DNA of 64,000 nt from an uncultured Solirubrobacterales bacterium (GTDB taxonomy: Bacteria; Actinomycetota; Thermoleophilia; Solirubrobacterales; 70-9). The notes beneath the pieces are model-generated. The model worked only from the letters and a program-made list of their open reading frames with translations, did not search any database and was not told where the DNA came from. Of the stretch, positions 1 through 64,000 are shown one piece after another. Made by a program: the position numbers and the translations under genes. The stretch's first letter is position 1, and the number at the start of each line of letters is the position of its first letter. Where the stretch lies: positions 723,536-787,535 of the forward strand of contig OY969422.1 in the NCBI GenBank assembly GCA_963699215.1, read 5' to 3'.

Positions 1-1257
1 CGCCTCCATCGTCGCCGCGTGGAAGTCCTCGAAGCGATCCCAGGTGATCGCCGTCTCGAAGGTCTCCGAGAGGACGCCGCAAGCGACGAAGGTATCGCGC
101 AGGTAGGGAGCGAGGAGGAAGGCGTTGCGCCAGGCGCCGACGGCGTCGGCGCTCTCGCTCCCGCCGCCGCTGAGGCGGACCGGCCCCGGTTCGCCGCCGT
201 GCTCGCGGGCGATCGCCAGCGCCAGCTCCATCGGCGCCTCGATTGGGTGGTGAGCCGACTCGAAGCCGAGCACCAGCAGGCTCTTCTCGCCCGAGCCCGC
301 CCCGGTCGTGCCGGCCTCGAGCGCATCGAGCAGGCGGCAGTTGCTGGGGTAGAGCCCCGACTGCGAGATCTCCCGCACCGCACCCGCGGCGGCCAGGAAG
401 TCGTCGAACTCGACCCCGCAGGATGCCTTGAGCTCGGGTCGCGGCCGCACCCTCACCCAGGCCTCGCCGATCACGCCGAGGATTCCCTCAGAGCCGATCA
501 GCGCCCGGTCAGGCGAGGGTCCCGCCCCCGAGCCCGGCAGCCGGCGGCTCTCCCAGAGCCCGCGAGGCGCGATCGCACGCACCGACTCGACCAGGTCGTC
601 GATGTGCGTGTAGAGCGTGGCGAAGTGGCCGCCGGCCCTGGTCGCGATCCAGCCGCCCAGGGTCGAGTACTCGAAGGACTGGGGGAAGTGGCGCAGGGTC
701 AAGCCCCGCTCGCGCAGCTGCTCCTCCAGCACCGGCCCGGTGGCACCGGCCTGGATCCGCGCCGCCATCGACTCCGCGTCGACCTCCAGCACCCGGTCCA
801 GCCGCCGCAGGTCGAGCGAGACGAACGGCCTATCCCCAAGCCGACCCTCCACCCCTCCGACCACGCTGGTCCCGCCGCCGAACGGGATCACGGCCGCGCC
901 CTCGGCCTCGGCCCAGCTCAGCACCGCCTCGATCTCCGACTCGTCCCGCGGCAGGGCAACCAGATCGGGCGGGTTCTCGAATTCCCCCCGGAACCCGCGC
1001 ACCACGTCCCGGTAAGCCTTCCCCAGCGCCCGCGAAACCCGCTCGTACTTCTCGTCCGTGAACAGGTCCCCCAGCTCAGCCGGTGCCTTCAACCGCGGCG
1101 CCCGCACCTCGACCGCATCGAGCGGCACCGCCTCCTCCGGCTCACCGCCAAGCCCAAGCCGCTCCCGAATCCCGGCAGCGGCCTCTTCCAGCTCTTTCTT
1201 CGAGGGCGCCTGATCCTCATACCCCCACCCCCAGTGCTTGAGCCGCCGCTCGCTCAC
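1..1257 (-). CDS. FAD-linked oxidase of the alkyl-dihydroxyacetonephosphate synthase (AGPS) type; C-terminal end lies outside the window
   Basis: Absent from the ORF track because it runs off the window. Reverse-strand translation from GTG at 1257 gives VSERRLKHWGWGYEDQ...IPFGGGTSVVGG...FPQSFEYSTLGGWIATRAGGH, matching the AGPS-like N-terminus and FAD-binding motifs. The listed + ORF 19..1419 is an Arg/Pro-rich shadow ORF. Confidence 0.7.
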   Translation of the reverse strand, partial: MSERRLKHWGWGYEDQAPSKKELEEAAAGIRERLGLGGEPEEAVPLDAVEVRAPRLKAPAELGDLFTDEKYERVSRALGKAYRDVVRGFRGEFENPPDLVALPRDESEIEAVLSWAEAEGAAVIPFGGGTSVVGGVEGRLGDRPFVSLDLRRLDRVLEVDAESMAARIQAGATGPVLEEQLRERGLTLRHFPQSFEYSTLGGWIATRAGGHFATLYTHIDDLVESVRAIAPRGLWESRRLPGSGAGPSPDRALIGSEGILGVIGEAWVRVRPRPELKASCGVEFDDFLAAAGAVREISQSGLYPSNCRLLDALEAGTTGAGSGEKSLLVLGFESAHHPIEAPMELALAIAREHGGEPGPVRLSGGGSESADAVGAWRNAFLLAPYLRDTFVACGVLSETFETAITWDRFEDFHAATMEA

Positions 1258-1292
1258 GGCCCGAACAATCGCACGCCCAGCAATTCAATGGA

Positions 1293-1325
1293 GCTTTTTA
1301 CCCCTTGTAGGGGGCACAAAGTGCC
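1293..1325. repeat. Degenerate copy of the CCCCYT.TAGGGGGCACAAA palindromic motif; probable terminator hairpin downstream of the reductase gene
   Basis: The sequence TTTTTACCCCTTGTAGGGGGCACAAAGTGCC contains the hairpins CCCC-ttgta-GGGG and GGCAC-aaa-GTGCC. It closely resembles the perfect palindrome at 22047-22078. Confidence 0.5.
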
Positions 1326-1358
1326 ATCAAGCCTCGGTAGGCGCACCTGCAGGCGCAC

Positions 1359-3350
1359 CTACCAGTGCACGCCTTTCATCAGGTGCGCAAAGGCGACCGC
1401 CTCGGTGGTGGGCGCCTGATCCGGCGCCTCGTCCCCCTTGCCCTTCGCCGCCTGCGACTCGGGGAAGAGTTTGTAGGCGGTGTTGAGGATTTTGTCGCTG
1501 ACCGTCGGCGCGACCGCGTAGAGCAGCTCGCCGAAGGTGCCGAGCCGGGTCGCCACCTTCTTCGGCTTGGAGATCATCGCGCCGGCGATCATCTCGGCCG
1601 CCTCCTCCGGGGTGATCGCGGGGAACATGTCGTACATCCGCGTCGGCGCGATCATCGGCGTCCGCACCAGCGGCATGTAGATCGTCGTGATGTCGACCCC
1701 GTCGTCGACGACCTCGGAGGCGATCACCCGGCTGAAGGCGTCGAGCGCCGCCTTCGAGGCGACGTAGGCGGAGAAGCGCGGCGGATTGGTCTGGGTGCCG
1801 ATCGAGCTGACGTTGATGATGTGGCCCGACTTGCGCGCCTGCATCGAGGGCAGCAGCGCCAGGATCAGCCGCAGGGCACCGAAGTAGTTGATCTGCATCG
1901 TCCGCTCGTAGTCGTGGAAGCGGTCGTAGGCGAGCTTGACCGAGCGCCGGATCGAGCGCCCGGCGTTGTTGACGAGGATGTCGACCTGCCCGTGGTAGGC
2001 GAGCACCTCCTCGGCCATCCGCTCGACGTCCTCGACGTCGGACATGTCGCAGCGGTGGATGTGGGCGACCCCTCCAGCTGCCTCGATCTCCGCCTTGGTC
2101 TCTTCCAGCTTGTCGACCGAGCGGGCCACCAGGAGCACGGTCGCCCCCGCGTCGGCGGCCTTGACCGCGGTCGCCTTGCCGATTCCGGACGAGGCGCCGG
2201 TGATCAGCACGACCTTGCCGCGCACGGCCGCCGAGAGCGAGCGGTCCTTGAACAGGTCGGGATCGAGGTTGCGCTCCCAGTAGTCCCAGACTCGGTCGGC
2301 GTAGCTCTCCAGGGGCGGCACCGCTATCCCCGAGCCCGCCAGCGCCGCCTCCGCCTCGGTCGAGTCGAAGTGGGTCGGGTAGTTGACGTAGTTGAGCACC
2401 CCGGCCGGGATGCCGACCTCGCCCAGCGCCCTCTTCGCCACCCGCTTGGCCGGCGGGAAGAGCCGCAGCCCGGTGCGGACCAGGCTCGTCGCCGGATCGG
2501 TGACGCCGGGATCCAGGCGCAGCGCCGCCTGCGGCGCGTCGGCGGCGCGGGCGAAGAGGTTGAGCACCTCGCCGGCGGTCTTCGGCTTGGGGTCGGTGAG
2601 ATGGAAGGCGCGACCGTCGAGCCCCGGCTTGTGGGCAATGTGGTCGATCGCCGCGGCGACGTAGTCGACCGGGACGATGTTGATCTCGCCGCCTTCGACG
2701 CCGACGGTCGGCAGCCAGGCCGGCAGCACCCGCCGGACCTGCTGCAGCAGCTTGAACATGTAGTAGGGCCCGTCGATCTTGTCGATCTCGCCCGAGCGCG
2801 AGTCGCCGACAACGATCCCCGGCCGGTAGACGCGCCAGGGGCGGCTGCACTGCTCGCGCACGACCCGCTCGGACTCGTGCTTGGTGCGGAAGTACGGGTG
2901 CGTGTCGAGTTTTTCGGCCTGCTCGAACATGTCCTCGGTCCAGGTGCCCTCGTAGAGGCCGGCGGCGGCGATCGAGCTGACCTGGTGGAAGCAGCCGGCC
3001 TCGATCGCGCCGGCGAGTTCGACCGCGTGCCGCGTCCCCTCGACGTTGGCCACCTCCTGCGCCTCGGCGCCGGCCGCCATGTCGTAGATCGCGGCCAGGT
3101 GGAAGAAGTGGTCGACGTCGCCGCGCAGTGTCAGCAGGTCCTCCTCGGAGACGCCGAGGCCGGGCTGGGAGAGGTCGCCGGCGATCGGCACGACGCGGGC
3201 GCCGTCGGCTCCCCAGGCGGTGCGCAGCTCCTCCAACCGCCCGCGCGAGCCCGCTCGCACGAGCGCGTAGACGGTGCCCTCGCGCTGCAGCAGGCGGGAG
3301 ACGAGGTTGCGGCCGATGAAGCCCGTCGCCCCGGTGACGAAATAGTTCAT
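1359..3350 (-). CDS. Fused fatty acyl-CoA reductase (NAD-binding reductase domain) plus short-chain dehydrogenase, AcrA1-like
   Basis: ORF 1359..3365. N-terminal [16 protein letters not shown] Rossmann motif; C-terminal second Rossmann [14 protein letters not shown] with the YVASKAAL (YxxxK) SDR motif. ATG at 3350 is preferred over GTG at 3365, but the start is uncertain. Confidence 0.75.
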
Positions 3351-3376
3351 CGCTCTTTCATACACTCAATCGACAG

Positions 3377-6300
3377 ATGGCGCAAACGGCGACCCTGCAG
3401 ATCCAGATGCCCGAGATGGGGGAGTCCGTTACCGAGGGCATCGTCCTCGAGTGGCATGTCGCCGAGGGAGATTTCGTCAACGAGGGCGACACGGTGGTCG
3501 AGGTCTCGACCGACAAGGTCGACGCCGAGGTGCCGGCGCCGGCCGACGGGGTCATCACGAAGCTGATCGCGCAGGTCGACGACGAGGTGCCTGTCGGCGC
3601 TCCGCTGGCGGAGATGGAGCCCGGTGAGGGAGAGGGCGGGACGGCCGAGGGTTCGGGCGCCTCAGCCGCGGGTCCTGTCGGCGCAGGGGACCGAGACGCC
3701 TCAGCCGCGGGTCCTGTCGCGGAGGAGGGGGGGGCACTGCGGGCGGGCCACGGTCCGTCCTCGACCCCCCCTCCTCCCCGCCACCCACGGGTGGGACGTC
3801 TGAGGGAGCTCCCACCGGGAACGGGGCTGGCAACGGAGTTCGGGCGACTCCCGTCGCTCGGAGGGTCGCTGAAGAGACCGGCGTCGACCTTGGCTCGGTG
3901 AGCGGGAACGGGCCGGGGGGCAAGGTCACCAAGGACGATGTGCTGGCGGCTGCCGACGGGGGCAATGGCGCACTCGCGGCGCCCAGGGCCGGCGAGGCGA
4001 AGCCTTTGCGGGGGCCGGCGGCGATGCTGGCTCAGGCGATGGGCGAGAGCCGGGAGGTTCCCACCGCCACTTCGTTCCGCGAGGTTGCCGTCGACACGCT
4101 CGACGCGAAGCGCAGGGCGCTCAACGGACTGCTCAAGGAGCGCGGGGTGAAGGTCTCCTTCACCCACCTGATCGCCTGGGCGATCGTCCAGGCGGCGAAG
4201 CAGTGGCCGGTGATGACGCGCAGCTTCGAGGAGCGCGACGGCAAGCCGTTCGCGATCGAGAACGGGCCGGTCAACCTCGGCATCGCGGTCGACATCGAGC
4301 GCAAGGACGGCTCGCGCAGCCTGATGGTGCCGGCGATCAAGGGCGCCGACGGGCTCGACTTCGCCGCCTTCCACTCCTACTACGAGGACCTGATCACGAA
4401 GACGCGCGAGAGCAAGCTCACCGCCGACGACTTCCAGGGGACCAACATCTCGCTGACCAACCCGGGTGGGATCGGCACCGTCGCTTCGGTCCCGCGCCTG
4501 ATGAAGGGGCAGAGCGCGATCGTCGCCGCCGGGGCGATCGCCTACCCGCCCGAGTGGGCGCACGCCTCGCCCGAGCGGCTGCGCCAGCTCGGCGTCTCGA
4601 AGACGATGACGCTGACCTCGACCTACGACCACCGGGTGATCCAGGGTGCGGAGTCGGGCGCCTTCCTGCGCCGGATCGAGCAGTTGCTCGAGGGCGAGGA
4701 CGGCTTCTACGAGACGGTCGCCGCCGATCTCGCCGTCGACCCCGGCCCGCTCGCCGCCGCCCACCCCGCCTCCGCCTCGGCGCCGCCGCTCGGCGCCGCC
4801 GCCCCGCCGCCCACCCCGGGCGCGCCCGACGAGGAGCTGCTGAGGGCGGTCCAGGCCGCGACCTCGCTGCTCAAGGGCTACCGCACCCACGGCCACCTCG
4901 CGGCCCGGCTCGACCCGCTCGGGCGGGAGCCCAAGAGCGACCCGGCGATCCAGCCCGAGAACCTCAACCTGACTCCGGAGCTGATGGCCCGCGTCCCGGC
5001 CTCGATCCTGCGGATCGGCGTTCCGGGCGAGACGCTGCTCGACGTGCTGCCGCGGATGCGCGAGGCCTACTGCGGCACGATCGCCTACCAGTTCGAGCAC
5101 CTCTCCTCGCACCAGCAACGGACCTGGCTGCGCGAGATGGTCGAGACCGGCGCCCACCGCCAGCCCCTCACCGACGAGGAGAAACGCCGCCTGCTCCACC
5201 GCCTGATCGACGTCTTCGAGTTCGAGCGCTTCATCGAGAAGGCGTACCTGGGACAGAAGATCTTCTCGATCGAGGGTCTCGACACGATCGTGCCGATGCT
5301 CGACGAGCTGGTCACCCTCGCCGGGCGGGCGGGCGCCGAGGAGGTCGTCTTCGGCATGGCGCACCGCGGCCGCCTCAGCGTCCTCGCCCACAACCTCGGG
5401 CGATCGGTCGAGTCGATTCTGGCCGAGTTCGAGGGCTCGAAGCAGATCGAGCAGGTGAAGGCGGTCGCGGCCATACCCCATGGCGGCACCGGCGACGTCA
5501 AGTACCACTACGGCCACCAGGGGATCTACGAGACCAGCGAGGGCGAGAAGATCGCCGTCCGCCTCTACCCCAACCCGAGCCACCTCGAGTTCGTCGACCC
5601 GGTGGTCGAGGGGGCGACTCGCTTCCTCCAGTCGAGAATCGACGGGGCGAAGCTCGAGCACGAGCCGAAGTGCGCGGTGCCGGTGCTGCTGCACGGCGAC
5701 GCGGCCTTCCCCGGCCAGGGGGTGGTCGCCGAGACGCTCAACCTGCAGGCGCTGCGCGGCTACACCACGGGCGGCACGATCCACGTCATCCAGGACAACC
5801 AGGTGGGCTTCACCACCGACCCCGAGGACGCGCGCTCGACCCCGTATGCGGCCGACATGGCGAAGGGGTTCAACATCCCGATCGTCCACGTCAACGCCGA
5901 CGACGTCGAGGCCTGCTCCTCGGCGATCCGCCTGGCGATGGCCTTCCGCGAGCGCTGGGGCCGCGACATCGTCATCGACGTGATCGGCTACCGCCGCTAC
6001 GGCCACAACGAGACCGACGAGCCCGCCTACACCCAACCCGCGATCGCGGCCAAGATCAAGGCCCACCCGCCGGTCTCCGAGATCTACGCCGAGAAGCTGA
6101 TCGGGGAGGGGACGATCGCCAGCGAGGACGTCGAGCGGGCGCGTACCGAGCGCCACGACGAGATGTCGGCGGCGCTCAAGGACCTGCGCAAGAAGATGGA
6201 GCTGGGCGAGTACGAAGACCCCACCGTGACCACCTCGAGCACGGGCGAACTCGACCGCAGCGCCAGCCCGCCGGTCGAGACCGCCGTCGCGGCGGAGAAG

Positions 6301-7446
6301 CTGAGCGAGCTCAACGAAGCCCTGCAGGAGGTGCCGGAGAGCTTCACGATCCACCGCAAGCTGCGCAAGCCGCTCGGCAACCGGGGCGATGCCCTGGCCG
6401 AGGGCGGGATCGAGTTCGGCCACGCCGAGGCGCTCGCCTTCGCCTCTCTGCTCACCGAGGGTGTCCACATCCGCCTCACCGGGCAGGACACCGAGCGCGG
6501 CACCTTCTCCCACCGTCACCTGGTCCTGCACGACGAGAAGACCGGCCTGCCCTACTGCCCGATGCAGAACCTCGCCGGCTCGACCGCCCCTTTCGAGCTC
6601 TACAACAGCCCACTCTCCGAGATCGCCTGCCTCGGCTTCGAGTACGGCTACTCGGCGGCGACGCCAAACGCGCTTGTCCTCTGGGAGGCGCAGTTCGGCG
6701 ACTTCGCCAACGCCGGCCAGGTGATCGTCGACAGCTTCATCGTCTCCGGCGAGGCCAAGTGGGGACAGACCAGCCGCCTCACCCTGCTGCTGCCGCACGG
6801 CTACGAGGGCTCCGGCCCGGAGCACTCCAGTGCCCGCATCGAGCGCTTCCTGGCGCTGGCGGCGGAGGGCAACATCCGCATCGCCAACCCGAGCACCGCC
6901 GCCCAGTACTTCCACCTGCTGCGCCGCCAGGCGCTGATCCGCAAGCCGCGGCCGATGATCGTCTTCACCCCGAAGGGATTGCTACGGCTCGGCCGCGCCT
7001 CGGCGACGGTCGACGAACTGACCAATGGCCAGTTCCACTTCATCCTCGACGACCCGGCCGCCGCCGAGCGACGCGAGAAGGTCGAGCGGCTGGTGCTCTG
7101 CACCGGCAAGGTCTTCTGGGACATCGACGCCAGCGAACGGCGTCAGGCGGCCGAGAACGTGGCGATCGCCCGGGTCGAGCTGCTCTACCCCTTCGCCAAG
7201 GAACAGCTGAGCGAGCTGATCGCCTCCTACCCGAACCTGAAGGAGATCGTCTGGGCGCAGGAGGAGCCGCGCAACATGGGCTGCTGGAAGGTGATGTCGC
7301 GCCGCCTCCCCGACCTGATGCCGGAGGGCGTCGAGCTCGGCTACGTCGGCCGCCCGACCCGGGCCAGCCCGGGCGAGGGGTACTCGGTCGCGCACGCGCG
7401 GGAGCAGGAGCGAATCGTGCTCACCGCTCTGACCCCCGGTGCCTGA
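3377..7446 (+). CDS. odhA: Multifunctional 2-oxoglutarate dehydrogenase, OdhA/Kgd-like, with lipoyl, E3-binding, E2 succinyltransferase and E1o domains; one frame break in the linker as assembled
   Basis: ORF 3377..3901 carries a lipoyl domain ([14 protein letters not shown]). Frame 1 is open from 3628 and encodes a PSBD ([32 protein letters not shown]), an E2 catalytic core ([11 protein letters not shown]) and a TPP-dependent E1o ([18 protein letters not shown]). One added nucleotide near 3727-3771 joins the two frames into 1356 codons. Confidence 0.85.
3721..3777. repeat. Palindromic element inside the odhA inter-domain linker
   Basis: GGAGGA followed by 8 G (3721-3734) faces 7 C followed by TCCTCC (3765-3777), with about 30 nt between. 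It is preceded by a 21-nt direct repeat, CCTCAGCCGCGGGTCCTGTCG, at 3660-3680 and 3699-3719. Confidence 0.6.
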
Positions 7447-7766
7447 TGCGCAAGCCGGTTCCCGGGCCCCTGTTCGTGTGGGTGAAGCGACTGTCCTGGG
7501 TCGAGCTGGTCGTATTCGCCGGGTTGCTGGTCTTCTGGCTCGCCCCCGGCTTCGATACGGAGACGATGGTCTTCGGCTGGGCCCATGGCCTCGGATTCAT
7601 CGCCCTCTGCGTGTTGATCTGGATCGCCTGTGTAAAGCGCGAGGCCCCCTACACGTTGCTCGCCGCCACCCTCACCCCGGTCGGCCCGGTTGGCAGTGTG
7701 ATCGGGATCGAGCTGATCGAGCGACGTGGGTGGGGCATCCGGGATTCCCCGCAAAAAGTCGCGTAA
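7446..7766 (+). CDS. Small integral membrane protein (DUF3817-like)
   Basis: The hydrophobic tail of track ORF 4203..7766, starting at [32 protein letters not shown]. Its ATG overlaps the odhA stop (TGATG), and three hydrophobic segments are visible. Confidence 0.6.
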   Translation: MRKPVPGPLFVWVKRLSWVELVVFAGLLVFWLAPGFDTETMVFGWAHGLGFIALCVLIWIACVKREAPYTLLAATLTPVGPVGSVIGIELIERRGWGIRDSPQKVA

Positions 7767-7966
7767 TCGCCGTAGATACGCTCAAGATGCCTTGACCCCA
7801 GCCCTCTCAGGCGCTATAGGTAGACAGTGACTGTTCGTCTTGAGCAGTCCCGCTCGAGCGAGCAGGCGCGTCGGCATCCCTCCCTGGCTACCGACGCATA
7901 TAGGTGCAGTGAGGGTCGCGCGGACCCCCTGCCTCCCGCGGCCCTCCTGCGCCGCCCTGTCCGAAC

Positions 7967-10759
7967 TCAGTCCCTCAGGCCCCTCAGCACCGTCTGCAGG
8001 ATTCCACCGTTCTTGAAGTACACAACCTCGTTGGGGGTATCGAGACGTACGGTCGCATCGAACTCGACCTCGCCCGCTGTGACGGTGACGGTTTTCGCAT
8101 CGCCGCCTTCGAGGTCGCCTATGTCCACGACCTCTTCGCCGCCGAGGCCGAGCGAGTCGATCGACTCGCTCGCCGGGAACTGCAGCGGGAGCACGCCCAT
8201 GCCGATCAGGTTGGAGCGGTGGATCCGCTCGAAGGACTCGGCGATCACGGCGCGGACGCCGAGCAGCTTGGTGCCCTTGGCGGCCCAGTCGCGCGAGGAG
8301 CCCGAGCCGTACTCCTTGCCGGCGAGGACCACCAGCGGCACCCCTTCCTCCGCGTAGGCCGTCGCCGCCTCGAAGATCGTCGTCTCCTCACCGTCGGGAA
8401 AGTGGCGAGTGAAGCCACCCGCACGCTCGACCAGCAGGTTGCGCAGCCGGATGTTGGCGAAGGTGCCGCGGATCATCACCTCGTGGTTGCCGCGGCGCGA
8501 GCCGTAGGAGTTGAAGTCGCGTGGGTCCACCCCATGTTCGACCAGCCACTCCCCTGCCGGGCTCGCCTTCTTGATCGCTCCGGCGGGCGAGATGTGATCG
8601 GTGGTGATCGAGTCGCCGAGCAGAGCAAGCACGCGGGCGTCGCGGATCGGCTCGACCGGCGGCGGCTCGGGCGGCATCCCCTCGAAGAAGGAGGGCTTGC
8701 GGACGTAGGTCGAGTCGGGCCAGGTGTAGCGGTCCCCCTCCGGCACCTCGACCGCTTTCCAGGTGTCGTCTCCCTCCAGCACGCCGCCGTAGTTGCGGGT
8801 GAACATCTCGGAGGCGATCGAGCGGCCGATCAGCTCCTTCACCTCGGCCGGGTCGGGCCAGATGTCGCGCAGGTAGACCGGCTCGCCGTCGCTGCCCTCG
8901 CCCAGCGGCTCGCTGTTCAGGTCGAGGTCCATGCGGCCGGCAAGCGCGTAGGCGACGACCAGCGGCGGGCTGGCCAGGTAGTTCGCCTTCACGTCCTGGT
9001 TGATGCGGCCCTCGAAGTTGCGGTTTCCCGAGAGCACCGAGCAGACGGCTAGATCCTTCTCCTCGACCGCGGCCGAGATCTCCGCTGGCAGCGGTCCCGA
9101 GTTGCCGATGCAGGTGGTGCAACCGTAGCCGACGAGGTTGAACTGGAGCGCGTTGAGGTACTCGGTCAGGCCGGCCTTGTCGAGGTAGTCGGTGACCACG
9201 GTCGAACCCGGGGCCAGCGAGGTCTTCACCCACGGTTGACGCCGCAGCCCCCGCTGCACCGCGTTGCGGGCGAGCAGCCCGGCGGCGATCATCACCGAGG
9301 GGTTGGAGGTGTTGGTGCAGCTGGTGATCGCGGCGATCACGACCCGGCCGTGGTCGAGCTCGACCGTCGTGCCGTCCTCCAGCATCACCTCGATCTCGTC
9401 GCCGCTGCCGCGCTCCAGCGTCGCCACCGGGCTGCCGCTCAGCGCCGGTCGCGGCTTGCCGCGCTCGTCGTCGTGGTCCTCGGCCGGCGGGTCCGAGGCC
9501 GGAAAGGACTCTTCGCTCGCCTCGTCGACGCCGTTGCCCATCCGCTCGGCCGCCTCCGGGTCGAACTCGTGCATCGCCCCGAGGAAGGCCTCCTTCGCCT
9601 GCGCCAGCGGCACCCGGTCCTGGGGGCGTTTGGGCCCGGCGATACTCGGCTCTACCTGGCTCAGGTCCAACTCCAGCGTCGCCGAGAAGACCGGGTCCTG
9701 ACTGGACTCGTCCTGGAACATGCCCTGCTCGCGGGCGTAGGCGTCGACCAGCTCGATCGTCTCGGTCGGGCGCCCAGTCAGCTCCAGGTAGCGCAGCGTC
9801 TCGGCGTCGATCGGGAAGATCGCGCAGGTCGACCCGAACTCCGGCGACATGTTGCCGATCGTCGCCCGGTCGGCCAGGCCCAGCGTCGCCAGGCCGGGGC
9901 CGAAGAACTCGACGAACTTGGAGACGACGCCGTGCTCGCGCAGCATCTCGGTCACGGTCAGGACCAGGTCGGTCGCGGTCGCCCCCTGGGGCAGCTCGCC
10001 GTCGAGCTTGAAGCCGACCACCTGGGGCAGGAGCATCGAGACCGGCTGGCCGAGCATCGCCGCCTCGGCCTCGATCCCACCGACCCCCCAGCCGAGCACG
10101 CCGAGGCCGTTGACCATCGTCGTGTGCGAGTCGGTGCCGACCAGCGTGTCGGGGTAGGCCTGCAGCGTGCCGCTGCGCTCGCTGCTGTAGACGACCTGGG
10201 AGATGTGCTCGAGGTTGACCTGGTGGCAGATCCCGGTCGCCGGCGGGACGACGCTGAAGTTGTCGAAGGCCTCGCGCCCCCACTTGAGGAAGGAGTAGCG
10301 CTCGCGATTGCGCTCGAACTCGCGCTCGGCGTTGATCGCGAAGGCGCGCTCGTTGCCGAAGGCGTCGACCTGGACCGAGTGGTCGATCACCAGGTCGACG
10401 TCGACCAGCGGGTTGATCTTCTCCGGGTCGCCGCCGATCTCGGCCATCGCGTCGCGCATCGCCGCCAGGTCGACCACCGCCGGCACGCCGGTGAAGTCCT
10501 GCATCAGCACCCGCGCCGGCTGGTAGGGGATCTCGGCGCTGGGCTCCGCCGCCGCGTCCCAGGCAGCGATCGCCTCGACGTCGGCGGCGCTCGCCGATAC
10601 TCCGTCCTCCAACCGCAGCACGTTCTCCAGCAGGATCTTGAGCGAGTAGGGCAGGCGGGCAACGTCGAAGCGCTGCTGCAGCGCGTCGAGGCGGAAGATC
10701 TCGTAAGAGCGACCGCTCACCTCGAGGGTCGAGCGCGCGCCGAAGGAGTCGCTGCTCAT
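7967..10759 (-). CDS. acnA: Aconitate hydratase A
   Basis: 930-aa ORF with aconitase motifs throughout, including [16 protein letters not shown] and the C-terminal swivel domain. Confidence 0.95.
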
Positions 10760-10800
10760 ACGTCCATCCTACGAAGCGCCGCCTAGCGGCGGCGCCAGGG

Positions 10801-11604
10801 CTAGCGTTTGTCCTTGGCGAACGCGTCCGCGATCTGCTCGGCTGCCTTCTGGCCGGTCGAGCCACGCTGCGCGCGGACGGCAATGCTCGGGCTGGCCAGG
10901 GCGACGTGTGTCATGAAGCGGTCGACCGGCGGTGCGACGACGACCTCGAGCTTGTCGCGCTCGACCGCCCTGACGACTCCGGCGCCGACCTGCTCCGGCG
11001 AGCTCGTCCCCATCGGCGGCGGCGGCTTGGCGCCGGCGTCGGCGAACATGCCCGCGTCGCGGATGAAGCCCGGCGAGACCAGCGAGACACCGACCCCCTT
11101 CGGCAGCAGGTCGGTGCGCAGGGCCAGGGCAAAGCCGCGCAGGCCGAACTTGGTCGCGCAGTAGAGGGAGGCGCGCGGGGTCCCAGCCTTGCCGTTGAGC
11201 GAGCAGATGAAGACGAGCTGGCCGGACTCGCGTTCGACCATCCCCGGCGACAGCGCCTGCGCCATCAGCATCGGTGCCTCGAGGTTGACGCGCAGCGCCC
11301 TGCTGACCTCCTCTGGAGTGAAGTCCTCGAGCAGTCCGGCGCCGCCGACGCCGGCGTTGGCGACGAGGACGTCTACGTGGCCCGCTTCCCCAGCGAGCTT
11401 CTCGGCGGCGCCGGGCTCGGCCAGGTCGGTCGGTAGCACGCGGTGTCCCTCGCCCGGCAGCTCCGCCGCGAGCGCCTCCAGCGCCTCCGCCTTGCGGCCG
11501 CTGAGGATCAGCTTCGCCCCCCGCGTCGCCAGCGCCGCGGCGATCGCGCGGCCGAGGCCGCCGGTGGCGCCGGTGAGCAGGGTCGTGCGGTCGGCAAGTT
11601 CCAT
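10801..11604 (-). CDS. Short-chain dehydrogenase/reductase
   Basis: ORF 10801..11754. The credible start is MELADRTTLLTGATGGLGRAIA at 11604. YCATKFGLRG supplies the YxxxK motif. Confidence 0.8.
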   Translation of the reverse strand: MELADRTTLLTGATGGLGRAIAAALATRGAKLILSGRKAEALEALAAELPGEGHRVLPTDLAEPGAAEKLAGEAGHVDVLVANAGVGGAGLLEDFTPEEVSRALRVNLEAPMLMAQALSPGMVERESGQLVFICSLNGKAGTPRASLYCATKFGLRGFALALRTDLLPKGVGVSLVSPGFIRDAGMFADAGAKPPPPMGTSSPEQVGAGVVRAVERDKLEVVVAPPVDRFMTHVALASPSIAVRAQRGSTGQKAAEQIADAFAKDKR

Positions 11605-11737
11605 CTCAGGCCGCAAGCTAGCACCCAGACAGCCGACAGGAATTTGGGATGAAAGTGCGAAAGGCCACAAAATGTTGGTTTTTTGTAAGCATCCGCCCGG
11701 GCAATCGTCTACACTGCCCGCCGTTCCGAACAACCGA

Positions 11738-11870
11738 AACGCCGAATCCCGCAAGCCAGGAGGCGCAGCGGGAACGGGGGAACCACGTTTTCGGGGCTAA
11801 CCCGCTCGACATAGGGCGGGGGCGCAGGCTCCTTTTCGCGCTAGCCCGACAGCTAACCCCGTAGGCCGAC
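11738..11870 (+). promoter_or_regulatory. c-di-AMP riboswitch (ydaO/yuaA class) in the 5' leader of the NlpC/P60 gene
   Basis: Blocks characteristic of the class are visible: GCCGAATCC, ACGGGGGAACCAC, CGGGGCTAACCC, TAGGGCG and GCCCGACAGCTAACCCCGTAGGCC. They are followed by the SD GAAGGAG and a TTG start at 11884. The boundaries are approximate. Confidence 0.75.
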
Positions 11871-11883
11871 GAAGGAGATCGGT

Positions 11884-12441
11884 TTGCCTAAGAACAGCTC
11901 AAAGCTCAAGGCGGGGGTGGCTGCAGTTGCGGCGCTGGCGGTCCTCGCTCTCTTTGCACCATCGGCCAGCGCCAGCTGCGACGGCGGCGGCTTGACCCCC
12001 GCCGAAGTCGACATGTGCACGCCGACGCCGAAAGCGCGGCTGCTCGGCAACGGGATGCTGATCCCGCCCAAATCCGCTCCGGCACGGGTCAAGGGCGCGA
12101 TCGCGTTCGCCAACCGGATTCGCAACAAGCCCTACATCTTCGGCGGCGGCCATCGCCGCTGGTGGGACGCGGGCTACGACTGCTCCGGCTCGGTCAGCTA
12201 CGCGCTGCGCGGGGGCAACTTCCTCAGCAGCCCGATGCCCTCCGGCCCGCTGGCCAACTGGGGCATGAGCGGCGAAGGCCGCTGGATCACGGTCTACGCC
12301 AACGCCGGCCACACCTACGCGGTGATCGCCGGCTACCGCTGGGACACCTCCGGCAACACCGACGGCAAAACCGGTCCGAGCTGGCACGAAGACGTGCGTG
12401 ACGGCGCCGGTTTCATCGCCCGTCACCCAGCCGGCTTCTAA
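11884..12441 (+). CDS. Secreted NlpC/P60-family cell-wall hydrolase
   Basis: Signal peptide (AAVAALAVLALFAPSASA) and the catalytic-Cys motif YDCSGSVSYAL. Confidence 0.75.
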   Translation: MPKNSSKLKAGVAAVAALAVLALFAPSASASCDGGGLTPAEVDMCTPTPKARLLGNGMLIPPKSAPARVKGAIAFANRIRNKPYIFGGGHRRWWDAGYDCSGSVSYALRGGNFLSSPMPSGPLANWGMSGEGRWITVYANAGHTYAVIAGYRWDTSGNTDGKTGPSWHEDVRDGAGFIARHPAGF

Positions 12442-12468
12442 AACGCTTCGGGGCAGGGGTCCCGTAGG

Positions 12469-12499
12469 CCACCCCGGCCAACCGGCCGGGGTGGTTTTG
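12469..12499 (+). terminator. Rho-independent terminator
   Basis: CCACCCCGGCC-aacc-GGCCGGGGTGG followed by TTTT, immediately after the hydrolase stop codon. Confidence 0.7.
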
Positions 12500-12560
12500 T
12501 CCTTGACCTCCTGAACCACTCGGATAACTTCTCCATGTAGCTACTCCACCTGACATTCGC

Positions 12561-13568
12561 TTGGAGAGCCTCACCAAGCATTACGGCGAGGTACGGGCGG
12601 TTGCGGGCATCGACCTGGATATCGAGGCGGGCGAGTTCTTCACGCTGCTCGGACCCTCCGGATCGGGCAAGACGACGACGCTGCGGATGATCGCTGGGTT
12701 CGAGGACCCCAGCGGCGGCACGATCGAGTTGGCCGGACGGGACATGAGCGGGGTCCCTCCGTACGACCGCGCGGTCAACACGGTCTTTCAGGACTACGCG
12801 CTGTTCCCCCATATGACGGTCGGCGAGAACGTCGAGTACGGCCTGCGGGTCGCCGGCACGGACAAGGGGGAGCGGGCTCGGCGGCGCGACGAGGCCCTGG
12901 AGATGGTCCGCCTGCCCGGCTACGGCGGGCGCAAGCCGGGCGAGCTCTCGGGAGGGCAGCGGCAGCGGGTCGCGCTCGCCCGGGCGATCGTCAACCGCCC
13001 CCGGGTCCTGCTGCTCGACGAGCCGCTCGGCGCGCTCGACCTGAAGCTGCGCGAGCAGATGCAGAGCGAGCTGAAGACGATCCAGGGCGAGGTCGGCATC
13101 ACCTTCGTCTACGTCACCCACGACCAGGACGAGGCGCTGCGGATGAGCGACCGGATCGCCGTCTTCAACGAGGGCAGGATCGAGCAGGTCAGCGCGCCGA
13201 TCGAGCTCTACGAGCAGCCGGCAACCGAGTTCGTCGCCGGCTTCGTCGGCGTCTCCAACCTGCTCGAGCGCGACGGCGGGCGCTTCACGATCCGGCCGGA
13301 GAAGATCCAGCTGCTGGACCCGGGCGCGACGCCGAACGGCCTGCGGACCGAGCGCGGGCGGATCGCCGAGATCGCCTACGCGGGGATGGTCACCCGCTAC
13401 ACGGTCGCGCTGGAGGCAGGCGGAGAGCTTCAACTCGTACGGCAGAACGTGGAAGGGACGTCGAACGACGCGCCCTCCGAGCAGGGGATGGAGGTGCTGG
13501 TGGGATGGCGGCCGGAATACGCGGTGTCGGTCCCGCAGACAACCAAGCAAGAGGAGGATCGACCGTGA
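12561..13568 (+). CDS. ABC transporter ATP-binding protein, PotA-like (polyamine type)
   Basis: GPSGSGKTT, LSGGQRQRVALARA and LLLDEP motifs, plus a C-terminal TOBE-like region. TTG start as given in the track. Confidence 0.85.
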   Translation: MESLTKHYGEVRAVAGIDLDIEAGEFFTLLGPSGSGKTTTLRMIAGFEDPSGGTIELAGRDMSGVPPYDRAVNTVFQDYALFPHMTVGENVEYGLRVAGTDKGERARRRDEALEMVRLPGYGGRKPGELSGGQRQRVALARAIVNRPRVLLLDEPLGALDLKLREQMQSELKTIQGEVGITFVYVTHDQDEALRMSDRIAVFNEGRIEQVSAPIELYEQPATEFVAGFVGVSNLLERDGGRFTIRPEKIQLLDPGATPNGLRTERGRIAEIAYAGMVTRYTVALEAGGELQLVRQNVEGTSNDAPSEQGMEVLVGWRPEYAVSVPQTTKQEEDRP

Positions 13569-14752
13569 GGAAAGAGAACGCACATCCCGCAAGGGCGGCC
13601 TGGTTCGTGGTCGCCGGCCTGCTCGCCTTCATGCTGCTCCTGGCAGGCTGCGGCGGGGGCGACGACGATTCAGGCAGCGAAGAACTCGCCAAGCTCGGCA
13701 AGGGAGAGGGCCAAGTCGACCTGATCGCCTGGGGCGGCTATGTCGAACCCGCCTGGTCGAAGCCGTTCGAACAGAAGACCGGCTGCAAGGTCAACAACAA
13801 GGTCGCCGGCACCTCCGACGAAATGGTGCAGCTGATGCGCAGCGGCCAGTACGACGGGGTCTCCGCCTCCGGCAACGCCACCGCGCGTCTGGTCGACGGC
13901 AATGACGTCGCTCCCGTCAATGTCGACCTCGTCCCCAACTACGAGACGATCTTCAGCGATCTGAAGAACCAGCCCTACAACACCTTCGACGACAAGCCCT
14001 ACGGGATCCCCCACGGCCGCGGCGCCAACCTGCTGATGTGGAACTCGGACGACGTCAAGCCGGCGCCGACCTCCTGGGACGTGATCCTCGACCCGAAACT
14101 GGCCGCTAAGTACAAGGGCAAAATCAGCGCCTACGACGACCCGATCTACATCGCCGACGCGGCGGTCTACCTGAAGGCGCACCAGCCCGACCTGGGGATC
14201 GAAAACCCCTACGAGCTGAACGACGAGCAGTTCGAAGCCGCGGTGAACCTGCTGAAGGAACAGCGGCCCAACGTCGGCGAATACTGGTCCGATCTGACCA
14301 AGCAGATCTCCTCCTTCGCCGGTGGCGACAGCCAGGTTGGGACGACTTGGCAGTATCAGTACTTCGCCCTGCAGGAAGAAGGGGCTCCGGTGGCGGCCAG
14401 CCCGGCGAGCCAGGGCTTCCTGCCGACCGAGGGGGCGACGGGCTGGTCGGATACCTGGATGATCAGCAACGAAGCCAAACATCCCAACTGCATGTACATG
14501 TGGATGGACTGGATCGTCTCGCCGAAAGTCAACGCCGAAGTGGCCGAAGTCTTCGGCGAGGCCCCGGCGCAGAGCCTGGCCTGCGAACACACCGCGGACA
14601 AAGAATTCTGCAGCAAATACCACGCCGAAAATCCCGGCTTCTGGAAACGCGTCTACTACTGGGAAACGCCGCTCGCCGACTGCGGCAACGGCAACGACGA
14701 CTGCAAGGACTACAACGAGTGGGTCCAGGCTTGGACCACGATCAAAGGCTGA
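13565..14752 (+). CDS. ABC substrate-binding lipoprotein, PotD/PotF-like
   Basis: GTG at 13565 overlaps the upstream stop (GTGA). Lipobox LLLAGC. Periplasmic-binding-protein-like sequence. Confidence 0.8.
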   Translation: MRKENAHPARAAWFVVAGLLAFMLLLAGCGGGDDDSGSEELAKLGKGEGQVDLIAWGGYVEPAWSKPFEQKTGCKVNNKVAGTSDEMVQLMRSGQYDGVSASGNATARLVDGNDVAPVNVDLVPNYETIFSDLKNQPYNTFDDKPYGIPHGRGANLLMWNSDDVKPAPTSWDVILDPKLAAKYKGKISAYDDPIYIADAAVYLKAHQPDLGIENPYELNDEQFEAAVNLLKEQRPNVGEYWSDLTKQISSFAGGDSQVGTTWQYQYFALQEEGAPVAASPASQGFLPTEGATGWSDTWMISNEAKHPNCMYMWMDWIVSPKVNAEVAEVFGEAPAQSLACEHTADKEFCSKYHAENPGFWKRVYYWETPLADCGNGNDDCKDYNEWVQAWTTIKG

Positions 14753-14769
14753 TCGACCGGGCCTGACGA

Positions 14770-15657
14770 ATGGAGGCTGAAGCAGCCGTGAGCAAGAGGT
14801 CGGCGGGCCACAGGCTCGCCGACCTCTTCCACGGCCGCCCCCGCCTGCAGGTCGGCACGCTCCTGGCCGGGCCGGTCGGCTGGCTGGTCGTCGGCTACCT
14901 GGGCTCCCTCGCGGTCCTGCTGGTCGCGGCCTTCTGGACCGTCGACCCTCTCTCCGGCGAAGTCGCGCGGGGATTCAGCCTCGAAAACTTCGAAACGCTC
15001 TTCGACGAACCGGTCTACCGCGACATCGCCTGGCGGACGATCCTGATCGCCGCCCTCGTCACCGTCACCGATGCCGTCCTCGCCTTCCCGATCGCCTTCT
15101 ACATGGCGAAGCTGGCAAGCCGGCGCGGCAAGGCGATCCTGATCGTCGCGGTGCTGCTGCCGCTCTGGTCGAGCTACCTGGTCAAGGTCTACGCCTGGCG
15201 GACGATGCTCTCCGCCGACGGCGTGCTCAACTGGGCGCTGGAGCCGTTCGGGCTGCACGGCCCCGGCTTCGGCAACACCGCCGTCTGGCTGGTGATGAGC
15301 TACCTCTGGCTGCCGTACATGATCCTGCCGATCTACGCCGGGCTGGAGCGCATCCCCAACTCGCTGATCAGCGCCTCCGAGGATCTCGGCGCCTCGCCCT
15401 TCACCACCTTCCGTCGGGTGATCCTGCCGCTCGCCTTCCCCGCGGTGGTCGCCGGCTCGATCTTCACCTTCGCCCTCACCCTCGGCGACTACATCACGCC
15501 GCGCCTGGTCTCCAACAACCAGTTCATCGGCAACGTCATCTTCAACAACATCGTCAACAACCTGCCGCTTGCATCGGCCTTCGCGCTGGTCCCGATCGTG
15601 GTGATGATCGCCTACCTGCTGGTCGCCAGACGCCTGGGCGCCTTCGAGCACATCTAG
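14770..15657 (+). CDS. ABC transporter permease (PotB-like)
   Basis: Multi-TM ORF with a binding-protein-dependent transport permease signature region (EDLGASPFTTFRRVILP). Confidence 0.85.
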   Translation: MEAEAAVSKRSAGHRLADLFHGRPRLQVGTLLAGPVGWLVVGYLGSLAVLLVAAFWTVDPLSGEVARGFSLENFETLFDEPVYRDIAWRTILIAALVTVTDAVLAFPIAFYMAKLASRRGKAILIVAVLLPLWSSYLVKVYAWRTMLSADGVLNWALEPFGLHGPGFGNTAVWLVMSYLWLPYMILPIYAGLERIPNSLISASEDLGASPFTTFRRVILPLAFPAVVAGSIFTFALTLGDYITPRLVSNNQFIGNVIFNNIVNNLPLASAFALVPIVVMIAYLLVARRLGAFEHI

Positions 15658-15662
15658 GGAAG

Positions 15663-16508
15663 ATGAAACTCTCCCGACGCTCAACCCTGCTCCTCCGCCT
15701 CGCGATCGGAATCGGGCTCGCCTTCATCTACGTGCCGCTGATCGTGATCGCGATCTACGCCTTCAATGCAAGCAACGTGGTCGAGTGGCCGCCGTCCGGG
15801 CTGACCCTGGACTGGTTCCCCAAGGCGGTCGAGAGCGAATCGGTCCGCGATGCCCTCCTCACCTCGCTGAAGGCCGCCACGGCGGCGACGGCGATCGCGA
15901 TGCTGCTCGGAACCCTCGCCTCGCTGGCGGTGGCTCGCCACCGCTTCTTCGGCCGGGAGACGATCTCCTTCCTCGTCGTCCTGCCGATTGCGCTGCCGGG
16001 GATCGTCACCGGAGTCGCGATCAGCAACACCTTCACCCAGGTGCTGGGCGTGGACCTGGGCCTGCTCACGGTGGTCGTCGGGCACGCCACCTTCTGCATC
16101 GTCGTCGTCTACAACAACGTCGTCGCCCGCCTGCGCCGTGTCTCGACCTCCTTCGAGGAAGCCTCGGCCGACCTGGGCGCCCACACCTGGCAGACGTTCC
16201 GGCTCGTAACGCTTCCCAGCCTCAGAAGCGCGCTCGGGGCAGGCGCCCTGCTCGCCTTCGCCCTCTCCTTCGACGAGATCATCGTCACCACGTTCACGAT
16301 CGGCGCCGGCGAGGAAACGCTGCCGATCTGGATATTCACCAACCTCTTCCGCCCCAACCAGCTGCCGATCGTCAATGTCGTCGCGGTGCTGGTGGTGCTG
16401 ATCTCGATCGTCCCCGTCTACCTCGCCCACCGCCTCACCCGCGAGGAAGGCGGTGCGGCAGTGGCGCGCGGTGGCGCAACCGAAGCCGAGGCGACGGCGG
16501 TGCCGTAG
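15663..16508 (+). CDS. ABC transporter permease (PotC-like)
   Basis: Multi-TM ORF with an EAA-like loop (EEASADLGAHTWQTFRLVTLP). Confidence 0.85.
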   Translation: MKLSRRSTLLLRLAIGIGLAFIYVPLIVIAIYAFNASNVVEWPPSGLTLDWFPKAVESESVRDALLTSLKAATAATAIAMLLGTLASLAVARHRFFGRETISFLVVLPIALPGIVTGVAISNTFTQVLGVDLGLLTVVVGHATFCIVVVYNNVVARLRRVSTSFEEASADLGAHTWQTFRLVTLPSLRSALGAGALLAFALSFDEIIVTTFTIGAGEETLPIWIFTNLFRPNQLPIVNVVAVLVVLISIVPVYLAHRLTREEGGAAVARGGATEAEATAVP

Positions 16509-16518
16509 CCGACCGGCG

Positions 16519-17208
16519 CTACTGGCGAGCCAGGCGCTCGGCTTCCTCGCCGCCGACGTAGGGCGCCAGGGTCAGCTCGACCAGATCGGGCAGCAGCGCC
16601 TCGAGCCGGTCGGTGCGGCCGGCGCTGATCTCGCGCACGACCAGCGAGACGATGCCGCCGACCAGGGTCTCCTCGGTCGCCTCGGGGAGCGGGCGCTCGC
16701 CGCCGTGCTCGGGACGGCCCGCCTTGAGGATCTCGACCAGGCCCTGCATCGAGGCGCGGTGGCGAGCGGCGATCTCGCCACCGGCGGCAACCGGCTCGAT
16801 CATGCAGAGGCGGGCGAGCTCGGGCTCGCCGGCGAGGAAGCGCAGCATCGTCGCCAGCGCCGCGCGGACCTTCTGCGGCCAATCCTCGAACGAGTCGGCC
16901 GCGGCGCGCATCGAGGAGGCGATGTGCTCGGCGACCATCTCGTAGGCGGCCAGGAAGCAGGCTTCCTTGTCGGCGAAGTGCTCGTAGAAGGTGCGGCGGG
17001 AGACCGAGGCGGCCTTGGTTATGTGGGCGACCGTGGTCGCGTTGTAGCCGCGCTCGGCGACCGTGTCGACCAGCGCGGTGACGATCCGCTCGCGCTGGTT
17101 CTGGGCGATGAACTCGCGCGGCAGGCCGTGGCGTCCGGCGGGCAGGCGCGGCGAGGCCGCCGCTGGCGTCGCCGGCTCACCCCCCTTTTTCGCCTTCCCC
17201 TTTGCCAT
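16519..17208 (-). CDS. TetR-family transcriptional regulator
   Basis: HTH region ERGYNATTVAHITKAASVSRRTFYEHF, preceded by PAGRHGLPREFIAQNQRERI. Confidence 0.85.
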   Translation of the reverse strand: MAKGKAKKGGEPATPAAASPRLPAGRHGLPREFIAQNQRERIVTALVDTVAERGYNATTVAHITKAASVSRRTFYEHFADKEACFLAAYEMVAEHIASSMRAAADSFEDWPQKVRAALATMLRFLAGEPELARLCMIEPVAAGGEIAARHRASMQGLVEILKAGRPEHGGERPLPEATEETLVGGIVSLVVREISAGRTDRLEALLPDLVELTLAPYVGGEEAERLARQ

Positions 17209-17243
17209 AGGCCGACCATACCTCGACCGCCAGGCGATCCGCC

Positions 17244-17864
17244 TTACCGCAGAGGCTGAACCAGGAGCTCGTCCTCGGCGGCGCGGGCACCGAGGTACGG
17301 CATCGTCGCCAGGTAGACCAGCTCGGGGAGGAACTCCTCGCCGCGATCGATCGATCCGGACTCGACCCTGGTCATGACCGTGCCGTAGACGGCGCCGGCG
17401 GCGATTTCGGCGGTGCAGCGCGACACCGGCCGCTCGCCGTCGACCTCGCCGCGACCGCGGTCGAGCAGGTCGGCGATCCGCTGAACGACCCGGTCGCGGC
17501 GCGACTGGGCCCCGCTGCCGGCGCCGTTGACGGCGACCACGAGGAAGCGAGCCCGGAGAGGGTCCTCCTGCAGGAAGCGCATCGCTGCGAGGCCGGCGGC
17601 CCAGATCCGGTCGTGCCAGGACTCGCGCCCGTCACAGGCGGAGGCGGCGCGGCCGCAGAGCTCCTCGACGACCTCGTCGTGGAGGCCGAGGAAGCAATCC
17701 TCGAGGTCGGCGAAGCAGCGGTCGAAATGCGCCCGGCCGACGTCGGCTCGCGCGCAAAGCGCCTCGACGTCGACCGCGGCAAAGCCATCGCTGCCGACCA
17801 TCTCGACCATCGCGGCGGCAATCCTCTCCCGCGCAGGATCGCGTCCTCTGCGCGGGCGGCTCAC
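17244..17864 (-). CDS. TetR-family transcriptional regulator (divergent paralog)
   Basis: Same architecture as its neighbours (RERIAAAMVEMVGSDGFAAVDVEALCARADVGRAHFDRCF). Confidence 0.7.
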   Translation of the reverse strand: MSRPRRGRDPARERIAAAMVEMVGSDGFAAVDVEALCARADVGRAHFDRCFADLEDCFLGLHDEVVEELCGRAASACDGRESWHDRIWAAGLAAMRFLQEDPLRARFLVVAVNGAGSGAQSRRDRVVQRIADLLDRGRGEVDGERPVSRCTAEIAAGAVYGTVMTRVESGSIDRGEEFLPELVYLATMPYLGARAAEDELLVQPLR

Positions 17865-17913
17865 ATCGTCCTGGCCTGACTCCCTGCGCTCGGCTTTCTC
17901 CCGCTGGCCCGCA

Positions 17914-18624
17914 CTACGCCGCCGCCCGCCGGGCCTGGGCCACCTCCGCGGCGCGCGCCGCCTCGACCTCCCCGACGTAAGGGGTCAAGGTCACCTGCAG
18001 CATCTCCGGCAACAGCCCGGCGAGGTCGTCGGCGCGGTCGGCGACGAGCCGCTGGTGGACGAGCCACATCAGGCCGCCCGCGATCGCGACCTCGAGCCCG
18101 TCCGGGAGCCGGCTGGCCCGCGGGTTCATCTCCCGCCCCTCGCGCAGCTTCGGCGCGACGCTCTCCAGCATCGACTGGTACCGCTCCAGCGCCGCCCCGC
18201 CGGCTGCCTGGCTCTCGACGATGCAGAGCTTCGCCCGCGCCGGCTCGGCGAGGACCATCTCGAGGAAGACCTCGAGGCCGGAGGAGATCTGCTCGACCCA
18301 GGGCTGCTCGGGATCGACCAGCTCGGCGAAGACCTCGGCGGCGCCTTCGACGCTCTCGTCGAAGGCGGCTAGGAAGCACTCTTCCTTGTTGGCGAAGTGC
18401 TCGTAGAAGGTGACCAGGGCCACTCGGGCGGTCTTCGCGATCAGCTCGATCGTGGTCTTCTGGTAGCCGCGGTCGGCGACCAGCTCCGCCGTCGCCAGGA
18501 GCATCCGCTCGCGCTGGTTCTGGGAGACGAAGTCGCGGGGGATCAGGTGCCGCCCCGGCGGGAGCTTCGAGAGCCGCTCCGAGAGAGACCGCGAATCGGT
18601 CATTCCAAGACGGTACCAAAACAT
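17914..18624 (-). CDS. TetR-family transcriptional regulator
   Basis: PPGRHLIPRDFVSQNQRERMLLATAELVADRGYQKTTIELIAKTARVALVTFYEHF. An alternative ATG start lies at 18603. Confidence 0.85.
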   Translation of the reverse strand: MFWYRLGMTDSRSLSERLSKLPPGRHLIPRDFVSQNQRERMLLATAELVADRGYQKTTIELIAKTARVALVTFYEHFANKEECFLAAFDESVEGAAEVFAELVDPEQPWVEQISSGLEVFLEMVLAEPARAKLCIVESQAAGGAALERYQSMLESVAPKLREGREMNPRASRLPDGLEVAIAGGLMWLVHQRLVADRADDLAGLLPEMLQVTLTPYVGEVEAARAAEVAQARRAAA

Positions 18625-18644
18625 ATATCTGATGTCTACTTGCC

Positions 18645-18658
18645 TTTTCTACAGAAAA
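18645..18658. promoter_or_regulatory. Candidate operator palindrome in an AT-rich divergent promoter
   Basis: TTTTCT-ac-AGAAAA in the unusually AT-rich spacer 18625-18714 between divergent TetR genes. TGTCTA at 18633 and TAGACA at 18701 form a second inverted pair. Confidence 0.25.
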
Positions 18659-18714
18659 CATTGCGTTCTAGGCAACCTCGTTTCTAAAAGCTGCTATACC
18701 TAGACAAAAGGAGT

Positions 18715-19416
18715 ATGTTTTCAAACGGCGACAGCGGCTCGGTCATCGACTTCCCCGGCACCCGTGGCCGCCGGCCGCCTCGGGAGCGCATTCTGGAGGC
18801 GATCCTGCTCGAGAGCGGCGAGCTGGGCTACGAGCAGGTCGCCGTCAGGCATGTGATCGAGCGGGCGCAGACGAGCCGCGCGACCTTCTACAAGCATTTC
18901 AAGGATCGCGAGGACTGCTTCGCCCAGGCCTACGGCGACGCGGGCGAGTGGCTCTACCGGCGGCTGATCGGCGCCGGTAAGCGGCAACCCTCCTGGCGCG
19001 AGGGGCTGCGCGCGGCGCTGGCCGAGCTGCTCGAGTTCTGCGCCAACCAGCCGGCGACCGCCAAGGCCCTGCTGGTCGAGGTGCACGCCGCCGGCGAGGA
19101 GTCGCTGGCGCAGCGGCGCGAGTTGATGGAGCGCCTCTCGCAGGCGCTCGACGGCGCCCGTCGGGAGATCCCCGCCGGCCAAGCCCCTCCCCCCGTCACC
19201 TCCGATTTCATCGTCGGCGCGATCGACACGCTGCTCTCGGCCAAACTGCTCGACGGGGATGCCGCGCGCGCTCCCGAGATGCTCCCCGGCCTGCTCCACT
19301 TCGTCGTCATGCAGTACCTCGGCGAGTCCGCGGCCTGGGAGGAGATGACCGCCGCCCCGCTCGCCACCTGGCAAGCCCGGCGCGAGGCTGCCGCTCAGGG
19401 ACCGCCGGATCGCTAG
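18715..19416 (+). CDS. TetR-family transcriptional regulator
   Basis: RERILEAILLESGELGYEQVAVRHVIERAQTSRATFYKHF. SD AAAGGAG upstream. Confidence 0.85.
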   Translation: MFSNGDSGSVIDFPGTRGRRPPRERILEAILLESGELGYEQVAVRHVIERAQTSRATFYKHFKDREDCFAQAYGDAGEWLYRRLIGAGKRQPSWREGLRAALAELLEFCANQPATAKALLVEVHAAGEESLAQRRELMERLSQALDGARREIPAGQAPPPVTSDFIVGAIDTLLSAKLLDGDAARAPEMLPGLLHFVVMQYLGESAAWEEMTAAPLATWQARREAAAQGPPDR

Positions 19417-19425
19417 ACGCGATTC

Positions 19426-20994
<1,569 letters not shown>

Positions 20995-21044
20995 CGAAGG
21001 CGGTGCAGTCTATTTCGAGCCGGCGAGCCGTGCCCCGAGACGGC

Positions 21045-21070
21045 GAAGGACCCGCCGGAGCGGGCCCTTC
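21045..21070 (-). terminator. Hairpin terminator downstream of the repeat-protein gene
   Basis: GAAGGACCCGC-cgga-GCGGGCCCTTC. The single mismatch becomes a G-U wobble only on the minus-strand transcript. There is no T-tract. Confidence 0.45.
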
Positions 21071-21096
21071 ACAGCCCTCGTGTGCGCGTGCGCGAC

Positions 21097-21762
21097 CTAG
21101 AGTTCGGCGCAGATCGCGAACGCCTCGACGGCCCAGTTTTTGGCCGCCGGTTCGTCCGGAAGCTCGCGGGCGAAGGCCGACCAGCCGGTGCGCTGCCCGT
21201 TGGACCCGACGAACGGGTTGGAGCCGGTCACGGCGACCTCTTCGAGTTCTCCGTTGACGCGGGCGCCCCCGCCGATCGCCTGCTTGCTTGCCGGACACGT
21301 CGCGGTGACGGTCTTCGCGCCTTCGTTGTTGCTCGCGCTTTCCGCGTTCACGTAGGTGACGTTCCTGACGACCTGGGCGAGGAAGCTGGTGGAGAGCTTG
21401 CTGCTGCTGACCGCGCCGTCCTGGATCTTGCTGGCGCTCACCGCGTCGTTCTTCAGCTTGCCGGTGGTCACCACGCCGCCGCCGAGCGCCGCCGAGCGCA
21501 CCGCGCCGTTGGCGAGCTTGCCCGCGACTACCGCGCCTTCGGCCAGCTTCGGCGCCGAGACCGCCAGGTTGCGCAGCTTCGCCGTCGTCACCGCGCCGTT
21601 GCGGAGCTTGAGCGCGGTCACCGAGCCGTTGCCGAGGTGCTGGGTCTTGACCGACTTCTTGCCGATCGTCCCGGCCGCGTAGGCGGCGCCGCTCAGCGCC
21701 ACGAACAGCGCGATGCAGGAGAGCAGGTTGGCGGCGGAAAGATGCTTCTTCAACGAGTTCAC
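21097..21762 (-). CDS. Membrane-anchored or secreted protein with about nine tandem decapeptide repeats (xGAVTxxKLx)
   Basis: GTG at 21762 with SD AAGGAG nine nt upstream; signal/anchor LLSCIALFVALSGAAYA. Repeats read NGSVTALKLR NGAVTTAKLR NLAVSAPKLA EGAVVAGKLA NGAVRSAALG GGVVTTGKLK NDAVSASKIQ DGAVSSSKLS. Globular C-terminal domain. Confidence 0.7.
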   Translation of the reverse strand: MNSLKKHLSAANLLSCIALFVALSGAAYAAGTIGKKSVKTQHLGNGSVTALKLRNGAVTTAKLRNLAVSAPKLAEGAVVAGKLANGAVRSAALGGGVVTTGKLKNDAVSASKIQDGAVSSSKLSTSFLAQVVRNVTYVNAESASNNEGAKTVTATCPASKQAIGGGARVNGELEEVAVTGSNPFVGSNGQRTGWSAFARELPDEPAAKNWAVEAFAICAEL

Positions 21763-21784
21763 TCGGTTCTTCTCCTTTGTCGTT

Positions 21785-22000
21785 TCAGGCGCTGCCGAAC
21801 GGCTGCTTGCGGGGCTCGGCGAGGTCATCCAGGATTCGCTCCAGATCGGTCTCGACCAGGCCGGAGCCTTCGCTGGCGCGCAGCTCCACCCGCGTGCCGA
21901 AGCCCTTCTCGGCCATCGTCACCTCTACCCCCTCGACCGTCGCGACCAACTCGGCCAGCTCGGGCTCGGACTTCATCAGCGTCCGCGAGACCTCGATCAT
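21785..22000 (-). CDS. Small hypothetical protein (71 aa)
   Basis: Only the MIEVSRTLMKSEPELAELVATVEGVEV... part of track ORF 21785..22174 looks protein-like. No SD is seen. Confidence 0.4.
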   Translation of the reverse strand: MIEVSRTLMKSEPELAELVATVEGVEVTMAEKGFGTRVELRASEGSGLVETDLERILDDLAEPRKQPFGSA

Positions 22001-22046
22001 TGGAGGCCGCTTCAACCGGCGTCGGGCGGTTCCTCCCCACGAATGA

Positions 22047-22078
22047 ACGTTTGTGCCCCCTATAGGGGGCACAAACGT
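22047..22078. repeat. Perfect 32-nt palindrome ACGTTTGTGCCCCCTA|TAGGGGGCACAAACGT; terminator-like
   Basis: 16 perfectly paired positions, immediately downstream of the mutase gene (stop at 22092). A related copy lies at 1293-1325. Confidence 0.7.
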
Positions 22079-22091
22079 CCATCGTCCGGGG

Positions 22092-23738
22092 CTAGAAGAA
22101 GGCGCCGCCCTTGTACTCGCCGAAGACGTCGCGCATCGCGCCGCAGACCTCGCCGATCGAGGCGTCCGCGGCAAGCGCCGCGCGGATCGGGTGCAGGAGG
22201 TTGCCCTCGCCGCGGGCGACGGCGCGGAGCTCGTCCAGCTTCTGCTCGACCGCGGCCTGGTCGCGGTTCTGCTTGAAGGCCGCCAGGCGCGCCAGCTGCC
22301 GCTGCTCGGACTCGGGGTCGACGCGGAGGATGTCGACGTCGTCGACCTGGTCGGTGACGTATTTGTTGACGCCGACGATGGTGTCCTGGCCGGACTTGTA
22401 GCGCTCGTGGTAGGAGTGCGCCGACTCCTCGATCTCCTTCTGCATGAAGTCCAGCGCCTCGACCGAGCCCCCCATCTGCTCGACCTTGCCGATCAGCTCC
22501 CAGGAGCGCTGTTCGATCTCGTCGGTCAGCGACTCGACGAAGTAGGAGCCGGCGAAGGGGTCGACCGTGTCGGCGACGCCGGACTCGTGGGCGAGCACCT
22601 GCTGGGTGCGCAGGGCGATCCGGGCCGAGCGCTCGGTCGGCAGCGCCAGCGCCTCGTCGAAGCCGTTGGTGTGCAGCGACTGGGTGCCGCCGCTGACCGC
22701 GGCGAAACCCTGCAGGGCGACGCGAATGATGTTGACCTCGGGCTGCTGAGCCTGCAAGGTCACGCCACCGGTCTGCGTGTGGAAGCGGATCTTCATCGAG
22801 TTGGGGTCTTTTGCCCCGAACCGCTCCTCGACGATCTTCGCCCACATCCGCCGCGCGGCGCGGAACTTGGCGACCTCCTGGAAGACGTTGTTGTGGCAGT
22901 TGAAGAAGAAGGCGAGCCGGGTCGCGAACTCGTCGATCTTCAGCCCCCGCTCCAGCGCCGCTTCGACGTAGGCGATCGCGTTGGAGAGGGTGAATGCCAC
23001 CTCCTGCACGGCCGAGCAGCCCTTCTCGCGGATGTGGTAGCCGGAGATCGAGATCGTGTTCCATTTCGGCACGTTCTCGCGGCAGTACTCGAAGATGTCA
23101 GTGGTGAGCCGCATCGTCGGCTCGGGCGGGTAGATGTAGTTGCCGCGTGCCATGTACTCCTTCAGCACGTCGTTCTGGACCGTGCCCCGTAGCTTCTCGG
23201 AGGGGACCCCCTGTTCTTCGCCGACGAGCTCGTAGAGCAGCAGCAGGATCGCCGCCGGGGCGTTGATCGTCATCGAGGTCGAGACCTGGTCGAGCGGGAT
23301 CCGGTCGAAGCAGATCCGCATGTCCTCGATCGTGTCGATCGGGACGCCGGTGCGGCCGACCTCGCCGTTGCAGAGCGGGTCGTCGGAGTCGCGGCCGAGC
23401 TGGGTCGGCAGGTCGAAGGCCATCGAGAGGCCGGTCGAGCCATGCTCGATCAGGTAGCGGTAGCGCTCGTTGGTGTCTTCTGGGGTGGCGAAGCCGGCGT
23501 ACTGGCGCATCGTCCAGAGCCGGTCGCGGTACATCCCCGCGTGGATGCCGCGGGTGAAGGGTGGCTCGCCGGGCTCGCCCAGCCGCTCTTCGAGATCCGG
23601 CGCGACGTCGGCCTCGGTATAGAGGCGGTCGATCTCGATCCCGGAGTCGGTGAAGATCCGCTCGTCATCGGGCCCGACCAGGGGCGCGATCGTGCGGGCG
23701 TTCTCCTCGACAGCGGGCTTGTCGGTCTTGCCGGCCAT
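22092..23738 (-). CDS. Methylmalonyl-CoA mutase large (catalytic) subunit, without a fused B12-binding domain
   Basis: Track ORF 22092..23864. The credible start is MAGKTDKPAVEEN at 23738. Mutase TIM-barrel sequence throughout; the protein ends before any DxHxxG B12 domain. Confidence 0.85.
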   Translation of the reverse strand: MAGKTDKPAVEENARTIAPLVGPDDERIFTDSGIEIDRLYTEADVAPDLEERLGEPGEPPFTRGIHAGMYRDRLWTMRQYAGFATPEDTNERYRYLIEHGSTGLSMAFDLPTQLGRDSDDPLCNGEVGRTGVPIDTIEDMRICFDRIPLDQVSTSMTINAPAAILLLLYELVGEEQGVPSEKLRGTVQNDVLKEYMARGNYIYPPEPTMRLTTDIFEYCRENVPKWNTISISGYHIREKGCSAVQEVAFTLSNAIAYVEAALERGLKIDEFATRLAFFFNCHNNVFQEVAKFRAARRMWAKIVEERFGAKDPNSMKIRFHTQTGGVTLQAQQPEVNIIRVALQGFAAVSGGTQSLHTNGFDEALALPTERSARIALRTQQVLAHESGVADTVDPFAGSYFVESLTDEIEQRSWELIGKVEQMGGSVEALDFMQKEIEESAHSYHERYKSGQDTIVGVNKYVTDQVDDVDILRVDPESEQRQLARLAAFKQNRDQAAVEQKLDELRAVARGEGNLLHPIRAALAADASIGEVCGAMRDVFGEYKGGAFF

Positions 23739-23772
23739 TTGGCGGAGGATATTGGGAGCTGGAGGGCGGGGC

Positions 23773-24720
23773 TCAGTCCGAGGCGCCGGCGAGGCGCTCG
23801 ACCCCGGCCTGCTCGATCGTGCGGCGCAGGCCCTCGCGCAGCTCGACCTGGGGCTCCCAGCCAAGCAGGTCGCGGGCGCGGGAGATGTCGGGCTGGCGTT
23901 GCTGCGGATCGTCGACCGGCAGCGGCTCGTAGACGATCTCCGAACGCGACTCGGTCACCTCGATCACCGTCTTGGCGAGCTCCAGCAAGGTGAACTCGTT
24001 GGGGTTGCCGACGTTGACCGGAGTGTGCACGTCGGACTCGGCGAGAGCGACGATGCCGCGGATCAGGTCGTCGACGTAGCAGAAGCTGCGGGTCTGGCTG
24101 CCGTCGCCGAAGACGGTCAGGTGCTGGTCCTTCAGCGCCTGCCGCAGGAAGGTCGGGATCGCGCGCCCGTCGTGCGCCCGCATCCGCGGCCCGTAGGTGT
24201 TGAAGATGCGGACGATCGAGGTGTCGACGCCCTGCTGGCGGTGGTAGGCCATCGTCAGCGCCTCGGCGTAGCGCTTCGCCTCGTCGTAGACGCCGCGCGG
24301 CCCGATCGGGTTGACGTGGCCCCAGTAGTCCTCCGCCTGCGGGTGGACCTGCGGGTCGCCGTAGACCTCGCTGGTCGAGGCGATCAGGAAGCGGGCGCGC
24401 TTGAACTTGGCCAGGCCGAGCATGTGGTGGGTGCCGTGCGAGCCGACCTTGAGCGTGTGCAGCGGCAGCCGCAGGTAGTCGATCGGGCTGGCCGGCGAGG
24501 CGAGGTGGTAGACGAAGTCGACGTCCTCGGGGATGTCGACCTTCTCGGTGATGTCGATGTTGCGGAAGTCGAAGGCGTCGTCGCGGATGTGCTCGATGTT
24601 CTGCAGCGAGCCCGTCTCCAGGTTGTCGACGCAGATGACGCGGTGCCCCTTGCCGAGCAGGTGCTCGCAGAGGTGTGAGCCGAGGAAGCCGGCGCCGCCG
24701 GTGATCACGCAGGTGCTCAT
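23773..24720 (-). CDS. UDP-glucuronate decarboxylase (UXS-type NAD-dependent epimerase/dehydratase)
   Basis: Start [17 protein letters not shown] at 24720. Motifs [18 protein letters not shown] and [10 protein letters not shown]. Confidence 0.85.
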
Positions 24721-24872
24721 CGCGCTCGATCCTACAGCGGCCGGTAGTCCGAGACCGCTATCGCCGGTTCGTGCAATTTGCGTTCTTTCCGACCGTCCAC
24801 CCGTCCAGACGGGGGGAGAACCCGGCGCCGTCCCGAGCTTTGCCTGGCATGTTCGAGCCAGGGAGCTGACCG

Positions 24873-26090
24873 GTGCAGGGGGGTGTCGCAACAGCCGGGC
24901 GCAAACGCGCCGCCGTCGAGCTCGTCGCCCGCGAGGGCGCCGAGCTGAGGCAGACCGCGCGCCGCTACTCGCTCTGCGAGGAGGACGCCGAGGACGCTTA
25001 CCAGCGGGCGCTGGAGATCCTCCTGGTCAAAGCGCCGAGCGAGCGCCCGCGCGAGCTGATCCGCTGGATGAAGACCGTGATCAAGCACGAGGCGCTGGCG
25101 ATCCGGCGCAACCGCGAGCGGCTGCTCGGGGTCGGCGAGGACGGGGCGGGGGACCCGATCGCGCGGATCGCGGCGGCGGGCGCCGGCCCGGGGGAGCGCC
25201 TCGAGCTACGCGAGCAGGTCGTCCGCAGCCGCGAGGCGCTGCGGGCGCTGAAGCCCGCCGAGCTGCGCTCCCTGACGCTGCTCGCCGCCGGCTACTCCTA
25301 CGCGGAGATCGGCGAGATCACCGGCTTCAGCCGGACCAAGGTGAACCGCTGCCTGGCCGAGGGCCGGGAGCGCTTTCGCCGTCTGCTCTCGCGCAGCGAG
25401 GACGGCAGCCGCTGCACCGAGCTGGGACCGCAGCTGTCGGCGTACTGCGATGGCGAGGCGGACGAGGCCGGCAGGACCGTCGTGCGCGAGCACCTGCGCG
25501 CCTGCGCCGCCTGCCGCGCCACGATGCGGGCCTACCGTGCGGCCCCCGCCGCCGTCGCCGCCCTCGCGCCCGCCCTGCCGGTCTCGCGCTCGCTCCTCGA
25601 GCGGGCGCAGGAGCTCCTCGTCGGAGCGCACACGCGCATCCTCGGCAGCGGCGGAGCGGGCGACGCCGGCATCGCGCAGGTGGCCACCGCGGGCGGAACT
25701 CGAGGCGTCGGGATGGCGGCCCTCGCCAAGGCGCTGGCAATCTGCGCCGGCACGGTGGGCGGCGCTGCTGCCTGCGTCGCTACCGGAGTCGCCCCAGCAC
25801 CGCTGGGCATCGGGGGGGAGCACCCCACCGAGGCGAGGATCGAGCGCGTGTCCGAGCGCGCGATCGAAGCGGCGGCACCCCCTGTCGTTGAGTACGAGCC
25901 GGCCGAGCAACAGTCTCCGTCGCAACCGGCAGAGAACTCGGAGCCGGAGCCGCAACCCGTGGAGACGCCGGCGCCGGAAACGCCCGACGCGGGCGCGGTC
26001 GAATACGCGCCTCCGCCGGAACCGGCCCCGCCGCCCGTCGAATCGTCCAGTGCCTCCAGCGGCAGCGCCGCCGGGGAGTTCGGCCCGTGA
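24873..26090 (+). CDS. ECF-type sigma-70 factor fused to a zf-HC2 anti-sigma domain, a TM segment and a Pro-rich tail
   Basis: Region 2 ([15 protein letters not shown]...[17 protein letters not shown]) and region 4 ([36 protein letters not shown]). These are followed by [15 protein letters not shown]...[10 protein letters not shown], a hydrophobic segment [27 protein letters not shown], and a P/E-rich C-terminus. Confidence 0.75.
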
Positions 26091-28084
26091 GCGGCCGCCG
26101 GAGCCTCGCCGGCACTGCGTTGCTCGCCGTGGCGATGGCCTGCATCGCCACGCCCGCCGCCGCCATCCCGCCACGGCCCGCCGACCTCCGGGTCAGGGGC
26201 GGTGAGGACACCTGGCACCGGGAGAACCGCTTCATGCTCGACTGGGCCGCCCCTTCGACTGGCGAGGGTCCCCCGCTCGCCGCCACTCGCTACCGCATCC
26301 GCGATCCGCAGGGCGCGGCGATCGACGAGAGCCGGATCGCCTGGGTGAGCGACGGGATCGCCGCCGTGACCCTGCCCAGCCGGCCGGGTGCCTACACCGC
26401 CGAGGTCTGGTTCGAGGACACCGCGGGGGTACAGGGACCGGCGGCCACCGCCCAACTGCGCTTCGACGACGTCAGGCCGGCGGCGATCGAGCCCGAGCCG
26501 GTCCCCGCGTGGATCGGGCGCACCTCCTTCCCGCTGCGAATCCGGCTCGGCCACCCGGCCGGCCCGGCGCCCGTCTCCGGCATCCGCGGCTACGCCGTGA
26601 CGATCGACGCCGTTCCAGGTGGGAATCCCTGCGCCGCCGCAGACAGCTGCAGCGACGCCGAGACCGCGTTGCGGGGCGGCATCGGCGACGACGAGCTGAC
26701 GGTCGCGGCGCTACCGGAGGGGACCAGCTACCTGCACGCCGTCGCCGTCTCCGGCTCGGGGATGAAGTCGCCCACGAGCGGCCAAGCCGTGCTTCGCGTC
26801 GACACCACCGACCCGATCGTGCGCCTGGCCGGGGCGCCGGGCGACTGGACGAACCGCGCCGTCGCGCTCACCGCCAGCGCCACCGACGCCAGCGCTGGGA
26901 TGGAGCCGGACGGCGACAGCCCGCCGCCGTTCACCGCGATCCGGATCGACGGCGGCGCCCCGATCGTCGCGCCGGGCGACTCCGTCTCCCTCGACGCGAT
27001 CGCCGAGGGAGCGCACCGAATCGCCTACTACGCGCGCGACGCGGCCGGCAACGTCGCCGACGGGGGCGGCGCCAACGGCCTCGCCAACCGGCCGCCGCAA
27101 ACCACCTGGGTGCGAGTCGACCGCACCCCGCCCAACCTCGCCTTTGCCAACTCCCAGGACCCCTCCGACCCCGACCTGCTGCGGGTACGGGTAGGCGACT
27201 CGCTCTCGGGCGCCGACACCTCACGCGGACGGATAGGCGTGCGCCTCGTCGGCTCGGGCGACCGCTTCGAGCCCCTTCCAGCCGCACCGCCGGCGGGCGG
27301 CGAGCTGCGGGCTCGCTGGGACTCGGACGCCTATCCGGCGGGGGAGTACGAGTTCCGGGCCGTCGGCTACGACTCTGCCGGCAACCGGGCGGACACGACG
27401 CAGCGCCGGAACGGCGAGGCGATGGTCCTCTCGAATCCGCTCAAGACGACGACGGCCGTGCGCACGGCCTTTCCCCGCCGGGGAACGCTGCGAGCCGTCC
27501 CCTACGGCCGCGGCGTCCGCTTCGAGGGCGGGCTCGCCACCGGCTCGGGCTCGCCCCTGGGCGGCATGCCGGTGCGGATCGTCGAGCGCTTCGCCGCCGG
27601 CGCCCAGCCGCCGGAGCGTGCGACGGCCGCGTGGACCGGGCCGGGCGGCGGGTTCTCGATCCGCCTGGCGCCCGGTCCGAGCCGGACGATCTCGGTCGGC
27701 TTCGACGGGAGCCCGAGCCTGGCCCGCGCGGCCGGTCGCACCCTGCGGCTCCAGGTGCGGAGCCGGGTCCGCCTGCGGGCCTCCTCGGCGCAGGCCACGG
27801 TCGGCGGCGCACCGCTCGTGTTCCGTGGACGGGTCGACGCGGCGCCCGGGGAGATCCCGGGCGCCGGCAAGTCGGTCCAGCTGCAGTTCCGCCTTCCCGG
27901 CCTGCCCTGGGCGGAGTTCCGCACGATCCAGACCGATCGCCTCGGCCGCTTCCGCCATGCCTACCGCTTCAGCGACGACGACAGCCGCGGCGTCCGCTTC
28001 CAGTTCCGCGCCTACGCGACCGCGCAAGACGACTGGCCCTACGAGCCGGCGGGCTCGCGGCCAGTCGTCGTGCGCGGTCGCTGA
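26087..28084 (+). CDS. Secreted 665-aa hypothetical protein (Ig/FN3-like beta-rich repeats suspected)
   Basis: GTG overlaps the sigma-gene stop (GTGA). Signal peptide LLAVAMACIATPAAA. I recognise no catalytic motif. Confidence 0.6.
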   Translation: MSGRRSLAGTALLAVAMACIATPAAAIPPRPADLRVRGGEDTWHRENRFMLDWAAPSTGEGPPLAATRYRIRDPQGAAIDESRIAWVSDGIAAVTLPSRPGAYTAEVWFEDTAGVQGPAATAQLRFDDVRPAAIEPEPVPAWIGRTSFPLRIRLGHPAGPAPVSGIRGYAVTIDAVPGGNPCAAADSCSDAETALRGGIGDDELTVAALPEGTSYLHAVAVSGSGMKSPTSGQAVLRVDTTDPIVRLAGAPGDWTNRAVALTASATDASAGMEPDGDSPPPFTAIRIDGGAPIVAPGDSVSLDAIAEGAHRIAYYARDAAGNVADGGGANGLANRPPQTTWVRVDRTPPNLAFANSQDPSDPDLLRVRVGDSLSGADTSRGRIGVRLVGSGDRFEPLPAAPPAGGELRARWDSDAYPAGEYEFRAVGYDSAGNRADTTQRRNGEAMVLSNPLKTTTAVRTAFPRRGTLRAVPYGRGVRFEGGLATGSGSPLGGMPVRIVERFAAGAQPPERATAAWTGPGGGFSIRLAPGPSRTISVGFDGSPSLARAAGRTLRLQVRSRVRLRASSAQATVGGAPLVFRGRVDAAPGEIPGAGKSVQLQFRLPGLPWAEFRTIQTDRLGRFRHAYRFSDDDSRGVRFQFRAYATAQDDWPYEPAGSRPVVVRGR

Positions 28085-28090
28085 GTGGGG

Positions 28091-28567
28091 TTAGCGCAGG
28101 GCCGTGAGCTGCTCGCCGACCTGGTCGACAAGCCCTTGGGCGCGCGAGGTCTGATCCTCGATCGCCCTGCGCACGCGCTGCTCGACCTCGGTGCGGTTGC
28201 GCTTCAGCGCGGTCTCGACGCGCTGCTGGCGCTTGCGGGCCTCGCGCTCGACCCTGTTGCGGGTCTTCCTCGCCTCGACGCTCGCTTTGCGACGGGCGCC
28301 GGTGCCGCGGCGCTCGGTGCGCTTCACCGTGCGGCGCAGCTGAGTGCCGTAGGACTTGAGCTGCTTCTGCGCCGCCGTGCGGCCGGCGAAAGGCTCGACC
28401 AGCTCGGCCACGCGGTCGCCGACCTCGAGCACGGCACCGACCGGCAGGTCGACGGCGCTTTCGGCTGCGGCGCGGGCCTGCTCGGCGCGGGAGGGGACGG
28501 GGGCGCTTTTAGCTTTCGATTTCGGTTTCGGTTTGGAGCTGCTTGCTTTAACGGACTTACTTGCCAA
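28091..28567 (-). CDS. Highly basic coiled-coil protein with a Lys-rich N-terminal tail (HbhA/histone-like character)
   Basis: MASKSVKASSSKPKPKSKAKSAP..., followed by Arg/Glu-rich heptad-like sequence. Confidence 0.5.
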   Translation of the reverse strand: MASKSVKASSSKPKPKSKAKSAPVPSRAEQARAAAESAVDLPVGAVLEVGDRVAELVEPFAGRTAAQKQLKSYGTQLRRTVKRTERRGTGARRKASVEARKTRNRVEREARKRQQRVETALKRNRTEVEQRVRRAIEDQTSRAQGLVDQVGEQLTALR

Positions 28568-28645
28568 CGAAGATCATCCCTTCGGGGTGGTTTGTCGGGG
28601 GATGCTCGCGAGTGTAGCGAACATACGTTCTTCCGAACACTTGTT

Positions 28646-29470
28646 CTAAACCGGCTCTCCCGATGCGTTACGGATGGTCGCCAAGCCCTGCCTCCCGGCC
28701 GCAGCGGCGATCGGGTAGCGGGCGTCGAGGCCGAGGTCCGCTTCGCTCAGCTCCAGGTCGCCGAAGGCGACGAACCCGCCGGCCTCGCGGGCGATCAGCT
28801 GGGCGGCGGCGATGTCGACCGAGCGGCAGGGCCGTAGGCTGAGCATCCCGTCGAGGCGCCCGGCGGCGACGTAGCAGGCGGTGATCGCGATCGAGCCGAT
28901 CACCCGCAGGCGGAAGACCCTTCCGTCCAGAGCCTCCGCCAGGGGCAGCATGCGCCCCGGCGCGGCCGACTCGACCCCGAGCAGCTCCAGCTTCTCGCCG
29001 TCGGCGGCGACCTCGACCCGACGGTCGTCGAGGGCCGCACCCTCCCCCCTGGCAGCGGCGAACTCCTCGCCGGCGCCGAAGTCGAAGACGTAGCCGAACT
29101 CGACGTCGGCCATCGAGGGGCCCGAGGCGACGGCGATGCTGAGGCTGTGCGAGGGAAGCGTGCGGCGTGCGTTGAGCGAGCCGTCGATCGGGTCGATCAC
29201 GACCCGCGCCGGCCCCCCCGCGCCGAAGGCGACCTCCCCCCGCTCCTCCGAGATCGCGACGAAGGAGGCGCCCGTCTCAGCCAGCTGCTCGAGCTCGGCG
29301 AAGACCACGTCCTCGCAGCGGCGGTCGATGACGAGGCTGCGGTCGCCTCCCTCGCCCACCCCCTCGTACTCGGTGCGCTCCTCGCGTCCCGGCGTCTGCT
29401 CGAAGAGGCGCGATTGGGCAGCGACGATGCGTCGGCAGATCTCCATCCAATCTGCGGAGAAGACGTCCAC
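28646..29470 (-). CDS. Inositol monophosphatase / FBPase family protein
   Basis: Motifs ISEERGE, VIDPIDGSLN and VDIAAAQLIAREAGG. Confidence 0.85.
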   Translation of the reverse strand: MDVFSADWMEICRRIVAAQSRLFEQTPGREERTEYEGVGEGGDRSLVIDRRCEDVVFAELEQLAETGASFVAISEERGEVAFGAGGPARVVIDPIDGSLNARRTLPSHSLSIAVASGPSMADVEFGYVFDFGAGEEFAAARGEGAALDDRRVEVAADGEKLELLGVESAAPGRMLPLAEALDGRVFRLRVIGSIAITACYVAAGRLDGMLSLRPCRSVDIAAAQLIAREAGGFVAFGDLELSEADLGLDARYPIAAAAGRQGLATIRNASGEPV

Positions 29471-29521
29471 GGGACGATCCTATGGGGGCGCCCCGAGCAA
29501 GCGTCCAGGTAGCGTTGGACC

Positions 29522-32461
29522 ATGCCTGTCCTAGCCGACTCCCAAGAGCGCGCGATCGGGCACCGCTCCGGACCGCTCCTGCTGACCGGCGAGGCGGGGA
29601 CCGGCAAGACCGAGGTCCTGGCGCAGCGCTTCGAGCGACTGGTCGCAGAGGGGACCGCGCCGGAGCGGATCCTCGTCCTGGCGTCGTCGCAAGCCACCGC
29701 GCAGCGGCTGCGCGAACGGGTCGACGTGCTCCTCGACCGCCCCCTGGAAGAGCTCTGGGTGGGAACCTGGGAGAAGCAGTGCGAGCGGCTTCTGCGCGAG
29801 CACTCGACCGCCGCCGGCCTCGATCCGTTCTTCGCGGTCCTCGGTCCGGCGGAGCGCCTGGCGCTGCTGCTCGACCGTATCGACGACCTGCCCCTGCGCG
29901 GCCATGAGATCCGCGGCAATCCGGCGGGCCTGCTTGCCCGCCTGCTCGAGCGGACCGACGAGGTCAAGGCCGGCTCGGACCCACCCGACCCCGAGCTGGC
30001 CGAGCTGATCGCCGCCCACGACCGCATCCTCGCCGCCACCTGCAGCCTCGACCGCGCCGACGTCTACCTGGCCCTGAGCAAGCTCTTCGACGAGGCCCCC
30101 GACGTTCGCCTTCGGGTCGCTTCTCGCTTCGAGTACCTGATGGTCGACGAGCTGGAGGACACGACCGCTGCTCAACGGGCGATCCTCGTGGCGCTGTCCC
30201 AGGACAACCCGAATCAGCTGTACGCGCTGGGCACAGGTGAGGGGTTGGGGGCGTCCAGCTGGGCGCTGGGTTTTTCGCCAGGTGGGGATGCCTCACACGT
30301 GGAGCCGGCGGGGCGAAAAACAGGACGCCGCGCCCAGCCGGACACCCCCAACCCCTCACCTGTGCCCACGGTCGAACTTACCCGCCAGTTCCGGCAGCCT
30401 GAGACGAAGTTCTGGAGATGTACGAACGAGCGGGCCCAGGCACAGGCGGTTGCGCGGGAAGCCGAGCATCTTGTGGCGGCGGGAACGGCCCCCGAAGAGA
30501 TATGCGTGCTGGTGGACGACCCCACGCGTGGCGGGCCCGTGGCTGCCGCGATGGAAGAGCGGGGCATCCCGTTCCATATGTCTGGCCCGGCGGCGCTGTT
30601 CCAGCGACCGGAGGTCCGGGATGCGATCGCGTGGCTGCGCGTTCTTGCCGACCCGGGCGACTCCGCGGCGGCAGCACGCGCGCTGACCCGCCCCCCGGTC
30701 GAGCTGCGCTCGGCTGACTTGGCGCGGCTGACGACGATCTCGCGGCGGCGCAAGCTCGACCTGGTGTCGGCCTGCGAGGCGGCGCTGGAGAGCCCCCAGA
30801 TATCTCCCGAGGCGCGCGAGCGGATCCAGTCCTTCCTCAAGCTCTACGGAACGGCGTCGGCGGTGCTGGAGGAACGCCGCGCCGACGTCTTCGTGCGACG
30901 GCTGATCGAGGCGGTGGGGTTGCGCCGGCAGCGGCTCTTCGCCGCCCAGCCCGAGGTGGCGGAGCGGCTGCTCGGACTGTCGCGCCTGGCCGAGCTCGCG
31001 GCTGCCTGGGCGCGACGCGAACCCAACGGCTCGACGCGCGATTTCGTCCGCCATCTCACCGCCGTCGCCGACGCCGGGGTTGAGCCGGCCGACGTGGCCG
31101 AGCCGCCGGCGCGCGCGGCGGTGCAGGGACACGTGCGCGAGGCGATCAAGGGAATGGAGTTCGAGCACGTCTTCTTGTTGGGGATGGAGCGCGACGAGGG
31201 AGCTGAGCGGATCGGTCGCCCGGCTCGGCTGGGCCTCGTCCTCTCCCGGGTGGAGCGGGGCGACGAAGGCGAGAGCCGCGCCTCGGAGCTCTACGCCGCG
31301 GCGTTGTCGGAGGCGGACGCCGACGAGGAACCCCACGCCGAGGAGCTGTTCGGCCCGGCCGAGGGGCTGCACGCGACCTACCGCCTGCTGCGCGAGGAGG
31401 TGCTGGAGGCGTCTTGGAAAGCGGGCCGGGAGCTGTCGGAGCCGCGGCTGGACACCGCTGTCGACGTCAACCGCGCGATCGCCCGCTACCTGGAGCTGCT
31501 GAAGCTGGCGGCCCTCGCCCAGCGGCCCGGTGACGAGGCGACCGCGGAGGCGATCGACGCGATCAACGGGCTGCTGCGCCAGGTCGCGACGCCCGAGCAG
31601 CAGGCCGAGCTCGACGCCTCCTCGCTCGACTCCTACCTGCTCGGCTCCGAGCGGGAGCGCGAGGGGCGCCAGCGGCTGATCGCGGCGCGCCAGGAGCCCT
31701 CGCTGGAGGCCTTCCTGCCGCGCCGCGGCGACGGCTCGCTCAGCCTCTCCGCCTCCGACCTCGACCTCTATCTGACCTGCCCGCTGAAGTACAAGTTCGC
31801 GCGCGTCTTCTCCATCCCCCAGGAGCCGACGATCAACCAGCGCTTCGGCATCCTCATCCACAACGTGCTGGAGCGTTTCCACAAAGAAGATGAGGGCGAG
31901 GGCGAGGAAGACGGGCTGCGGCGCCTGATGTCGTTGTTCGAGACGGGCTGGCGGCGCAGCGGCTTCGGCAACAGCGACGACGAGCTGCAGTTCCGCGACC
32001 GGGCGCGGAAGGCGATGCGCCTCTACTGGGAGCGGGAGCGCGACTCCGACGGCGAGCCGGTCTGGCTGGAGCGGAAGTTCGACATCCGGATCGGCGAGCA
32101 CCACGTGCGCGGCCGGGTCGACCGGGTCGACCGCCTGCCGGGCGGGGGCCACGAGCTGATCGACTACAAGACGGGCGAGCGCAAGAGCGAAGCCCAGCTG
32201 GAGAGCGACCTGCAGCTGGCGCTCTACCGGCTCGCCGCTCGCGAGGCCTGGGAGCTAGAGGCCGATACCGGCAGCTACTACTACGTGCTGGACGCCGAGA
32301 AGGTCGCCGCGCCGAGCAAGCCCGACGACGCCGAGCGGGTCGAGCGCACCGTGCTGCAGGTCGGCGAGGGCGTCCTCGGCCAGGACTTCGAGCCACGCCC
32401 CTCGCCAACCGTCTGCGGCTGGTGCGACTACCGCCTGATCTGCCCAGCGGCAGAGAGCTAA
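29522..32461 (+). CDS. UvrD-like helicase fused to a RecB/AddB-type PD-(D/E)XK nuclease with a Cys cluster (AdnA/AddB-like)
   Basis: Walker A GEAGTGKT and DExx MVDELED. C-terminal nuclease motifs LTCPLKYKF, ELIDYKTG, QLALYRLA and CGWCDYRLICP. It carries a 45-codon in-frame palindromic insertion. Confidence 0.8.
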   Translation: MPVLADSQERAIGHRSGPLLLTGEAGTGKTEVLAQRFERLVAEGTAPERILVLASSQATAQRLRERVDVLLDRPLEELWVGTWEKQCERLLREHSTAAGLDPFFAVLGPAERLALLLDRIDDLPLRGHEIRGNPAGLLARLLERTDEVKAGSDPPDPELAELIAAHDRILAATCSLDRADVYLALSKLFDEAPDVRLRVASRFEYLMVDELEDTTAAQRAILVALSQDNPNQLYALGTGEGLGASSWALGFSPGGDASHVEPAGRKTGRRAQPDTPNPSPVPTVELTRQFRQPETKFWRCTNERAQAQAVAREAEHLVAAGTAPEEICVLVDDPTRGGPVAAAMEERGIPFHMSGPAALFQRPEVRDAIAWLRVLADPGDSAAAARALTRPPVELRSADLARLTTISRRRKLDLVSACEAALESPQISPEARERIQSFLKLYGTASAVLEERRADVFVRRLIEAVGLRRQRLFAAQPEVAERLLGLSRLAELAAAWARREPNGSTRDFVRHLTAVADAGVEPADVAEPPARAAVQGHVREAIKGMEFEHVFLLGMERDEGAERIGRPARLGLVLSRVERGDEGESRASELYAAALSEADADEEPHAEELFGPAEGLHATYRLLREEVLEASWKAGRELSEPRLDTAVDVNRAIARYLELLKLAALAQRPGDEATAEAIDAINGLLRQVATPEQQAELDASSLDSYLLGSEREREGRQRLIAARQEPSLEAFLPRRGDGSLSLSASDLDLYLTCPLKYKFARVFSIPQEPTINQRFGILIHNVLERFHKEDEGEGEEDGLRRLMSLFETGWRRSGFGNSDDELQFRDRARKAMRLYWERERDSDGEPVWLERKFDIRIGEHHVRGRVDRVDRLPGGGHELIDYKTGERKSEAQLESDLQLALYRLAAREAWELEADTGSYYYVLDAEKVAAPSKPDDAERVERTVLQVGEGVLGQDFEPRPSPTVCGWCDYRLICPAAES
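30229..30367. repeat. 139-bp imperfect palindromic element embedded in frame in the helicase gene
   Basis: GGGCACAGGTGAGGGGTTGGGGG...CCCCCAACCCCTCACCTGTGCCC, with nested inner pairings (CTGGGCGC/GCGCCCAG and GTTTTTCGCC/GGCGAAAAAC). It is translated as TGEGLGASSWALGFSPGGDASHVEPAGRKTGRRAQPDTPNPSPVP. Confidence 0.8.
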
Positions 32462-32467
32462 GGGTCA

Positions 32468-32622
32468 GCAGGAAGCCCGGTTGTCCTCCGGGTGAATTGA
32501 TGTCGCACGCGCGCTCCGCGCGCTTAGCGACGGTGTTTGTGCGCGGCTAACGCCGCACAGAAAACAGATTGCATATCGCGGCCTTCGGCCACATTCCCCC
32601 GGAGGACAACCGGGCTTCCTGC
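32468..32622. repeat. Structured palindromic element, family A copy 1 (candidate ncRNA or structure-dependent repeat)
   Basis: A 25-bp perfect closing stem GCAGGAAGCCCGGTTGTCCTCCGGG / CCCCGGAGGACAACCGGGCTTCCTGC surrounds a core of about 104 nt with three internal hairpins. Confidence 0.75.
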
Positions 32623-32690
32623 CAACGCTCAGCTGCAACTCCTCTCAAGCTCAAGCAAAGCGAGTTGAGCTGACCCCACTCTGGCTTGAT

Positions 32691-32840
32691 GAAGAAGCGG
32701 CGATCCACTCTCGCGGGAATGTCGCGAAGCGGCGATATGCAATCTGGTGATTGCGCGGCTTCAGCCGCGCACCAACTCAGTCGCTAAGCCCCAAAGGGGC
32801 GTGCGACATCAATTCCCGCGAGAGTGGACCGCCGCTTCTC
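32691..32840. repeat. Structured palindromic element, family A copy 2, inverted relative to copy 1
   Basis: Closing stem GAAGAAGCGGCGATCCACTCTCGCGGGAAT / ATTCCCGCGAGAGTGGACCGCCGCTTCTC. The reverse complement of the core aligns block by block with 32493-32596. Confidence 0.75.
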
Positions 32841-32859
32841 TACAACAGGCGATCGTGTG

Positions 32860-33732
32860 TCAGTTCGACTCGCCGCGGCGCTGCTGCAGGAACTGCTGGA
32901 ACTCGCGGGCGATCGTGTCGGCGGAGGGAAGGTCGCCGCCCTCCTCGCCGAGCTGCTCCACCTGCTCGGCCTCGATCCGCTCGACCAGCTCGGCGATCTC
33001 CGGGTTGGCGGCGACGGCGCGGCCGATCTGCTCCTCGTAGCTGGCCGTTTCCTCCTCCAGCGCGGTGGCGTCGACAGCGATCCCGGTGAGGCCCTCGAGC
33101 CGCCGCAGCAGTGCCAGGGCCGCCTTCGGGTTGGGAACCGCCGCGACGTAGTGCGGCACCGCCGCCCAGAGCGAGGCCGAGGTGATCCCGATCCTGCGAC
33201 AGCAGTCGTGAACGACGCCGACGATCCCGGTCGGGCCTTCGTAGTTGGAGCGCTGCAAATCCAGCTCCTCGACCAGCTTCTCGTCCGAGGCGAGGCCGGT
33301 GATCGGCACCGGCAGGGTGTGGGAGACCTCCGCCACGAGCGCACCCAGGGTCACGACCATCTCGACCCCGAGCGCGTCGGCCGCGGTCGCAACCGTCTCC
33401 GAGAAGGTGCGCCAGCGCAGGTTGGGCTCGGTCCCGTCGAAGAGCACGAGGTCGCGGCCGGCCCCGGGGATGCGGATCGCGATCAGATCGTTCTGCGGCC
33501 ACTCGATCTTGCGGGTCTGGCCTTCGGAGAGGACGATCGTCGGCCGGGTCGCCTGGAAGTCGAAGTAGTCCTCCGGATCTACATTCGCCACCGGCTCGGC
33601 GTCGAAGCTGTCGGCCACCGCGCCCAGCGCGGCCGAAGCGGCGCCGGCGGCGTCGTTCCAGCCCCTGAAGGCGCAAACCAGAACCGGAGAGCGCAGCTGC
33701 GGCACCTCGGAGTGCCAGGTGAGCGAATCCAC
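32860..33732 (-). CDS. PAC2-family (proteasome assembly chaperone-like) protein
   Basis: 290-aa ORF with a GTG start; MDSLTWHSEVPQLRSPVLVCAFRGWNDAAGAASAA is typical of actinobacterial PAC2 proteins. Confidence 0.7.
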   Translation of the reverse strand: MDSLTWHSEVPQLRSPVLVCAFRGWNDAAGAASAALGAVADSFDAEPVANVDPEDYFDFQATRPTIVLSEGQTRKIEWPQNDLIAIRIPGAGRDLVLFDGTEPNLRWRTFSETVATAADALGVEMVVTLGALVAEVSHTLPVPITGLASDEKLVEELDLQRSNYEGPTGIVGVVHDCCRRIGITSASLWAAVPHYVAAVPNPKAALALLRRLEGLTGIAVDATALEEETASYEEQIGRAVAANPEIAELVERIEAEQVEQLGEEGGDLPSADTIAREFQQFLQQRRGESN

Positions 33733-33759
33733 TTCTTTGAGACTACAGACGAGCTCATT

Positions 33760-33775
33760 GTGAATCGGGATTCAC
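33760..33775. promoter_or_regulatory. Candidate operator, GTGAAT-cggg-ATTCAC
   Basis: Inverted repeat in the 58-bp divergent spacer between the PAC2 gene and the ABC pump. A TATGAT -10-like hexamer lies 9 nt before the ATG at 33791. Confidence 0.2.
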
Positions 33776-33790
33776 TATGATCGCCGGCCG

Positions 33791-34525
33791 ATGCTCGAGC
33801 TGAGCCAGGTCAGCAAGTCCTACCCGATCGGCGGCGATCTGGTCGAGGTGCTCCACGACGTCTCGCTGGAGATCCGCCCCGGCCGGCTGGTGGCGATCGT
33901 CGGCCCCTCGGGGAGCGGCAAGAGCACGCTGCTCAACCTGATCGGCACCCTCGACACGCCGAGCAGCGGCTCGCTGCGCTTCGACGGCCGCGACGTCGGC
34001 AGCCTCTCGCCCCGGGCGCGGGCCGACTTCCGCGCCGCCAACCTCGGCTTCGTCTTCCAGTTCTTCAACCTGCTGCCGGGACTGACCGCGCGGCAGAACG
34101 TCGAGCTCTCGGCGGCGATCGCCGGCCGCGAGCGGGGCGCCTCGCGCAACCGCGCAACCGAGCTGCTGGAGCTGGTCGGCCTCGGCGAGCGGGTCGACGC
34201 GCCCGCCCGCAACCTCAGCGGCGGGCAGATGCAGCGCGTGGCGATAGCGCGGGCGCTGGTCAACGAGCCGCGCCTGGTCCTCGCCGACGAGCCCACCGGC
34301 AACCTCGACCAGCGCAACGCGGCGCAGATCCTCGAGCTGCTGCGCGAGCAGGCAACCGCGGAGCGGGCGGTCGCGATCGTGACCCACGACCGCGAACTGG
34401 CCGAGCGCTTCGCCGACGAGATCGTCACCATCGTCGACGGCCGTCTCGACGGGATCGCCTCGACAGGCGGCAACGGGCGGCGGAGCTGGCTGGCGAGCGG
34501 CCTGCGCGTGCTCGCCGGGAGATGA
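33791..34525 (+). CDS. ABC transporter ATP-binding protein (MacB/LolD-type)
   Basis: Motifs GPSGSGKSTL, LSGGQMQRVAIARAL and LADEPTGNLD. Confidence 0.9.
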   Translation: MLELSQVSKSYPIGGDLVEVLHDVSLEIRPGRLVAIVGPSGSGKSTLLNLIGTLDTPSSGSLRFDGRDVGSLSPRARADFRAANLGFVFQFFNLLPGLTARQNVELSAAIAGRERGASRNRATELLELVGLGERVDAPARNLSGGQMQRVAIARALVNEPRLVLADEPTGNLDQRNAAQILELLREQATAERAVAIVTHDRELAERFADEIVTIVDGRLDGIASTGGNGRRSWLASGLRVLAGR

Positions 34526-37038
34526 GGGCCGCCGCGAAGCAGGCGCGGATCGCCGTCCTGCTCACCCGCCACCTGCTGCACACGATGGGACGCCACCGGG
34601 CCCGGGCGGCGATCCTGCTGGCGGCGCTCTCGGTCGCGCTCGGGATCGGCATCGGCCTGCTCGCCTTCGTCTCCAGCATCGAAGACTCGTTCCGCGAGCG
34701 GGGCAAGGCGGTCGGCGGCGTCTCCGACTTCCAGGTCGAACCGGTCTCGCCGACCGCCTCGCTCCCGGCCCGGCTCGCCTCCGAGCTTGGCCGGATACCG
34801 GGGACCCGCTACGCGGTGCCGATGGCGCAGCAACGCGTCACCCTGGCGGTCGGGAAGGAGTCCGCGGTGGCGACGGCGATCGGAATCGACCGCTCGGCCC
34901 GCCGCCTGCGCAGCGCCGTCCAGCGCGAGCTCGACCTCGACGCGAGCGGCGCCGGCCGACCCGGAATCGCCCTCACCCGCGCCCTGGCTCGGGAGCTGGG
35001 CGGGGTCGAGCCGGGGCAGCGGCTGAACGTCTTCGCCTACGGCCGCTCGCCGCGGCTGAAGGTGGGACGAATCGTCGACGCCGACGCGGCGATCGAGGAC
35101 ATCGTCACCCTGCCCCGGGCGCAGCTGCAGCGGTTGAGGGGCGCGCCCGGCCGGCCCAATGTCGTCTACGTCAAGCTCGGCCCGGGCGCCTCCTCGTCGG
35201 CCTGGGAACGCCGCGCCCAGGCGATCCTGCCGGCGAACGCGAAGCTGGCGACCGCCGCGACGAGCCAGGAGGAGCTGAGCCACGTCCTCGACTTCACCGT
35301 GCGGGCGCCCACCCTCGTCTTCGGGCTGGTCGTGCTGGCGATCGCGGCGCTGCTCATCTACGTCCTGCAGCTGATGCGGATGCTGGAGCGGCAGGAGGAT
35401 CTCGGCCTGCTGCGGGCGCTGGGCTCGGGACGGGTGGCGCCGGTGCTCGCCGAGAGCGCGGTGCTCGCCGTGCTGCTCGCCGCCGCACTCGTTCCCGGAA
35501 TCTTGATCGGCACCCCGATCGCCCACTATCTCGCCGCCCAGGTGCCGAGCTACCTGACGGACGTCTTCGGCTTCAACATGCAGGTCGAGGTCCGTCCGGG
35601 AGTCGTCGCGATCGCCGCCGGTGTGGCGCTGGCGGTCGGGGTCGCGGCGACCGTCGCCGCGCTCGCCTCGGCGCGCGGCTCGATCGCCTCCCAGCTCGGC
35701 CGCTCGCCGCAGGCGGGGGCCACGGTCGTCTCGACGATCTCGCTGCGCTCGGCGGCGGCGCTGATCGCGGGCGGCGGCGGCTGCCTCGCGCTTGGGCTGG
35801 CGCTGAGCGGCTGGGGCGGGTACCCGGCTGCAGCGGCGGCGATCCTGATCGGCCTGGCGCTGCTGACCCCGGGCGTCGTCGGGCTCGTCGCCCTGGCGCT
35901 GGGCCGGCGCGAGGGCAGCGGCCCGAAGGCGGTGATGGTCGCGCGCTCGGCCTTCGAGGCAAACCCGCGCCGCGCCGCCATGGCGGCGGCGATCATGGCG
36001 CTCGGGATCGCCGCGGTCGTGCCGCCGCAATTGGCGGAACGGGCGCTGGTCGATCGGCTCGACAAGATCATCGCGCCGATCCGGCCGCAGGCCGAGGAGC
36101 TGGTCGGCGCCGACGACGCCTACTACAGCGTTCCGATCACCGCCGGCTTCGCCCGCCGCGCCCTGCGCGACGAGGCGGCGCCGGCGAACCCGACCGTGTT
36201 CACCTTCATCAGCTACCGCGGCCGCAAGATCGAGCTTCGCGCCGTCGACGCGCAGGCTCGCGACGGCATCTTCAACAAAGGGATCGGGTTGTCGAGCGCC
36301 TTGCCCGAGCTGCGTCGCCATCCAGATGAAATCCTCATCTCGCGGGTGATGGCGGCGGGCCTCGGCCTGTCCAGCGGCGACGAGATCGAGCTCGACACGG
36401 TCTCCGGGCCGCGGCGGCTGAAGATCCGCGGCGAGGTCGAGGAATTCTCCTGGCCGTCCGGGACCATCTTCATGGACATCCGCCGCTACCGACGGCTCTT
36501 CCGCACCGCCGCGATCAACGTGCTCGCCGTGCGCCGGCAGGGAATGGTCGACCGGCCGGCGCTCGCGCGGCTCCAACCGCTGCACACCTTCTCCGGCAGC
36601 GAACTGCGGGGCAGGATCGACGAACAGATGGACAAGAGCACGCAGGGCCTGCTGGCGATGCGGGGGCTGACCCTGCTCGCGGCGCTGGTCGCCGTCGGCG
36701 GCATCCTCGCCACCGCGGTCTTCGCCCGGCGACGGGAATGGGCGGTGCTGCGGGCGATGGGGATGCGCAGCGGCGGCCTCTTCGCGGCGCTGGCGCTGGA
36801 GACGCTGCTGGTGATGATCCTCGGCGGCCTCTGCGGCGCGATCGGAGGGATCGTCTCCTTCCGCGGTCCGACCCTCGGCTTCCTCGAGTCCCAGGGCTAC
36901 GTCGTCGAGCACGGAATCGCGCCGCTCGCCGTCCTCGCCGTCTTCGCCGGCGCGGTGACGATCGGCACCGTCGCCACCGCCCTGCCCGCCTGGCTGACTG
37001 CTCGCGCGCCGCTCGCCGACGCGCTCTCCTACGAGTGA
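34522..37038 (+). CDS. FtsX-family ABC permease with duplicated FtsX domains
   Basis: 838-aa multi-TM ORF overlapping the ATPase stop codon, with two FtsX-like 4-TM bundles. Confidence 0.8.
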   Translation: MRAAAKQARIAVLLTRHLLHTMGRHRARAAILLAALSVALGIGIGLLAFVSSIEDSFRERGKAVGGVSDFQVEPVSPTASLPARLASELGRIPGTRYAVPMAQQRVTLAVGKESAVATAIGIDRSARRLRSAVQRELDLDASGAGRPGIALTRALARELGGVEPGQRLNVFAYGRSPRLKVGRIVDADAAIEDIVTLPRAQLQRLRGAPGRPNVVYVKLGPGASSSAWERRAQAILPANAKLATAATSQEELSHVLDFTVRAPTLVFGLVVLAIAALLIYVLQLMRMLERQEDLGLLRALGSGRVAPVLAESAVLAVLLAAALVPGILIGTPIAHYLAAQVPSYLTDVFGFNMQVEVRPGVVAIAAGVALAVGVAATVAALASARGSIASQLGRSPQAGATVVSTISLRSAAALIAGGGGCLALGLALSGWGGYPAAAAAILIGLALLTPGVVGLVALALGRREGSGPKAVMVARSAFEANPRRAAMAAAIMALGIAAVVPPQLAERALVDRLDKIIAPIRPQAEELVGADDAYYSVPITAGFARRALRDEAAPANPTVFTFISYRGRKIELRAVDAQARDGIFNKGIGLSSALPELRRHPDEILISRVMAAGLGLSSGDEIELDTVSGPRRLKIRGEVEEFSWPSGTIFMDIRRYRRLFRTAAINVLAVRRQGMVDRPALARLQPLHTFSGSELRGRIDEQMDKSTQGLLAMRGLTLLAALVAVGGILATAVFARRREWAVLRAMGMRSGGLFAALALETLLVMILGGLCGAIGGIVSFRGPTLGFLESQGYVVEHGIAPLAVLAVFAGAVTIGTVATALPAWLTARAPLADALSYE

Positions 37039-37043
37039 CCGCG

Positions 37044-37697
37044 ATGTCTGGCCAGACCAAAGCCGGCACCTCCGCCCGCGGCGAAGCGACGCGGGCGCGG
37101 CTGCTCGACGCCGCCGTCGAGCTGCTCGAGGAGGGCGGCTACGCAGCCGCCTCGGTCGCCGCGATCGCGCGGCGCAGCGACGTCGCGGCCGGCGCCCTCT
37201 ACCGCCACTTCCCCTCGAAGGCGGAGCTCTTCGTCGAGGTGTTCCGCAGCGCCGCCGAGCAGGAGCTGGCGGCCCTGCAGGAGGCCAGCGCCGAGCCCGG
37301 GACCGTGGCCGAGAAGCTGGAGGCGGTGGTGCGCGAGTTCACCCGCAGCGCGCTGAGCCAGCCGCGGCTTGCCTGGGCGCTCGGCTACGAGCCGGTCGAT
37401 CCCCTGGTCGACGCCGAGCGTCTCGCCTACCGGCAGACCTACCGCGAACGCCTCGCCGCGCTGATCAGGGCGGGGATAGCCGCGGGCGAGCTGCCCGATC
37501 AGGACCCGGACCTGACCGCCGCCTCGCTGATCGGCGCGATCAGCGAGGCCCTGGTCAGCCCGCTCTCGCCGGTCGCCGGCGAGGACGTCGACCCCGAGCG
37601 GCTGGCCACATCCCTCTCCGCTCTCTGCCTGCGCGCGGCCGGGGCCGCTCAGGCGCCCTCCGCCGGCGCGGCGAAGGCGCGGCGGACGAGGCCGTAG
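37044..37697 (+). CDS. TetR-family transcriptional regulator
   Basis: Start MSGQTKAGTSARGEATRARLLDAAVELLEEGGYAAASVAAIARRSDVAAGALYRHF, within track ORF 36738..37697. Confidence 0.85.
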   Translation: MSGQTKAGTSARGEATRARLLDAAVELLEEGGYAAASVAAIARRSDVAAGALYRHFPSKAELFVEVFRSAAEQELAALQEASAEPGTVAEKLEAVVREFTRSALSQPRLAWALGYEPVDPLVDAERLAYRQTYRERLAALIRAGIAAGELPDQDPDLTAASLIGAISEALVSPLSPVAGEDVDPERLATSLSALCLRAAGAAQAPSAGAAKARRTRP

Positions 37698-38029
37698 GCG
37701 ACGTAGAGCGCCAGGGCGGCGAAGGAGAGTTCGAGGACGCGCTGCGAGACCTCGTTGGCGACGACGACCCCGATCAGGACGCCGAGCGGCGAGAGGGCGC
37801 CGATGACCAGCGCGGCGCGGAGGTCGAGGTTTCCGTAGGCCCTCTGGCGGTAGGCGCCGACCAGGGCGACGATCACGATCATCAGCAGCGAGGTCGACTC
37901 GCCCTCGACCTGGGAGAGGCCGAGGAAGATCGTCAGCGCCGGCACGAAGAGGACGCCGCCGCCGACGCCGACCAGGCCGCCGGCGAGGCCGCCGGCGACG
38001 GCGATCAGGGCCGCGAGCAGCTCATCCAT
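37649..38029 (-). CDS. TauE/SafE-family membrane protein, C-terminal half
   Basis: 126-aa four-TM ORF with GGLVGVGGGVLFVP-type motifs. Confidence 0.65.
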   Translation of the reverse strand: MDELLAALIAVAGGLAGGLVGVGGGVLFVPALTIFLGLSQVEGESTSLLMIVIVALVGAYRQRAYGNLDLRAALVIGALSPLGVLIGVVVANEVSQRVLELSFAALALYVAYGLVRRAFAAPAEGA

Positions 38030-38047
38030 CGCTCGGTCGCTCCGCGC

Positions 38048-38413
38048 TCATCGGACGATCAGCTCGATTGCGATCGCGATCAGCAGGGCGGCGAAGAGCA
38101 GCGACACGGCGCGCTGCGAGATCCGCTGCTGGATCGCCGTGCCGGCGACGACGCCCCCGATCGCCGGGATCGAGAGCAGCAGGCCGGTGCCGACGTGGAC
38201 GTTGCCGTAGAGGCCGCCCTGGGCGAGGGCGCCGAGCAGGCCGATGAGGACGATCGCGCCGAGGCTGGTGCCGGTCGCGAGCCGCTCCCCGTAGCCGAAC
38301 CAGAAGATCAGCAGCGGCACGATCACGGTGCCTCCGCCGACCCCGAAGAGGCCGCTGAAGACGCCGGCGAGGGTGCCGATCGCGGCGAGCCTCATCGTCC
38401 GCTGGGAGGGCAT
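38048..38413 (-). CDS. TauE/SafE-family membrane protein, N-terminal half
   Basis: 121-aa four-TM ORF with the FGVGGGTVIVPLL motif. It is separated from the second half by a TGA and 18 nt. Confidence 0.65.
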   Translation of the reverse strand: MPSQRTMRLAAIGTLAGVFSGLFGVGGGTVIVPLLIFWFGYGERLATGTSLGAIVLIGLLGALAQGGLYGNVHVGTGLLLSIPAIGGVVAGTAIQQRISQRAVSLLFAALLIAIAIELIVR

Positions 38414-38431
38414 CGCGCGATACTAAGCGCC

Positions 38432-39253
38432 GTGTCTCCCGAATCCGGCAGAGGGGAGCGCGGGGCGGGGCTTAAGCCGCTGGCGCCACTGCGGGCAGCG
38501 CCCGCGCGCGCGGCGGTCCTCACCGACGTCGACGGGACCCTGGCCCCGATCGTCGCCCGGCCGGAGCTGGCGGCGGTGCCGCGCCGGGCCAGCGAGCTGC
38601 TGGCGGGGTTGAGCGAGCGCTACGGCCTGGTCGGCTGCATCTCCGGTCGCCGGGCAGAGGAGGCGCGGCGGCTGGTCGGCGTCGCCGGGATCGCCTACGC
38701 GGGGAACCACGGCCTCGAACTGCTGCTGTCGGGAGACGAGGCCCCTCGCCTCGATCCCTCGCTGCAAGGGCGCGAGCGCGACGCGGCGAGCTTCGTCTCC
38801 GAGCTGGGAGCCGGGGCGCTGGCCGGGGCCGGGCTGCGGCTGGAGGACAAGGGCCCGATCCAGGCGCTGCACTGGCGCGGCGCCGAGGACGATGCGCGGG
38901 CCGAGTCGCGCGCCCACGAGATCGCCGCCGCGGCGGGCCGCGCGGGGCTCGAGCTGCGCTGGGGGCGCAAGGTGCTGGAGCTGCGCCCGGCGGGCGGCGG
39001 CGGCAAGGATGCCGCGGTCGCGGCGCTGCTCGCTGCCGACGGGCTGGCGGCGGCGGTCTACGCCGGCGACGACCGCACCGACCTCGACGCCTTCCGCCGG
39101 CTGCGGCAATTGCGCGAGAGCGGCGAGCTGGAGACCGCCGTCTGCGTCGGGGTCCTCTCCGCGGAGGGCCCGGCGGAGCTGGCGGAGGAGGCCGACCTCA
39201 CGGTCGACGGCCCGGGCGGGTGGCTGGCCCTGCTGGAGACCTTGGCAGAGTAG
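38432..39253 (+). CDS. otsB: Trehalose-6-phosphate phosphatase (HAD-IIB)
   Basis: GTG at 38432. Motifs LTDVDGTLAPIV, ISGRRAEE and YAGDDRTDLDAF. Confidence 0.8.
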   Translation: MSPESGRGERGAGLKPLAPLRAAPARAAVLTDVDGTLAPIVARPELAAVPRRASELLAGLSERYGLVGCISGRRAEEARRLVGVAGIAYAGNHGLELLLSGDEAPRLDPSLQGRERDAASFVSELGAGALAGAGLRLEDKGPIQALHWRGAEDDARAESRAHEIAAAAGRAGLELRWGRKVLELRPAGGGGKDAAVAALLAADGLAAAVYAGDDRTDLDAFRRLRQLRESGELETAVCVGVLSAEGPAELAEEADLTVDGPGGWLALLETLAE

Positions 39254-39258
39254 GCACG

Positions 39259-39774
39259 ATGCCCTACACCGATCTGCTGCGGATCACGGTCTTCCTGACC
39301 GGCGCCGAGGCGACCGCACTGGGGGCGATCACGGCGCTCGCCGCCGGGCGCGACGCCGACGCCACGACGGTCTTCGTCGCCGCCGCCTGGTGGTCGGTGG
39401 CGTTCGTCCTCGGCCTCTACCTCGGCCGGCCGGCGCGCGCCGCCGACGGCGTCCGCGACGCGCTCGCCCGCGCGCGCACCGCCACCGCGCTCCCCGAGGA
39501 GTCGCCGGGTCGGATCGCCGCGGCGCGCCTCTGGCCCATCGGCCTTACCGCCCTCGCCGCCGGCGTCCTCGGCGTCCTCTTCCCCGGCGTCGCCGCGGTC
39601 GGCGCCGGCTACGCCCTCCTCGTCGCCCTCGCGATGCGCACCCGCGAGGCCGCCGTGCTCGGCATCGAGCACCGCGACGGCGTCAAGTTCTACGTCGTCC
39701 CCGGCTCCGCCCTGCGCCCGATCGAGCTCGTCCGCACGCCGGGACTGCGCAGCGAACGCCTGCGCTCGTACTGA
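39259..39774 (+). CDS. Hypothetical membrane protein
   Basis: Start MPYTDLLRITVFLTGAEATALGAITALAAG; four hydrophobic segments. Confidence 0.55.
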   Translation: MPYTDLLRITVFLTGAEATALGAITALAAGRDADATTVFVAAAWWSVAFVLGLYLGRPARAADGVRDALARARTATALPEESPGRIAAARLWPIGLTALAAGVLGVLFPGVAAVGAGYALLVALAMRTREAAVLGIEHRDGVKFYVVPGSALRPIELVRTPGLRSERLRSY

Positions 39775-39790
39775 GCAGAGAAAACGGGAA

Positions 39791-39810
39791 CGGCCCGCCA
39801 GAGCGGGCCG
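39791..39810 (+). terminator. Hairpin CGGCCCGC-caga-GCGGGCCG
   Basis: Lies 17 nt after the stop at 39774. No T-tract. Confidence 0.4.
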
Positions 39811-39903
39811 TCGCCAAATCTGGGGAGCCGGTGAATCCGTGTGGCCCCAATATCGCACGCCGATGATAGCGAACCGGTCCTCGATCTCGCAGACAGAGCG
39901 TTA

Positions 39904-39972
39904 CGCCCCCGGAGGGAGTCGAACCCTCGCTCCCCAATTGCGATATTGGGATCCGGATCCGCCGGCGGGGGC
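39904..39972 (-). other. tRNA-like element (perfect acceptor stem and T-arm, aberrant D and anticodon regions); not a canonical tRNA
   Basis: The minus-strand sequence is GCCCCCG CCGGCGGATCCGGAT CCCAATATCGCAATTGGG GAGC GAGGGTTCGACTCCCTC CGGGGGC G. It has a 7-bp acceptor stem and a GTTCGAnTC T-loop, but an 8-nt anticodon-like loop and no D-loop GG. No CCA is encoded. Confidence 0.3.
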
Positions 39973-40040
39973 TACCGCCGCTTTCGCGACATCCGCAGAC
40001 TACAGATTTCGCAGAGCACTGTCTGACAGACAGTAGATTC

Positions 40041-41771
40041 CTAACGAATCAGCTTCTTGAACTCCGCCCAGCCGCGCGTGTTGGCGACGTCCCCGGCGGT
40101 CAGCCAGGCGCGGCGGGCGGTCGCCACCGCGTAGGCCATGTTGCCCAGCGTGTCGACGCCGTGGGCGTCGGTGTTGAGGACGATCGTCGCGCCGGCTTCG
40201 CGGGCGAGGCGGGCGTGGTGCTCGGAGAGGTCGCGGCGGTTCGGGTTGCCGTTGATCTCCAGCATCGTGCCGGCGCGCGCTGCCGCCTCGACCACCGCCT
40301 CGACGTCGACGTCGTAGGGCTCGCGGCGGCCGATCAGGCGGCCGGTGAGGTGGCCGATGCAGTCGACGTGAGGGTTCTCGATCGCCGCCAGGACCCGCTT
40401 CGTCATCTCCTTCTCGGGGATCGAGAAGGAGGTGTGGACGCTGGCCACCACCCAGTCGAGCGCTTCGACCAGGTCGTCGGGGTAGTCGAGTGAGCCGTCG
40501 AGGCCGATGTTGATCTCGGAGCCGGCGAGCAGGCGGAAGCCGCGCACGCCCTCGTTCCACTCGCGCACCTCCTCGATCCGCTCCCAGAGCCGCTTGGCGG
40601 TGACGTGGTCGCCGAAGCCGTGGCTGGCCGAGTGGTCGGTGATCGCCATGTAGGCGTAGCCGCGCTCGCGCCCCGCCTCGGCCATCTCCTCCAGCGTGTT
40701 GCGGCCGTCGGAGAGCGTGGTGTGGGAGTGCAGGTCGCCGCGGATGTCCTCGACCGAGACCAGCTCGGGCAGCTTTCCCTCGCGCGCCGCCTTCAGCTCC
40801 CCGCGCCCCTCGCGCAGCTCCGGCTCGATGTAGGCGTAGCCGAGCCGCTCGTAGACCTCCTCCTCGCTCGTGCACAGCGTCGTCTCGCCGCTCTCGGTCT
40901 CGACGATCCCGTGCTCGGAGACGGAGAGGCCGCGAGCCACCGCCTCTTCGCGCAGCTGCACGTTGTGCGCCGCCGAGCCGGTGAAGTGCTGCAGCAGGTT
41001 GCCGAAGGCCTCGGGCGCGACGATCCGCAGGTCGACCGAGATCCCGTTGTGGGTCTGGGCTCGCACGCCGTTGGCTCCGGCGTTGCCGGCGGCGGCGATC
41101 AGCGGCTGCCCGGCCAGGTGCTCGGCGAGCGCCGCCGGCTCCTCGGCGGTGGCGATCAGGTCGATGTCCTTGCAGGTCTCGGCCCAGCGGCGCGCCGAGC
41201 CGGCGACCTCGACGCGCTTCGCGGCCGGGTGCTCGCGCAGCGCCGCCGCCAGCTCCTCGGCGATCGGCCGCACCGTCGAGAGCAGCACCCGGCCCGGGCC
41301 CTCGCCCGGCTCGCCGAGGCGCTCCAGCGCCGCCAGCACGTTCTCCTCGGCCTTCTCGCCGAGGCCCTTCAGCTCGCGGATGCGCTGCCCCTCCGCCGCC
41401 GCCTTCAGGTCCTCCATCGAGGCGACCCCGAGCTCGTCGTAGAGGCGCCGCGCGGTCTTCGCCCCCAGGCCCGGGACCCGCGTCACCTCGACCAGGGTCG
41501 GCGGGAACTTCGCCTTCAGCTTCACCGCGGCGGGAATCTCACCGGTTTCCAGCAGCGCGTCGATCTTCTCCGCCAGCGTCTTACCGACGCCGGGGATCTC
41601 GGTCGCCCGCCGCGCCGCCGCCAGCTCGGCGACCGAGACCGGGCTTTCGCGGATCGCCTTGGCAGCGGCCGAGTAGGCGAGGACGCGGTATTTGACCGCG
41701 CCGTCCAGCTCGTAGAGGACGCCCAGCTCCTCGAGGGCGGCGGCGATCTCGGCGTTGGTCACGTCCTGCAA
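40041..41771 (-). CDS. polX: DNA polymerase X family protein with a C-terminal PHP domain
   Basis: HhH motifs (IPGVGKTLAEKI; VPGLGAKTARRLY), a Pol-beta-like core, and the PHP domain DLHSHTTLSDGRNTLEEM. Confidence 0.9.
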   Translation of the reverse strand: MQDVTNAEIAAALEELGVLYELDGAVKYRVLAYSAAAKAIRESPVSVAELAAARRATEIPGVGKTLAEKIDALLETGEIPAAVKLKAKFPPTLVEVTRVPGLGAKTARRLYDELGVASMEDLKAAAEGQRIRELKGLGEKAEENVLAALERLGEPGEGPGRVLLSTVRPIAEELAAALREHPAAKRVEVAGSARRWAETCKDIDLIATAEEPAALAEHLAGQPLIAAAGNAGANGVRAQTHNGISVDLRIVAPEAFGNLLQHFTGSAAHNVQLREEAVARGLSVSEHGIVETESGETTLCTSEEEVYERLGYAYIEPELREGRGELKAAREGKLPELVSVEDIRGDLHSHTTLSDGRNTLEEMAEAGRERGYAYMAITDHSASHGFGDHVTAKRLWERIEEVREWNEGVRGFRLLAGSEINIGLDGSLDYPDDLVEALDWVVASVHTSFSIPEKEMTKRVLAAIENPHVDCIGHLTGRLIGRREPYDVDVEAVVEAAARAGTMLEINGNPNRRDLSEHHARLAREAGATIVLNTDAHGVDTLGNMAYAVATARRAWLTAGDVANTRGWAEFKKLIR

Positions 41772-41895
41772 GTTAGCCTCACGGAGATGGTCGTCGATCT
41801 GACCGCCCCCGAGGCCCCTCGGCGGCTGCCTCCAACCTCGCTATACTTTCTGAAGTATTGAGCGCTGAACCTCGACTTACGGGAGACCGATACCA

Positions 41896-42224
41896 GTGAC
41901 CGGCAAGCTCACCGACGTGACCGACGCCACCTTCAAGTCCGACGTTCTGGAGGCCGACGGCCCCGTGCTGGTCGACTTCTGGGCCCCCTGGTGCGGCCCC
42001 TGCCGCGTCGTCCACCCGGTCCTCGAGGAGATCGACGCGCGAGCGCGAGCGACCTGAAGATCCTCAGCCTCAACGTCGACGAGAACCAGCAGACGGCGGC
42101 CCAGTACGAAGTGCTCTCGATCCCGACTCTGCTCCTCTTCAAGGACGGGGCGATCGCCAAGAAAGTCGTCGGGGCGATGCCGAAGCGCCGGCTCGAGGCC
42201 GAGCTGGAGCCGGCGCTCGCCTAG
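41896..42224 (+). CDS. trxA: Thioredoxin, interrupted by one frame break as assembled
   Basis: The GTG ORF gives ...[30 protein letters not shown] then a stop at 42055. The frame of ORF 41991..42224 continues [33 protein letters not shown]. The length is 329 nt, so one missing nucleotide near 42037-42052 restores the frame. Confidence 0.8.
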
Positions 42225-42257
42225 AGCGCCGGTCCGAGGCCACCGAGAGGCGACGCA

Positions 42258-42434
42258 ATGCCGTTCGTCCACATCCACTGGTTCGAGGGCCGCAGCGACG
42301 AGCAGAAGGCCGAGATCGCGAAGCGGATCGAAGCGGCGCTGGTCGAGGTGGCCGGCGCCGCCCCCGAGCACTGCTGGGTGAAGTTCTCCGACTCGCCGAA
42401 AACCGACTTCATCATCGGCGAGCGGGCTGAGTAG
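42258..42434 (+). CDS. 4-oxalocrotonate tautomerase family protein (58 aa)
   Basis: Too short for the ORF track. MPFVHIHWFEGRSDEQKAEIAKRIEAALVEVAG, with the catalytic Pro at position 2. Confidence 0.65.
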   Translation: MPFVHIHWFEGRSDEQKAEIAKRIEAALVEVAGAAPEHCWVKFSDSPKTDFIIGERAE

Positions 42435-42533
42435 GGGCCGGGTGCCCCTCCCCGGAGGCCGTTGCGCAGCTGATCGTTGGTGCAGGGTTGGAGTGTGGTT
42501 CCCGGAGCCTCCGGGGGAGGGGCACCCGGCCCC
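42434..42533. repeat. Structured palindromic element, family B copy 1
   Basis: A 25-bp stem GGGGCCGGGTGCCCCTCCCCGGAGG / CCTCCGGGGGAGGGGCACCCGGCCCC around a 49-nt core beginning CCGTTGCGCAGCTGATCG. It fills the spacer between the convergent tautomerase and ileS genes. Confidence 0.8.
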
Positions 42534-42536
42534 GTT

Positions 42537-45500
42537 TCAGGCGCGGGTGATGATGACGTGGAGGTCGCGGCCGTCGAGCTTGACGGTGGCGCCATCCGCG
42601 GCGTCGTAGGCGACCGAGGTCGCGAGGACCTCGCCGGCTACGTAGGACTCGTGGGCGCGGGCGGCCCCGAGCAGCTCCTCGTCGCCGCCGAGGCCGAGCT
42701 CGATCCGGTCGGTGATCTCCAGGCCCGCCTCTTTGCGCGCGTTCTGGACGGCGTGGACGATCTCGCGGGCGAACCCCTCGCGGCGCAGCTCGTCGTCGAG
42801 CTCTAGCTGCAGGGCGACGGCGTGTCCGGCCTCCGCCTCGACCTCGTAGCCCTCCAGCGGCTGCAGGGAGAGAGTCAGCTCGTCGGCGGCAGAGGGTGTG
42901 CTCGTCGCCGTCGACGTTGATGCCGACCTCGCCACCATCGGCCATCACCGCGGCCACGTGGACTGGGTCGAGCGCCTCGACCGCGGCGGCGACCTGCGGC
43001 ATCCGCTTGCCGAAGCGGGGGCCGAGCGAGCGGTAGTTGGGCTTGACCGCGTAGCTGACCAGCTCTGCCTCCTCGGTGACGAAGTCGAGCTCCTTGACGT
43101 TGAGCTCGGCCTTGACCAGCTCGGCGCGGGCCGAGATCGCCGCGCGCTCGGCGTCGTTGGCGACGATCACGGCGCGGCGCAGCGGCTGGCGCACCTTGGC
43201 CTTCGCCTGGGCGCGGGCGGCGCGGCCGAGCTCGACGGTGAGCCGCACCGCCTCCATCGCCGCCTCCAGCTCGGGGTCGGCAAGCGCCGGGTCGGGCTCG
43301 GGGAAGTCGCGCAGGTGGACCGAGTCGGGCAGCTCGCCGAGGTCCTCCCCCTCGCCCCCGGCGAGGTTGAGGTGGATCTCGTCGGCGAGGAAGGGGGTGA
43401 ACGGCGCGAGCAGCGCCGCCGTCTCCAGCAGGCAGTGGCGCAGGGTCGCGAAGGCGGCCCGGTCGCCCTCCCAGAAGCGGCGGCGCGAGAGGCGCACGTA
43501 CCAGTTCGAGAGCTGCTCGACGAACTCGGCGATCGCGCGGCCGGCGGCGGTGCAGTCGAAGTCGTCCATGTGCTCGCGCACCGTCGCCACCGTCGCCTGC
43601 AGCCGCGAGAGCGCCCAGCGGTCGAGGTCGTCGCTCGGCTCCGGCGCGCCGGTGAAATCTCCCGGCGTCGAGGTTCTCGGCGTTCGCGTAGAGGACCCAG
43701 AAGGAGTACGTGTTCCAGAGCGTGAGCAGGAACTGGCGCACCGATTCGCCCACGGTGTCGACCGAGAAGCGGTAGCCCGACCAGGGCTGCTGCGCGGTCA
43801 GGTAGTACCAGCGGAAGGCGTCGGCGCCGTGGGCGGCGATCACGTCCCAGGGCTCGACCACGTTGCCCTTGCTCTTCGACATCTTCTGCCCCTCGGGGTC
43901 GAGGATCAGGCCGAGGCAGACGCAGTTGCGGTAGCTGGAGGTGTCGAAGAGCAGGGTCGACTCGGCGAGCAGCGTGTAGAACCAGCCGCGGGTCTGGTCG
44001 ATCGCCTCGCAGATGAAGTCGGCGGGGAAGCGCTCCTCGAACAGCTCCTCGTTCTCGAACGGGTAGTGGAACTGGGCGAAGGGCATCGCGCCGCTGTCGT
44101 ACCAGGTGTCGATCACCGACTCGACCCGCCGCATCTCGCCGCCGCACCGCTCGCAGTCGAGCGTGACCTCGTCGATGTAGGGGCGGTGCAGGTCGGCGGG
44201 GACCTCGCCTCTGGCGCGCTCGCGCAGCTCGGCGACCGAGCCGGCGCAGAAGCGGCCGTCGCAGGCCTCGCTCGTGCACTCCCAGATCGGCAGCGGCGTC
44301 CCCCAGTAGCGGTCGCGCGAGAGCGCCCAGTCGACGTTGTTCTCCAGCCACTTGCCGAAGCGGCCGTGCTTGATGTGCTCGGGGTGCCAGCCGATCTCCT
44401 CGTTGTTGGCGAGCAGCTGGTCGCGCGCCCGCGAGGTGGCGACGTACCAGCTCGACTTGGCGTAGTAGAGGAGCGGCGTGCCGCAGCGCCAGCAGTGCGG
44501 GTAGGCGTGCTCGTAGACCTGCTCGCGGAAGAGCAGGCCGCGCCCGGCGAGGTCGTCGATCAACGCCCGGGTCACCTCCGGGTCCTTGACGAACCTGCCC
44601 TCGAAGCCGACCACCCGCCTGTCGAAGTGCCCGTCCGGTTCGACCGGGTTGTAGAGGGTGCCGTGCGAGGTGGGGTCGAAGATCCCGTTCTCGGCCGCGA
44701 CCGAGTAGTCGTCCTCGCCGAAGGCCGGAGCGATGTGGACGAGGCCGGTCCCGTCCTCGGTGGTGACGAACTCGCCGGCAACTACGGGGAAACCTCCAGC
44801 CGGCCGATCATCGAGCGCGAAGATCGGGCCTTCGTAGCGGCGGTCGACCAGCTCGCTGCCGGGGAAGCGGTCGGTTATCTCGATGCCCTCGCCGAGCACC
44901 TTCTCGACCAGCGGCTCGGCGAGGATCAGGATCTCGTCTTCGACCTTCGCCTTGACGTAGGTGACCTCCGGCGCAACCGCGACCGCCTCGTTGCCGGGCA
45001 GGGTCCACGGCGTCGTCGTCCAGACCAGCAGCGACTCGCCCGCCGCGGAGCCATCCTCCGCCAGCAACGGGAAGCGCACGTATATGGAGGGGTCCTCGAC
45101 GTCCTGGTAGCCGAGCGCCACCTCGTGCGAGGAGAGCGCGGTGCCGCAGCGCGGGCAGTAGGGGACGACCTTGTGGCCCTCGTAGAGCCGCTCGTCGTCC
45201 CAGAGCTTGCGCAGCGACCACCAGACCGACTCGATGTACTCGTCGTCGAGGGTGACGTAGGGATCGTCGAGGTCGATCCAGAAGCCGATCCGCTCGGTCA
45301 GCCGGTTCCAGTCCTCGACGTACTCGAAGACCGACTCGCGGCAGCGGCGGTTGAACTCGGCGATCCCGTACTCCTCGATCTCCTGCTTGGAGGAGATGCC
45401 GAGCTCCTTCTCCACCTCGAGCTCGACCGGCAGCCCGTGACAGTCCCAGCCGGCCTTGCGCGGCACCCGGTAGCCGCACATCGTGCGGTAGCGGGGGTAG

Positions 45501-45706
45501 ATGTCCTTGAAGACGCGGGAGAGGACGTGGTGGGAGCCGGGACGGCCGTTGGCGGTCGGCGGCCCCTCGTAGAAGCTCCAGACCTCGGCGCCCTCGCGGT
45601 TGGCGAGCGAGCGGTGGAAGACGTCGCGCTCGCGCCAGCGTGCCAGTACCCGCTCCTCCATCTCGGGGAAGGCCTGCTTGGGGTCGACTGGCTCGAAGCC
45701 GGGCAT
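42537..45706 (-). CDS. ileS: Isoleucine--tRNA ligase, interrupted by two frame breaks as assembled
   Basis: HIGH (PTANGRPGSHHVLS) and KMSKS (GQKMSKSKGN) motifs. The protein continues across track ORFs 42875..45706, 42412..43590 and 42537..42938, with breaks near 43657-43669 and 42888-42896. The 3170-nt length minus 2 gives 1056 codons. Confidence 0.9.
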
Positions 45707-45744
45707 GAGCAGGTGATTCTAGGAGCGAGTACCCTCCCCGCCGC

Positions 45745-46620
45745 ATGTCCGTCTACGACCTGAACGGAAAGGTGGCGCTGGTGACCGGCGCCGCCCGCGG
45801 GATCGGCTACGAGACGGCGCGGCAGATGCACATGCGCGGCGCCTCGGTCGCGGTCGTCGACCTCAGCCCCGACGACGCCCGCGAGGCCGCCGAGCGGATC
45901 GGCGAGCGGGCGGTCGGGATCGGCGCCGACGTCACCGACCACGCCGCGGTCATGCAGGCGGTCGCCGAGACGGTCGAGCGCTTCGGCGGCCTCGACGTCG
46001 CCGTCGCCAACGCCGGCATCGCCCAGACGCAGGTGGCGACCGTGCGCGGGATCGGCACCGAGGAGTGGGAGCGGGTCTTCGAGGTCGACCTGCTCGGCGT
46101 CTGGCGCACGGTGCGAGCCGTCCTGCCGCAGATCGTCGAGCGCAAGGGCCACATCGTCGTCACCGGCTCCGTCTACTCCTTCGCCAACGGCGTCCTCAAC
46201 AGCCCCTACGCCGTCGCCAAGGCCGGCGTCGAGGCGCTCGGCCGCGGCCTGCGGGCGGAGCTGATGCCGCTCGGCGCCAGCGCCGGCGTCGTCTACTACG
46301 GCTGGGTCGACACGAAGCTCGTCCAGGACGGCTTCGACCGCAAGCACTCCGGCCGGCTGCAGGAAAACGCGCCCGCCTGGCTGTTCAAGCGGATCCGGCC
46401 GGACGAGGCCGGCGCGGCGATCGTGCGCGGAATCGAAGAACGGGCGCCGCGCATCTTCGCGCCGAAGTGGTGGCGCTACGTCTCTGCCCTGCGCGGCATC
46501 GTCAACCCGATCCTCGACCGCCGCTTCGACCGCGACCCACAGATGTTCGAGACGATCCGCGCCGTCGAGGCCGAAGCCGACGAGCAGGGCGCCGCCGCGG
46601 TCTCAGCCGCTACGCGTTAG
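45745..46620 (+). CDS. Short-chain dehydrogenase/reductase
   Basis: ALVTGAARGIGYE and YAVAKAGVEAL (YxxxK). Confidence 0.85.
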   Translation: MSVYDLNGKVALVTGAARGIGYETARQMHMRGASVAVVDLSPDDAREAAERIGERAVGIGADVTDHAAVMQAVAETVERFGGLDVAVANAGIAQTQVATVRGIGTEEWERVFEVDLLGVWRTVRAVLPQIVERKGHIVVTGSVYSFANGVLNSPYAVAKAGVEALGRGLRAELMPLGASAGVVYYGWVDTKLVQDGFDRKHSGRLQENAPAWLFKRIRPDEAGAAIVRGIEERAPRIFAPKWWRYVSALRGIVNPILDRRFDRDPQMFETIRAVEAEADEQGAAAVSAATR

Positions 46621-49414
46621 CCGCTCGAGCAGGAAGACGAAGGACTCGTACGGCTCGCCGGTGGCGCGGCTCGAGGCCGATCTCGCAGGTGCGGTTGCTG
46701 CAGAGATGGGCATCGAAGCTGCGCCCGGCCAGCTCGGATGCCTGCTCGGCCGTCGCCGCCGCAGTCAGCTCGGGATGCGAGATGCCGCGATCGCCGGCGA
46801 AGCCGCAGCAGGTGGCGGAGGGAGCGACGTAGACGTCCTCGGCGAGGGCGCCGGCGAGCGAGCGCAGCCGCGAGGCGAGGCCCATCTGGCGGGTCGCGCA
46901 GGTCGGGTGGACGGTGGCGGAGCCGACCCTGCGCGAGATCTCCAGCTGCGGCAGCAGGCGGTCGTGCGCCCAGGCGACCGAGTCGAGGATCTTCAGCTCG
47001 GTGCGGCGGGCGGCGTTCTCCTCGTCGAGCACTCCTTCGCCCGGCTCGGCGAGCGCGTGGGTGCAGGAAGCGGCGTCGATCACCACCGGCAGCTCCCCCT
47101 CCCCGCTCCAGTCCCAGAGCCGCTCGACCATCTCGTTCGCCTTGTGCCGGTGGGCAGCGGAGAAGCCTTTCGAGCTCCAGGGCAACCCGCAGCAGCTGCC
47201 CGCGACCTCGTCCGGGATCCAAACCGGCATCCCCGCCCGGGCCGAGACCTCGACCATCGCCTCGGCCAGCCCACCGGCGGGCGAGGCGAAGATGCGGTTG
47301 GTGCAGGCTAGGGACGTAGACGGCGCTCGCGCGCTCGCGGGTCGTCGCCGGCATGCGCGCGCTCGCCGCCGTGGGCAGTCCAGCGCCCCGCTTGGTACGG
47401 CGCGCCAGCGGGGCGCCGATCCGCAGCGCCGCCCGTGAGGCGCCTTCGACCGCACCCCAGCTCTTCGCCCCGCGCAGCGCCAGCGCTTCGGCCCGCGGCG
47501 CGTGGCGCTCGGCTCGCAGCTCCTTGACCAGCTCGCCGGTGTCGATCCCGAGCGGGCAGGCGAGGCGGCAGGAGCCGTCGGCGGCACAGGTATCGAGCCC
47601 GTCGTAGTCGTACTCCTCCTCCAGCGCCCGCCTCAACGGGGAGTCCTGCGGCTGGCGGGCGATCTCGCGCCGCAGGACGATCCGCTGACGCGGAGTGGTG
47701 GTCAGGTTGCGACTCGGACAGACCGGCTCGCAGAAGCCGCACTCGACGCAGGTGCGTCGCCGACTCCTCCTCGATCGTCGGGCATCGTTTTCAGGTTGCG
47801 CAGGTGGACCCCGGGGTCGCGGTTGAGGACGACGCCGGGGGCGAGCACGCCGTCGGGGTCGGCGAGCTGCTTCACCCTCCACATCAGCGCGGTCGCCTTC
47901 TCCCCCCACTCACGCTCGACGTAGGGCGCCATGTTGATGCCGGTGCCGTGCTCGGCCTTGAGCGAGCCGTCGTACTTGCCGACGATCAGCTCGACCAGCT
48001 TCGCCATGAACGACTCGTAGCGCTCCAAGTCCTCCTGCTTGGCGAAGTCGGGGGTGAGCATGAAGTGCAGGTTGCCGGCGGAGGCGTGGCCGGCGACCCC
48101 GGGCAGGAAGCCGTGCTCGCCGAGCAGCGCCTGCAGGTCGCGGGCGCCCTCGGCGATCCGCTCGGGCGGCACGCAGACGTCCTCGACGATCAGCGCCGTG
48201 CCCGGCAGCCGCAGCCGCCCGACCAAGCCGTGCAGGCCCTCGCGCACGCGCCAGGCCAGCTCGACCTCCTCGGCGTCGCGGGTGAACTCGATCGGCCGGA
48301 TCGTCTCCTGGCCGGCGAGGATCTCCTTCGCCCTGCCGACGTAGGAATCCAGCTCGGCGTCGGAGGTGGCGCCGAACTCGACCAGCAGCACCGCCGACTC
48401 CGGCGGCAGCTCTTTCCACTCCTGCGGCGCGCCGACCATGTTCCAGGCCGCAGTGATCAGCGCCGGGGCGACCATCAGCTCGACCGCGGTGGCGCCGCAA
48501 TCGACCAGGTCGCGGACCGGGGCGATCGCCGCGTCGATGCCCGGGAAGTGGATCCAGGCGGTGGTGGTGCGGGCGGGCAGCGGCACCGTCTCGAAGACCG
48601 CCTCGGCGACGAAGGCGAGCGTCCCCTCCGAGCCGACGAGGAGGCGGCGGAAGATCTCCAGCGGCTCGTCGGCGTCGAGGAAGGCGCAGAGCCGGTAGCC
48701 GGTCGTGTTCTTGATCGCGAACTTGCGGCGGATGCGCTCGCTCAGCTCGGCGTCGGCGCGGATCTCGTCGCGGATCGCAGCGAGGCCGACGGCGAGCTCC
48801 GGCTCCTCGGCGGCAAAGCGCTCGGCGGCACCGGGCGCGGCCGTGTCGATCGTCGTCCCAGAGGGCAGCGCGAAGGTCAGCGAGCGCACGGTGGAGTAGG
48901 AGTCGTGAGTCGTGCCGCAGCGCATCCCGCCCGAGTTGTTGGCGATCACGCCGCCGACCGTGGCGATGTCGGTGCTGGCCGGGTCGGGGCCGAGCTTGCG
49001 CCCGTGCGGGGCAAGGACGCGGTTGGCGTGGCCGAGCACGGTGCCGGGCTTGACCCGAGCGAGCGCCCCCTCGTCCTCGACCGCGACGCCGCCGAAATGA
49101 CGGCGCACGTCGACCAGGATGCCGTCGCTCTGCCCCTGCCCGTTGAGGCTGGTGCCGCCGCCGCGGAAGACGACGGGGATGCCGTTGGCGCGACCGTAGG
49201 CGAGGGTCTGGGCGACGTCGGAGGCGTCGTACGCCATGACGACGGCGCGCGGCAGCAGCCGGTAGGGGCTGGCGTCGGAGGCGTAGCGGACGATGTCGCT
49301 GGCCCGGCCCATCACCCGGTCCGCGCCGAGCAGCCGCTCCAGCTCGCCACGCAGCGGCTGCGGCGTCCCGGCCGCTAGCGAGTCGGGGGCGCGGTCGGGT
49401 GCGGCGACGGTCAT
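46603..49414 (-). CDS. FAD-binding oxidase fused to an Fe-S / CCG-domain module (D-lactate or glycolate dehydrogenase-like), with at least three frame breaks as assembled
   Basis: FAD domain VVFRGGGTSLNGQ; ferredoxin motif CVECGFCEPVCPS; CCG motifs SCCGLPW and CCGFAGDRG. The pieces lie in track ORFs 47702..49414, 46617..47909 and 46610..47587, plus a last segment ATGEPYESFVFLLERL. Breaks lie near 47740-47790, 47303-47315 and 46661-46675. Confidence 0.8.
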
Positions 49415-49415
49415 C

Positions 49416-51014
49416 TCAGAACAGTGACATTCCCGGCTGAACCGGGACTTCGACCAGCTCCGGCCGCGACGAGGCGAGCGCCGCGGTCAGCGCGTCGCGC
49501 ACCTCGTCGCGATCGTTGGCCACGCGGGTCGAGACGCCGTAGCCGGCGGCGACCGCGGCGACGTCGAGGCCGGGCAGGTCGAGGCCGGGCGCCCCCTGCA
49601 CCGACTCGACTTCGGCGAACCACTTGAGGATCGCGTACTCGGAGTTACGCATGACGAGGAAGGTGACCGGCACCCCGTACGCGACCGCGCTCCAGAAGGC
49701 GGTGACCGCGTACTGGACCGAGCCCTCGCCGATCACGCAGACGACGGGCCGGTCGGGCTGGGCCAGCTGGACGCCGATCGAGGCGGAGAGGCCGAAGCCG
49801 AGCCCGCCGCCGGCGCTGAAGTAGTAGCTGCCGGGCCGCGAGAGGCGCAGCTGGTTGCGCAACGCCAGGGTGCTGGCCGGCGACTCGATCACGATGATGC
49901 CGTCCTCGGGAAGGATCTCGGCGAGCACCGAGTGCACGGTGGACGAGTTGAGCGGATTCTCCGGGGGGATTTCGGTCGGGCCGGGGTTCGGCTCCGGCGC
50001 CGGCCGCGAGGCCTCCGGCACGGCCTCGAGCAGCGCCTCCAGGCTGAGCTTCACGTCGGCGACGATCGCGTCGCCCATCGGCGCACGGGCGGCCTCGTCG
50101 GGATCGCTGGTGATCGCCACCAGCGTCGCGCCCTCGGGTAGCAGCGGGCCGGGTATGTAGGGGTAGTAAGGAAAGACCGAGCTGCCGACGACGAGAATCA
50201 GGTCGTGGTCCTCCAGCGTCTGGGCGATCGGTCCGATCGCCGGCGGCAGGACGCCACGAAAGTTGGGATGGCCCTCGGGAAAGCCGATCTTGCCGCCACC
50301 CGGCGCCGGCGTCGCCCAGACCGGCAGGCGCTGCCGCTCGGCCAGTGCCACCGCCGCATCCCAGCCGCCGCTAGCGTCGATGTCGGGGCCGGCGACGAAG
50401 ACGGGGTTCGCGGCCGCGTCGAGCCGCTCGGCCAGAGCTCGAACCGCTTCCGGGGCGGCGACGGTGCGTCCGGTCACCGTGCGGTCGATCGCCGCCCGCG
50501 CGTCGGCCTCGTCGACCTCGGCCTCCCAGTCGTCCATCGGCAGCGAGACGAAGACGGGACCCCGCGGCGGCAGCGAGGCGAGGTGGGCGCCGTGAGCGAG
50601 GGCGAGCGGCACGTCCTCGGCTCGCGGCGGCTCGTAGGCCCACTTGACCAGCGGGTGGGGCATGCGGATCGCATCCCGATTGGTCAGGTTGGCCTGCAGG
50701 GTCATCTGCGCCCGCGCCTGCTGGCCGGCGGTGACCAGGAGCGGCGAGTGGTTGGCCTGCGCGTTGAAGATCGCGCCCATCGCGTTGCCCACCCCCGGCG
50801 CGGTGTGGAGGTTGGCGATCGCGGTGCGGCCGGACGCCTGCGCGTAGCCGTCCGCCATCCCGACCACGACCGCCTCGTGCAGCCCGAGCACGTAGCGAAA
50901 ATCGCCCGGGAAATCGGCCAGCATCGGCAGCTCGGTAGAGCCAGGGTTGCCGAAAATAGTCGTCATTCCCTGAGCGCGAAAGAGATCGAAGCTGGCGTCG
51001 CGGACGGTCGGCAT
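49416..51014 (-). CDS. mdlC: Benzoylformate decarboxylase-like thiamine-diphosphate enzyme
   Basis: The N-terminus FDLFRAQGMTTIFGNPGSTELPMLADFPGDFRYVLGLHEAVVVGMADGYAQASGR closely parallels MdlC. TPP-binding region GEGSVQY. Confidence 0.75.
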   Translation of the reverse strand: MPTVRDASFDLFRAQGMTTIFGNPGSTELPMLADFPGDFRYVLGLHEAVVVGMADGYAQASGRTAIANLHTAPGVGNAMGAIFNAQANHSPLLVTAGQQARAQMTLQANLTNRDAIRMPHPLVKWAYEPPRAEDVPLALAHGAHLASLPPRGPVFVSLPMDDWEAEVDEADARAAIDRTVTGRTVAAPEAVRALAERLDAAANPVFVAGPDIDASGGWDAAVALAERQRLPVWATPAPGGGKIGFPEGHPNFRGVLPPAIGPIAQTLEDHDLILVVGSSVFPYYPYIPGPLLPEGATLVAITSDPDEAARAPMGDAIVADVKLSLEALLEAVPEASRPAPEPNPGPTEIPPENPLNSSTVHSVLAEILPEDGIIVIESPASTLALRNQLRLSRPGSYYFSAGGGLGFGLSASIGVQLAQPDRPVVCVIGEGSVQYAVTAFWSAVAYGVPVTFLVMRNSEYAILKWFAEVESVQGAPGLDLPGLDVAAVAAGYGVSTRVANDRDEVRDALTAALASSRPELVEVPVQPGMSLF

Positions 51015-51028
51015 GCCGGGACCCTACT

Positions 51029-51820
51029 TTGCGGGGCTCAAGCAGGGCGGGTGCGTCTGTCGATAACGGCCGAGTGCCAAGGAAGACCGACAACGCTCGA
51101 GGGCGATCGCGGGCCGGCCGCTCGTTGCTCGCCGCCGTGGCGGCGGCGCTGCTCGCCTGCTGGGCAGCCGCGCCTGTGAGCGGCGCGCCCCTTCCAACCC
51201 GGTTCGCCTACGCGACCGGTGAGATCGTCCCGATCCCAGCCTCGATCCCGCATGAAGAGGGCGACGAGGTCGACAAGCGGATCGTCCCCAACCTGCGCTG
51301 GATCGCCCAGAGGTTTCCGATCTACGTCACCGACGGCTACTCGGGGCCGCTCCCCGACGGAACCCACGTCGGCTGTCACGGCTGCCACGTCAAGCACTCC
51401 GACCACTACAACGGGCTCGCGGTGGACATCGTGGCGCTGAACGGAACGGGCGGCTGCGACGCCGCTTGGCGCGGCATCACCCGCCTCGCTCACTGGGCCG
51501 AGCCGCTCCAGAACCGCCCCCGGCCGCCCTTCCGCTGGGTCGGCTACGACGGCGACGCCGGCCACGGCTGCGGTCACCACCTCCACCTCTCCTGGGAACA
51601 CGCGATCGCGCCGATGTTTCAGCTGGCCGAATGGGTCGAGGTCTTCCCGGTCAGCCTCCAGGGCGTTTCCCAGCAGCCCCAGCCCAGCGGCGACCCGTCG
51701 GGGCTCAAGCCTCCCAAGGGCCCGCAGGGCGGCAGCGAGCCCGGCGCCACCTACGAGCAGGGCCCACGCGGCGGCGTCTCGGCGGTCGAGCCCGGCGGCG
51801 TCTCCCCCCGCGGCGACTGA
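51029..51820 (+). CDS. Secreted zinc peptidase-like protein (M15 / Hedgehog-DD-peptidase fold suspected)
   Basis: Signal peptide LLAAVAAALLACWAAAPVSG. HSDHYNGLAVD and GHHLHLSW resemble the HxxxxxxD...H zinc ligand pattern. The start is uncertain. Confidence 0.5.
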   Translation: MRGSSRAGASVDNGRVPRKTDNARGRSRAGRSLLAAVAAALLACWAAAPVSGAPLPTRFAYATGEIVPIPASIPHEEGDEVDKRIVPNLRWIAQRFPIYVTDGYSGPLPDGTHVGCHGCHVKHSDHYNGLAVDIVALNGTGGCDAAWRGITRLAHWAEPLQNRPRPPFRWVGYDGDAGHGCGHHLHLSWEHAIAPMFQLAEWVEVFPVSLQGVSQQPQPSGDPSGLKPPKGPQGGSEPGATYEQGPRGGVSAVEPGGVSPRGD

Positions 51821-51894
51821 GCCCAGGGGACGTGCCGCGAGTTGAGTACCCATAGTGGCCTCTAACTAGCGGCACGTCCATAGGATGCGGGGGG

Positions 51895-52368
51895 ATGTGC
51901 CGCTCGCCTCTGATTGCTCTGCTTGCGCCGCTGGCGCTGCTCGTCGCCAGCTGCGGGAGTACTGACGACTCGACTCCGGTTGCGTGCCTCGAAGGGGCCC
52001 CGACCTACCTACGAGCACTCGGCGATGCCCCCGACACGGTCGAGCTGGGTGGATCGGCGCCGATCTCCGAGTGCCTCGCGAAGAACCAGGCCGGCGGCGA
52101 GCTAGCCGAGGTCGGCGCGGCGATGCTGGCGACGGCGACCGGGCTCAACGCCGCGGCCCGCGCCAATCCCGGCGGCGACGCCAACCTCCAACTCGGCTAC
52201 CTCATCGGGGCCGCCCAGCGCGGCGCCGATGAGACCGAAGGGATCCACGCCGAGCTGGTTCGCCGCCTCGCCGCCGCTGCCCGCTACAGCCCCGACAACC
52301 GGCCCCTGCCGCCGGCCTTTCGCCGCACCTACCGCGAAGGCTTCGACGCCGGCCGCACTCGCGGCTGA
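51895..52368 (+). CDS. Hypothetical lipoprotein
   Basis: Lipobox LLVASC after a hydrophobic leader. Confidence 0.55.
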   Translation: MCRSPLIALLAPLALLVASCGSTDDSTPVACLEGAPTYLRALGDAPDTVELGGSAPISECLAKNQAGGELAEVGAAMLATATGLNAAARANPGGDANLQLGYLIGAAQRGADETEGIHAELVRRLAAAARYSPDNRPLPPAFRRTYREGFDAGRTRG

Positions 52369-52408
52369 ATACGCTGCCAGGTCCAACTATCTTCGACGGA
52401 GGAACAAC

Positions 52409-53719
<1,311 letters not shown>

Positions 53720-53722
<3 letters not shown>

Positions 53723-53824
53723 GGATCAGGAGTCCCTCCCGCGGAGGCTCAAGGGACCACGCCTGAACCCTCCGCCCGCGATCAGCTGCGCAACGGTCTC
53801 CGCGGGAGGGACTCCTGATCCTTA
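53720..53824. repeat. Structured palindromic element, family B copy 2 (opposite orientation)
   Basis: TAAGGATCAGGAGTCCCTCCCGCGGAG / CTCCGCGGGAGGGACTCCTGATCCTTA. The arms contain the stop codons of both convergent genes. The reverse complement of the core matches the 42459-42507 core. Confidence 0.8.
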
Positions 53825-55267
53825 CCCCTGAAGCGTTATGAAGCGCTCCTCCGTTAGCTCTAGGACTGCGAAAGCGGGACCCTCGCGGGTGTTGCCGGAG
53901 TCCTTGACGCCGCCGTAGGGCATCTGGTCGGCGCGGAAGGTCGGGACCTCGTTGATCAGGACGCCGCCAAACTCGAGCGTCGCGGCCGCCTCTAATCCGC
54001 GACCCATGTCGCGGGTGAAGACGCCGGCCTGAAGGCCGAACTTGGAGTCGTTCGCCAGCCGCAGCGCCTCGCCGAAGTCCGCGTAGCGATCGATCGTCGC
54101 CACCGGGCCGAAGACCTCCTCGCACCAGACCTTGGCCTCGCGCGGTGGGGCGCCGAGCAGGGTCGGAGCGAGGCAGCGTCCCTCGTCGACCAGCTCGCCC
54201 CCGGTCAGCAGCTCGGCCCCGCCGGCGACCGCCTCGTCGATCCACTGCTTGACCCGGTCGCGGTCACTGGGCGAGATCAGCGGCCCGACGTCGGTCTCGG
54301 GGTCGAGCGGGTCGCCGACCCGAAGGCTCCCGGTGTTGGCGACGAGGCGCTCGGTGAAGGCGTCGGCGACGTCCTCGTGGACGAGGATCCGCTGGATCGA
54401 GATGCAGCTCTGCCCCGCGTGGGAGAAGGCGTGCAGCTTGGCTTTGTCGGCCGCGATCTCCCAGTCGCCATCGGAGTGGACGATCAGCGGCGCGTTGGAG
54501 CCCAGCTCGAGGTTGACCTTCTTGTGCGGGACGCGGCTGCGGATCCCCCAGCCGACCTTGGCCGAGCCGGTGAAGCTGAGCGCCCCGGTCAGCTCGTGCT
54601 CGACGATCGCGTTGCCGACCTCCGAGCCCGGGCCCGGGACGACGCTGAGCCAGCCCTGCGGCAGGCCCGCCTCGACCAGGATCGCGGCCAGCTTCAGCGC
54701 TGAGATCGGCGTCTGCCCGGCTGGCTTGAGGACGACCGCGTTGCCGGCGGCAATCGCCGGGCCGAGCTTGTGCGCAACCAGATTGAGCGGGAAGTTGAAG
54801 GGGCTGATCGCGCCGACGACGCCGAAGGGGACGCGCAACATCACGCCGAGCTTGCCGGCGCCGGCCGCCGATGCCTCCATCGGCACCGTGCCGCCGCTCA
54901 GCTTGCGCGCCTCGACCGCGGAGAAGGTGAGCGTGTCGACGCAGCGGGCGGCCTCCGCCTGCGCGGTCTTCAGCGGCTTGCCCGCCTCAGCGGCGATCGT
55001 CAGCGCCAGATCGTCGAGCCGCTCAGCGGTCAGCTCGGCGGCCTGGTCGAGCACCGCTGCCCGCTCGTGCTGAGGGAAGTCGCCCGACTCGAAGGCGGCA
55101 CGGGCAGCAATCGCACAGCGGTCCACGAGCCCTGCGTCGCCCTGCGCGACCCGGCCGACGACGGTGCCGTCATACGGGCTCTTTACCTCAGCCCACTCGC
55201 CCGTCCCGGTCCACTCGCCAGCGGCGAGGAGCTCGTGGTCGACCGCTTGCACCGTCTGCGTCGCCAT
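53822..55267 (-). CDS. NAD(P)-dependent aldehyde dehydrogenase
   Basis: 481 aa; FTGSAKVG, ELGSNAP and the catalytic GQSCISIQR. Confidence 0.9.
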   Translation of the reverse strand: MATQTVQAVDHELLAAGEWTGTGEWAEVKSPYDGTVVGRVAQGDAGLVDRCAIAARAAFESGDFPQHERAAVLDQAAELTAERLDDLALTIAAEAGKPLKTAQAEAARCVDTLTFSAVEARKLSGGTVPMEASAAGAGKLGVMLRVPFGVVGAISPFNFPLNLVAHKLGPAIAAGNAVVLKPAGQTPISALKLAAILVEAGLPQGWLSVVPGPGSEVGNAIVEHELTGALSFTGSAKVGWGIRSRVPHKKVNLELGSNAPLIVHSDGDWEIAADKAKLHAFSHAGQSCISIQRILVHEDVADAFTERLVANTGSLRVGDPLDPETDVGPLISPSDRDRVKQWIDEAVAGGAELLTGGELVDEGRCLAPTLLGAPPREAKVWCEEVFGPVATIDRYADFGEALRLANDSKFGLQAGVFTRDMGRGLEAAATLEFGGVLINEVPTFRADQMPYGGVKDSGNTREGPAFAVLELTEERFITLQG

Positions 55268-55282
55268 TCAGCTAAGCGTAGA

Positions 55283-55411
55283 GGAGGGCAGGGGTTGCCT
55301 CGACGATGCCTCGCGAAGCGGCCCCGGCAAGGTGATTCCAGCCGCGAAGCGGCACCAGATTCCACCGCCGAAGGCGGTGGTGGGCACTCGTCGAGGCGAC
55401 CCCTGCCCTCC
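55283..55411. repeat. Structured palindromic element related to family A
   Basis: A 24-bp stem GGAGGGCAGGGGTTGCCTCGACGA / TCGTCGAGGCGACCCCTGCCCTCC with one T-G pair. The core holds three hairpins with GAA loops and shares TCGCGAAGCGGC, GGTGATT and GCGGCACCA with 32721-32775. Confidence 0.7.
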
Positions 55412-55418
55412 CCAATGC

Positions 55419-56408
55419 TCAGCCGTCGGCGTAAGGCTGAATCGGAATGCCGTGGTCGGTCTCGCGCATCCCCAGCTCATAGGCCGCGCCGGCGGCGAGG
55501 GAGAGCCGCAGCGGCGGCACGGCGGGTCGTTCGACCGTCAGCTCGAGATCGGAGACAGAGCAGTTGACCGTGTTGTGCTCGGGCCCCTTGGGGTCGGCGT
55601 AGATCCAGCCGACGAAGTCCTTCCGTGGCGCCGAGACCTTGCCGCGGACGACGATTTCCTTGCCCGGGAGGACGAAGGAGCACTCGCCGGCGGACTCGAC
55701 GATCGTCGCCTTGCGGATCTGGCCGAACCCACCCAGACGGTGGGCCTTGCCTTCGAGCATCAGCATCCCGGACGGGATCCAGGGGGTCTTCCAGGGACCC
55801 AGCTTGATCCGGGCGGCGCCAGCGTCGAAGTAGGTGCCGGGGGAGCCGTCGAAGCCGGTGCCCTCCAGCCAGACCCAGCGCTCGGCGTGCTCGGTGCCCC
55901 AGTTGTGGCCGATCATCCCTGGCCAGCCCTCGAGCTCGATCGTCTCGCCGCCGATCTCGAGACGGCCGTCGAAGCGCGCGTTCGGGAAGGGGGCGACGAA
56001 CTTGGTTTTCGGCAGCCGCGTCTCGTAGAGGCGGTCCGATGGCAGGTACTTGCAGGGCTCGGCGTCGCCGGAGAAGCTCAGCTCCCACGACGCTTGGAGC
56101 GTGTCGGTCGCGATCCCTCCGCTGGCCCTGCCGGGGCCGATCTCCGCGCCTGCGACGCGGATCCACGATCCGGCCGGCGTCGAGAGCTCGGCGGCCGGCA
56201 CGGTCACCTTGGTTGCCCGCGGCCCACCCGCCTCGCGGTCGAAGAGGACGAACCAGATCGAGGCTTTCGGCTCGGCCCCGGGCCGCTTGTGGACCGTGTG
56301 CCGGATCCAGACTCCCCGCCCGCCCTCGGGCTGGCAGGCCTTGATGTAGAAGCTCTCGTAGTGGCCCGCCCTGGGGGCGACCGCCGGGAACCGCGCTCCC
56401 TGGTCCAT
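55419..56408 (-). CDS. Hypothetical 329-aa protein (beta-rich; no family recognised with confidence)
   Basis: Clean ORF with protein-like composition. I see no motif I can name. Confidence 0.55.
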   Translation of the reverse strand: MDQGARFPAVAPRAGHYESFYIKACQPEGGRGVWIRHTVHKRPGAEPKASIWFVLFDREAGGPRATKVTVPAAELSTPAGSWIRVAGAEIGPGRASGGIATDTLQASWELSFSGDAEPCKYLPSDRLYETRLPKTKFVAPFPNARFDGRLEIGGETIELEGWPGMIGHNWGTEHAERWVWLEGTGFDGSPGTYFDAGAARIKLGPWKTPWIPSGMLMLEGKAHRLGGFGQIRKATIVESAGECSFVLPGKEIVVRGKVSAPRKDFVGWIYADPKGPEHNTVNCSVSDLELTVERPAVPPLRLSLAAGAAYELGMRETDHGIPIQPYADG

Positions 56409-56418
56409 GACCGGGACG

Positions 56419-57495
56419 CTACACCTTGATCGTTACCACGTCGCCGTCCTGGATCACGTAGTCGCGGCCCTCGATCCGGAGCAGCCCGCGATCGCGGGCC
56501 GGTGCGTAGCCGCCGCACTCGACCAGCTCCTGCCAGCCGATCGCCTCGGCTTTGACGAAAGCGTCCTGGATCTCGGTGTGGATCGTCCCGGCCGCCTCCC
56601 AGGCGGTGGCGCCGCGGCGCAGCGGCCGGGCGACGGCCTCCTTGTCCTCGCCGGCGGTGAAGAAGACGATCAGGTCGAGCAGGTCGTAGGCGGCGCGGAC
56701 CAGGCGGGCCAGGCCGGAGCCCTCGACCCCGTAGGACTGCGCGCATCTCCTCGGCTTCCTCCGGGTCGAGCTCCGCCAGCTCGCCCTCGATCCGGGCGCT
56801 GACCGCGACCACGCCGGCTCCGACTTCGGCGGCGTGGGCCGCGACCGCCGCGGGCGGCTCGGCGTCGCCCTCGTCGACGTTGGCGACGTAGAGGATCGGC
56901 TTCGAGGTCAGGGCCTGGAGGTTGGCCGGCCCGTGGGCGGCGGCGTCGGGGACCGTGATCGAGCGGGCCGGCTTGCCGGCGGCGAGCGCCTCGACCACCT
57001 GCTCGAGCCAGTCGCGCTCGGCGATCGCCTCGGCGTCGCCGGACTTGGCGCCTGCTTGGCGACGCGGTCGAGCCGCCGCTCGACCTGCTCGTAGTCGGAG
57101 AGGACCAGCTCGGTCTCGATCGTCTCGATGTCGGCGAGCGGGTCGACCCGGCCGTCCGGGTGGGGGACACCGGAGTCGGCGTGGCAGCGGACGACGTGGC
57201 AGATCGCGTCGGTCTCGCGGATCGAGGCGAGGAACTGGTTGCCCAGCCCCTCCCCCTCGGAGGCGCCCTTGACCAGGCCGGCGATGTCGTGGAAGGAGAT
57301 CGTCGCCGGCACCAGCTCCGAGCTGCCGACCGTCTCGGCCACCTGCTGCAGGCGCTCGTCGGGCACCTGGGCGATCGCCACGTTGGGCTCGATCGTCGTG
57401 AACGGGTAGTCGCCGGTCTGGGCGCCGCCCTTGGTCAGCGCGTTGAAGAGGGTCGACTTGCCCGCGTTGGGCAGCCCCACGATCCCGACCTTCAT
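56419..57495 (-). CDS. ychF: Ribosome-binding ATPase YchF, interrupted by two frame breaks as assembled
   Basis: MKVGIVGLPNAGKSTLFNALT; a middle segment in ORF 56204..56998 (KPILYVANVDE); and a C-terminal TGS-like end ...GRDYVIQDGDVVTIKV in the original frame. Breaks lie near 57045-57060 and 56735-56745. The total of 1077 nt is divisible by 3. Confidence 0.85.
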
Positions 57496-57986
57496 AGCGA
57501 GAGGGGGACGATCAGGCCGAGGAGGACGCCGAGCACGGCGCCGGCGAGGACGTCGGACGGGTAGTGCATCCCCAGGTAGGGCCGGCCGAGCGCGAGCGCG
57601 GCGGCGAGCAGGAAGGCCAGCGCCCCCAGCGGCTCGACCCGGGACATCGCGGTCGCGACGGCGAACGAGGAGGTGGCGTGGGCGGAGGGGAAGCTGAGCG
57701 AGCTGGGCGCACCGCCGAGCGGCGGCAGCCCCTCCAGCACCGGGCGCGGGCGCTTGGCGACCAGCTTGATCGCGTAGTTGAGCCCGATCGCGACCGGGCC
57801 AAGGGCGGCGCAGATCAGCCAGGCTTCGCGCTGGGCGCGGTCGAGCAGCGCCAGCGCGACCCCGAGTGCGACCCAGACCGCGCCGTTGTTGCCGGCCTTG
57901 CCCAACAGCCGCGCCGCGCGCTCGATCGCGGGGGAGTGCCCGCGGGTCCGCATCGCGCGCAGCAGTCTTAGGTCGGCGCTCTCCAT
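57492..57986 (-). CDS. PAP2-family phosphatase
   Basis: Motifs KRPRP, SFPSAHAT and YLGMHYPSDV. Confidence 0.8.
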   Translation of the reverse strand: MESADLRLLRAMRTRGHSPAIERAARLLGKAGNNGAVWVALGVALALLDRAQREAWLICAALGPVAIGLNYAIKLVAKRPRPVLEGLPPLGGAPSSLSFPSAHATSSFAVATAMSRVEPLGALAFLLAAALALGRPYLGMHYPSDVLAGAVLGVLLGLIVPLSL

Positions 57987-58012
57987 CGGCGGGGCAGGAT
58001 AATCCGCAGTCG

Positions 58013-58982
58013 ATGCCTTTCGTCCCTGGCTACGTCCACACGCCCGGCCACCACTGCGGCTCGACCGCGCTGCGCAACCTGCTCGCCTTCGACGGCGTCG
58101 AGCTCAGCGAGGAGATGGCCTTCGGGCTCGGCGCCGGCGCCTGCTTCTACTACGTGACGATCGAGGACGCCTCGCCGACGCGCTGGTTCAACGGCCGCAC
58201 CGCCCGCCTCGAGGAGAGCTTCGCCGAGCTGACCGGGGCGGCGCTGGAGCTGCGCACCTTCGAGCCCGGCGACGACGGCGCCTGGGAGGCGGCCCGCGAT
58301 CAGATCGACGCCGGCAGGCCCGGCCCTCCTCCTCACCGACCTCTACTACCTCGACCACTACGGCAACTCGGCCCACTTCCCCGGCCACGCCGTGGTCCTC
58401 GCCGGCTACGACGACGAGGTGGCGCACCTCTCCGACACCGGCTTCGAGCAGCTGCAGACGACCCGGCTGGAGAACCTCGACGAGGCGCGCCACAGCAACC
58501 ATCCCGCCTACCCGCTCGCCGGCCACATGTTCACGGCCACGGGCGAGGTCTCGTCCGAGCGCCTGCGCGAGGCGATCCCGGCGGCGATCGAGCGGGCGGC
58601 GCGGGCGATGGTCGAGCCCGAGTTCCGCGACTTCTCCGGCCTCGACGCGGTGCGCCGCCTCGCCGCCGAGGCGGGCTCCTGGCCGGAGACCGCCGAGGAC
58701 TGGCAGTGGTGCGCCCGCTTCGGCTACCAGGTGATCGAGCGCCGCGGCACCGGCGGCGGCGCCTTCCGCCTGATGTACTCGCGCTTCCTCGAGGAGGCGG
58801 GGCGGCCAGAGGCGCCGCTGGCGGCCACGGCCGCAGCCGCCTGGACCGATCTGGCCAACGCATTCCACGCCGCCAGCGAGAGCGAGGAGCCGGAGCCGGG
58901 GCTCTGGCGGCAGATCGACAGCGCGGCCAACCGGGCAGCCGAGGCCGAGGAACATCTCTGGACCTCTTTGGACAATCCGTAG
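58013..58982 (+). CDS. BtrH-like N-terminal domain / DUF4872 protein, one frame break as assembled
   Basis: The sequence MPFVPGYVHTPGHHCGSTALRNLLAF...IDAGRP continues in the frame of ORF 58392..58982 as ALLLTDLYYLDHYGNSAHFPGHAVVLAGYDD. The break is near 58317-58323. Confidence 0.6.
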
Positions 58983-58989
58983 TTATCCC

Positions 58990-59013
58990 CTATGGAGCCC
59001 GCGTGCTCCATGG
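58990..59013 (+). terminator. Hairpin CTATGGAGC-ccgcgt-GCTCCATGG
   Basis: Lies directly after the stop at 58982. No clear T-tract. Confidence 0.35.
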
Positions 59014-59082
59014 TGTACCGTTTTCAACTAGCGGGAGGCGGGTAGTGATCTTTTGAAACCCGTCTTTTGAGGAGAGTCATAT

Positions 59083-61911
59083 ATGAGAAGCAAGCGTGGT
59101 CCACTAGGGCTGCTCGTTCTCGCCGCCGCATTCCTCGTTCTCGCACTCGGAGCATCCAGCGCCCAGGCCGAATTCGGCATCGAAAGATGGGAATCGCTGA
59201 CCTGTAAAACGGACGTGACCCTTCCGGGAGCGGGAGATTGGTCGAACACCCCCGGCAGCGATCCATGCATCGCGTCGAACCCCGCCGAACGGTTCTACAC
59301 CGAAGCGGCCGGCCATCCCCCGTTTGGCATCACGGCGTTTCTGATGAATCAGACGGGGGGCAGTCCAAACCTCCCCGACGGCTTCCTCAAAGAGATCCGG
59401 GTCGAACTGCCCGAGGGCTTGGGTGTCAATCCCCAAGCCACGCCCCAGTGCACTGTGCAAAAACTCTCGGAACCGGTTGCCCCGGGTCCTCCCGTGGCAA
59501 CCAAATGCACGACCGAAGTGCCCGGGTCCCTGGTTGGGGTCGACTACCTGACCACCCTCGCCCCTGGACCATCTCCTCCCGCGGGTACGGAAATCACCAT
59601 CCCGGCGTTCGTCTACAACATCGAAACGCCGGACGACCCCGAATCGCCGTTCTTTGGCGCACCCTCGATGGCCGGCTTCAACGCGACCGGGAAACCGACG
59701 ATCCTCGTCGGCGACCTCGATCCGGTCGACCAGCACATCTCCTTCACGATCCACGACATCGAGTCGCCGCTGACGCCGGGCGTCGCGCCGATCATCGGCT
59801 CGCGGCTGGTCTTCCAGGGCCAGAAAGGAACCGGCTACTTAACGCTGCCGAGCGAGTGCGCGGGGCCGCAGACGACCATTCTCGACGTCCTCTCGCATCC
59901 GTATCCGATCCCTCCGGGACCAGAACTGGAACGCATCAAAACCTTCGAAACCCCCTACAGCGCCACCGACTGCGACAAAGTCCCGTTCGACCCGTCGATC
60001 GACGTCACTGTCGACAGCAAGACCGACTCGCCCGATCCGGCGACGCTCGATGTCCAGATCCCCTTTAACCCGAACCCGACCGGGATCACCGACTCGCAAC
60101 TGGAGGTCGCGAAAATCACGCTTCCAGAAGGAGGCGGGATCAACCCCTCCTCCGCGAACGGGCTCGTGCCTTGCACGGATGAGCAGTTCGCGAAAGGAAC
60201 CAACAACCCGATCACCTGTCCCATCGAGTCGAGGGTGGGTTCGGTCGAGGTGGTGACCCCATCGCTGCCCGGCGTCCTCGGAGGCGAGGTCTACGTCGGC
60301 GCACCGAACAGCAACAACCCGAGCTCCGGCGAGCAGTTCCGAATCTTCCTGCACGTCGTCTCGGCGCGCTTCGGGGTCAACGTGCGGTTGGTCGCGAATG
60401 TCTTCCCCAACCTGAAAACCGGGCAGATCACTGCCGAAGTTGCCGACAACCCCCAGGCACCCTTCGAATCGTTCAAAGTCCACATCGACGGGGGCCCGAA
60501 AGGCGTCCTGACCACGCCCGACACCTGCGGGCCGCACAAAACCACGTCACAGTTGACCCCGTTCTCGGGTAACTCCGATGCGGAACCATCCAGCGAATTC
60601 ACCCTGGACGAAGCCGCCGGTGGCGGACCCTGTCCGAAAACGCTGGCCGAGCGGCCGTTCAGCCCGACCTTCAGTGCCGGGACGAAAAGCACCAAGGCGG
60701 GCGCCTTCAGCCCGTTCGAGCTGCACATCACGCGACCCGATGGCGCCCAGGAGATCCGCCAGGTCGACGTCGACCTGCCGCCGGGGATGGTGGCGAAGCT
60801 GAAGGGCGTCGCGTACTGCCCCGAGGCGGACATCGCCGCCGCGGCCGGCAAGAGCGGTGCAGCGGAGCTCGCCGCGCCGAGCTGCCCCAACAGCAGTTTC
60901 GTGGGCACGACCGGGATCGACGCGGGCTCCGGCCCGGCGCCGTTCCACACGACCGGCAAGGCCTACCTCGCCGGCCCCTACAAAGGCGCGCCGATCAGCA
61001 TGGCCTTCGTGACGTCGGCGGTCGCGGGCCCCTATGACCTGGGGACCGTCGTGGTCAGGGCCGCCATCAACGTCGACCCCGAAACGGCGGAGGTTCACGC
61101 CGTCTCGGATCCGATCCCCTACATATTCGGCGGGGTGAAGCTCGACATCCGCAAGATCGACGTCTCGATCGACCGGCAGAACTTCACCCTCAACCCGACC
61201 ACCTGCCGCCAGGCGTTCCAGATCGGATCGGGGATCTTCGGCGGCGGCGGCAACCCGGCCGACCCGGCAAGCTGGTTCGAGTCGAAACCGTCGACCGAGT
61301 TCCGCGCAAGCGACTGCAAAGCGCTGCAGTTCAAACCGAAGTTCTACGCGCGGATCTTCGGCGGCGAGAACCAGGTGCGCAGGACCGCCCACCCGAAATT
61401 CCGGGCCACCCTGGATGCACGCAAAGGCGACGCCAACGTGCGCCGGGCAGCGTTCATCCTGCCCCGCGCGACGATCCTCGACCAGGGCCACATCAAAACC
61501 ATCTGCACGCGAGTGCAGCTGGCGGCGAAAGACTGCCCGAAAGCGTCGATCTACGGCAATGCCAAGGCGACCTCGCCCCTGCTCGCGGGCCAGCTCAAGG
61601 GGCCGGTCTACCTGACCTCGTCCGACAACCCGCTGCCGGACCTGCTGGTCGACCTGCGCGGCCAGGTGGACATCCGCCTGCGCGGCGTGATCAGCTCCGA
61701 GCACGGCCGTCTCAAGACGGTGTTCCGCACGACGCCCGACGTGGCGGTCGACAAGTTCGTCCTGACGATGAAGGGAGGCGACCGCGGGCTGCTGGTCAAC
61801 TCGCGCGACCTCTGCTCGAGGCAGACGAACGGCTTCCTCAATCTCGGGGCACAGAACAGCAGGCGGCTGAAACGGAACAACCTGCGGCTCAACATCCCCG
61901 CCTGCCGCTAG
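59083..61911 (+). CDS. Large secreted hypothetical protein (942 aa) with three related internal modules
   Basis: Signal peptide LLVLAAAFLVLALGASSAQA. The recurring pattern (V/I)xLP(E/P)G...NP...C appears as VELPEGLGVNPQATPQCT, ITLPEGGGINPSSANGLVPCT and VDLPPGMVAKLKGVAYCP. Codon usage is noticeably richer in A/T-ending codons than in neighbouring genes. Confidence 0.7.
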   Translation: MRSKRGPLGLLVLAAAFLVLALGASSAQAEFGIERWESLTCKTDVTLPGAGDWSNTPGSDPCIASNPAERFYTEAAGHPPFGITAFLMNQTGGSPNLPDGFLKEIRVELPEGLGVNPQATPQCTVQKLSEPVAPGPPVATKCTTEVPGSLVGVDYLTTLAPGPSPPAGTEITIPAFVYNIETPDDPESPFFGAPSMAGFNATGKPTILVGDLDPVDQHISFTIHDIESPLTPGVAPIIGSRLVFQGQKGTGYLTLPSECAGPQTTILDVLSHPYPIPPGPELERIKTFETPYSATDCDKVPFDPSIDVTVDSKTDSPDPATLDVQIPFNPNPTGITDSQLEVAKITLPEGGGINPSSANGLVPCTDEQFAKGTNNPITCPIESRVGSVEVVTPSLPGVLGGEVYVGAPNSNNPSSGEQFRIFLHVVSARFGVNVRLVANVFPNLKTGQITAEVADNPQAPFESFKVHIDGGPKGVLTTPDTCGPHKTTSQLTPFSGNSDAEPSSEFTLDEAAGGGPCPKTLAERPFSPTFSAGTKSTKAGAFSPFELHITRPDGAQEIRQVDVDLPPGMVAKLKGVAYCPEADIAAAAGKSGAAELAAPSCPNSSFVGTTGIDAGSGPAPFHTTGKAYLAGPYKGAPISMAFVTSAVAGPYDLGTVVVRAAINVDPETAEVHAVSDPIPYIFGGVKLDIRKIDVSIDRQNFTLNPTTCRQAFQIGSGIFGGGGNPADPASWFESKPSTEFRASDCKALQFKPKFYARIFGGENQVRRTAHPKFRATLDARKGDANVRRAAFILPRATILDQGHIKTICTRVQLAAKDCPKASIYGNAKATSPLLAGQLKGPVYLTSSDNPLPDLLVDLRGQVDIRLRGVISSEHGRLKTVFRTTPDVAVDKFVLTMKGGDRGLLVNSRDLCSRQTNGFLNLGAQNSRRLKRNNLRLNIPACR

Positions 61912-61976
61912 GGCACGGGGTTGCAGCGACGCCGGGGCGGGGCCCAGAGCCCGCCCCGGCGTCGCTGCAGGTGCCC
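61911..61976. repeat. Long near-perfect hairpin between convergent genes, with arms related to those of 55283-55411 and 30229-30367
   Basis: A 20-bp perfect stem TGCAGCGACGCCGGGGCGGG / CCCGCCCCGGCGTCGCTGCA, with an outer GGGCAC/GTGCCC pair and a short loop. The 5' arm GGGCACGGGGTTGCAGCGACG resembles GGGCAGGGGTTGCCTCGACG. Confidence 0.7.
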
Positions 61977-61981
61977 GCCTG

Positions 61982-62593
61982 TCAGGCCGGGGACAGCCGA
62001 GCGAAGTAGGCGAACCAGTTGCCGGAGTGGGTCTCGTGGGAGAGGCCCGCCTGGCCGGCCTGGCGCTTGAGGCTGGCGAGGGTGGTGAAGTGGGGATCGC
62101 CGAACAGCTCGCCGACGACGAGGCGGCCGGAGGGCTTCAGCACGCGGCGGATCTCGCGCAGCGCGGCGCCCGGATCGGGAATCTCACCGAGGACCGCGGT
62201 GAGGACCGCGGCATCGACCGAGGCGTCCTCGTAGGGAAGGGCGGTCGCGTCGCCCTGGGTGGGGACGACGTTCTGCAGGCCGCGCTCGGCGGCGCGGCGC
62301 ATGACGTGGTCGAGGAACTCCTGCTGCAGGTCGAAGATCTCGACCGTGCCCTCCGGGCCGAGCCACTCGGCGAGGTCGAGCGTGTAGTAACCGGTGCCCG
62401 GACCGATCTCGAGGACCCGCTCGCCCGGCGTCGGTTGCAAGACCGACCGCAGCCGGTCGCGGGTGACGATCGGGTGCGGCGCTTCGACCCAGAATCGCTG
62501 CCCGTAGGGGCAGGCGGACGGGTTCTTGCGCCACCACAGGGCCGCGCCCAGCGTCGCCAGCGAGGCGGCGCCGAGCAGCCGGCGCGCCCGCAT
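61982..62593 (-). CDS. Class I SAM-dependent methyltransferase
   Basis: Motif I VLEIGPGTGYYT, with an N-terminal hydrophobic segment. Confidence 0.8.
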   Translation of the reverse strand: MRARRLLGAASLATLGAALWWRKNPSACPYGQRFWVEAPHPIVTRDRLRSVLQPTPGERVLEIGPGTGYYTLDLAEWLGPEGTVEIFDLQQEFLDHVMRRAAERGLQNVVPTQGDATALPYEDASVDAAVLTAVLGEIPDPGAALREIRRVLKPSGRLVVGELFGDPHFTTLASLKRQAGQAGLSHETHSGNWFAYFARLSPA

Positions 62594-62820
62594 CAGTCCT
62601 CCCGGTCGAAGGAGAAGCCCACCCGGTGCTCGCCCGAGTCGATGCGCAGGAAGGCGACCTTGCCGACGTAGACGGAGAGGACGCCGTCCTCGGTCTTGAC
62701 GTCGTGCCAGCCGCCCTTCTCGACCTGCTTGCGCAGATCCTTCAGCTCGTCCTCGTCGATCCGCACCGGGACGACCTGGCCGCCCTCGAAGCCGATCTCC
62801 ACCTTCTGCGCGTCCGCCAT
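62593..62820 (-). CDS. Small hypothetical protein (75 aa)
   Basis: Protein-like ORF with ATGA overlaps to both neighbours, suggesting translational coupling. Confidence 0.5.
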   Translation of the reverse strand: MADAQKVEIGFEGGQVVPVRIDEDELKDLRKQVEKGGWHDVKTEDGVLSVYVGKVAFLRIDSGEHRVGFSFDRED

Positions 62821-63233
62821 CAGTGCTCCTCTCCGCTCGCTTCGACGATCTCGGTCAGCACGCCGCCGGTCGAGCGCGGCTGGATGAACGCCACCCGGCT
62901 CCCGCGGATGCCGACCCGGGCCTTGCTGTCGATCAGCTCTATCCCCGAGGCGGCGAGCTTCTCCAGGGTCGAATCGATGTCGTCGACAGCGTAGGCGACG
63001 TGATGCAGCTTCGGGCCCTTGCGGTCGAGGAACTTGCCGATCGGCGTGTCGGGGGCCAGCGGCCGCATCAGCTCGACGTGCCCGTCGCCAACATCGAGCA
63101 GAACCGCCTCGACCCCCTGGGACTCGACCGTCTCGCGATGGGCGACGGTCATCTCGAAGGTCTCCGCGTAGAGCGCGAGAGCGGCGTCGATGTCCTCGAC
63201 GGCGACGCCGATGTGGTCGATCCTGTCGAACAT
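62820..63233 (-). CDS. Methylmalonyl-CoA epimerase (glyoxalase/VOC fold)
   Basis: MFDRIDHIGVAVEDID...GPKLHHVAYAVDDID...FIQPRSTGGVLTEIVE. Confidence 0.8.
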   Translation of the reverse strand: MFDRIDHIGVAVEDIDAALALYAETFEMTVAHRETVESQGVEAVLLDVGDGHVELMRPLAPDTPIGKFLDRKGPKLHHVAYAVDDIDSTLEKLAASGIELIDSKARVGIRGSRVAFIQPRSTGGVLTEIVEASGEEH

Positions 63234-63244
63234 CGGCGCGCAGT

Positions 63245-64000
63245 CTACGTTGCCGGCGCCGGCTCGCCCTCGCCGGCGCCGGACCGCTCGACGCGAAGGA
63301 TCTCGGCCAGCGCCGCGATCCCGACCTGGAGCTGCTCGGGAGTGGGCTCCTTGGTCGCGAGGTGGCGCTGGATCTCGCGGCCAGGGGTATGGAAGGCCTC
63401 GGCCAGCGGGGCGCCGTGGTTGCGGTCGCTCCAGGCGAACATCTCGACCGCGAGCGAGGCGCCGCCGAGGCCGACGGCGGCGCGAGCCAGCGGGCTCGGC
63501 CGCTCGACCAAGCGCTCCAGCATCAGGGCGCCGCCGCTGGAGAGCAGCATCATCGGCGCGATCAGGTTGGAACCGCAGCGGTCGTGCTCCTTGGGCACCG
63601 ATGCCGGGTCCTCGACCCCCTGCTCGTAGGCGGCGATCGCCTTGTGCTCGACGCCGTGGTAGGCGGCCAGGTCGCGGTCGGTGAGAGCGACGACGGCCGG
63701 CGCGGCCCCCAGGACCTGCACGACCGTCTCGCGCAGCGCCGAGCTCTTCAGCCGCCGTCGCAGGGCCGCGGTGGCGACCAGGGTCGAGCCGATCGCGGCG
63801 ATCACCCGCCAGTCCTCGAAGGGCAGCCGCGCCGCGGGCAGCCGCCGCCGCACGAGCGGCAGCACCGCCATCGCCTCGGCGAGTTTCAGCGGCCCGCGCA
63901 GCCCCGGCACCCGCCCAGCCAACTTCGGCGCCAGCTCCGGCTTGCGCTCGGAGACGACCTGTACCTCTCCCTCCGGCGTCCGCACGGCAGCGGCCCAGTG
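63245..64000 (-). CDS. DUF1385-family protein; N-terminal end outside the window
   Basis: The frame is open to the window edge. AYHGVEHKAIAAYE and HDRCGSNL motifs. Confidence 0.7.
   Translation of the reverse strand, partial: HWAAAVRTPEGEVQVVSERKPELAPKLAGRVPGLRGPLKLAEAMAVLPLVRRRLPAARLPFEDWRVIAAIGSTLVATAALRRRLKSSALRETVVQVLGAAPAVVALTDRDLAAYHGVEHKAIAAYEQGVEDPASVPKEHDRCGSNLIAPMMLLSSGGALMLERLVERPSPLARAAVGLGGASLAVEMFAWSDRNHGAPLAEAFHTPGREIQRHLATKEPTPEQLQVGIAALAEILRVERSGAGEGEPAPAT

Follow-up and report, generated by a model that had tools for sequence, protein, structure and literature searches.

The coding sequence of a helicase-nuclease from an uncultured Solirubrobacterales bacterium reads in frame through a 139-bp imperfect palindrome, located at positions 30229-30367 of the 64,000-nucleotide stretch of DNA analysed here (the window). 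Taken as a whole, the evidence makes it probable that this segment belongs to a dispersed, non-autonomous family of palindromic repeats, about 140-165 bp long and specific to the Solirubrobacterales. The family is a coding palindromic repeat similar to those of Rickettsia, in a new phylum and previously undescribed; it is classed as an analogue of the Rickettsia palindromic elements (RPEs), not as a member of them.

Stable palindromes are rare in protein-coding sequence. A 2019 paper noted that few had been reported, mainly in the form of the Rickettsia elements, which occur in the reduced, AT-rich genomes of intracellular bacteria (PMC6649704). The same phenomenon is now seen in free-living, high-GC soil Actinomycetota, across many species and in essential genes of replication, repair and respiration, where it illustrates how selfish or structural DNA can seed disordered loops in conserved proteins.

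The palindrome lies in frame between the two halves of a UvrD-type helicase

The host gene (29522-32461, + strand) encodes a protein of 979 aa that was identified from its ORF, translation and Pfam matches as a UvrD-type helicase with a C-terminal PD-(D/E)XK nuclease domain, the latter Cas4/AddB-like with a Cys cluster. Pfam recognizes both the N- and C-terminal UvrD helicase domains (UvrD-helicase, PF00580, residues 5-233, E = 4.5e-28; UvrD_C, PF13361, residues 294-415, E = 1.2e-14) and the nuclease domain (PDDEXK_1, PF12705, residues 741-975, E = 1.1e-44). Matches to the NCBIfam models for PcrA, UvrD, Rep, AddA and AddB were all under the equivalog cut-offs. More than 120 orthologues, with 81-86% identity, were recovered from Solirubrobacterales MAGs. 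Motif III of the helicase is degenerate (NPNQLYAL) and helicase activity of the protein is therefore not assured.

The ORF is continuous across the palindrome, as the preliminary description of this DNA had claimed, and removal of nts 30233-30367 (135 nt, codons 238-282, encoding TGEGLG...PSPVP) leaves the frame intact at GGC ACG GTC. The insert is also located where it had been placed, between the helicase halves, i.e. between motifs III and IV and just ahead of QFRQ; PcrA (1PJR) aligns to host residues 6-230 and 296-390, with the insert region in between. The proposal that the palindrome adds 45 codons needs to be amended, however: the 45 codons are there and in frame, but they replace part of the native loop and are thus not a pure addition. 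Orthologues lacking the element have about 19 residues at this site (e.g. ESEGAHSSWFRDLHPEGDV), part of which is missing in the host gene, and the protein is longer by a net 28 residues (979 vs. 951). The native loop sequence includes SSWFRDLHPEGDV, while the peptides encoded by the insert, according to the predicted translation, include SSWALGFSPGGDASHVEPAGR. The 45 inserted residues are rich in Gly, Pro, Ser and Arg. The length of the motif III-IV loop ranges from 32 to 101 residues across the orthologues, all of which keep the frame at this site, inverted and deleted forms of the element included.

Structural modelling had been suggested as a means of asking whether the insert occupies a surface loop. 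In an AlphaFold model made with 62 close orthologues as input, residues 230-290 are unstructured (pLDDT 23-33) between well-modelled neighbours; since the alignment is shallow and the model poor overall (mean pLDDT 53, pTM 0.36), it was read solely for this local contrast. The insert peptide is predicted to be a tolerated, disordered surface loop and the gene would, for this reason, still be functional.

Structure of the palindrome

The imperfect palindrome has the sequence initially given for it. Its 23-nt outer arm, GGGCACAGGTGAGGGGTTGGGGG, is present at just two places in the window, 30229-30251 on the + strand and 30345-30367 on the - strand, and was matched in 0/100 shuffles. An inverted-repeat search gives longer arms of 44 nt, at 30228-30271 and 30325-30368, with 91% complementarity, and the nested inner pairing is borne out by a perfect 10-nt stem, GTTTTTCGCC/GGCGAAAAAC (30270-30279 and 30312-30321).

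Read along the + strand, the left arm consists of a variable outer block, GAGGGGTT, a conserved segment, GGGGGCGTCC, and the start of the inner arm, GCTGGGT. In the helicase copy, the variable block matches the right arm exactly when that arm is reverse-complemented; among species, the block differs. The 5' half of the inner stem lies within the family core sequence GCTGGGTTTYTCGCC and is followed by a central loop of 32 nt in the fold (30280-30311), whose asymmetry allows the orientation of the element to be read. The 3' half of the inner stem, which forms part of the search pattern described below, is followed by an asymmetric bulge (AGGAC..., 30322-30327) with six unpaired bases in the minimum-free-energy fold, which serves as an orientation marker, and the right arm is made up of GCCGCGCCCAGCCGGACACCCCC, AACCCCTC and ACCTGTGCCC. 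The region 30220-30375 folds as a single strand with an energy of -115.5 kcal/mol, compared to -73.2 +/- 4.4 kcal/mol for shuffled sequences (z = -9.72), a value reached by 0/200 shuffles.

The palindrome belongs to a group of related loci in the Solirubrobacterales

An exact search with the 23-nt outer arm gave no matches in a genome collection made up of species representatives, from which the window's own genome is absent. The outer arm is copy-specific and the conserved inner arm served as the search pattern instead. This pattern matched at least 50 loci in at least 29 Solirubrobacterales assemblies, with up to four loci per genome among the matches listed. A covariance model added at least nine copies within the same loci, bringing the number to about 58; both the number of copies and the share that is coding are approximate, being drawn from the listed loci. 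The full match of the covariance model to the helicase copy, including a degenerate outermost stem, spans 30222-30373 on the + strand (134.3 bits, E = 8e-22). On the - strand, this copy scores 63 bits with covariance model R1, and a sequence profile (nhmmer) detects it with an E-value of 8e-34.

The family is GC-rich (about 70% GC) with few stop codons, and an alignment of 49 copies has a mean column identity of 70%, with an invariant core. The core, consisting of GCTGGGTTTYTCGCC, a loop of about 32 nt and then GGGCGARAAAC-AGGAC-GCCGCGCC, is almost invariant and asymmetric. It is flanked by a conserved GGGGGTGTCC/GGACACCCCC stem and then by stems that vary in sequence and are always paired. 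A mini-hairpin motif, CTCGCTGAG, is common to the loops of family copies. RNAalifold predicts 33 pairs, with compensatory double changes in 19 of them (one covarying column pair, for example, is AU in 20 copies, UA in 11, CG in 10 and GC in 5). The bulge segment AGGACGCCGCGCC was found in 49/49 aligned copies, but the search pattern included both the right inner arm and the bulge, and the invariance of this side is thus partly circular. No such circularity affects the left inner arm (GCTGGGTTTYTCGCC), invariant in all 49 copies despite being outside the search pattern, or the conservation of the core in the helicase orthologues, which were obtained via the protein.

Two filled sites are longer than their empty orthologous counterparts, one by 153 nt and the other by 117 nt, each divisible by three. 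A comparison of filled and empty pairs (L100 vs. L094, two sites), in which the flanks have diverged, revealed no clear target-site duplication, nor did it reveal a terminal signature or a linked transposase. At the outermost CCCGCGGG, which is self-complementary, inverted and direct repeats are indistinguishable. The dispersal of the copies suggests that the family is, or has been, mobile. Membership of a known RNA family was ruled out, as Rfam 15 yielded only matches to generic miRNA-precursor hairpins, at 27-60 bits compared to gathering scores of 72-200.

Most copies are read through in unrelated genes

Of the roughly 58 copies, about three-quarters lie in unrelated genes whose reading frame continues through them; others are intergenic. 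Continuous ORFs cross copies in DnaX, Lhr, an MMPL transporter, NuoC and a membrane protein that holds three copies, and at the PyrK-PyrD junction. Pfam domains are found on both sides of the copy in the helicase-nuclease, DnaX, Lhr, MMPL, PyrK-PyrD and NuoC cases. The DnaX copies, present in nine species, are located between domain III and DnaX_C, and the Lhr copy between the DEAD and Helicase_C domains, while the NuoC copy divides the Complex1_30kDa domain into two. By a strict compositional test based on GC3, 22/58 copies are intragenic and in frame; this is a lower bound, since the classifier is conservative and misses known intragenic copies, including that of the window. In practical terms, inserts of this kind will be a source of error for indel-based taxonomic markers, for domain annotation (as in the split of NuoC) and for the assembly of Solirubrobacterales MAGs.

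The translation of the core varies from copy to copy (LGFSP, AGFFA, CWVFRQ, GEKPS, AKNPAP and others). In ten species, only 43 of 332 four-fold degenerate sites of the host gene are invariant, with a pairwise identity of 0.60, and the core in the same ten species contains long invariant runs, in either orientation. The constraint acts on the nucleotides, not on the peptide. The near-invariance of the core past synonymous saturation is greater than expected for a purely selfish, decaying element.

Variation and history at the helicase site

The homologous segments of orthologues were examined for symmetry at the DNA level, and those of the element proved palindromic in all cases: element-bearing loops have fold z-scores of -3.5 to -10 relative to shuffles, while those of native loops are about 0. 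Intact native loops without the hairpin coexist with carriers among the orthologues. With the loci oriented on the gene, the same outer flanks enclose the core in either orientation. The best strand for the covariance model is + in L001, L003, L010 and L027, and - in L002, L006, L007, L011 and L022. In these inverted (type B) orthologues, the loop corresponds to the reverse-complemented type A loop, and the 5-nt difference in inner-arm length is on the opposite side in type B. The variable arm block is identical across both arms in 8 of 12 copies and differs among species. Centre-deleted remnants of the element stay in frame.

The native-loop orthologue L021 is the sister of a type B carrier, L011, with 99% bootstrap support. 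The two are 0.87-0.96 identical outside residues ~170-400 and 0.69-0.81 identical inside this interval, where L021 is nearer to the native-type L013. The nesting of this native allele among carriers, which has 99-100% bootstrap support, is thus explained by a recombination tract. The type B orthologue L022 is placed in another clade. In L034 and L030, the native motif is intact and an independent insertion lies upstream of it, at a distance of a few codons. A single insertion followed by vertical inheritance is therefore not sufficient to account for the data, given the recombination tract of L021 and the independent insertion in L034 and L030. A recent, private insertion was also rejected, since many species have the element, it occurs either way round, and it takes the place of part of the native loop.

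Maintenance of the palindrome

We propose that the element-bearing allele is old and common to many species, and that homologous recombination would have moved it between lineages. The core would invert in place, by exchange between the element's own inverted arms; in-frame deletions of the centre would likewise occur in place, and the two arms would co-evolve there. Maintenance of the palindrome would take place in the DNA itself. Its most likely basis is template switching, or conversion of one arm by the other, at quasi-palindromes, with a possible contribution from conversion by other copies or from selection on the core. The symmetry would not depend on selection for the peptide or for a hairpin in the mRNA. 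Among 35 intragenic copies, 19 wobble pairs were counted on the mRNA-sense strand and 17 on the antisense strand only (p = 0.87), and this lack of a strand bias suggests that the symmetry is maintained in DNA. A hairpin that remains intact beyond synonymous saturation and flips in place offers a natural system for studying palindrome maintenance under coding constraint, whether by template switching, arm conversion or recombination between inverted repeats.

A different explanation, to which we give a minor share of the probability, is that selection preserves the invariant, asymmetric core as a functional nucleic-acid module, with the peptide as a by-product. The module could be a folded single-strand hairpin for a dedicated transposase or recombinase, as in a REPIN/RAYT-like replicator living mainly within ORFs, or a putative binding site for a host DNA protein. 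The core is near-invariant where synonymous sites are 60% identical, in both orientations and all frames, and it keeps asymmetries that unconstrained arm-to-arm correction should remove, with the AGGAC bulge in every copy retrieved by the bulge-containing pattern and CTCGCTGAG shared by the loops. The stems covary and the core does not, which is the pattern that recognition of a structure together with a motif would produce, and the family is persistent across the whole order. The dedicated enzyme is, however, hypothetical, the element has no REP-like GTAG, and most copies are intragenic, unlike REP/REPIN sequences. Moreover, an appearance of selection on the core could also result from concerted evolution, through gene conversion among copies, and ascertainment through the core pattern inflates its apparent invariance. 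We regard it as possible but unlikely that the family is a long-lived, REPIN-type within-genome replicator specialized to ORFs, with the bulged core as the putative site of a hairpin enzyme. If this were so, stop-free, disorder-encoding arms may permit persistence in essential genes and the self-complementary ends, CCCGCGGG, near-precise loss; the element would be selected, and would be an order-wide source of linkers and loops for DnaX, NuoC and DNA helicases.

Maintenance of a dispersed repeat at the DNA level also has to be weighed against a regulatory hairpin in the mRNA, selected in the helicase gene, for example as a translational pause between the two helicase halves or as an RNase III site, with the similarity to other loci being secondary. 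The very stable fold lies exactly on a domain boundary, and the DnaX and Lhr copies are also interdomain, but the presence of both core orientations at one site argues strongly against this idea. The absence of a sense-strand wobble bias (19 vs. 17), the orthologues that manage without the element or with centre-deleted remnants, the intergenic copies and the copy within the NuoC domain, and the lack of an Rfam family match also make it very improbable. Finally, although the motif III-IV loop is variable in length and fold-backs can arise in long-read assemblies, an ordinary variable loop with chance palindromy or an assembly artefact (fold-back chimera) has a negligible probability and is effectively refuted by arms and a fold unmatched by any shuffle, native loops with z-scores of about 0, the orientation data, the same element at this site in MAGs assembled independently from short reads (k141 megahit) and from long reads, and its presence in unrelated genes, with at least 50 dispersed loci and a 49-copy alignment.

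Comparison with known palindromic repeats

The preliminary description had compared the insert to the Rickettsia palindromic elements, which Ogata et al. reportedly described in 2000 and 2002. The analogy is supported by the existence of a dispersed family with many in-frame copies in unrelated housekeeping genes; dispersed copies with a consensus, one long stem-loop, and in-frame copies in unrelated conserved genes are the features of the RPE-like class. RPE-1 to RPE-10 constitute the Rickettsia palindromic elements (PMC2229807, PMC10969869). Like the Solirubrobacterales family, they are dispersed palindromic repeats, of ~105-150 bp, with a long stem-loop. The hosts differ, obligate intracellular Alphaproteobacteria in one case and free-living soil Actinomycetota of the class Thermoleophilia in the other; homology is implausible given the ~70% GC content and the different host, and the two are set apart on these grounds. 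RPEs are reported to lose repeat identity over time (PMC6649704), whereas the palindrome of the new family is maintained, with covarying arms and an invariant core. Further differences are the presence of the core in both orientations at one orthologous site and an intragenic share that is apparently larger than in RPEs. Literature searches on Actinobacteria, Actinomycetota, Thermoleophilia and Solirubrobacter gave nothing relevant, in agreement with the initial statement that no equivalent was known in this lineage.

In-frame fusions have been described for several MITEs, namely the 107-bp form of the Correia element, ERIC, YPAL and the Coxiella QMITE (PMC2229807, PMC5896051, PMC10969869). 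MITEs and the new family have in common a small size (100-200 bp), a lack of autonomy, a stem-loop transcript and some copies that are co-translated with host ORFs. MITE families, however, are mainly intergenic, their terminal inverted repeats are conserved, and they often have TA target duplications as well as a candidate parent IS, whereas the conserved part of the new family is internal, the outer stems are variable, and neither a target-site duplication nor a parent IS was found at the filled and empty pairs.

REP/BIME and REPIN sequences resemble the new family in that these repeats form hairpins and are persistent within lineages. In a REPIN, two inverted units make up a long hairpin, which is recognized as folded single-stranded DNA, and the conserved motif and structural stem of the new family are compatible with this kind of recognition. 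REP and REPIN sequences are by definition extragenic, with a conserved GTAG and RAYT transposases; the copies described here are mostly intragenic and their 49-copy consensus contains no GTAG.

Coding palindromes gained and lost between species are also known from the mitochondrial genes of Nematomorpha, where template switching has been proposed (PMC6649704). Both cases involve long inverted repeats in coding sequence that are actively kept perfect or nearly so. The Nematomorpha palindromes are gene-internal duplications in which both arms encode host protein, and do not form a dispersed family with a shared core.

Other hairpins in the window

The 5' arm of the helicase copy had been thought to be related to the arms of intergenic elements at 55283 and 61911. 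This kinship is not supported: the two sites score 29 and 24 bits with the covariance model (E = 0.002-0.02), compared to 134 bits for the helicase copy, and the invariant family core is absent from both. The hairpins at 55267-55428, 53704-53839 and 61909-61983, as well as those at 3702-3795, 42415-42551 and 32468-32840, were rejected as members, with scores of 12-29 bits, no profile match and no core. The sequence profile (nhmmer) detected nothing in the 64-kb window besides the helicase copy (E > 6 elsewhere), which is also the only strong family member there according to the covariance model. A scan of the whole window with Rfam picked up a c-di-AMP riboswitch elsewhere, and nothing more.

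The palindrome lies in an interdomain connector of a helicase-nuclease

The ORF at 29522-32461 (+ strand, 979 codons) runs uninterrupted through an imperfect palindrome of 139 bp at 30229-30367, the sequence of which is as the preliminary description had it. The whole window has exactly two occurrences of its 23-nt arm, one per strand, and 100 shuffles have none; an inverted-repeat search lengthens the arms to 44 nt with 91% complementarity, and a perfect 10-nt inner stem, GTTTTTCGCC/GGCGAAAAAC, is nested inside them. The region folds at -115.5 kcal/mol vs. -73 in shuffles (z = -9.7). The element is a real feature and not a product of chance. On either strand of its core, a T5 run follows a short GC stem (30250-30277 on the + strand, 30335-30313 on the - strand); terminator-like matches of this kind (GGCGTCCAGCTGGGCGCT GGGTTTTT and GGGCGCGGCGTCC TGTTTTT) number 2 in the element vs. 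0.3 expected.

Pfam identifies the host protein as a UvrD-type helicase carrying a PD-(D/E)XK nuclease at its C terminus, and its NCBIfam equivalog matches all fall under their cut-offs. Codons 238-282 (TGEGLG...PSPVP) make up 135 nt, and taking them out leaves GGC ACG GTC, as claimed previously. Since the N-terminal helicase domain extends to residue 233 and UvrD_C begins at 294 in Pfam, and the alignment with PcrA (1PJR) covers residues 6-230 and 296-390, the insert occupies the connector between a degenerate motif III (NPNQLYAL) and motif IV (QFRQ). In an AlphaFold model that is poor overall, pLDDT is 23-33 over residues 230-290 and 61-86 and 82-86 in the adjoining segments; the element-encoded peptide would be a tolerated, disordered loop. 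An ABC ATPase gene lies downstream of the helicase gene, and its other neighbour, encoded on the opposite strand, belongs to the inositol-monophosphatase family; no partner helicase gene was recognised among the flanking ORFs checked.

The element belongs to a repeat family that resides mostly within genes

The copy-specific outer arm of the element has no match elsewhere in the genome collection searched. The inner arm GGCGARAAACAGGACGCCGCGCC was found at at least 50 loci in at least 29 Solirubrobacterales assemblies, with several per genome. An alignment of 49 copies shows no variation in the other inner arm, GCTGGGTTTYTCGCC, even though this arm lay outside the search pattern; GGGGGTGTCC/GGACACCCCC is nearly invariant in the same copies, whose loops share a CTCGCTGAG-type mini-hairpin, and the T5/A5 tract of the core is invariant. 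The RNAalifold consensus has 33 pairs; compensatory double changes are found at 19, and some paired columns show four Watson-Crick pair types. Many copies have an extra outer stem, CCCGCGGGT...ACCCGCGGG, set off by an asymmetric CCTG bulge. The element matches no Rfam family. R1, a covariance model of the repeat, recovered at least nine further copies within the fetched loci, and the helicase copy only (134 bits) in the 64-kb window. The helicase palindrome is thus one copy of a new family of coding palindromic repeats resembling the Rickettsia palindromic elements (RPEs).

Copies are traversed by continuous ORFs, and Pfam domains on both sides confirm that these are real genes. A copy lies between domain III and DnaX_C of DnaX in nine species, between DEAD and Helicase_C of the Lhr helicase in two species (at two different sites), within an MMPL transporter gene, at the PyrK-PyrD junction of a single continuous ORF, and in NuoC, where it splits the Complex1_30kDa domain. 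One membrane-protein gene holds three copies in frame (4408-4558, 5062-5211 and 5819-5925 of locus L100); its ORF has no Pfam match, is conserved and orthologous in several species, and has the first copy only in the L094 orthologue. Filled sites are 153 and 117 nt longer than their empty orthologous counterparts. By a GC3 test, 22 of 58 distinct copies are intragenic and in frame, a deliberately strict count that misses some genes verified by Pfam or orthology; with these included, the share is about three quarters. A minority are intergenic or upstream of genes (UbiA, HolB). On average 4.3 of the six frames are open in the copies, vs. 3.5 in genomic windows of the same length and 2.6 in shuffled copies.

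Constraint acts on the nucleotides

The core is translated differently by its hosts (LGFSP, AGFFA, CWVFRQ, GEKPS, AKNPAP, RRKTQ). Of the 332 four-fold degenerate sites compared among ten helicase orthologues, only 43 are invariant (pairwise identity 0.60); the core has long invariant runs across the same ten, in either orientation to the reading frame. Constraint acts on the nucleotides, and not on the peptide or the mRNA. Wobble pairs in 35 intragenic copies are split equally between the sense and antisense strands (19 vs. 17, p = 0.87), which argues against selection for an mRNA hairpin and for upkeep of the DNA palindrome.

The element replaces part of a native loop

A search at the protein level yielded more than 120 orthologues of 81-86% identity, those of named source being Solirubrobacterales MAGs. 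Their lengths cluster mainly at ~975-986 and ~943-957 residues, and most of those aligned have a homologous insert at the site. The loops were compared on DNA from 80 orthologous loci of different species; in 2 of the 80 (L035, with a garbled translation, and L033, empty) the longest ORF is unaligned through the loop, possibly owing to a frameshift, an assembly error or ORF choice. The common state among more distant orthologues is a native loop of ~40 residues (NPNHLYALE..SWFRDLHPEGDVVxLExxFRxP). Native-loop DNA folds no better than shuffles (z about 0), whereas insert-bearing loops fold with z from -3.5 to -10, so the insert is not an ordinary homologous segment devoid of DNA symmetry. Nor did it arise by simple addition of 45 codons, as had been proposed: genes with the element lack the native ...SSWFRDLHPEGDV... 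and have gained 28 residues net.

The W-A-L-G-F-S-P-G of the element (30257-30283) stands where the native W-[FSA]-[RL]-x-[LV]-[HF]-P-[ED]-[GA] would (as in L021, L030 and L037), a stretch we take to be the counterpart of UvrD ...RFLNDFPGA... before motif IV. This likeness may be a coincidence, or may be what allowed this copy to take over from the native segment.

Inserts of another kind, of 54-70 residues, occupy the same loop in L012, L014, L017, L023, L026, L050, L053, L063, L073 and L076 (for example ...PPAGG...DRTRRP... and ...SPAGGAGRGPRTD.PARPQDP...). Significant folding (z down to -7) and the outer-stem motif CCCGCGGG are seen in some of them. The inserts are probably related to the same family, as degenerate or variant forms.

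Inversion, exchange and repeated insertion at the helicase site

With loci oriented on the gene, the best R1 strand is + in the window, L001, L003, L010 and L027, and - in L002, L006, L007, L011 and L022. The loop and the 5-nt arm asymmetry of one type are the reverse complement of those in the other, between the same outer flanks, which means that the core was inverted in place. The reading frame stays open in either orientation (...WALGFSP...GRKTGRRA... vs. ...WARRPVFRP...GEKPS...). The arms co-evolve: a variable 10-nt block (GAGGGGTT in the window; GATGAGGA, GAGGGCGC and GGCGCGGA elsewhere) is the same in both arms in 8 of 12 copies and unlike between species. Several species have symmetric in-frame deletions of the centre.

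The grouping of L010 (type A, one core orientation) with L011 (type B, the opposite one) and the native-loop L021, as (L010, (L011, L021)), has bootstrap values of 100% and 99%. L021 carries a recombinant allele: its identity to its sister L011 is 0.87-0.96 outside helicase residues ~170-400 and 0.69-0.81 inside, where it is closer to a native-type lineage. Residues ~170-400 are a recombination tract across the loop, and the mosaic indicates that Solirubrobacterales species ~15-20% diverged exchange gene segments by homologous recombination. The distribution of the element among orthologues is not simply vertical.

In L034 the native AWSLTVHP is intact and a full element, scoring 114 bits, lies a few codons upstream; L030 has a core-deleted element at the same upstream position, and the two reflect a separate insertion. 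Enrichment of the octamer CCCGCGGG in the loop is 22-fold across 79 orthologues (1.26 vs. 0.056 per kb), a count that takes in solo copies read as 'PAG' directly before a conserved Trp, which may be footprints of older element copies. The connector has thus served the family as a long-term landing and retention site.

Mechanism and comparison with known elements

Inversion probably proceeds via exchange between the element's own inverted arms, and the most likely means of upholding palindromy is template switching, or else conversion of one arm by the other, at quasi-palindromes, as discussed for other maintained inverted repeats (PMC6649704). No target duplication was seen at filled vs. empty orthologous sites. 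The core and bulge persist although arm correction should erase their asymmetry, which leaves some room for a putative functional recognition module there, an explanation we regard as unlikely.

The family is unlike REP/REPIN elements in that it is not extragenic and lacks their GTAG. Its nearest known counterpart is the RPE family: RPEs are 105-146 bp, form a long stem-loop and are fused in frame in 19 conserved genes, with the gmk product still active (PMC2229807, PMC10969869). Correia, ERIC, YPAL and Coxiella MITEs reportedly give in-frame fusions too (PMC2229807, PMC5896051). The central idea of the preliminary description, an RPE-like in-frame palindromic element, stands. The Solirubrobacterales family differs in phylum and base composition, and in that its palindrome is maintained, whereas a loss of repeat identity is reported for RPEs (PMC6649704). 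It also differs in being conserved internally and not terminally, in occurring in both orientations at one orthologous site and in its high intragenic fraction. The literature searched describes no such elements for Actinomycetota or Thermoleophilia, which is not proof of absence. The family is new, and unusual in its palindrome maintenance and in-place inversion.

Other hairpins and features of the window

The proposed kinship of the element to the hairpins at 55283 and 61911 is unsupported, because R1 finds only the helicase copy, giving 12-29 bits for the remaining hairpins of the window, and a sequence profile picks up no other copy. Long imperfect palindromes at 53698-53846 (49-nt arms, 82% complementarity) and 42427-42540 (27-nt arms, 89%) were rejected as family members, R1 giving only 16-26 bits. 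Directly after the helicase stop codon, 32456-32840 holds a cluster of long inverted repeats, nested in one another, whose arms measure 42, 61, 28 and 22 nt; GC content is lower there, about 0.60. The first starts AGCTAAGG... and ends ...GCTCAGCT. The ends of a hairpin at 55271-55423 resemble these (GCTAAGCG...GCTCAGC), and the two may constitute a second palindromic family. Just past a TAG stop, at 61922-61969, a GC-rich hairpin with a perfect 20-bp stem and an 8-nt loop looks like an ordinary terminator-type hairpin and is unrelated to the helicase element. A hairpin-like segment at 3702-3795 (GC 0.81) gives 27.8 bits with R1 (E 0.004) and lacks the core. The sole above-threshold Rfam match in the window is a c-di-AMP riboswitch (ydaO/yuaA leader) at 11730-11882 on the + strand (70.4 bits vs. 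a gathering score of 38).

Follow-up and report, generated by a model that had tools for sequence, protein, structure and literature searches.

Proteobacteria and Firmicutes are well known to carry structured intergenic repeats; to our knowledge, hardly any have been described in Actinomycetota and none in Thermoleophilia. The closest analogues of the elements reported here are the REP/BIME and REPIN repeats, but their unit size and anatomy differ. Like the present family, these repeats are extragenic, G+C-rich and hairpin-forming, come as inverted or alternating units with linkers between them, have a genome-specific sequence type, are inherited vertically over long periods and are preferred targets of IS110-family elements (known for REP repeats; PMC1525189, PMC11208160). 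They also share its location at gene 3′ ends and convergent junctions: REP/BIME repeats are biased to gene 3′ ends and to the gaps between convergent genes (PMC3184786), and the present family counts 64 convergent, 12 tandem and no divergent copies. A REP unit, however, is a simple imperfect palindrome of 20–40 nt with a conserved stem, whereas the unit described here is 150–180 nt long, with a variable stem and a conserved core. REP/BIME/REPIN repeats have RAYT transposases and occur in Proteobacteria, whereas our family belongs to an actinobacterial lineage and has no linked RAYT gene among the open reading frames (ORFs) tested next to its copies. We know of no counterpart in these systems to its AAGCT-rich linker.

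ERIC/IRU, Correia/NEMIS, BOX, RUP and SPRITE elements are of similar size (100–200 nt) and are co-transcribed with neighbouring genes as long hairpins, and some of them (ERIC, Correia) have been proposed or shown to act in mRNA stability or processing. Their terminal inverted repeats are conserved and mostly accompanied by target-site duplications, whereas our family has variable termini and no detectable duplication; the two groups have no sequence similarity. Classical MITEs are likewise short, non-coding and multi-copy, with palindromic ends and a presence that varies between relatives, but they too have conserved terminal inverted repeats, whereas here the ends vary, the interior is conserved and no target-site duplication is seen. 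Actinobacteria also use I-shaped (U-tail-less) and bidirectional terminators, which are G+C-rich hairpins placed after stop codons, often between convergent genes. Our units resemble them in setting a G+C-rich hairpin directly after a stop codon with no U-tract; ordinary terminator hairpins, however, have small loops and form no sequence family, whereas here a conserved 100-nt core stands as the loop and recurs at dozens of junctions. Integron attC sites have conserved outer core sites around a variable centre and lie in same-orientation arrays by an integrase gene. Our family has the reverse pattern, its units come in inverted pairs, and the ORFs tested included no integrase.

The helicase/PAC2 spacer

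The locus lies in a 64-kb window, by which we mean the whole 64,000-nt stretch of DNA that was analysed, from an uncultured Solirubrobacterales bacterium. The entire 398-bp spacer between two convergent genes of this window is one head-to-head pair module, composed as follows.

29522–32461, + strand: UvrD-type helicase with a PD-(D/E)XK nuclease domain, upstream flank (ORF list, 979 aa)
32468–32622, + strand: element A (5′ arm 32468–32497, core 32494–32596, 3′ arm 32593–32622)
32523–32531, + strand: invariant block CTTAGCGAC of A, from column conservation; the IS110-family insertion site (CTTAG|CGAC) in copies of a related genome (L069, L029)
32623–32692, no strand: linker from A to B, with AGCT at 32631, 32648 and 32668
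32648–32671, within the linker: small hairpin, kept at the orthologous junction in relatives L043, L078, L118 and L022
32693–32839, core on − strand: element B (element-oriented: 5′ arm 32812–32839, core 32717–32815 of 99 nt, 3′ arm 32693–32720)
32860–33732, − strand: PAC2 family protein, downstream flank, convergent with the helicase gene (ORF list, 290 aa)

The gene assignments agree with Pfam families found on orthologues, namely UvrD-helicase, UvrD_C and PDDEXK_1 for the helicase (in L001) and PAC2 for the downstream gene (in L069). The 5′ arm of A begins 6 nt past the helicase stop codon (TAA, 32459–32461), and 20 nt separate the PAC2 stop codon from the outer end of B. A and B have a common core of ~100 nt, and each is closed by a stem of 28–30 bp with a sequence of its own. 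The core of A runs from GAAT to ATTC over 103 nt, and weaker pairing around A reaches out to 32456–32634 (42-nt arms, 88% complementary); the arms of B are 28 nt long and 96% complementary, and its CTTAGCGAC block lies at 32780–32788.

Two inverted hairpin elements with common blocks and divergent inner hairpins had been described in this spacer in an earlier note made from the sequence, and they are real. Within the 64-kb window, there are exactly two occurrences of each of the blocks GAATTGATGTCGCACGC and CAGATTGCATATCGC, one on the + strand in A and the other on the − strand in B, and the remaining common blocks and the differing inner hairpins are seen in the alignment. A covariance model of the family matches A at 32482–32608 (+; 129.9 bits) and B at 32705–32827 (−; 130.1 bits). 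Folded as RNA, A and B are far more stable than shuffled sequences (z = −12.2 and −9.3, respectively), as is the entire spacer folded as DNA (z = −14.4), and this DNA fold includes the small hairpin that had been noticed between the two copies. A terminator scan found 0 terminator-like sites in 32300–33000; no T-run or U-tract follows the stem hairpin on its 3′ side, as a canonical intrinsic terminator would have, and no promoter-like site lies within or adjoining the units. The spacer contains no Rfam 15 family at gathering thresholds, in keeping with the earlier note, which could match the core to no RNA family, and its below-threshold matches are at chance level (MIR6457, for instance, scores 41 bits where its threshold is 140).

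A third copy had been suggested at 55283–55411. This segment scores 19 bits with the covariance model, where A and B reach 130, and by blastn it has no similarity to the core; the hairpin structure at 55271–55423 is similar in build but has a different core by alignment, covariance model and blastn, and we rejected it as a family member. The window has just three plain long hairpins, none of which is like the stem consensus of the family described below.

The repeat family, its core and its stems

An exact-pattern scan returned at least 119 loci, and all titled loci among the matches listed are metagenome-assembled genomes (MAGs) of Solirubrobacterales or Actinomycetota. The copies extracted with a closing stem number 153 and come from 49 distinct gene junctions. 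A and B are members of a lineage-specific structured intergenic repeat family present in many uncultured soil Solirubrobacterales (Actinomycetota), with OY969802.1 and OY970376.1 among the carrier MAGs, and together they form a single occurrence of a head-to-head module that recurs at gene 3′ ends, beyond the two copies first noticed. The family is previously undescribed; our literature search found nothing on repeats of this kind in Solirubrobacterales. Viral contigs gave no exact-pattern match, and we rejected a phage origin.

The unit is 150–180 nt long and consists of a near-invariant multi-helix core of 95–108 nt clamped by a stem of ~30 bp. In order, the core comprises GAAUUGAUG, a helix GUCGC/GCGAC around a variable hairpin, a GCGCGG/CCGCGC hairpin, a UGCA-containing segment, a small UUC-loop hairpin and ACAUUC. 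Its single-stranded junction nucleotides are invariant, whereas its helices covary; 53 of the 121 columns of the core reach an identity of 97% or more. Over all copies, identity is 80% in the core and 49% in the stem, and there is no excess of flanking direct repeats, which bears out the description of these elements as the opposite of a classical MITE. The family reverses the usual repeat layout: here the core is conserved and the stem is free-running. The core is also strand-asymmetric, with covariance-model scores of 130 bits for the sense strand and 27–36 bits for the reverse strand.

Genomes carry several copies with differing stems. The core occurs in subtypes designated alpha, beta, gamma and delta. 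The subtype of one core segment is common to 73% of same-genome copies at different junctions and to 51% of copies at orthologous junctions, whereas the stem sequence goes with the gene junction. Three further ideas about the core and the pair were rejected. A conserved small ORF starting at the ATG in GATGTCGC is incompatible with the variable hairpin, which alters frame and length between copies. Mutual information gave no extra helices or pseudoknot, the top non-nested pairs reflecting family subtype structure alone. For the idea of a pair with two differentiated ends, units sorted into two classes by the base before GAAT gave 32 mixed pairs, 14 of one class and 3 of the other, a mild and unconvincing excess of mixed pairs.

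The closing stem is perfectly Watson–Crick paired over ~30 bp, and its sequence is particular to each gene junction. The earlier note had called the stems of A and B unrelated apart from the innermost GGGAAT/ATTCCC, and they do differ from element to element; across 150 copies, however, they are not strictly so, since a loose consensus exists (GGGAGCCCGGTnGnCCTCnnGGG before GAAT) and stem evolution follows each junction. The search for further copies and for covariation, on which the idea of a conserved fold depended, revealed compensatory (both-side) changes at 22 of 29 pairs. All closing-stem pairs covary, nearly always by Watson–Crick changes, and each of the 12 modelled stem pairs changes on both sides in 14–86 of 148 copies. 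Over these 148 copies, 97.9% of cells are paired (79.6% in shuffles) and 732 cells are changed on both sides (223 in shuffles), with a covariation score of 0.447 compared to 0.108 for shuffles and 0.05–0.08, with a maximum of 0.076, for slid controls.

These data uphold the claim that the fold is kept rather than the stem sequence. They do not uphold the reading of this pattern as specific to structured RNA. G·U pairs occupy 6 of 4,291 cells, as one-sided changes, and in full stems both mismatch types are equally rare (G·T plus T·G, 55; C·A plus A·C, 59). Near-absence of G·U is unusual for a functional RNA helix, and the covariation does not look RNA-specific; the stems agree at least as well with a hairpin at the DNA level, or with a constraint that acts on both strands, as with a structured RNA. 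The family provides ~150 natural variants of one fold with Watson–Crick-only covariation, and hence a clean test case of what keeps palindromes intact: RNA selection, DNA-hairpin selection or arm-to-arm correction.

Placement, linkers and history of the module

The units occur mostly as head-to-head pairs in the gap between convergent genes. They begin a median of 12.5 nt from the stop codon (typically 5–25 nt), inside very short spacers. Among 76 classifiable copies, 64 are convergent, 8 tandem-sense and 4 tandem-antisense, and none is divergent; each of the 4 tandem-antisense copies is the second member of a pair. Adjacent pairs are head-to-head (+,−) in 49 of 50 cases and never (−,+), and the 5′ side of the asymmetric core always points towards the nearest gene. 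At convergent junctions, orientation by the nearest gene looks the same as a fixed internal arrangement of the pair, which leaves only three tandem solos as informative cases. At two independent junctions, the flanking transcription runs antisense to the second unit of a pair.

Linkers between pair members are 24–195 nt long and rich in AAGCT. They contain AGCT 154 times against 17.5 expected (a 9-fold excess) and AAGCTT 24 times against 0.7 expected (a 34-fold excess), with no extended consensus around the AAGCT motif and no regular spacing. As RNA, the AGCUU of the linker fits RR|CNU, the cleavage preference of mycobacterial RNase E (PMC10641625), which we take as a lead only, since the match is a 5-mer and mycobacteria form a distantly related class. 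At several junctions, small accessory (cargo) genes lie inside the linker and are missing from the orthologous junction of another species, which raises the possibility that the linker is also a docking site for small accessory gene cassettes.

The orthologous spacers of related genomes, which the earlier note had named as a place to look, contain the module in some relatives and lack it or keep it eroded in others. At the helicase/PAC2 junction, the module is ancestral: it is old and vertically inherited, and it was lost or eroded by deletion in some relatives. Copies are orthologous across species, and recent movement is not evident. By flank identity, two empty relatives with clean losses (L002 and L003) are nested among filled ones; their helicase/PAC2 spacers are 1 bp and 7 bp long and hold no element, so the module is dispensable at this junction. 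In L118, L022, L014 and L020, the losses are deletions that left arm remnants. Orthologues of A are 90.9% identical in the core, compared to 84–89% in the flanking genes and 76.9% in the stem, and their stem differences are fully compensated. To judge from these identities, selection on the core is stronger than on the flanking genes.

Two models for the origin of the stems fail at the empty sites. Insertion of the core into the loop of a host terminator hairpin is contradicted by empty sites that have no hairpin, by stems that follow the family consensus and by the hairpins of the window, which are unlike that consensus. Copying of one arm from the flanking target (inverted target duplication) would need a source sequence, and the empty sites hold none for either arm.

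Possible functions and insertion sequences

Reasoning from sequence and placement, we infer that the units most plausibly act as a co-transcribed 3′-end module, a reading to which we assign a probability of about 0.5. Each unit would be transcribed as the tail of the gene preceding it, and its very stable clamp would be a 3′-end barrier that stops or pauses polymerase without a U-tail and blocks 3′-to-5′ exonucleases; such a barrier would also keep the two convergent genes insulated. The core blocks that are invariant and single-stranded would be the surface bound by a trans-acting factor, one co-evolving within each genome, and the AAGCU motifs of the linker, whose reading is the same on either strand, may be processing or binding sites for read-through transcripts. 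Perfect stems would be kept by DNA-level correction between the arms, not by RNA-type wobble tolerance, and IS110-family elements would use the invariant core block as a landing site. Against a 3′-end module stand the lack of a U-tract, dispensability in two relatives and the near-absence of G·U pairs; the small number of informative tandem solos and the antisense second members also count against it. Should the module indeed set 3′ ends between convergent genes, compact genomes of soil actinobacteria would have a new means of termination and insulation that needs no U-tailed terminators. A more tentative proposal, which we hold to be rather unlikely, sees in the unit a domesticated structured element of a new kind, whose core is recognised by a dedicated partner acting in trans, a protein or an RNA. 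A partner co-evolving with all copies would explain why the core segment switches subtype in step while the stem stays with its junction; this tie of core segment to genome and stem to junction points to a partner molecule, which phylogenetic profiling could reveal.

Several properties of the family are also those of a selfish, non-autonomous REPIN-type repeat mobilised in trans by a structure-specific single-strand DNA transposase (HUH/Y1: RAYT- or IS200/IS605-like). The transposase would recognise the DNA hairpin and the invariant single-stranded blocks, and copies without host function would persist at convergent ends because they are harmless there. The family is multi-copy, its strictly Watson–Crick stems show no wobble preference, as expected of a DNA hairpin, and its head-to-head doublets resemble REPINs; its genome-specific core subtypes recall REP–RAYT co-evolution, and both the presence of copies in relatives and that of accessory genes between pair members vary. 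HUH enzymes make no target-site duplications, and none is detectable here, the longest flanking direct repeats matching those of mismatched-flank controls; old copies could have lost such duplications. Yet no HUH/Y1-type transposase was found among the ORFs tested next to copies, the copies are old and orthologous with stems that go with the junction, and the invariant blocks of these static copies are kept better than neighbouring genes, which selection at the level of the element explains poorly unless conversion from active copies is frequent. We consider this origin doubtful.

Invariant junction nucleotides, covarying helices, the sense-strand bias of the covariance model and selection stronger than on flanking genes would all suit a free-standing structured non-coding RNA gene (a small RNA, ribonucleoprotein RNA or ribozyme) with its own transcript and the long stem as terminal helix. 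Such a gene is improbable at sites that have no promoter-like sequence in or next to the units and lie just past stop codons in very short spacers, and it fits poorly with the scarcity of G·U, the lack of even a weakly scoring Rfam family, the several copies per genome with differing stems and the dispensability of the module in relatives. The symmetric, Watson–Crick-only pairing, in which both strands count equally, is instead what a DNA-level cis element at convergent ends would show, with cruciform-prone palindromes and an AAGCT(T) array bound by a nucleoid protein, topoisomerase or recombinase and a linker that may also dock small gene cassettes. Escherichia coli BIMEs bind gyrase, IHF and DNA polymerase I. 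The enrichment of palindromic AAGCTT, the cargo genes within linkers and a location where transcription-driven supercoiling accumulates, with the same bias as REP/BIME (PMC3184786), agree with a DNA-level role of the module. A purely double-stranded DNA site, however, would not need an asymmetric core with its 5′ side always towards the nearest gene, the array has neither an extended consensus nor regular spacing, and no binding protein is known; we regard a DNA-level element as improbable.

Insertion sequences do occur in the family, as invaders. The ORFs tested between or next to copies yielded only IS110, IS3-type, Mu-type C-terminal domain, DUF998 and PAC2 families, and both transposases (IS110 and IS3) interrupt copies; among the matches listed (~120 loci), no autonomous element has the same ends as the units. 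Two of ~155 copies are near an IS110 gene, and in both cases the IS interrupts the unit. At these two loci a DEDD transposase lies between a + and a − copy, an arrangement that had made IS110 a candidate parent; the IS splits one unit and the other is a separate neighbour, so the IS110-family element is an invader and not the parent. Nor are the units structured RNAs inside an IS next to a DEDD recombinase gene, as a bridge or seek RNA is. A full-length IS is thus present, yet it interrupts the core and does not explain the elements as decayed MITEs, an outcome that the earlier note had considered. The insertions fall within the invariant CTTAGCGAC block: in L069 and L029, the IS110 copies interrupt the core at CTTAG|CGAC, and the core dinucleotide stands on either side of the insertion. 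They are a naturally occurring case of an IS110-family element that targets a conserved structured repeat, relevant to the choice of safe landing sites by bridge- or seek-RNA-guided elements, and the 3′ non-coding region of the IS110 element, which has UAGCGAC/GUCGCUA segments, holds candidate guides to the target in the CTTAGCGAC block.

Elements A and B and their family

The spacer at the convergent helicase/PAC2 junction carries two elements, A and B, each a unit (or copy) made of a conserved core closed by two complementary arms, the closing stem; a head-to-head pair of units with its linker is referred to here as a module. The junction comprises the following features:

ends 32461, + strand: helicase ORF (UvrD-type with a PD-(D/E)XK nuclease domain, from the Pfam families of an orthologue)
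32468-32497 and 32593-32622: arms of element A, extended by weaker pairing to 32456-32634
32693-32720 and 32812-32839: arms of element B
ends 32860, - strand: PAC2 family protein ORF, the other border of the spacer

The reverse complement of B matches A block for block, the inter-block segments differing in sequence and keeping their hairpins, and GAATTGATGTCGCACGC and CAGATTGCATATCGC each occur only twice in the window, in A (+) and in B (-). Both elements fold far better than shuffled sequence (z = -12.2 for A and -9.3 for B), and the fold of the whole spacer consists of two separate clamped units plus a small hairpin (32648-32671). Together, alignment, block counts and folding scores bear out the earlier description of A and B as inverted copies with common blocks and differing hairpins.

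Scanning one genome per species for an exact pattern, TTGATGTCGCACGC followed 6-30 positions later by CTTAGCGAC, returned at least 119 family loci. The titled loci among the matches listed are all Solirubrobacterales or Actinomycetota MAGs, and viral contigs gave zero exact-pattern matches. From the loci among the matches listed we extracted 153 copies with a closing stem; their cores are 95-108 nt long, and their stems average 30 bp (range 13-44), with 95.4% of positions Watson-Crick. Clustering by upstream flank yielded 49 clusters, equivalent to 49 distinct gene-junction sides, the largest of which hold 17, 12, 11 and 11 orthologous copies. The covariance-model search proposed in the earlier note, with 148 copies as input, recovered only A and B in the window, each scoring 130 bits (27-36 bits on their reverse strands). 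The third copy suggested at 55283-55411 did not hold up, as 55293-55401 reaches only 19 bits. A long-stem element does lie at 55271-55423, with arms of 36 nt that are 86% complementary; its core is not related to that of A and B, and its outer ends (AGCTAAGCGT...) are similar to those of A.

Neither the A/B spacer, whose core the first reading could not place in a known RNA family, nor the repeat family matches Rfam. The sole Rfam match above the gathering threshold in the window is a c-di-AMP riboswitch (ydaO/yuaA leader, RF00379) at 11730-11882 (+), with 70.4 bits. A second family of similar build and different core is present at 42427-42540, where it occupies the entire gap between two convergent stop codons, and, in the opposite orientation, at 53698-53846. 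These copies share 82% core identity over 77 nt, including CCGTTGCGCAGCTGATCG; each has a long stem of its own, and by eye their inner stem motif GCCGGGTGCCCCTCCCCGG resembles main-family stems. Plain long hairpins are confined in the window to 14794-14828, 22043-22082 and 61922-61969 (arms of 16-20 nt, loops of 3-8 nt), and these are unrelated to family stems.

Stem covariation and core subtypes

Of the 121 columns in the 148-copy alignment, 53 reach at least 97% identity; among them are the blocks GAATTGAT, TCGCACGC and ACATTC, together with the greater part of CTTAGCGAC. RNAalifold predicts 29 pairs, 22 of them with compensatory changes. Paired cells amount to 97.9%, compared with 79.6% in shuffles (0 of 500 shuffles reach the observed value), and cells changed on both sides number 732 as against 223. 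All 12 modelled stem pairs change on both sides, in 14-86 copies each. Selection acts on the fold and on invariant unpaired nucleotides. The earlier covariation reading stands insofar as the fold is kept (covariation score of 0.447, versus 0.108 in shuffles and 0.05-0.08 with the partners slid). The covariation does not look RNA-specific: each stem pair shows a one-sided (G.U) state in 0-1 copies, which adds up to 6 of 4,291 cells. Across full-length stems, G.T-type and C.A-type mismatches (55 and 59, respectively) are equally rare. Pairing appears to be restored irrespective of mismatch type, and arm-to-arm DNA correction or a both-strand constraint would fit these stems better than ordinary RNA helix evolution.

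Among orthologues of A, identity is 76.9% in the stem, 90.9% in the core and 84-89% in the flanking genes; the stem therefore drifts roughly as the least constrained sites do without losing its perfect pairing, and constraint on the core exceeds that on the flanking genes. The stems are nonetheless non-random. Those of A and B, previously called unrelated apart from the innermost bases, belong to a loose consensus common to the copies. Stem sequence tracks the junction: copies that share a junction but differ in core subtype have a stem alignment score of 0.325, copies that share the subtype but not the junction score 0.132, and the baseline is 0.112.

The core segment that precedes the final hairpin (columns 102-119 of A3, the alignment of family copies) falls into four subtypes across all loci:

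alpha: CAGATTGCATATCGC, the type found in the window
beta: CACGAGTGCAGCGGC
gamma: CGGATTGCATTTCCGC
delta: CAGATTGCATAGGCC

Both members carry a common subtype in 37 of 50 pairs, compared with 17.2 in shuffles. Subtypes match in 73% (43/59) of comparisons between different junctions of one genome, in 51% between different genomes at an orthologous junction and in 29% between unrelated copies. Subtype follows genome rather than junction and, because the stem follows the junction, the units are mosaics. This pattern may reflect either conversion of core segments between dispersed copies or the tracking of a changing trans-acting partner, that is, concerted evolution or co-evolution with a partner.

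Gene junctions, history and an IS110-family invader

With genes called as long open frames of high third-position G+C content, the median distance from stop codon to 5′ arm start is 12.5 nt. Both neighbours were called for 76 copies. Convergent junctions account for 64 of these (50 in pairs and 14 solo) and divergent junctions for none; the others are tandem, 8 in sense and 4 in antisense, and every antisense copy is the second member of its pair. Adjacent pairs are oriented (+,-) in 49 of 50 cases and (+,+) in one, never (-,+); the 5′ side of each core therefore faces the nearest gene. Convergent orientation fits equally well with being set by transcription and with a fixed head-to-head pair, and the tandem cases are mixed, with three solos in sense and two independent junctions bearing a full pair. 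Direct repeats show no excess around the units, and a scan of the A/B spacer found neither a promoter-like site nor a U-tailed terminator-like site.

PAC2 homologues bear the name Solirubrobacterales in public records. The orthologous helicase/PAC2 junction was retrieved from relatives (loci designated L001, L002 and so on). This comparison, also proposed in the earlier note, revealed spacers with both units, one or neither. A and B are both present in L001, in a 396-bp spacer, and in L043, L064 and L078. L118 has A alone, a deletion between two GGCGATC repeats having taken out B except for the outer part of its arm, and L022 has B alone with the outer part of an A arm; an internal deletion of this kind was found at another junction too. 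In L069, A is truncated and an insertion sequence interrupts B. The L002 and L003 spacers measure 1 and 7 bp and hold no remnant of the elements. By flanking-gene identity, these empty loci are closest to the filled L064, L118 and window, and nearer to them than those are to other filled genomes. A and B are old insertions of DNA, and empty genomes nest among filled ones. The simplest history is a single ancient module with vertical inheritance, one clean loss and erosion by deletions elsewhere. Within the helicase ORF (29522-32461), a 141-nt palindrome at 30228-30368 (44-nt arms, 91% complementary) leaves the reading frame open throughout. It corresponds to a variable protein loop, of which L001 and L002 lack ~26 residues and L003 has another insert; related sequences occur at other loci and, within the helicase gene, in L069, L022 and L078.

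The insertion in L069 is the following:

L069 2686-4174, - strand: IS110-family element, ~1.49 kb, inside unit B

Its 402-aa ORF, between the + and - copies, has DEDD_Tnp_IS110 and Transposase_20 domains. The insertion point lies in the invariant block, GTCG-CT|IS|CT-AAGC (+), or CTTAG|CGAC in core orientation. L029, from the same genome, carries an IS copy 97.6-99.8% identical at the matching position and orientation of another unit (about 4432-7200); an IS3-type (rve) element has in turn inserted into this copy. In its 3′ non-coding region, the IS carries the 7-mer spanning the insertion point in both senses, UAGCGAC and the complementary GUCGCUA, along with a 9-mer of the target's variable hairpin, CCUGCGGCG. 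Such target segments match the expected look of bridge or seek RNA guides (PMC11208160, PMC11187229), making all three candidate guides. REP repeats are established IS110-family targets (PMC1525189). Because the insertion splits a core block, the IS holds target 7-mers and REP repeats provide a precedent, the element is a secondary invader using the core as a landing site. The possibility raised earlier, a full-length IS as the source of the units, is rejected for this element, which interrupts the core. A ~110-nt insertion within the GCGCGG/CCGCGC hairpin of the L107 + copy near 1780 (reverse-strand reading) indicates that cores are themselves targets of further small insertions.

Linkers and possible function

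Linkers between pair members span 24-195 nt, and their sequence is not conserved across junctions. They contain 154 AGCT motifs (17.5 expected from composition) and 24 AAGCTT (0.7 expected, 34-fold), and AAGCT exceeds the locus background 13.6-fold. Beyond the absence of a preceding T and the near-absence of a following A, the AGCT motif has no wider consensus, and it is irregularly spaced. AAGCTT is identical in both convergent transcripts.

AGCT sites of the window linker (32623-32692): 32631, 32648, 32668
Example AAGCT/AGCTT arrays: L107 (reverse strand) 1490-1620; L112; L030; L074; window 32623-32692

The AG|CUU of linkers matches the RR|CNU preference reported for RNase E of mycobacteria (PMC10641625), which belong to a distant class, and offers a lead.

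The family consists of lineage-specific structured repeats that are ancient at their junctions and REP/BIME-like in distribution, pairing and IS targeting. We propose with moderate confidence that each unit is transcribed along with its gene as a 3′-end module. The clamp stem would serve both as barrier and as stabiliser, the core would offer a binding surface, and processing would occur at the linker motifs; arm-to-arm correction of the DNA would keep the stems perfect. The chief competing reading is a selfish repeat of the REPIN kind mobilised by a hairpin-specific single-strand transposase, which would account for the Watson-Crick-only stems, the missing target duplications and the genome-specific subtypes; no such transposase was seen next to any copy, however, and recent movement is not evident. 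Less likely readings are a purely DNA-level role and a free-standing RNA gene.

Nearest in working are REP/BIME or REPIN repeats, and the long hairpin repeats ERIC, Correia and SPRITE are similar. Unlike REPs, the family has neither a short unit nor a conserved palindrome; it lacks the conserved ends and target duplication of MITEs, with no autonomous parent found among about 120 loci, and the U-tract of canonical terminators. In defining features it also departs from attC sites and from all Rfam families. We found no description of comparable repeats in the literature on Solirubrobacterales. The interest of the family lies in its Watson-Crick-only covariation, AAGCT linker and genome-wide core-segment switching.

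Seven pairs have long linkers (354-779 nt), six of them with a small gene. Loci with such accessory genes between pair members at some junctions are L117 (2381-3152), L061, L063, L071, L047, L019 and L013. The cargo, named from translated sequence except where a Pfam match is given, includes:

DUF998 membrane protein (Pfam match of the orthologous L013 ORF; the sole Pfam-backed name)
DCC-type thiol oxidoreductase-like ORF
cupin-like ORF
apparent VapBC pair, L117
ORF of 145 aa with no assigned identity

The VapBC-like junction of L117 corresponds to a cargo-free, AAGCT-rich linker in L107.

Follow-up and report, generated by a model that had tools for sequence, protein, structure and literature searches.

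A hairpin repeat family with a conserved loop at gene 3′ ends in soil Solirubrobacterales

Two spacers between convergent genes in a 64,000-nucleotide stretch of DNA from an uncultured Solirubrobacterales bacterium (referred to here as the window) are filled by long palindromes that share a core sequence. A sequence-only reading of the window offered two explanations for this arrangement: a small element that inserts into the tips of pre-existing terminator hairpins, or a structured RNA or DNA motif that is kept paired by compensatory change. What are these palindromes, how widely do they occur, and what keeps their arms complementary and their core conserved?

Two palindromes in the window and their family

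Element A, a whole hairpin repeat recognized both by sequence and by a covariance model (R1, see below), occupies positions 42434 to 42533 on the + strand. It lies between a 65-aa tautomerase gene (PF01361) and an IleRS-like gene that are convergent, as identified with Pfam, and its core reads on the + strand, in the sense of the tautomerase gene upstream. The last base of the tautomerase TAG stop codon (42432 to 42434, +) is the first base of the palindrome, and the stop codon of the IleRS-like gene (TGA on the − strand, 42537 to 42539) is 3 nt off the palindrome. These positions bear out the initial description of A as filling the spacer between the tautomerase and ileS stops. Element B (53720 to 53824, core on the − strand) lies between genes for a class II fumarase/aspartase and an aldehyde dehydrogenase, also convergent (Pfam), and its core reads in the sense of the aldehyde dehydrogenase gene. 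The TAA stop of the fumarase/aspartase-class lyase (53720 to 53722, +) and the TAA stop of the aldehyde dehydrogenase (53822 to 53824, −) both fall within palindrome B, where they are mirror images of each other and form part of the stem. Both palindromes span the convergent spacer from stop codon to stop codon.

Within element A, a 5′ stem arm (GGGGCCGGGTGCCCCTCCCCGGAGGC, 42434 to 42459) that agrees with the family consensus arm is followed by a loop segment (CCGTTGCGCAGCTG, 42459 to 42472) that is invariant, or nearly so, in 175 copies. Next come a variable apical part (42473 to 42504), in which AGGGTT and GTGGT are only semi-conserved according to per-column counts, the conserved GAGCC where the apex meets the stem on the 3′ side (42505 to 42509), and the 3′ stem arm (42508 to 42533), all on the + strand. 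The core of B is in reverse complement orientation relative to that of A, with its invariant loop segment at 53783 to 53796 and its GAGCC (GGCTC on the + strand) at 53746 to 53750, both on the − strand. The 18-mer CCGTTGCGCAGCTGATCG has two exact occurrences in the window, at 42459 to 42476 (+) and 53779 to 53796 (−); at three or fewer mismatches, the window holds 3 matches versus 0.17 expected, a number that 0 of 100 shuffles attained. A global alignment of A and B also placed AGGGTT, GTGGT, GAGCC, and the inner stem (CCCTCCC(S)CGGAG / CTCCG(S)GGGAGGG) in register, with the inner stems differing symmetrically on both arms. The exact double occurrence and the global alignment together confirm that the two elements share the 18-mer, the inner stem, and GAGCC, as was first noticed from the sequence. 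Each element is predicted to form a long hairpin on either strand (RNA folding energies of −70 to −76 kcal/mol and z of −6.7 to −8.8; −76.1 kcal/mol and z of −6.7 for A and z of −7.6 for B), and folding as DNA gave z of −7.8 for A and −8.5 for B.

A scan for the 18-mer in one genome per species returned at least 120 loci. Among the matches listed, 35 loci in addition to the two window copies hold the 18-mer inside a long hairpin, and all 35 of these carriers are MAGs labelled Solirubrobacterales or unclassified Actinomycetota. Several carrier MAGs are complete chromosomes of 2.5 to 2.9 Mb with at least four copies each. The rest of the listed matches lie inside coding sequence of unrelated bacteria and were considered to be chance occurrences. 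The scan uncovered a dispersed family with at least 37 genuine copies, including the two in the window, and clearly not the motif confined to two loci with identical arms in relatives that would have refuted the sequence-only reading.

The covariance model R1 was built on an alignment of 35 copies (A1) and matched element A at 42430 to 42537 (97.8 bits, E = 5.7e-17); the covariance model match to element B covers 53718 to 53826 on the − strand (109 bits, E = 3.2e-19). The model also found six further copies without an exact 18-mer. Metagenomes were scanned with a structured pattern that fixes a 14-mer, CCGTYGCGCAGCTG, and GAGC, again yielding at least 120 loci; the sole pattern match in a viral contig (L241) is located in a coding region without stems and was attributed to chance. 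In total, nhmmer identified 181 copies over the 1.8 Mb of sequence collected, 175 of which are unique and full-length. All 181 come, among the matches listed, from Solirubrobacterales or unclassified Actinomycetota MAGs and soil metagenomes, and many of the loci are orthologues of each other. Between loci, identity has a median of ∼60% and does not exceed 90%, and a young cohort of near-identical copies is absent. We propose an old family passed on mostly by vertical descent, in which copies are now and then gained, lost, or stripped of their apex.

When the whole window was scanned with Rfam 15 at the gathering threshold, only a c-di-AMP riboswitch (11730 to 11882) was reported, and permissive Rfam scans of the A and B loci returned only generic miRNA-precursor hairpins, at 28 to 34 bits versus thresholds of 80 to 150. 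A blastn search of plasmid and phage records gave no match to the family, and a literature search found nothing for the motif or for palindromes of Solirubrobacterales. Judged from sequence comparison, A and B are copies of an undescribed hairpin repeat family of ∼106 nt in soil Solirubrobacterales. Its design appears to be distinctive, with a conserved loop carried on a 27-bp stem that is free to vary and perfectly compensated, and the defining features of known systems appear to be absent.

Sequence change in the stem and the loop

The family consensus consists of a 5′ arm (GGGGGGGGnCGGGTGCCCCTCCCCCnGAGG), an apex (CCGTYGCGCAGCTG AnCCGnnnnnnnGGGTTCnnnCGTGGnTnCnT GAGCC), and a 3′ arm (TCCGnGGGAGGGGCACCCGnCCCCCC), and the palindromes typically start with GGAGGG and finish with CCCTCC. 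The stem comprises 27 pairs. In alignment A1, 94.3% of the stem cells are paired, and 25 of the 27 pairs have changed on both sides (197 cells); these values were matched by 0 of 500 shuffles, and slid controls were 42 to 58% paired. When mutual information (MI/APC) was computed for all column pairs over the 175 copies, all of the stem pairs stood out and nothing else did. Of the two original explanations, the second, in which compensatory change keeps a structured motif paired, is therefore strongly supported, for the long stem only. Conservation declines from the apex outwards, the outermost stem positions being the most variable, and the outer arms nonetheless have a recognizable consensus (GGGnCGGGTGCCCC). 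The outer arm of A (GGGGCCGGGTGCCCC) agrees with this consensus, contrary to the initial view that the outer arms are locus-specific.

The types of pairs in the stem are informative about the level at which pairing is maintained. Across 4712 stem cells, 91.1% are Watson-Crick pairs, 1.4% (67/4712) are G·T or T·G, 1.8% (84/4712) are A·C or C·A, and 5.7% are other mismatches. Most of these other mismatches are accounted for by a pyrimidine·pyrimidine mismatch that recurs, in about half of the copies, five pairs below the apex; at this position the 3′ arm of element A carries an extra, bulged G. A preference for G·U over A·C, which corresponds to a wobble pair when the other strand is read, is absent in the 4712 cells; such a preference is the signature of an RNA acting from one functional strand. 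Since the compensation is strictly Watson-Crick with no excess of G·U, the covariation alone does not indicate RNA. That wobble is not favored also counts against selection on the sense RNA alone, which should favor G·U. The family thus resembles covariation-supported structured RNAs in its long stem only, whereas the G·U preference and a structured core are absent.

The apical region is ∼51 nt long and weakly structured. Only CCGTYGCGCAGCTG and GAGC(C) are invariant in it, and their invariance extends to 11 copies that match neither search pattern. The 49-nt conserved core that the comparison of A with B had suggested is accordingly reduced, family-wide, to these 14 nt plus GAGC(C). Of the palindromic CAGCTG and GATC sites described as conserved in this region, CAGCTG is indeed retained, whereas GATC is not conserved across the family, and the proposed conserved internal GGG...CCC hairpin finds no covariation or compensatory support. 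MI/APC analysis over all column pairs of the 175 copies detected no covariation anywhere inside the apex, and a CAGCT/AGC pairing put forward by RNAalifold was rejected on this ground. On both strands, the apex forms less stable structure than its shuffles do (z = +0.87), and so it appears to be kept open. The invariance of the 14-mer amid a drift to ∼60% identity implies purifying selection on a sequence that is specifically recognized in an open loop.

Position and orientation relative to genes

The flanking genes were called with a home-made rule based on G+C content by codon position, used in place of a gene finder. The distance from the stop codon of the upstream gene to the first paired base has a median of ∼10 nt, and the stop codon is often part of the palindrome. 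Among the single copies with both flanks readable, 28 abut gene ends on both sides (convergent genes), 59 have a gene end at the 5′ side only (sense), and 12 have one at the 3′ side only (59:12, p = 1.3e-8). Orthologous loci were then collapsed by flank similarity, with the elements masked, into 67 clusters. Per independent locus, gene ends are found on both sides in 13, at the 5′ side only in 26, and at the 3′ side only in 7 (26:7, p = 0.0013). Approximately 17 to 21% of the single copies are antisense to their sole adjacent gene end. Close pairs of copies are also strongly oriented, with 23 facing each other ("-> <-") and 0 facing apart ("<- ->"; p = 2e-7), together with two more in the same direction; the gaps within pairs vary from 1 to 269 nt. 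Placement between divergent genes is rare, codon periodicity giving no confident case and inspection of ORFs one likely case (L031:5604-5713). As this copy appears to lie between divergent ORFs, the stronger statement that the family never occurs in divergent spacers was dropped. The position after stop codons, the sense bias, and the facing pairs suggest that the strand matters relative to transcription, and they thereby argue for a role at the mRNA 3′ end.

Are the elements simply terminators? A flank profile of 173 copies reveals no T-run after the stem (T, 9 to 14% at positions +1 to +5) and no A-run before it (A, 7 to 14% just upstream), and a consensus terminator scan reports neither the A nor the B locus. 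With the T-run missing in both directions, the element is not a canonical intrinsic terminator. Between positions 40000 and 57000 of the window, no canonical hairpin-plus-T-run terminators were found between genes, so it is the long hairpins that occupy the 3′ ends there. Like intrinsic terminators, the elements are G+C-rich hairpins directly after a stop codon, fill convergent spacers, and are stable on both strands; unlike them, they have no T-run, a 51-nt loop of conserved sequence, and a 27-bp stem. We consider it very improbable that they represent ordinary factor-independent (bidirectional) terminators, or decaying repeats, in either case lacking any specific function of the loop and sharing their core only as a relic of common descent. 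Their siting at gene 3′ ends and in convergent spacers and the high stability of the hairpin on both strands would be in keeping with such an origin, but the absent T-run and the size of the loop (51 nt versus 3 to 8 nt in canonical terminators) would not, and an invariant 14-mer at ∼60% overall identity requires purifying selection.

Orthologous sites and the explanations weighed

Comparison of orthologous sites shows how the arms change. The orthologue of B on a soil contig (L125:7972-8079) has consensus-like arms (TAGGGGTCGGGTGTCCC...). Four arm substitutions distinguish it from B, 4/4 of which are mirrored on the opposite arm, and the stop codons of both convergent genes, TAG in L125 and TAA in B, have changed together. 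In light of these mirrored differences, the seemingly locus-specific arm of B is a diverged family arm.

Some orthologous sites lack an element. L127 has a 5-nt spacer where L153 has an element, the whole 27-bp stem being absent, and L033 is without the element that is present in L228; L033 has a small hairpin at this site (read by eye), and the element of the filled site is not seated in its loop. Two shorter hairpins were also found. One, a 12-bp hairpin in the window (1336 to 1363), has arms that match the outer arms (GGTAGGGCGC...) of the full element carried by L151 at the corresponding site. The other (L193:1472-1553) has arms homologous to those of L127:1446-1554 and a different, shorter apex of 24 nt. 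One site, 1336 to 1363 with L151, fits the empty hairpins with matching outer arms that had been suggested as something to look for in relatives; the empty sites of L127 and L033 lend no support to a target hairpin that was there beforehand.

These sites bear directly on the idea that the core and inner stem are a mobile unit that enters the loops of pre-existing, locus-specific terminator hairpins, the outer arms being the target. Such a unit would account for the drop in conservation outwards from the apex, for the hairpin at 1336 to 1363 with the outer arms of the L151 element, for the retention of L127-type arms around another apex in L193:1472-1553, and for the several other core families that are carried on similar GCCCCTCC-type arms. 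The short hairpins at 1336 to 1363 and L193:1472-1553, however, are explained equally well as apex deletions. The outer arms have a family consensus, which A matches; the odd arm of B is a consensus-like arm with four mirrored substitutions; the empty site in L127 is a 5-nt spacer only; the L033 site does not place the element in the loop of the small hairpin; and no insertion boundary is marked by a duplication or a fixed junction. Insertion into the tips of terminator hairpins finds no support as a general rule, given the consensus arms, the B orthologue, and the L127 spacer, and overall we regard it as improbable.

The same comparisons revealed inversions of the apex. At the tautomerase/ileS site, the window, L100, and L117 each have a single copy, and L015 and L020 have a single copy in the opposite orientation between nearly identical arms. 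A facing pair is present at this site in L016, and another lies beside the ileS orthologue in L231. Opposite orientation with nearly identical arms was found in L117 versus L015/L020 and in L135 versus L154. In total, orientation was kept in 100 and reversed in 15 of the orthologous single-copy comparisons, and flips were seen between species only. The opposite orientations within nearly identical arms are what an invertible DNA switch would produce, with the arms as inverted repeats and programmed flipping of the apex between two expression states. We find this scarcely credible, as orientation is mostly kept between orthologues, the 51-nt segment is far below the length of known invertons (all of which, to our knowledge, are far longer), no recombinase gene was seen nearby, and the flips occur between species and not within a population.

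Wobble-free, mirrored evolution of the stem together with flips of the apex in place suggests that pairing is kept by a process acting on DNA and not by pair-by-pair selection on RNA. Mutation through template switching or conversion inside a quasi-palindrome is an established mechanism. Because a role at the mRNA 3′ end and correction of the arms at the DNA level are compatible, they are joined in the reading that we tentatively prefer, with a confidence somewhat short of even: a transcribed 3′-end hairpin module, broadly of the REP/ERIC/Correia kind but unusual in design, whose loop would be a sequence-specific recognition site and whose arms would be kept paired by hairpin-templated correction of the DNA. 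Transcription of the upstream gene would run into the element and make it the extreme 3′ end of the mRNA, as the position and orientation bias of the element suggest. Folded into an RNA hairpin of high stability, the G+C-rich 27-bp stem would then define or protect this end, whether through factor-dependent termination, as a block to 3′ exonucleases, or as a substrate of RNase III. The open apical loop would display CCGUYGCGCAGCUG and GAGC as a docking site for a putative trans-acting protein or RNA, a proposal that draws on the purifying selection observed on the loop. Finally, the arms would be kept complementary by hairpin-templated correction (arm conversion or quasi-palindrome template switching), such that they change together without wobble intermediates and the apex is occasionally flipped, in line with the mirrored changes and flips described above. 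The antisense copies and the orientation flips between orthologues count against such a transcribed 3′-end module, as do the stem mismatches with their lack of an RNA signature, the missing T-run, and the copy L031:5604-5713 that appears to lie between divergent ORFs.

The main rival, possible if somewhat doubtful, is a DNA-level element resembling REPs, in which the palindrome would be extruded or would fold in single-stranded DNA, the 14-mer in its loop would be bound by a putative DNA-binding protein, and effects on RNA would be secondary. Candidate binders are a transposase, RAYT/Y1-type or other, that would once have spread the family, or a nucleoid or topology factor that acts where convergent transcription meets. 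Strictly Watson-Crick, strand-symmetric stem evolution with no wobble excess, concerted arm change, apex flips in place, and presence/absence polymorphism at orthologous sites would all be expected of such an element. Its loop would be kept single-stranded as in the hairpin origins nicked by HUH enzymes, and its extragenic position at 3′ ends and its inverted pairs would be shared with REP/BIME and REPINs. A symmetric DNA structure, however, does not predict the sense bias (59:12; 26:7 per locus) or the facing pairs (23:0). Recent mobility is also unsupported, in that there are no near-identical copies at different loci and no target-site duplication: no recurrent direct repeat flanks the maximal palindromes of 173 copies, and TA ends occur in few copies only, where they coincide with stop codons. 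Conservation is highest in the loop and lowest at the ends, which reverses the pattern of REPs and MITEs. No transposase was seen beside the copies within the 8-kb carrier pieces; the 1.4-kb segment between two distant copies in L031 encodes an FAD oxidoreductase. Distant copies in L180 lie on an inverted-duplication contig and are probably an assembly artefact.

Known repeats share parts of this picture. REP/BIME elements and REPINs are extragenic, multi-copy hairpins at gene 3′ ends and in convergent spacers, often in inverted pairs, and can affect mRNA 3′-end stability; the present family is likewise extragenic, located at gene 3′ ends, hairpin-forming, and found in inverted pairs. REPs are 20 to 40 nt long with a conserved stem sequence, whereas here the 27-bp stem varies and the 51-nt loop is conserved, the spacing of pairs ranges from 1 to 269 nt, and there are no near-identical copies. 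No RAYT was identified within the 8-kb carrier pieces. Like MITEs, the elements are short and non-coding, have inverted-repeat ends, and comprise several families with different internal sequences, but they have no target-site duplication, their termini are the least conserved part, and they show no recent bursts.

ERIC/IRU elements (∼127 nt) and the Correia elements of Neisseria (100 to 155 nt) are imperfect palindromes in transcribed intergenic regions that occur in either orientation, with orientation-dependent effects on mRNA, and the Correia hairpins are cut by RNase III. The family described here is also an intergenic palindrome of ∼100 nt or more in either orientation. The conserved 26-bp terminal repeats and the TA duplication of Correia elements are both missing here, no sequence relationship is apparent, and the hypervariable, perfectly compensated arms and the occurrence in another phylum set the family apart from both ERIC and Correia elements by their described features. 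In lambda sib-type retroregulation, a long duplex 3′ of a coding region is a substrate of RNase III and controls the upstream mRNA. The long, perfect duplex of the present family would be expected to be an RNase III substrate as well, with the difference that sib is a single regulatory site and the family is a genome-wide repeat.

The hairpin is not the only one of its kind in these organisms. At least seven other recurrent families have the same chassis with different apical modules, and four of their copies lie in the window; in two of these families there are hints that copies are oriented with respect to the neighboring gene end, although n is small. The additional families and these hints suggest that the lineage has its own general way of constructing gene 3′ ends. 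More speculatively, and with considerable doubt on our part, small-genome Solirubrobacterales may carry a 3′-end cassette system of at least eight families, with locus-specific, perfect stems of 22 to 31 bp and family-specific apical modules that would serve as docking sites or small RNAs for trans-acting factors, the module of the present family being its 14-mer loop. Hairpin-templated processes would maintain and flip the DNA of such cassettes, which could largely replace canonical terminators. If true, the system would represent either an unrecognized organization of gene 3′ ends or a new hairpin mobile element without target duplication.

Element B and its L125 orthologue illustrate cleanly, in a natural case, how the arms of a palindrome evolve in concert, the two stop codons of different genes included. 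Perfect covariation in this family does not imply RNA structure, a point to bear in mind when RNAs are sought through covariation. The 14-mer could serve as bait for its protein or RNA partner; should this be a transposase, the family would instead establish a new REP-like system among Actinomycetota. In high-G+C Actinomycetota, terminators that lack a U-tract have long been puzzling. If the preferred reading of a transcribed 3′-end module is right, an abundant and poorly known soil lineage would mark many of its gene ends by a long, perfect hairpin that displays a fixed 14-nt loop sequence instead of a hairpin-plus-U, and the family would provide a testable handle on transcript ends and transcript stability in high-G+C Actinomycetota.

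Element orientation in the tautomerase/ileS spacer

Family-2 elements (hairpin repeats of ∼106 nt with an invariant 14-nt loop segment on a variable 27-bp stem) were located in the orthologous tautomerase/ileS spacer at L016:789-1109, L015:4370-4477, L020:7240-7347, L117:905-1011, and L100:7590-7697, and beside the ileS orthologue at L231:2014-2363. This spacer can hold a single element in either orientation, with arms that are nearly identical between the orientations, or, in L016, a facing pair of elements; a facing pair also adjoins the ileS orthologue in L231. The variation suggests that the apex was flipped in place or that one member of a pair was lost. The two copies on metagenome contig Ga0137405_1322817 (L180) should not be counted as independent because the contig, which includes a perfect inverted duplication of 175 bp as well as mirrored open reading frames, is probably an assembly artefact.

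In the window, the neighboring IleRS-like gene (42537-45706, minus strand) is broken into two overlapping minus-strand reading frames, 42875..45706 (943 aa, tRNA-synt_1) and 42537..42938 (133 aa, DUF5915), apparently by a frameshift or sequencing error near 42875-42938.

Other hairpin families and palindromes in the window

Long hairpins with the family-2 architecture are also present at 30228-30368, 32468-32622, 32693-32839, and 55283-55411, and the same set includes those at 28016-28081 and 61922-61969. Each combines a perfect, locus-specific stem of 22 to 39 bp with a conserved apical core and is a member of a distinct family that recurs in the organisms carrying family-2. Three such families in the window are X1, with the core TTTTTCGCC...GGCGAAAAA; X2, which occurs as an inverted pair and comprises, in order, GAAT, three small hairpins, and ATTC; and X5. 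At least seven families of this architecture exist besides family-2, none of which has an entry in Rfam.

The window also contains a perfect 40-nt palindrome (22043-22082; ATGAACGTTTGTGCCCCCTA|TAGGGGGCACAAACGTCCAT), whose half-site TAGGGGGCACAAA recurs at 1308-1320. The palindrome may serve as a binding site for a protein or represent a further repeat. A c-di-AMP riboswitch (ydaO/yuaA leader) lies at 11730-11882 on the plus strand (70.4 bits, E 2.6e-14, full model covered).

Outer arms, stop codons, and occupancy of convergent spacers

A short hairpin, GGTAGGCGCACC TGCA GGCGCACCTACC, lies at 1336-1363, a site occupied by a complete family-2 element in L151 (2148-2257) and L240 (6673-6779). The arms of the short hairpin correspond to the outer arms of the L151 element (GGTAGGGCGC...). 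The short hairpin represents either an "empty" target or what was left by an apex deletion. At the orthologous L151 site, both convergent genes end in TGGTAG within the palindrome. The stops of two different convergent genes have switched together between the element at 53720-53824 (TAA/TAA) and that at L125:7972-8079 (TAG/TAG), since the palindrome's mirrored outer arms contain both stops.

Another convergent spacer is empty in L127, holds a family-2 element in L153, and is occupied in L193 (276-402) by a canonical T-run terminator (GGGCGGGCGCCGGGCCGGCGCCCGCTTTGCTTT). Therefore, ordinary terminators are usable by these organisms.
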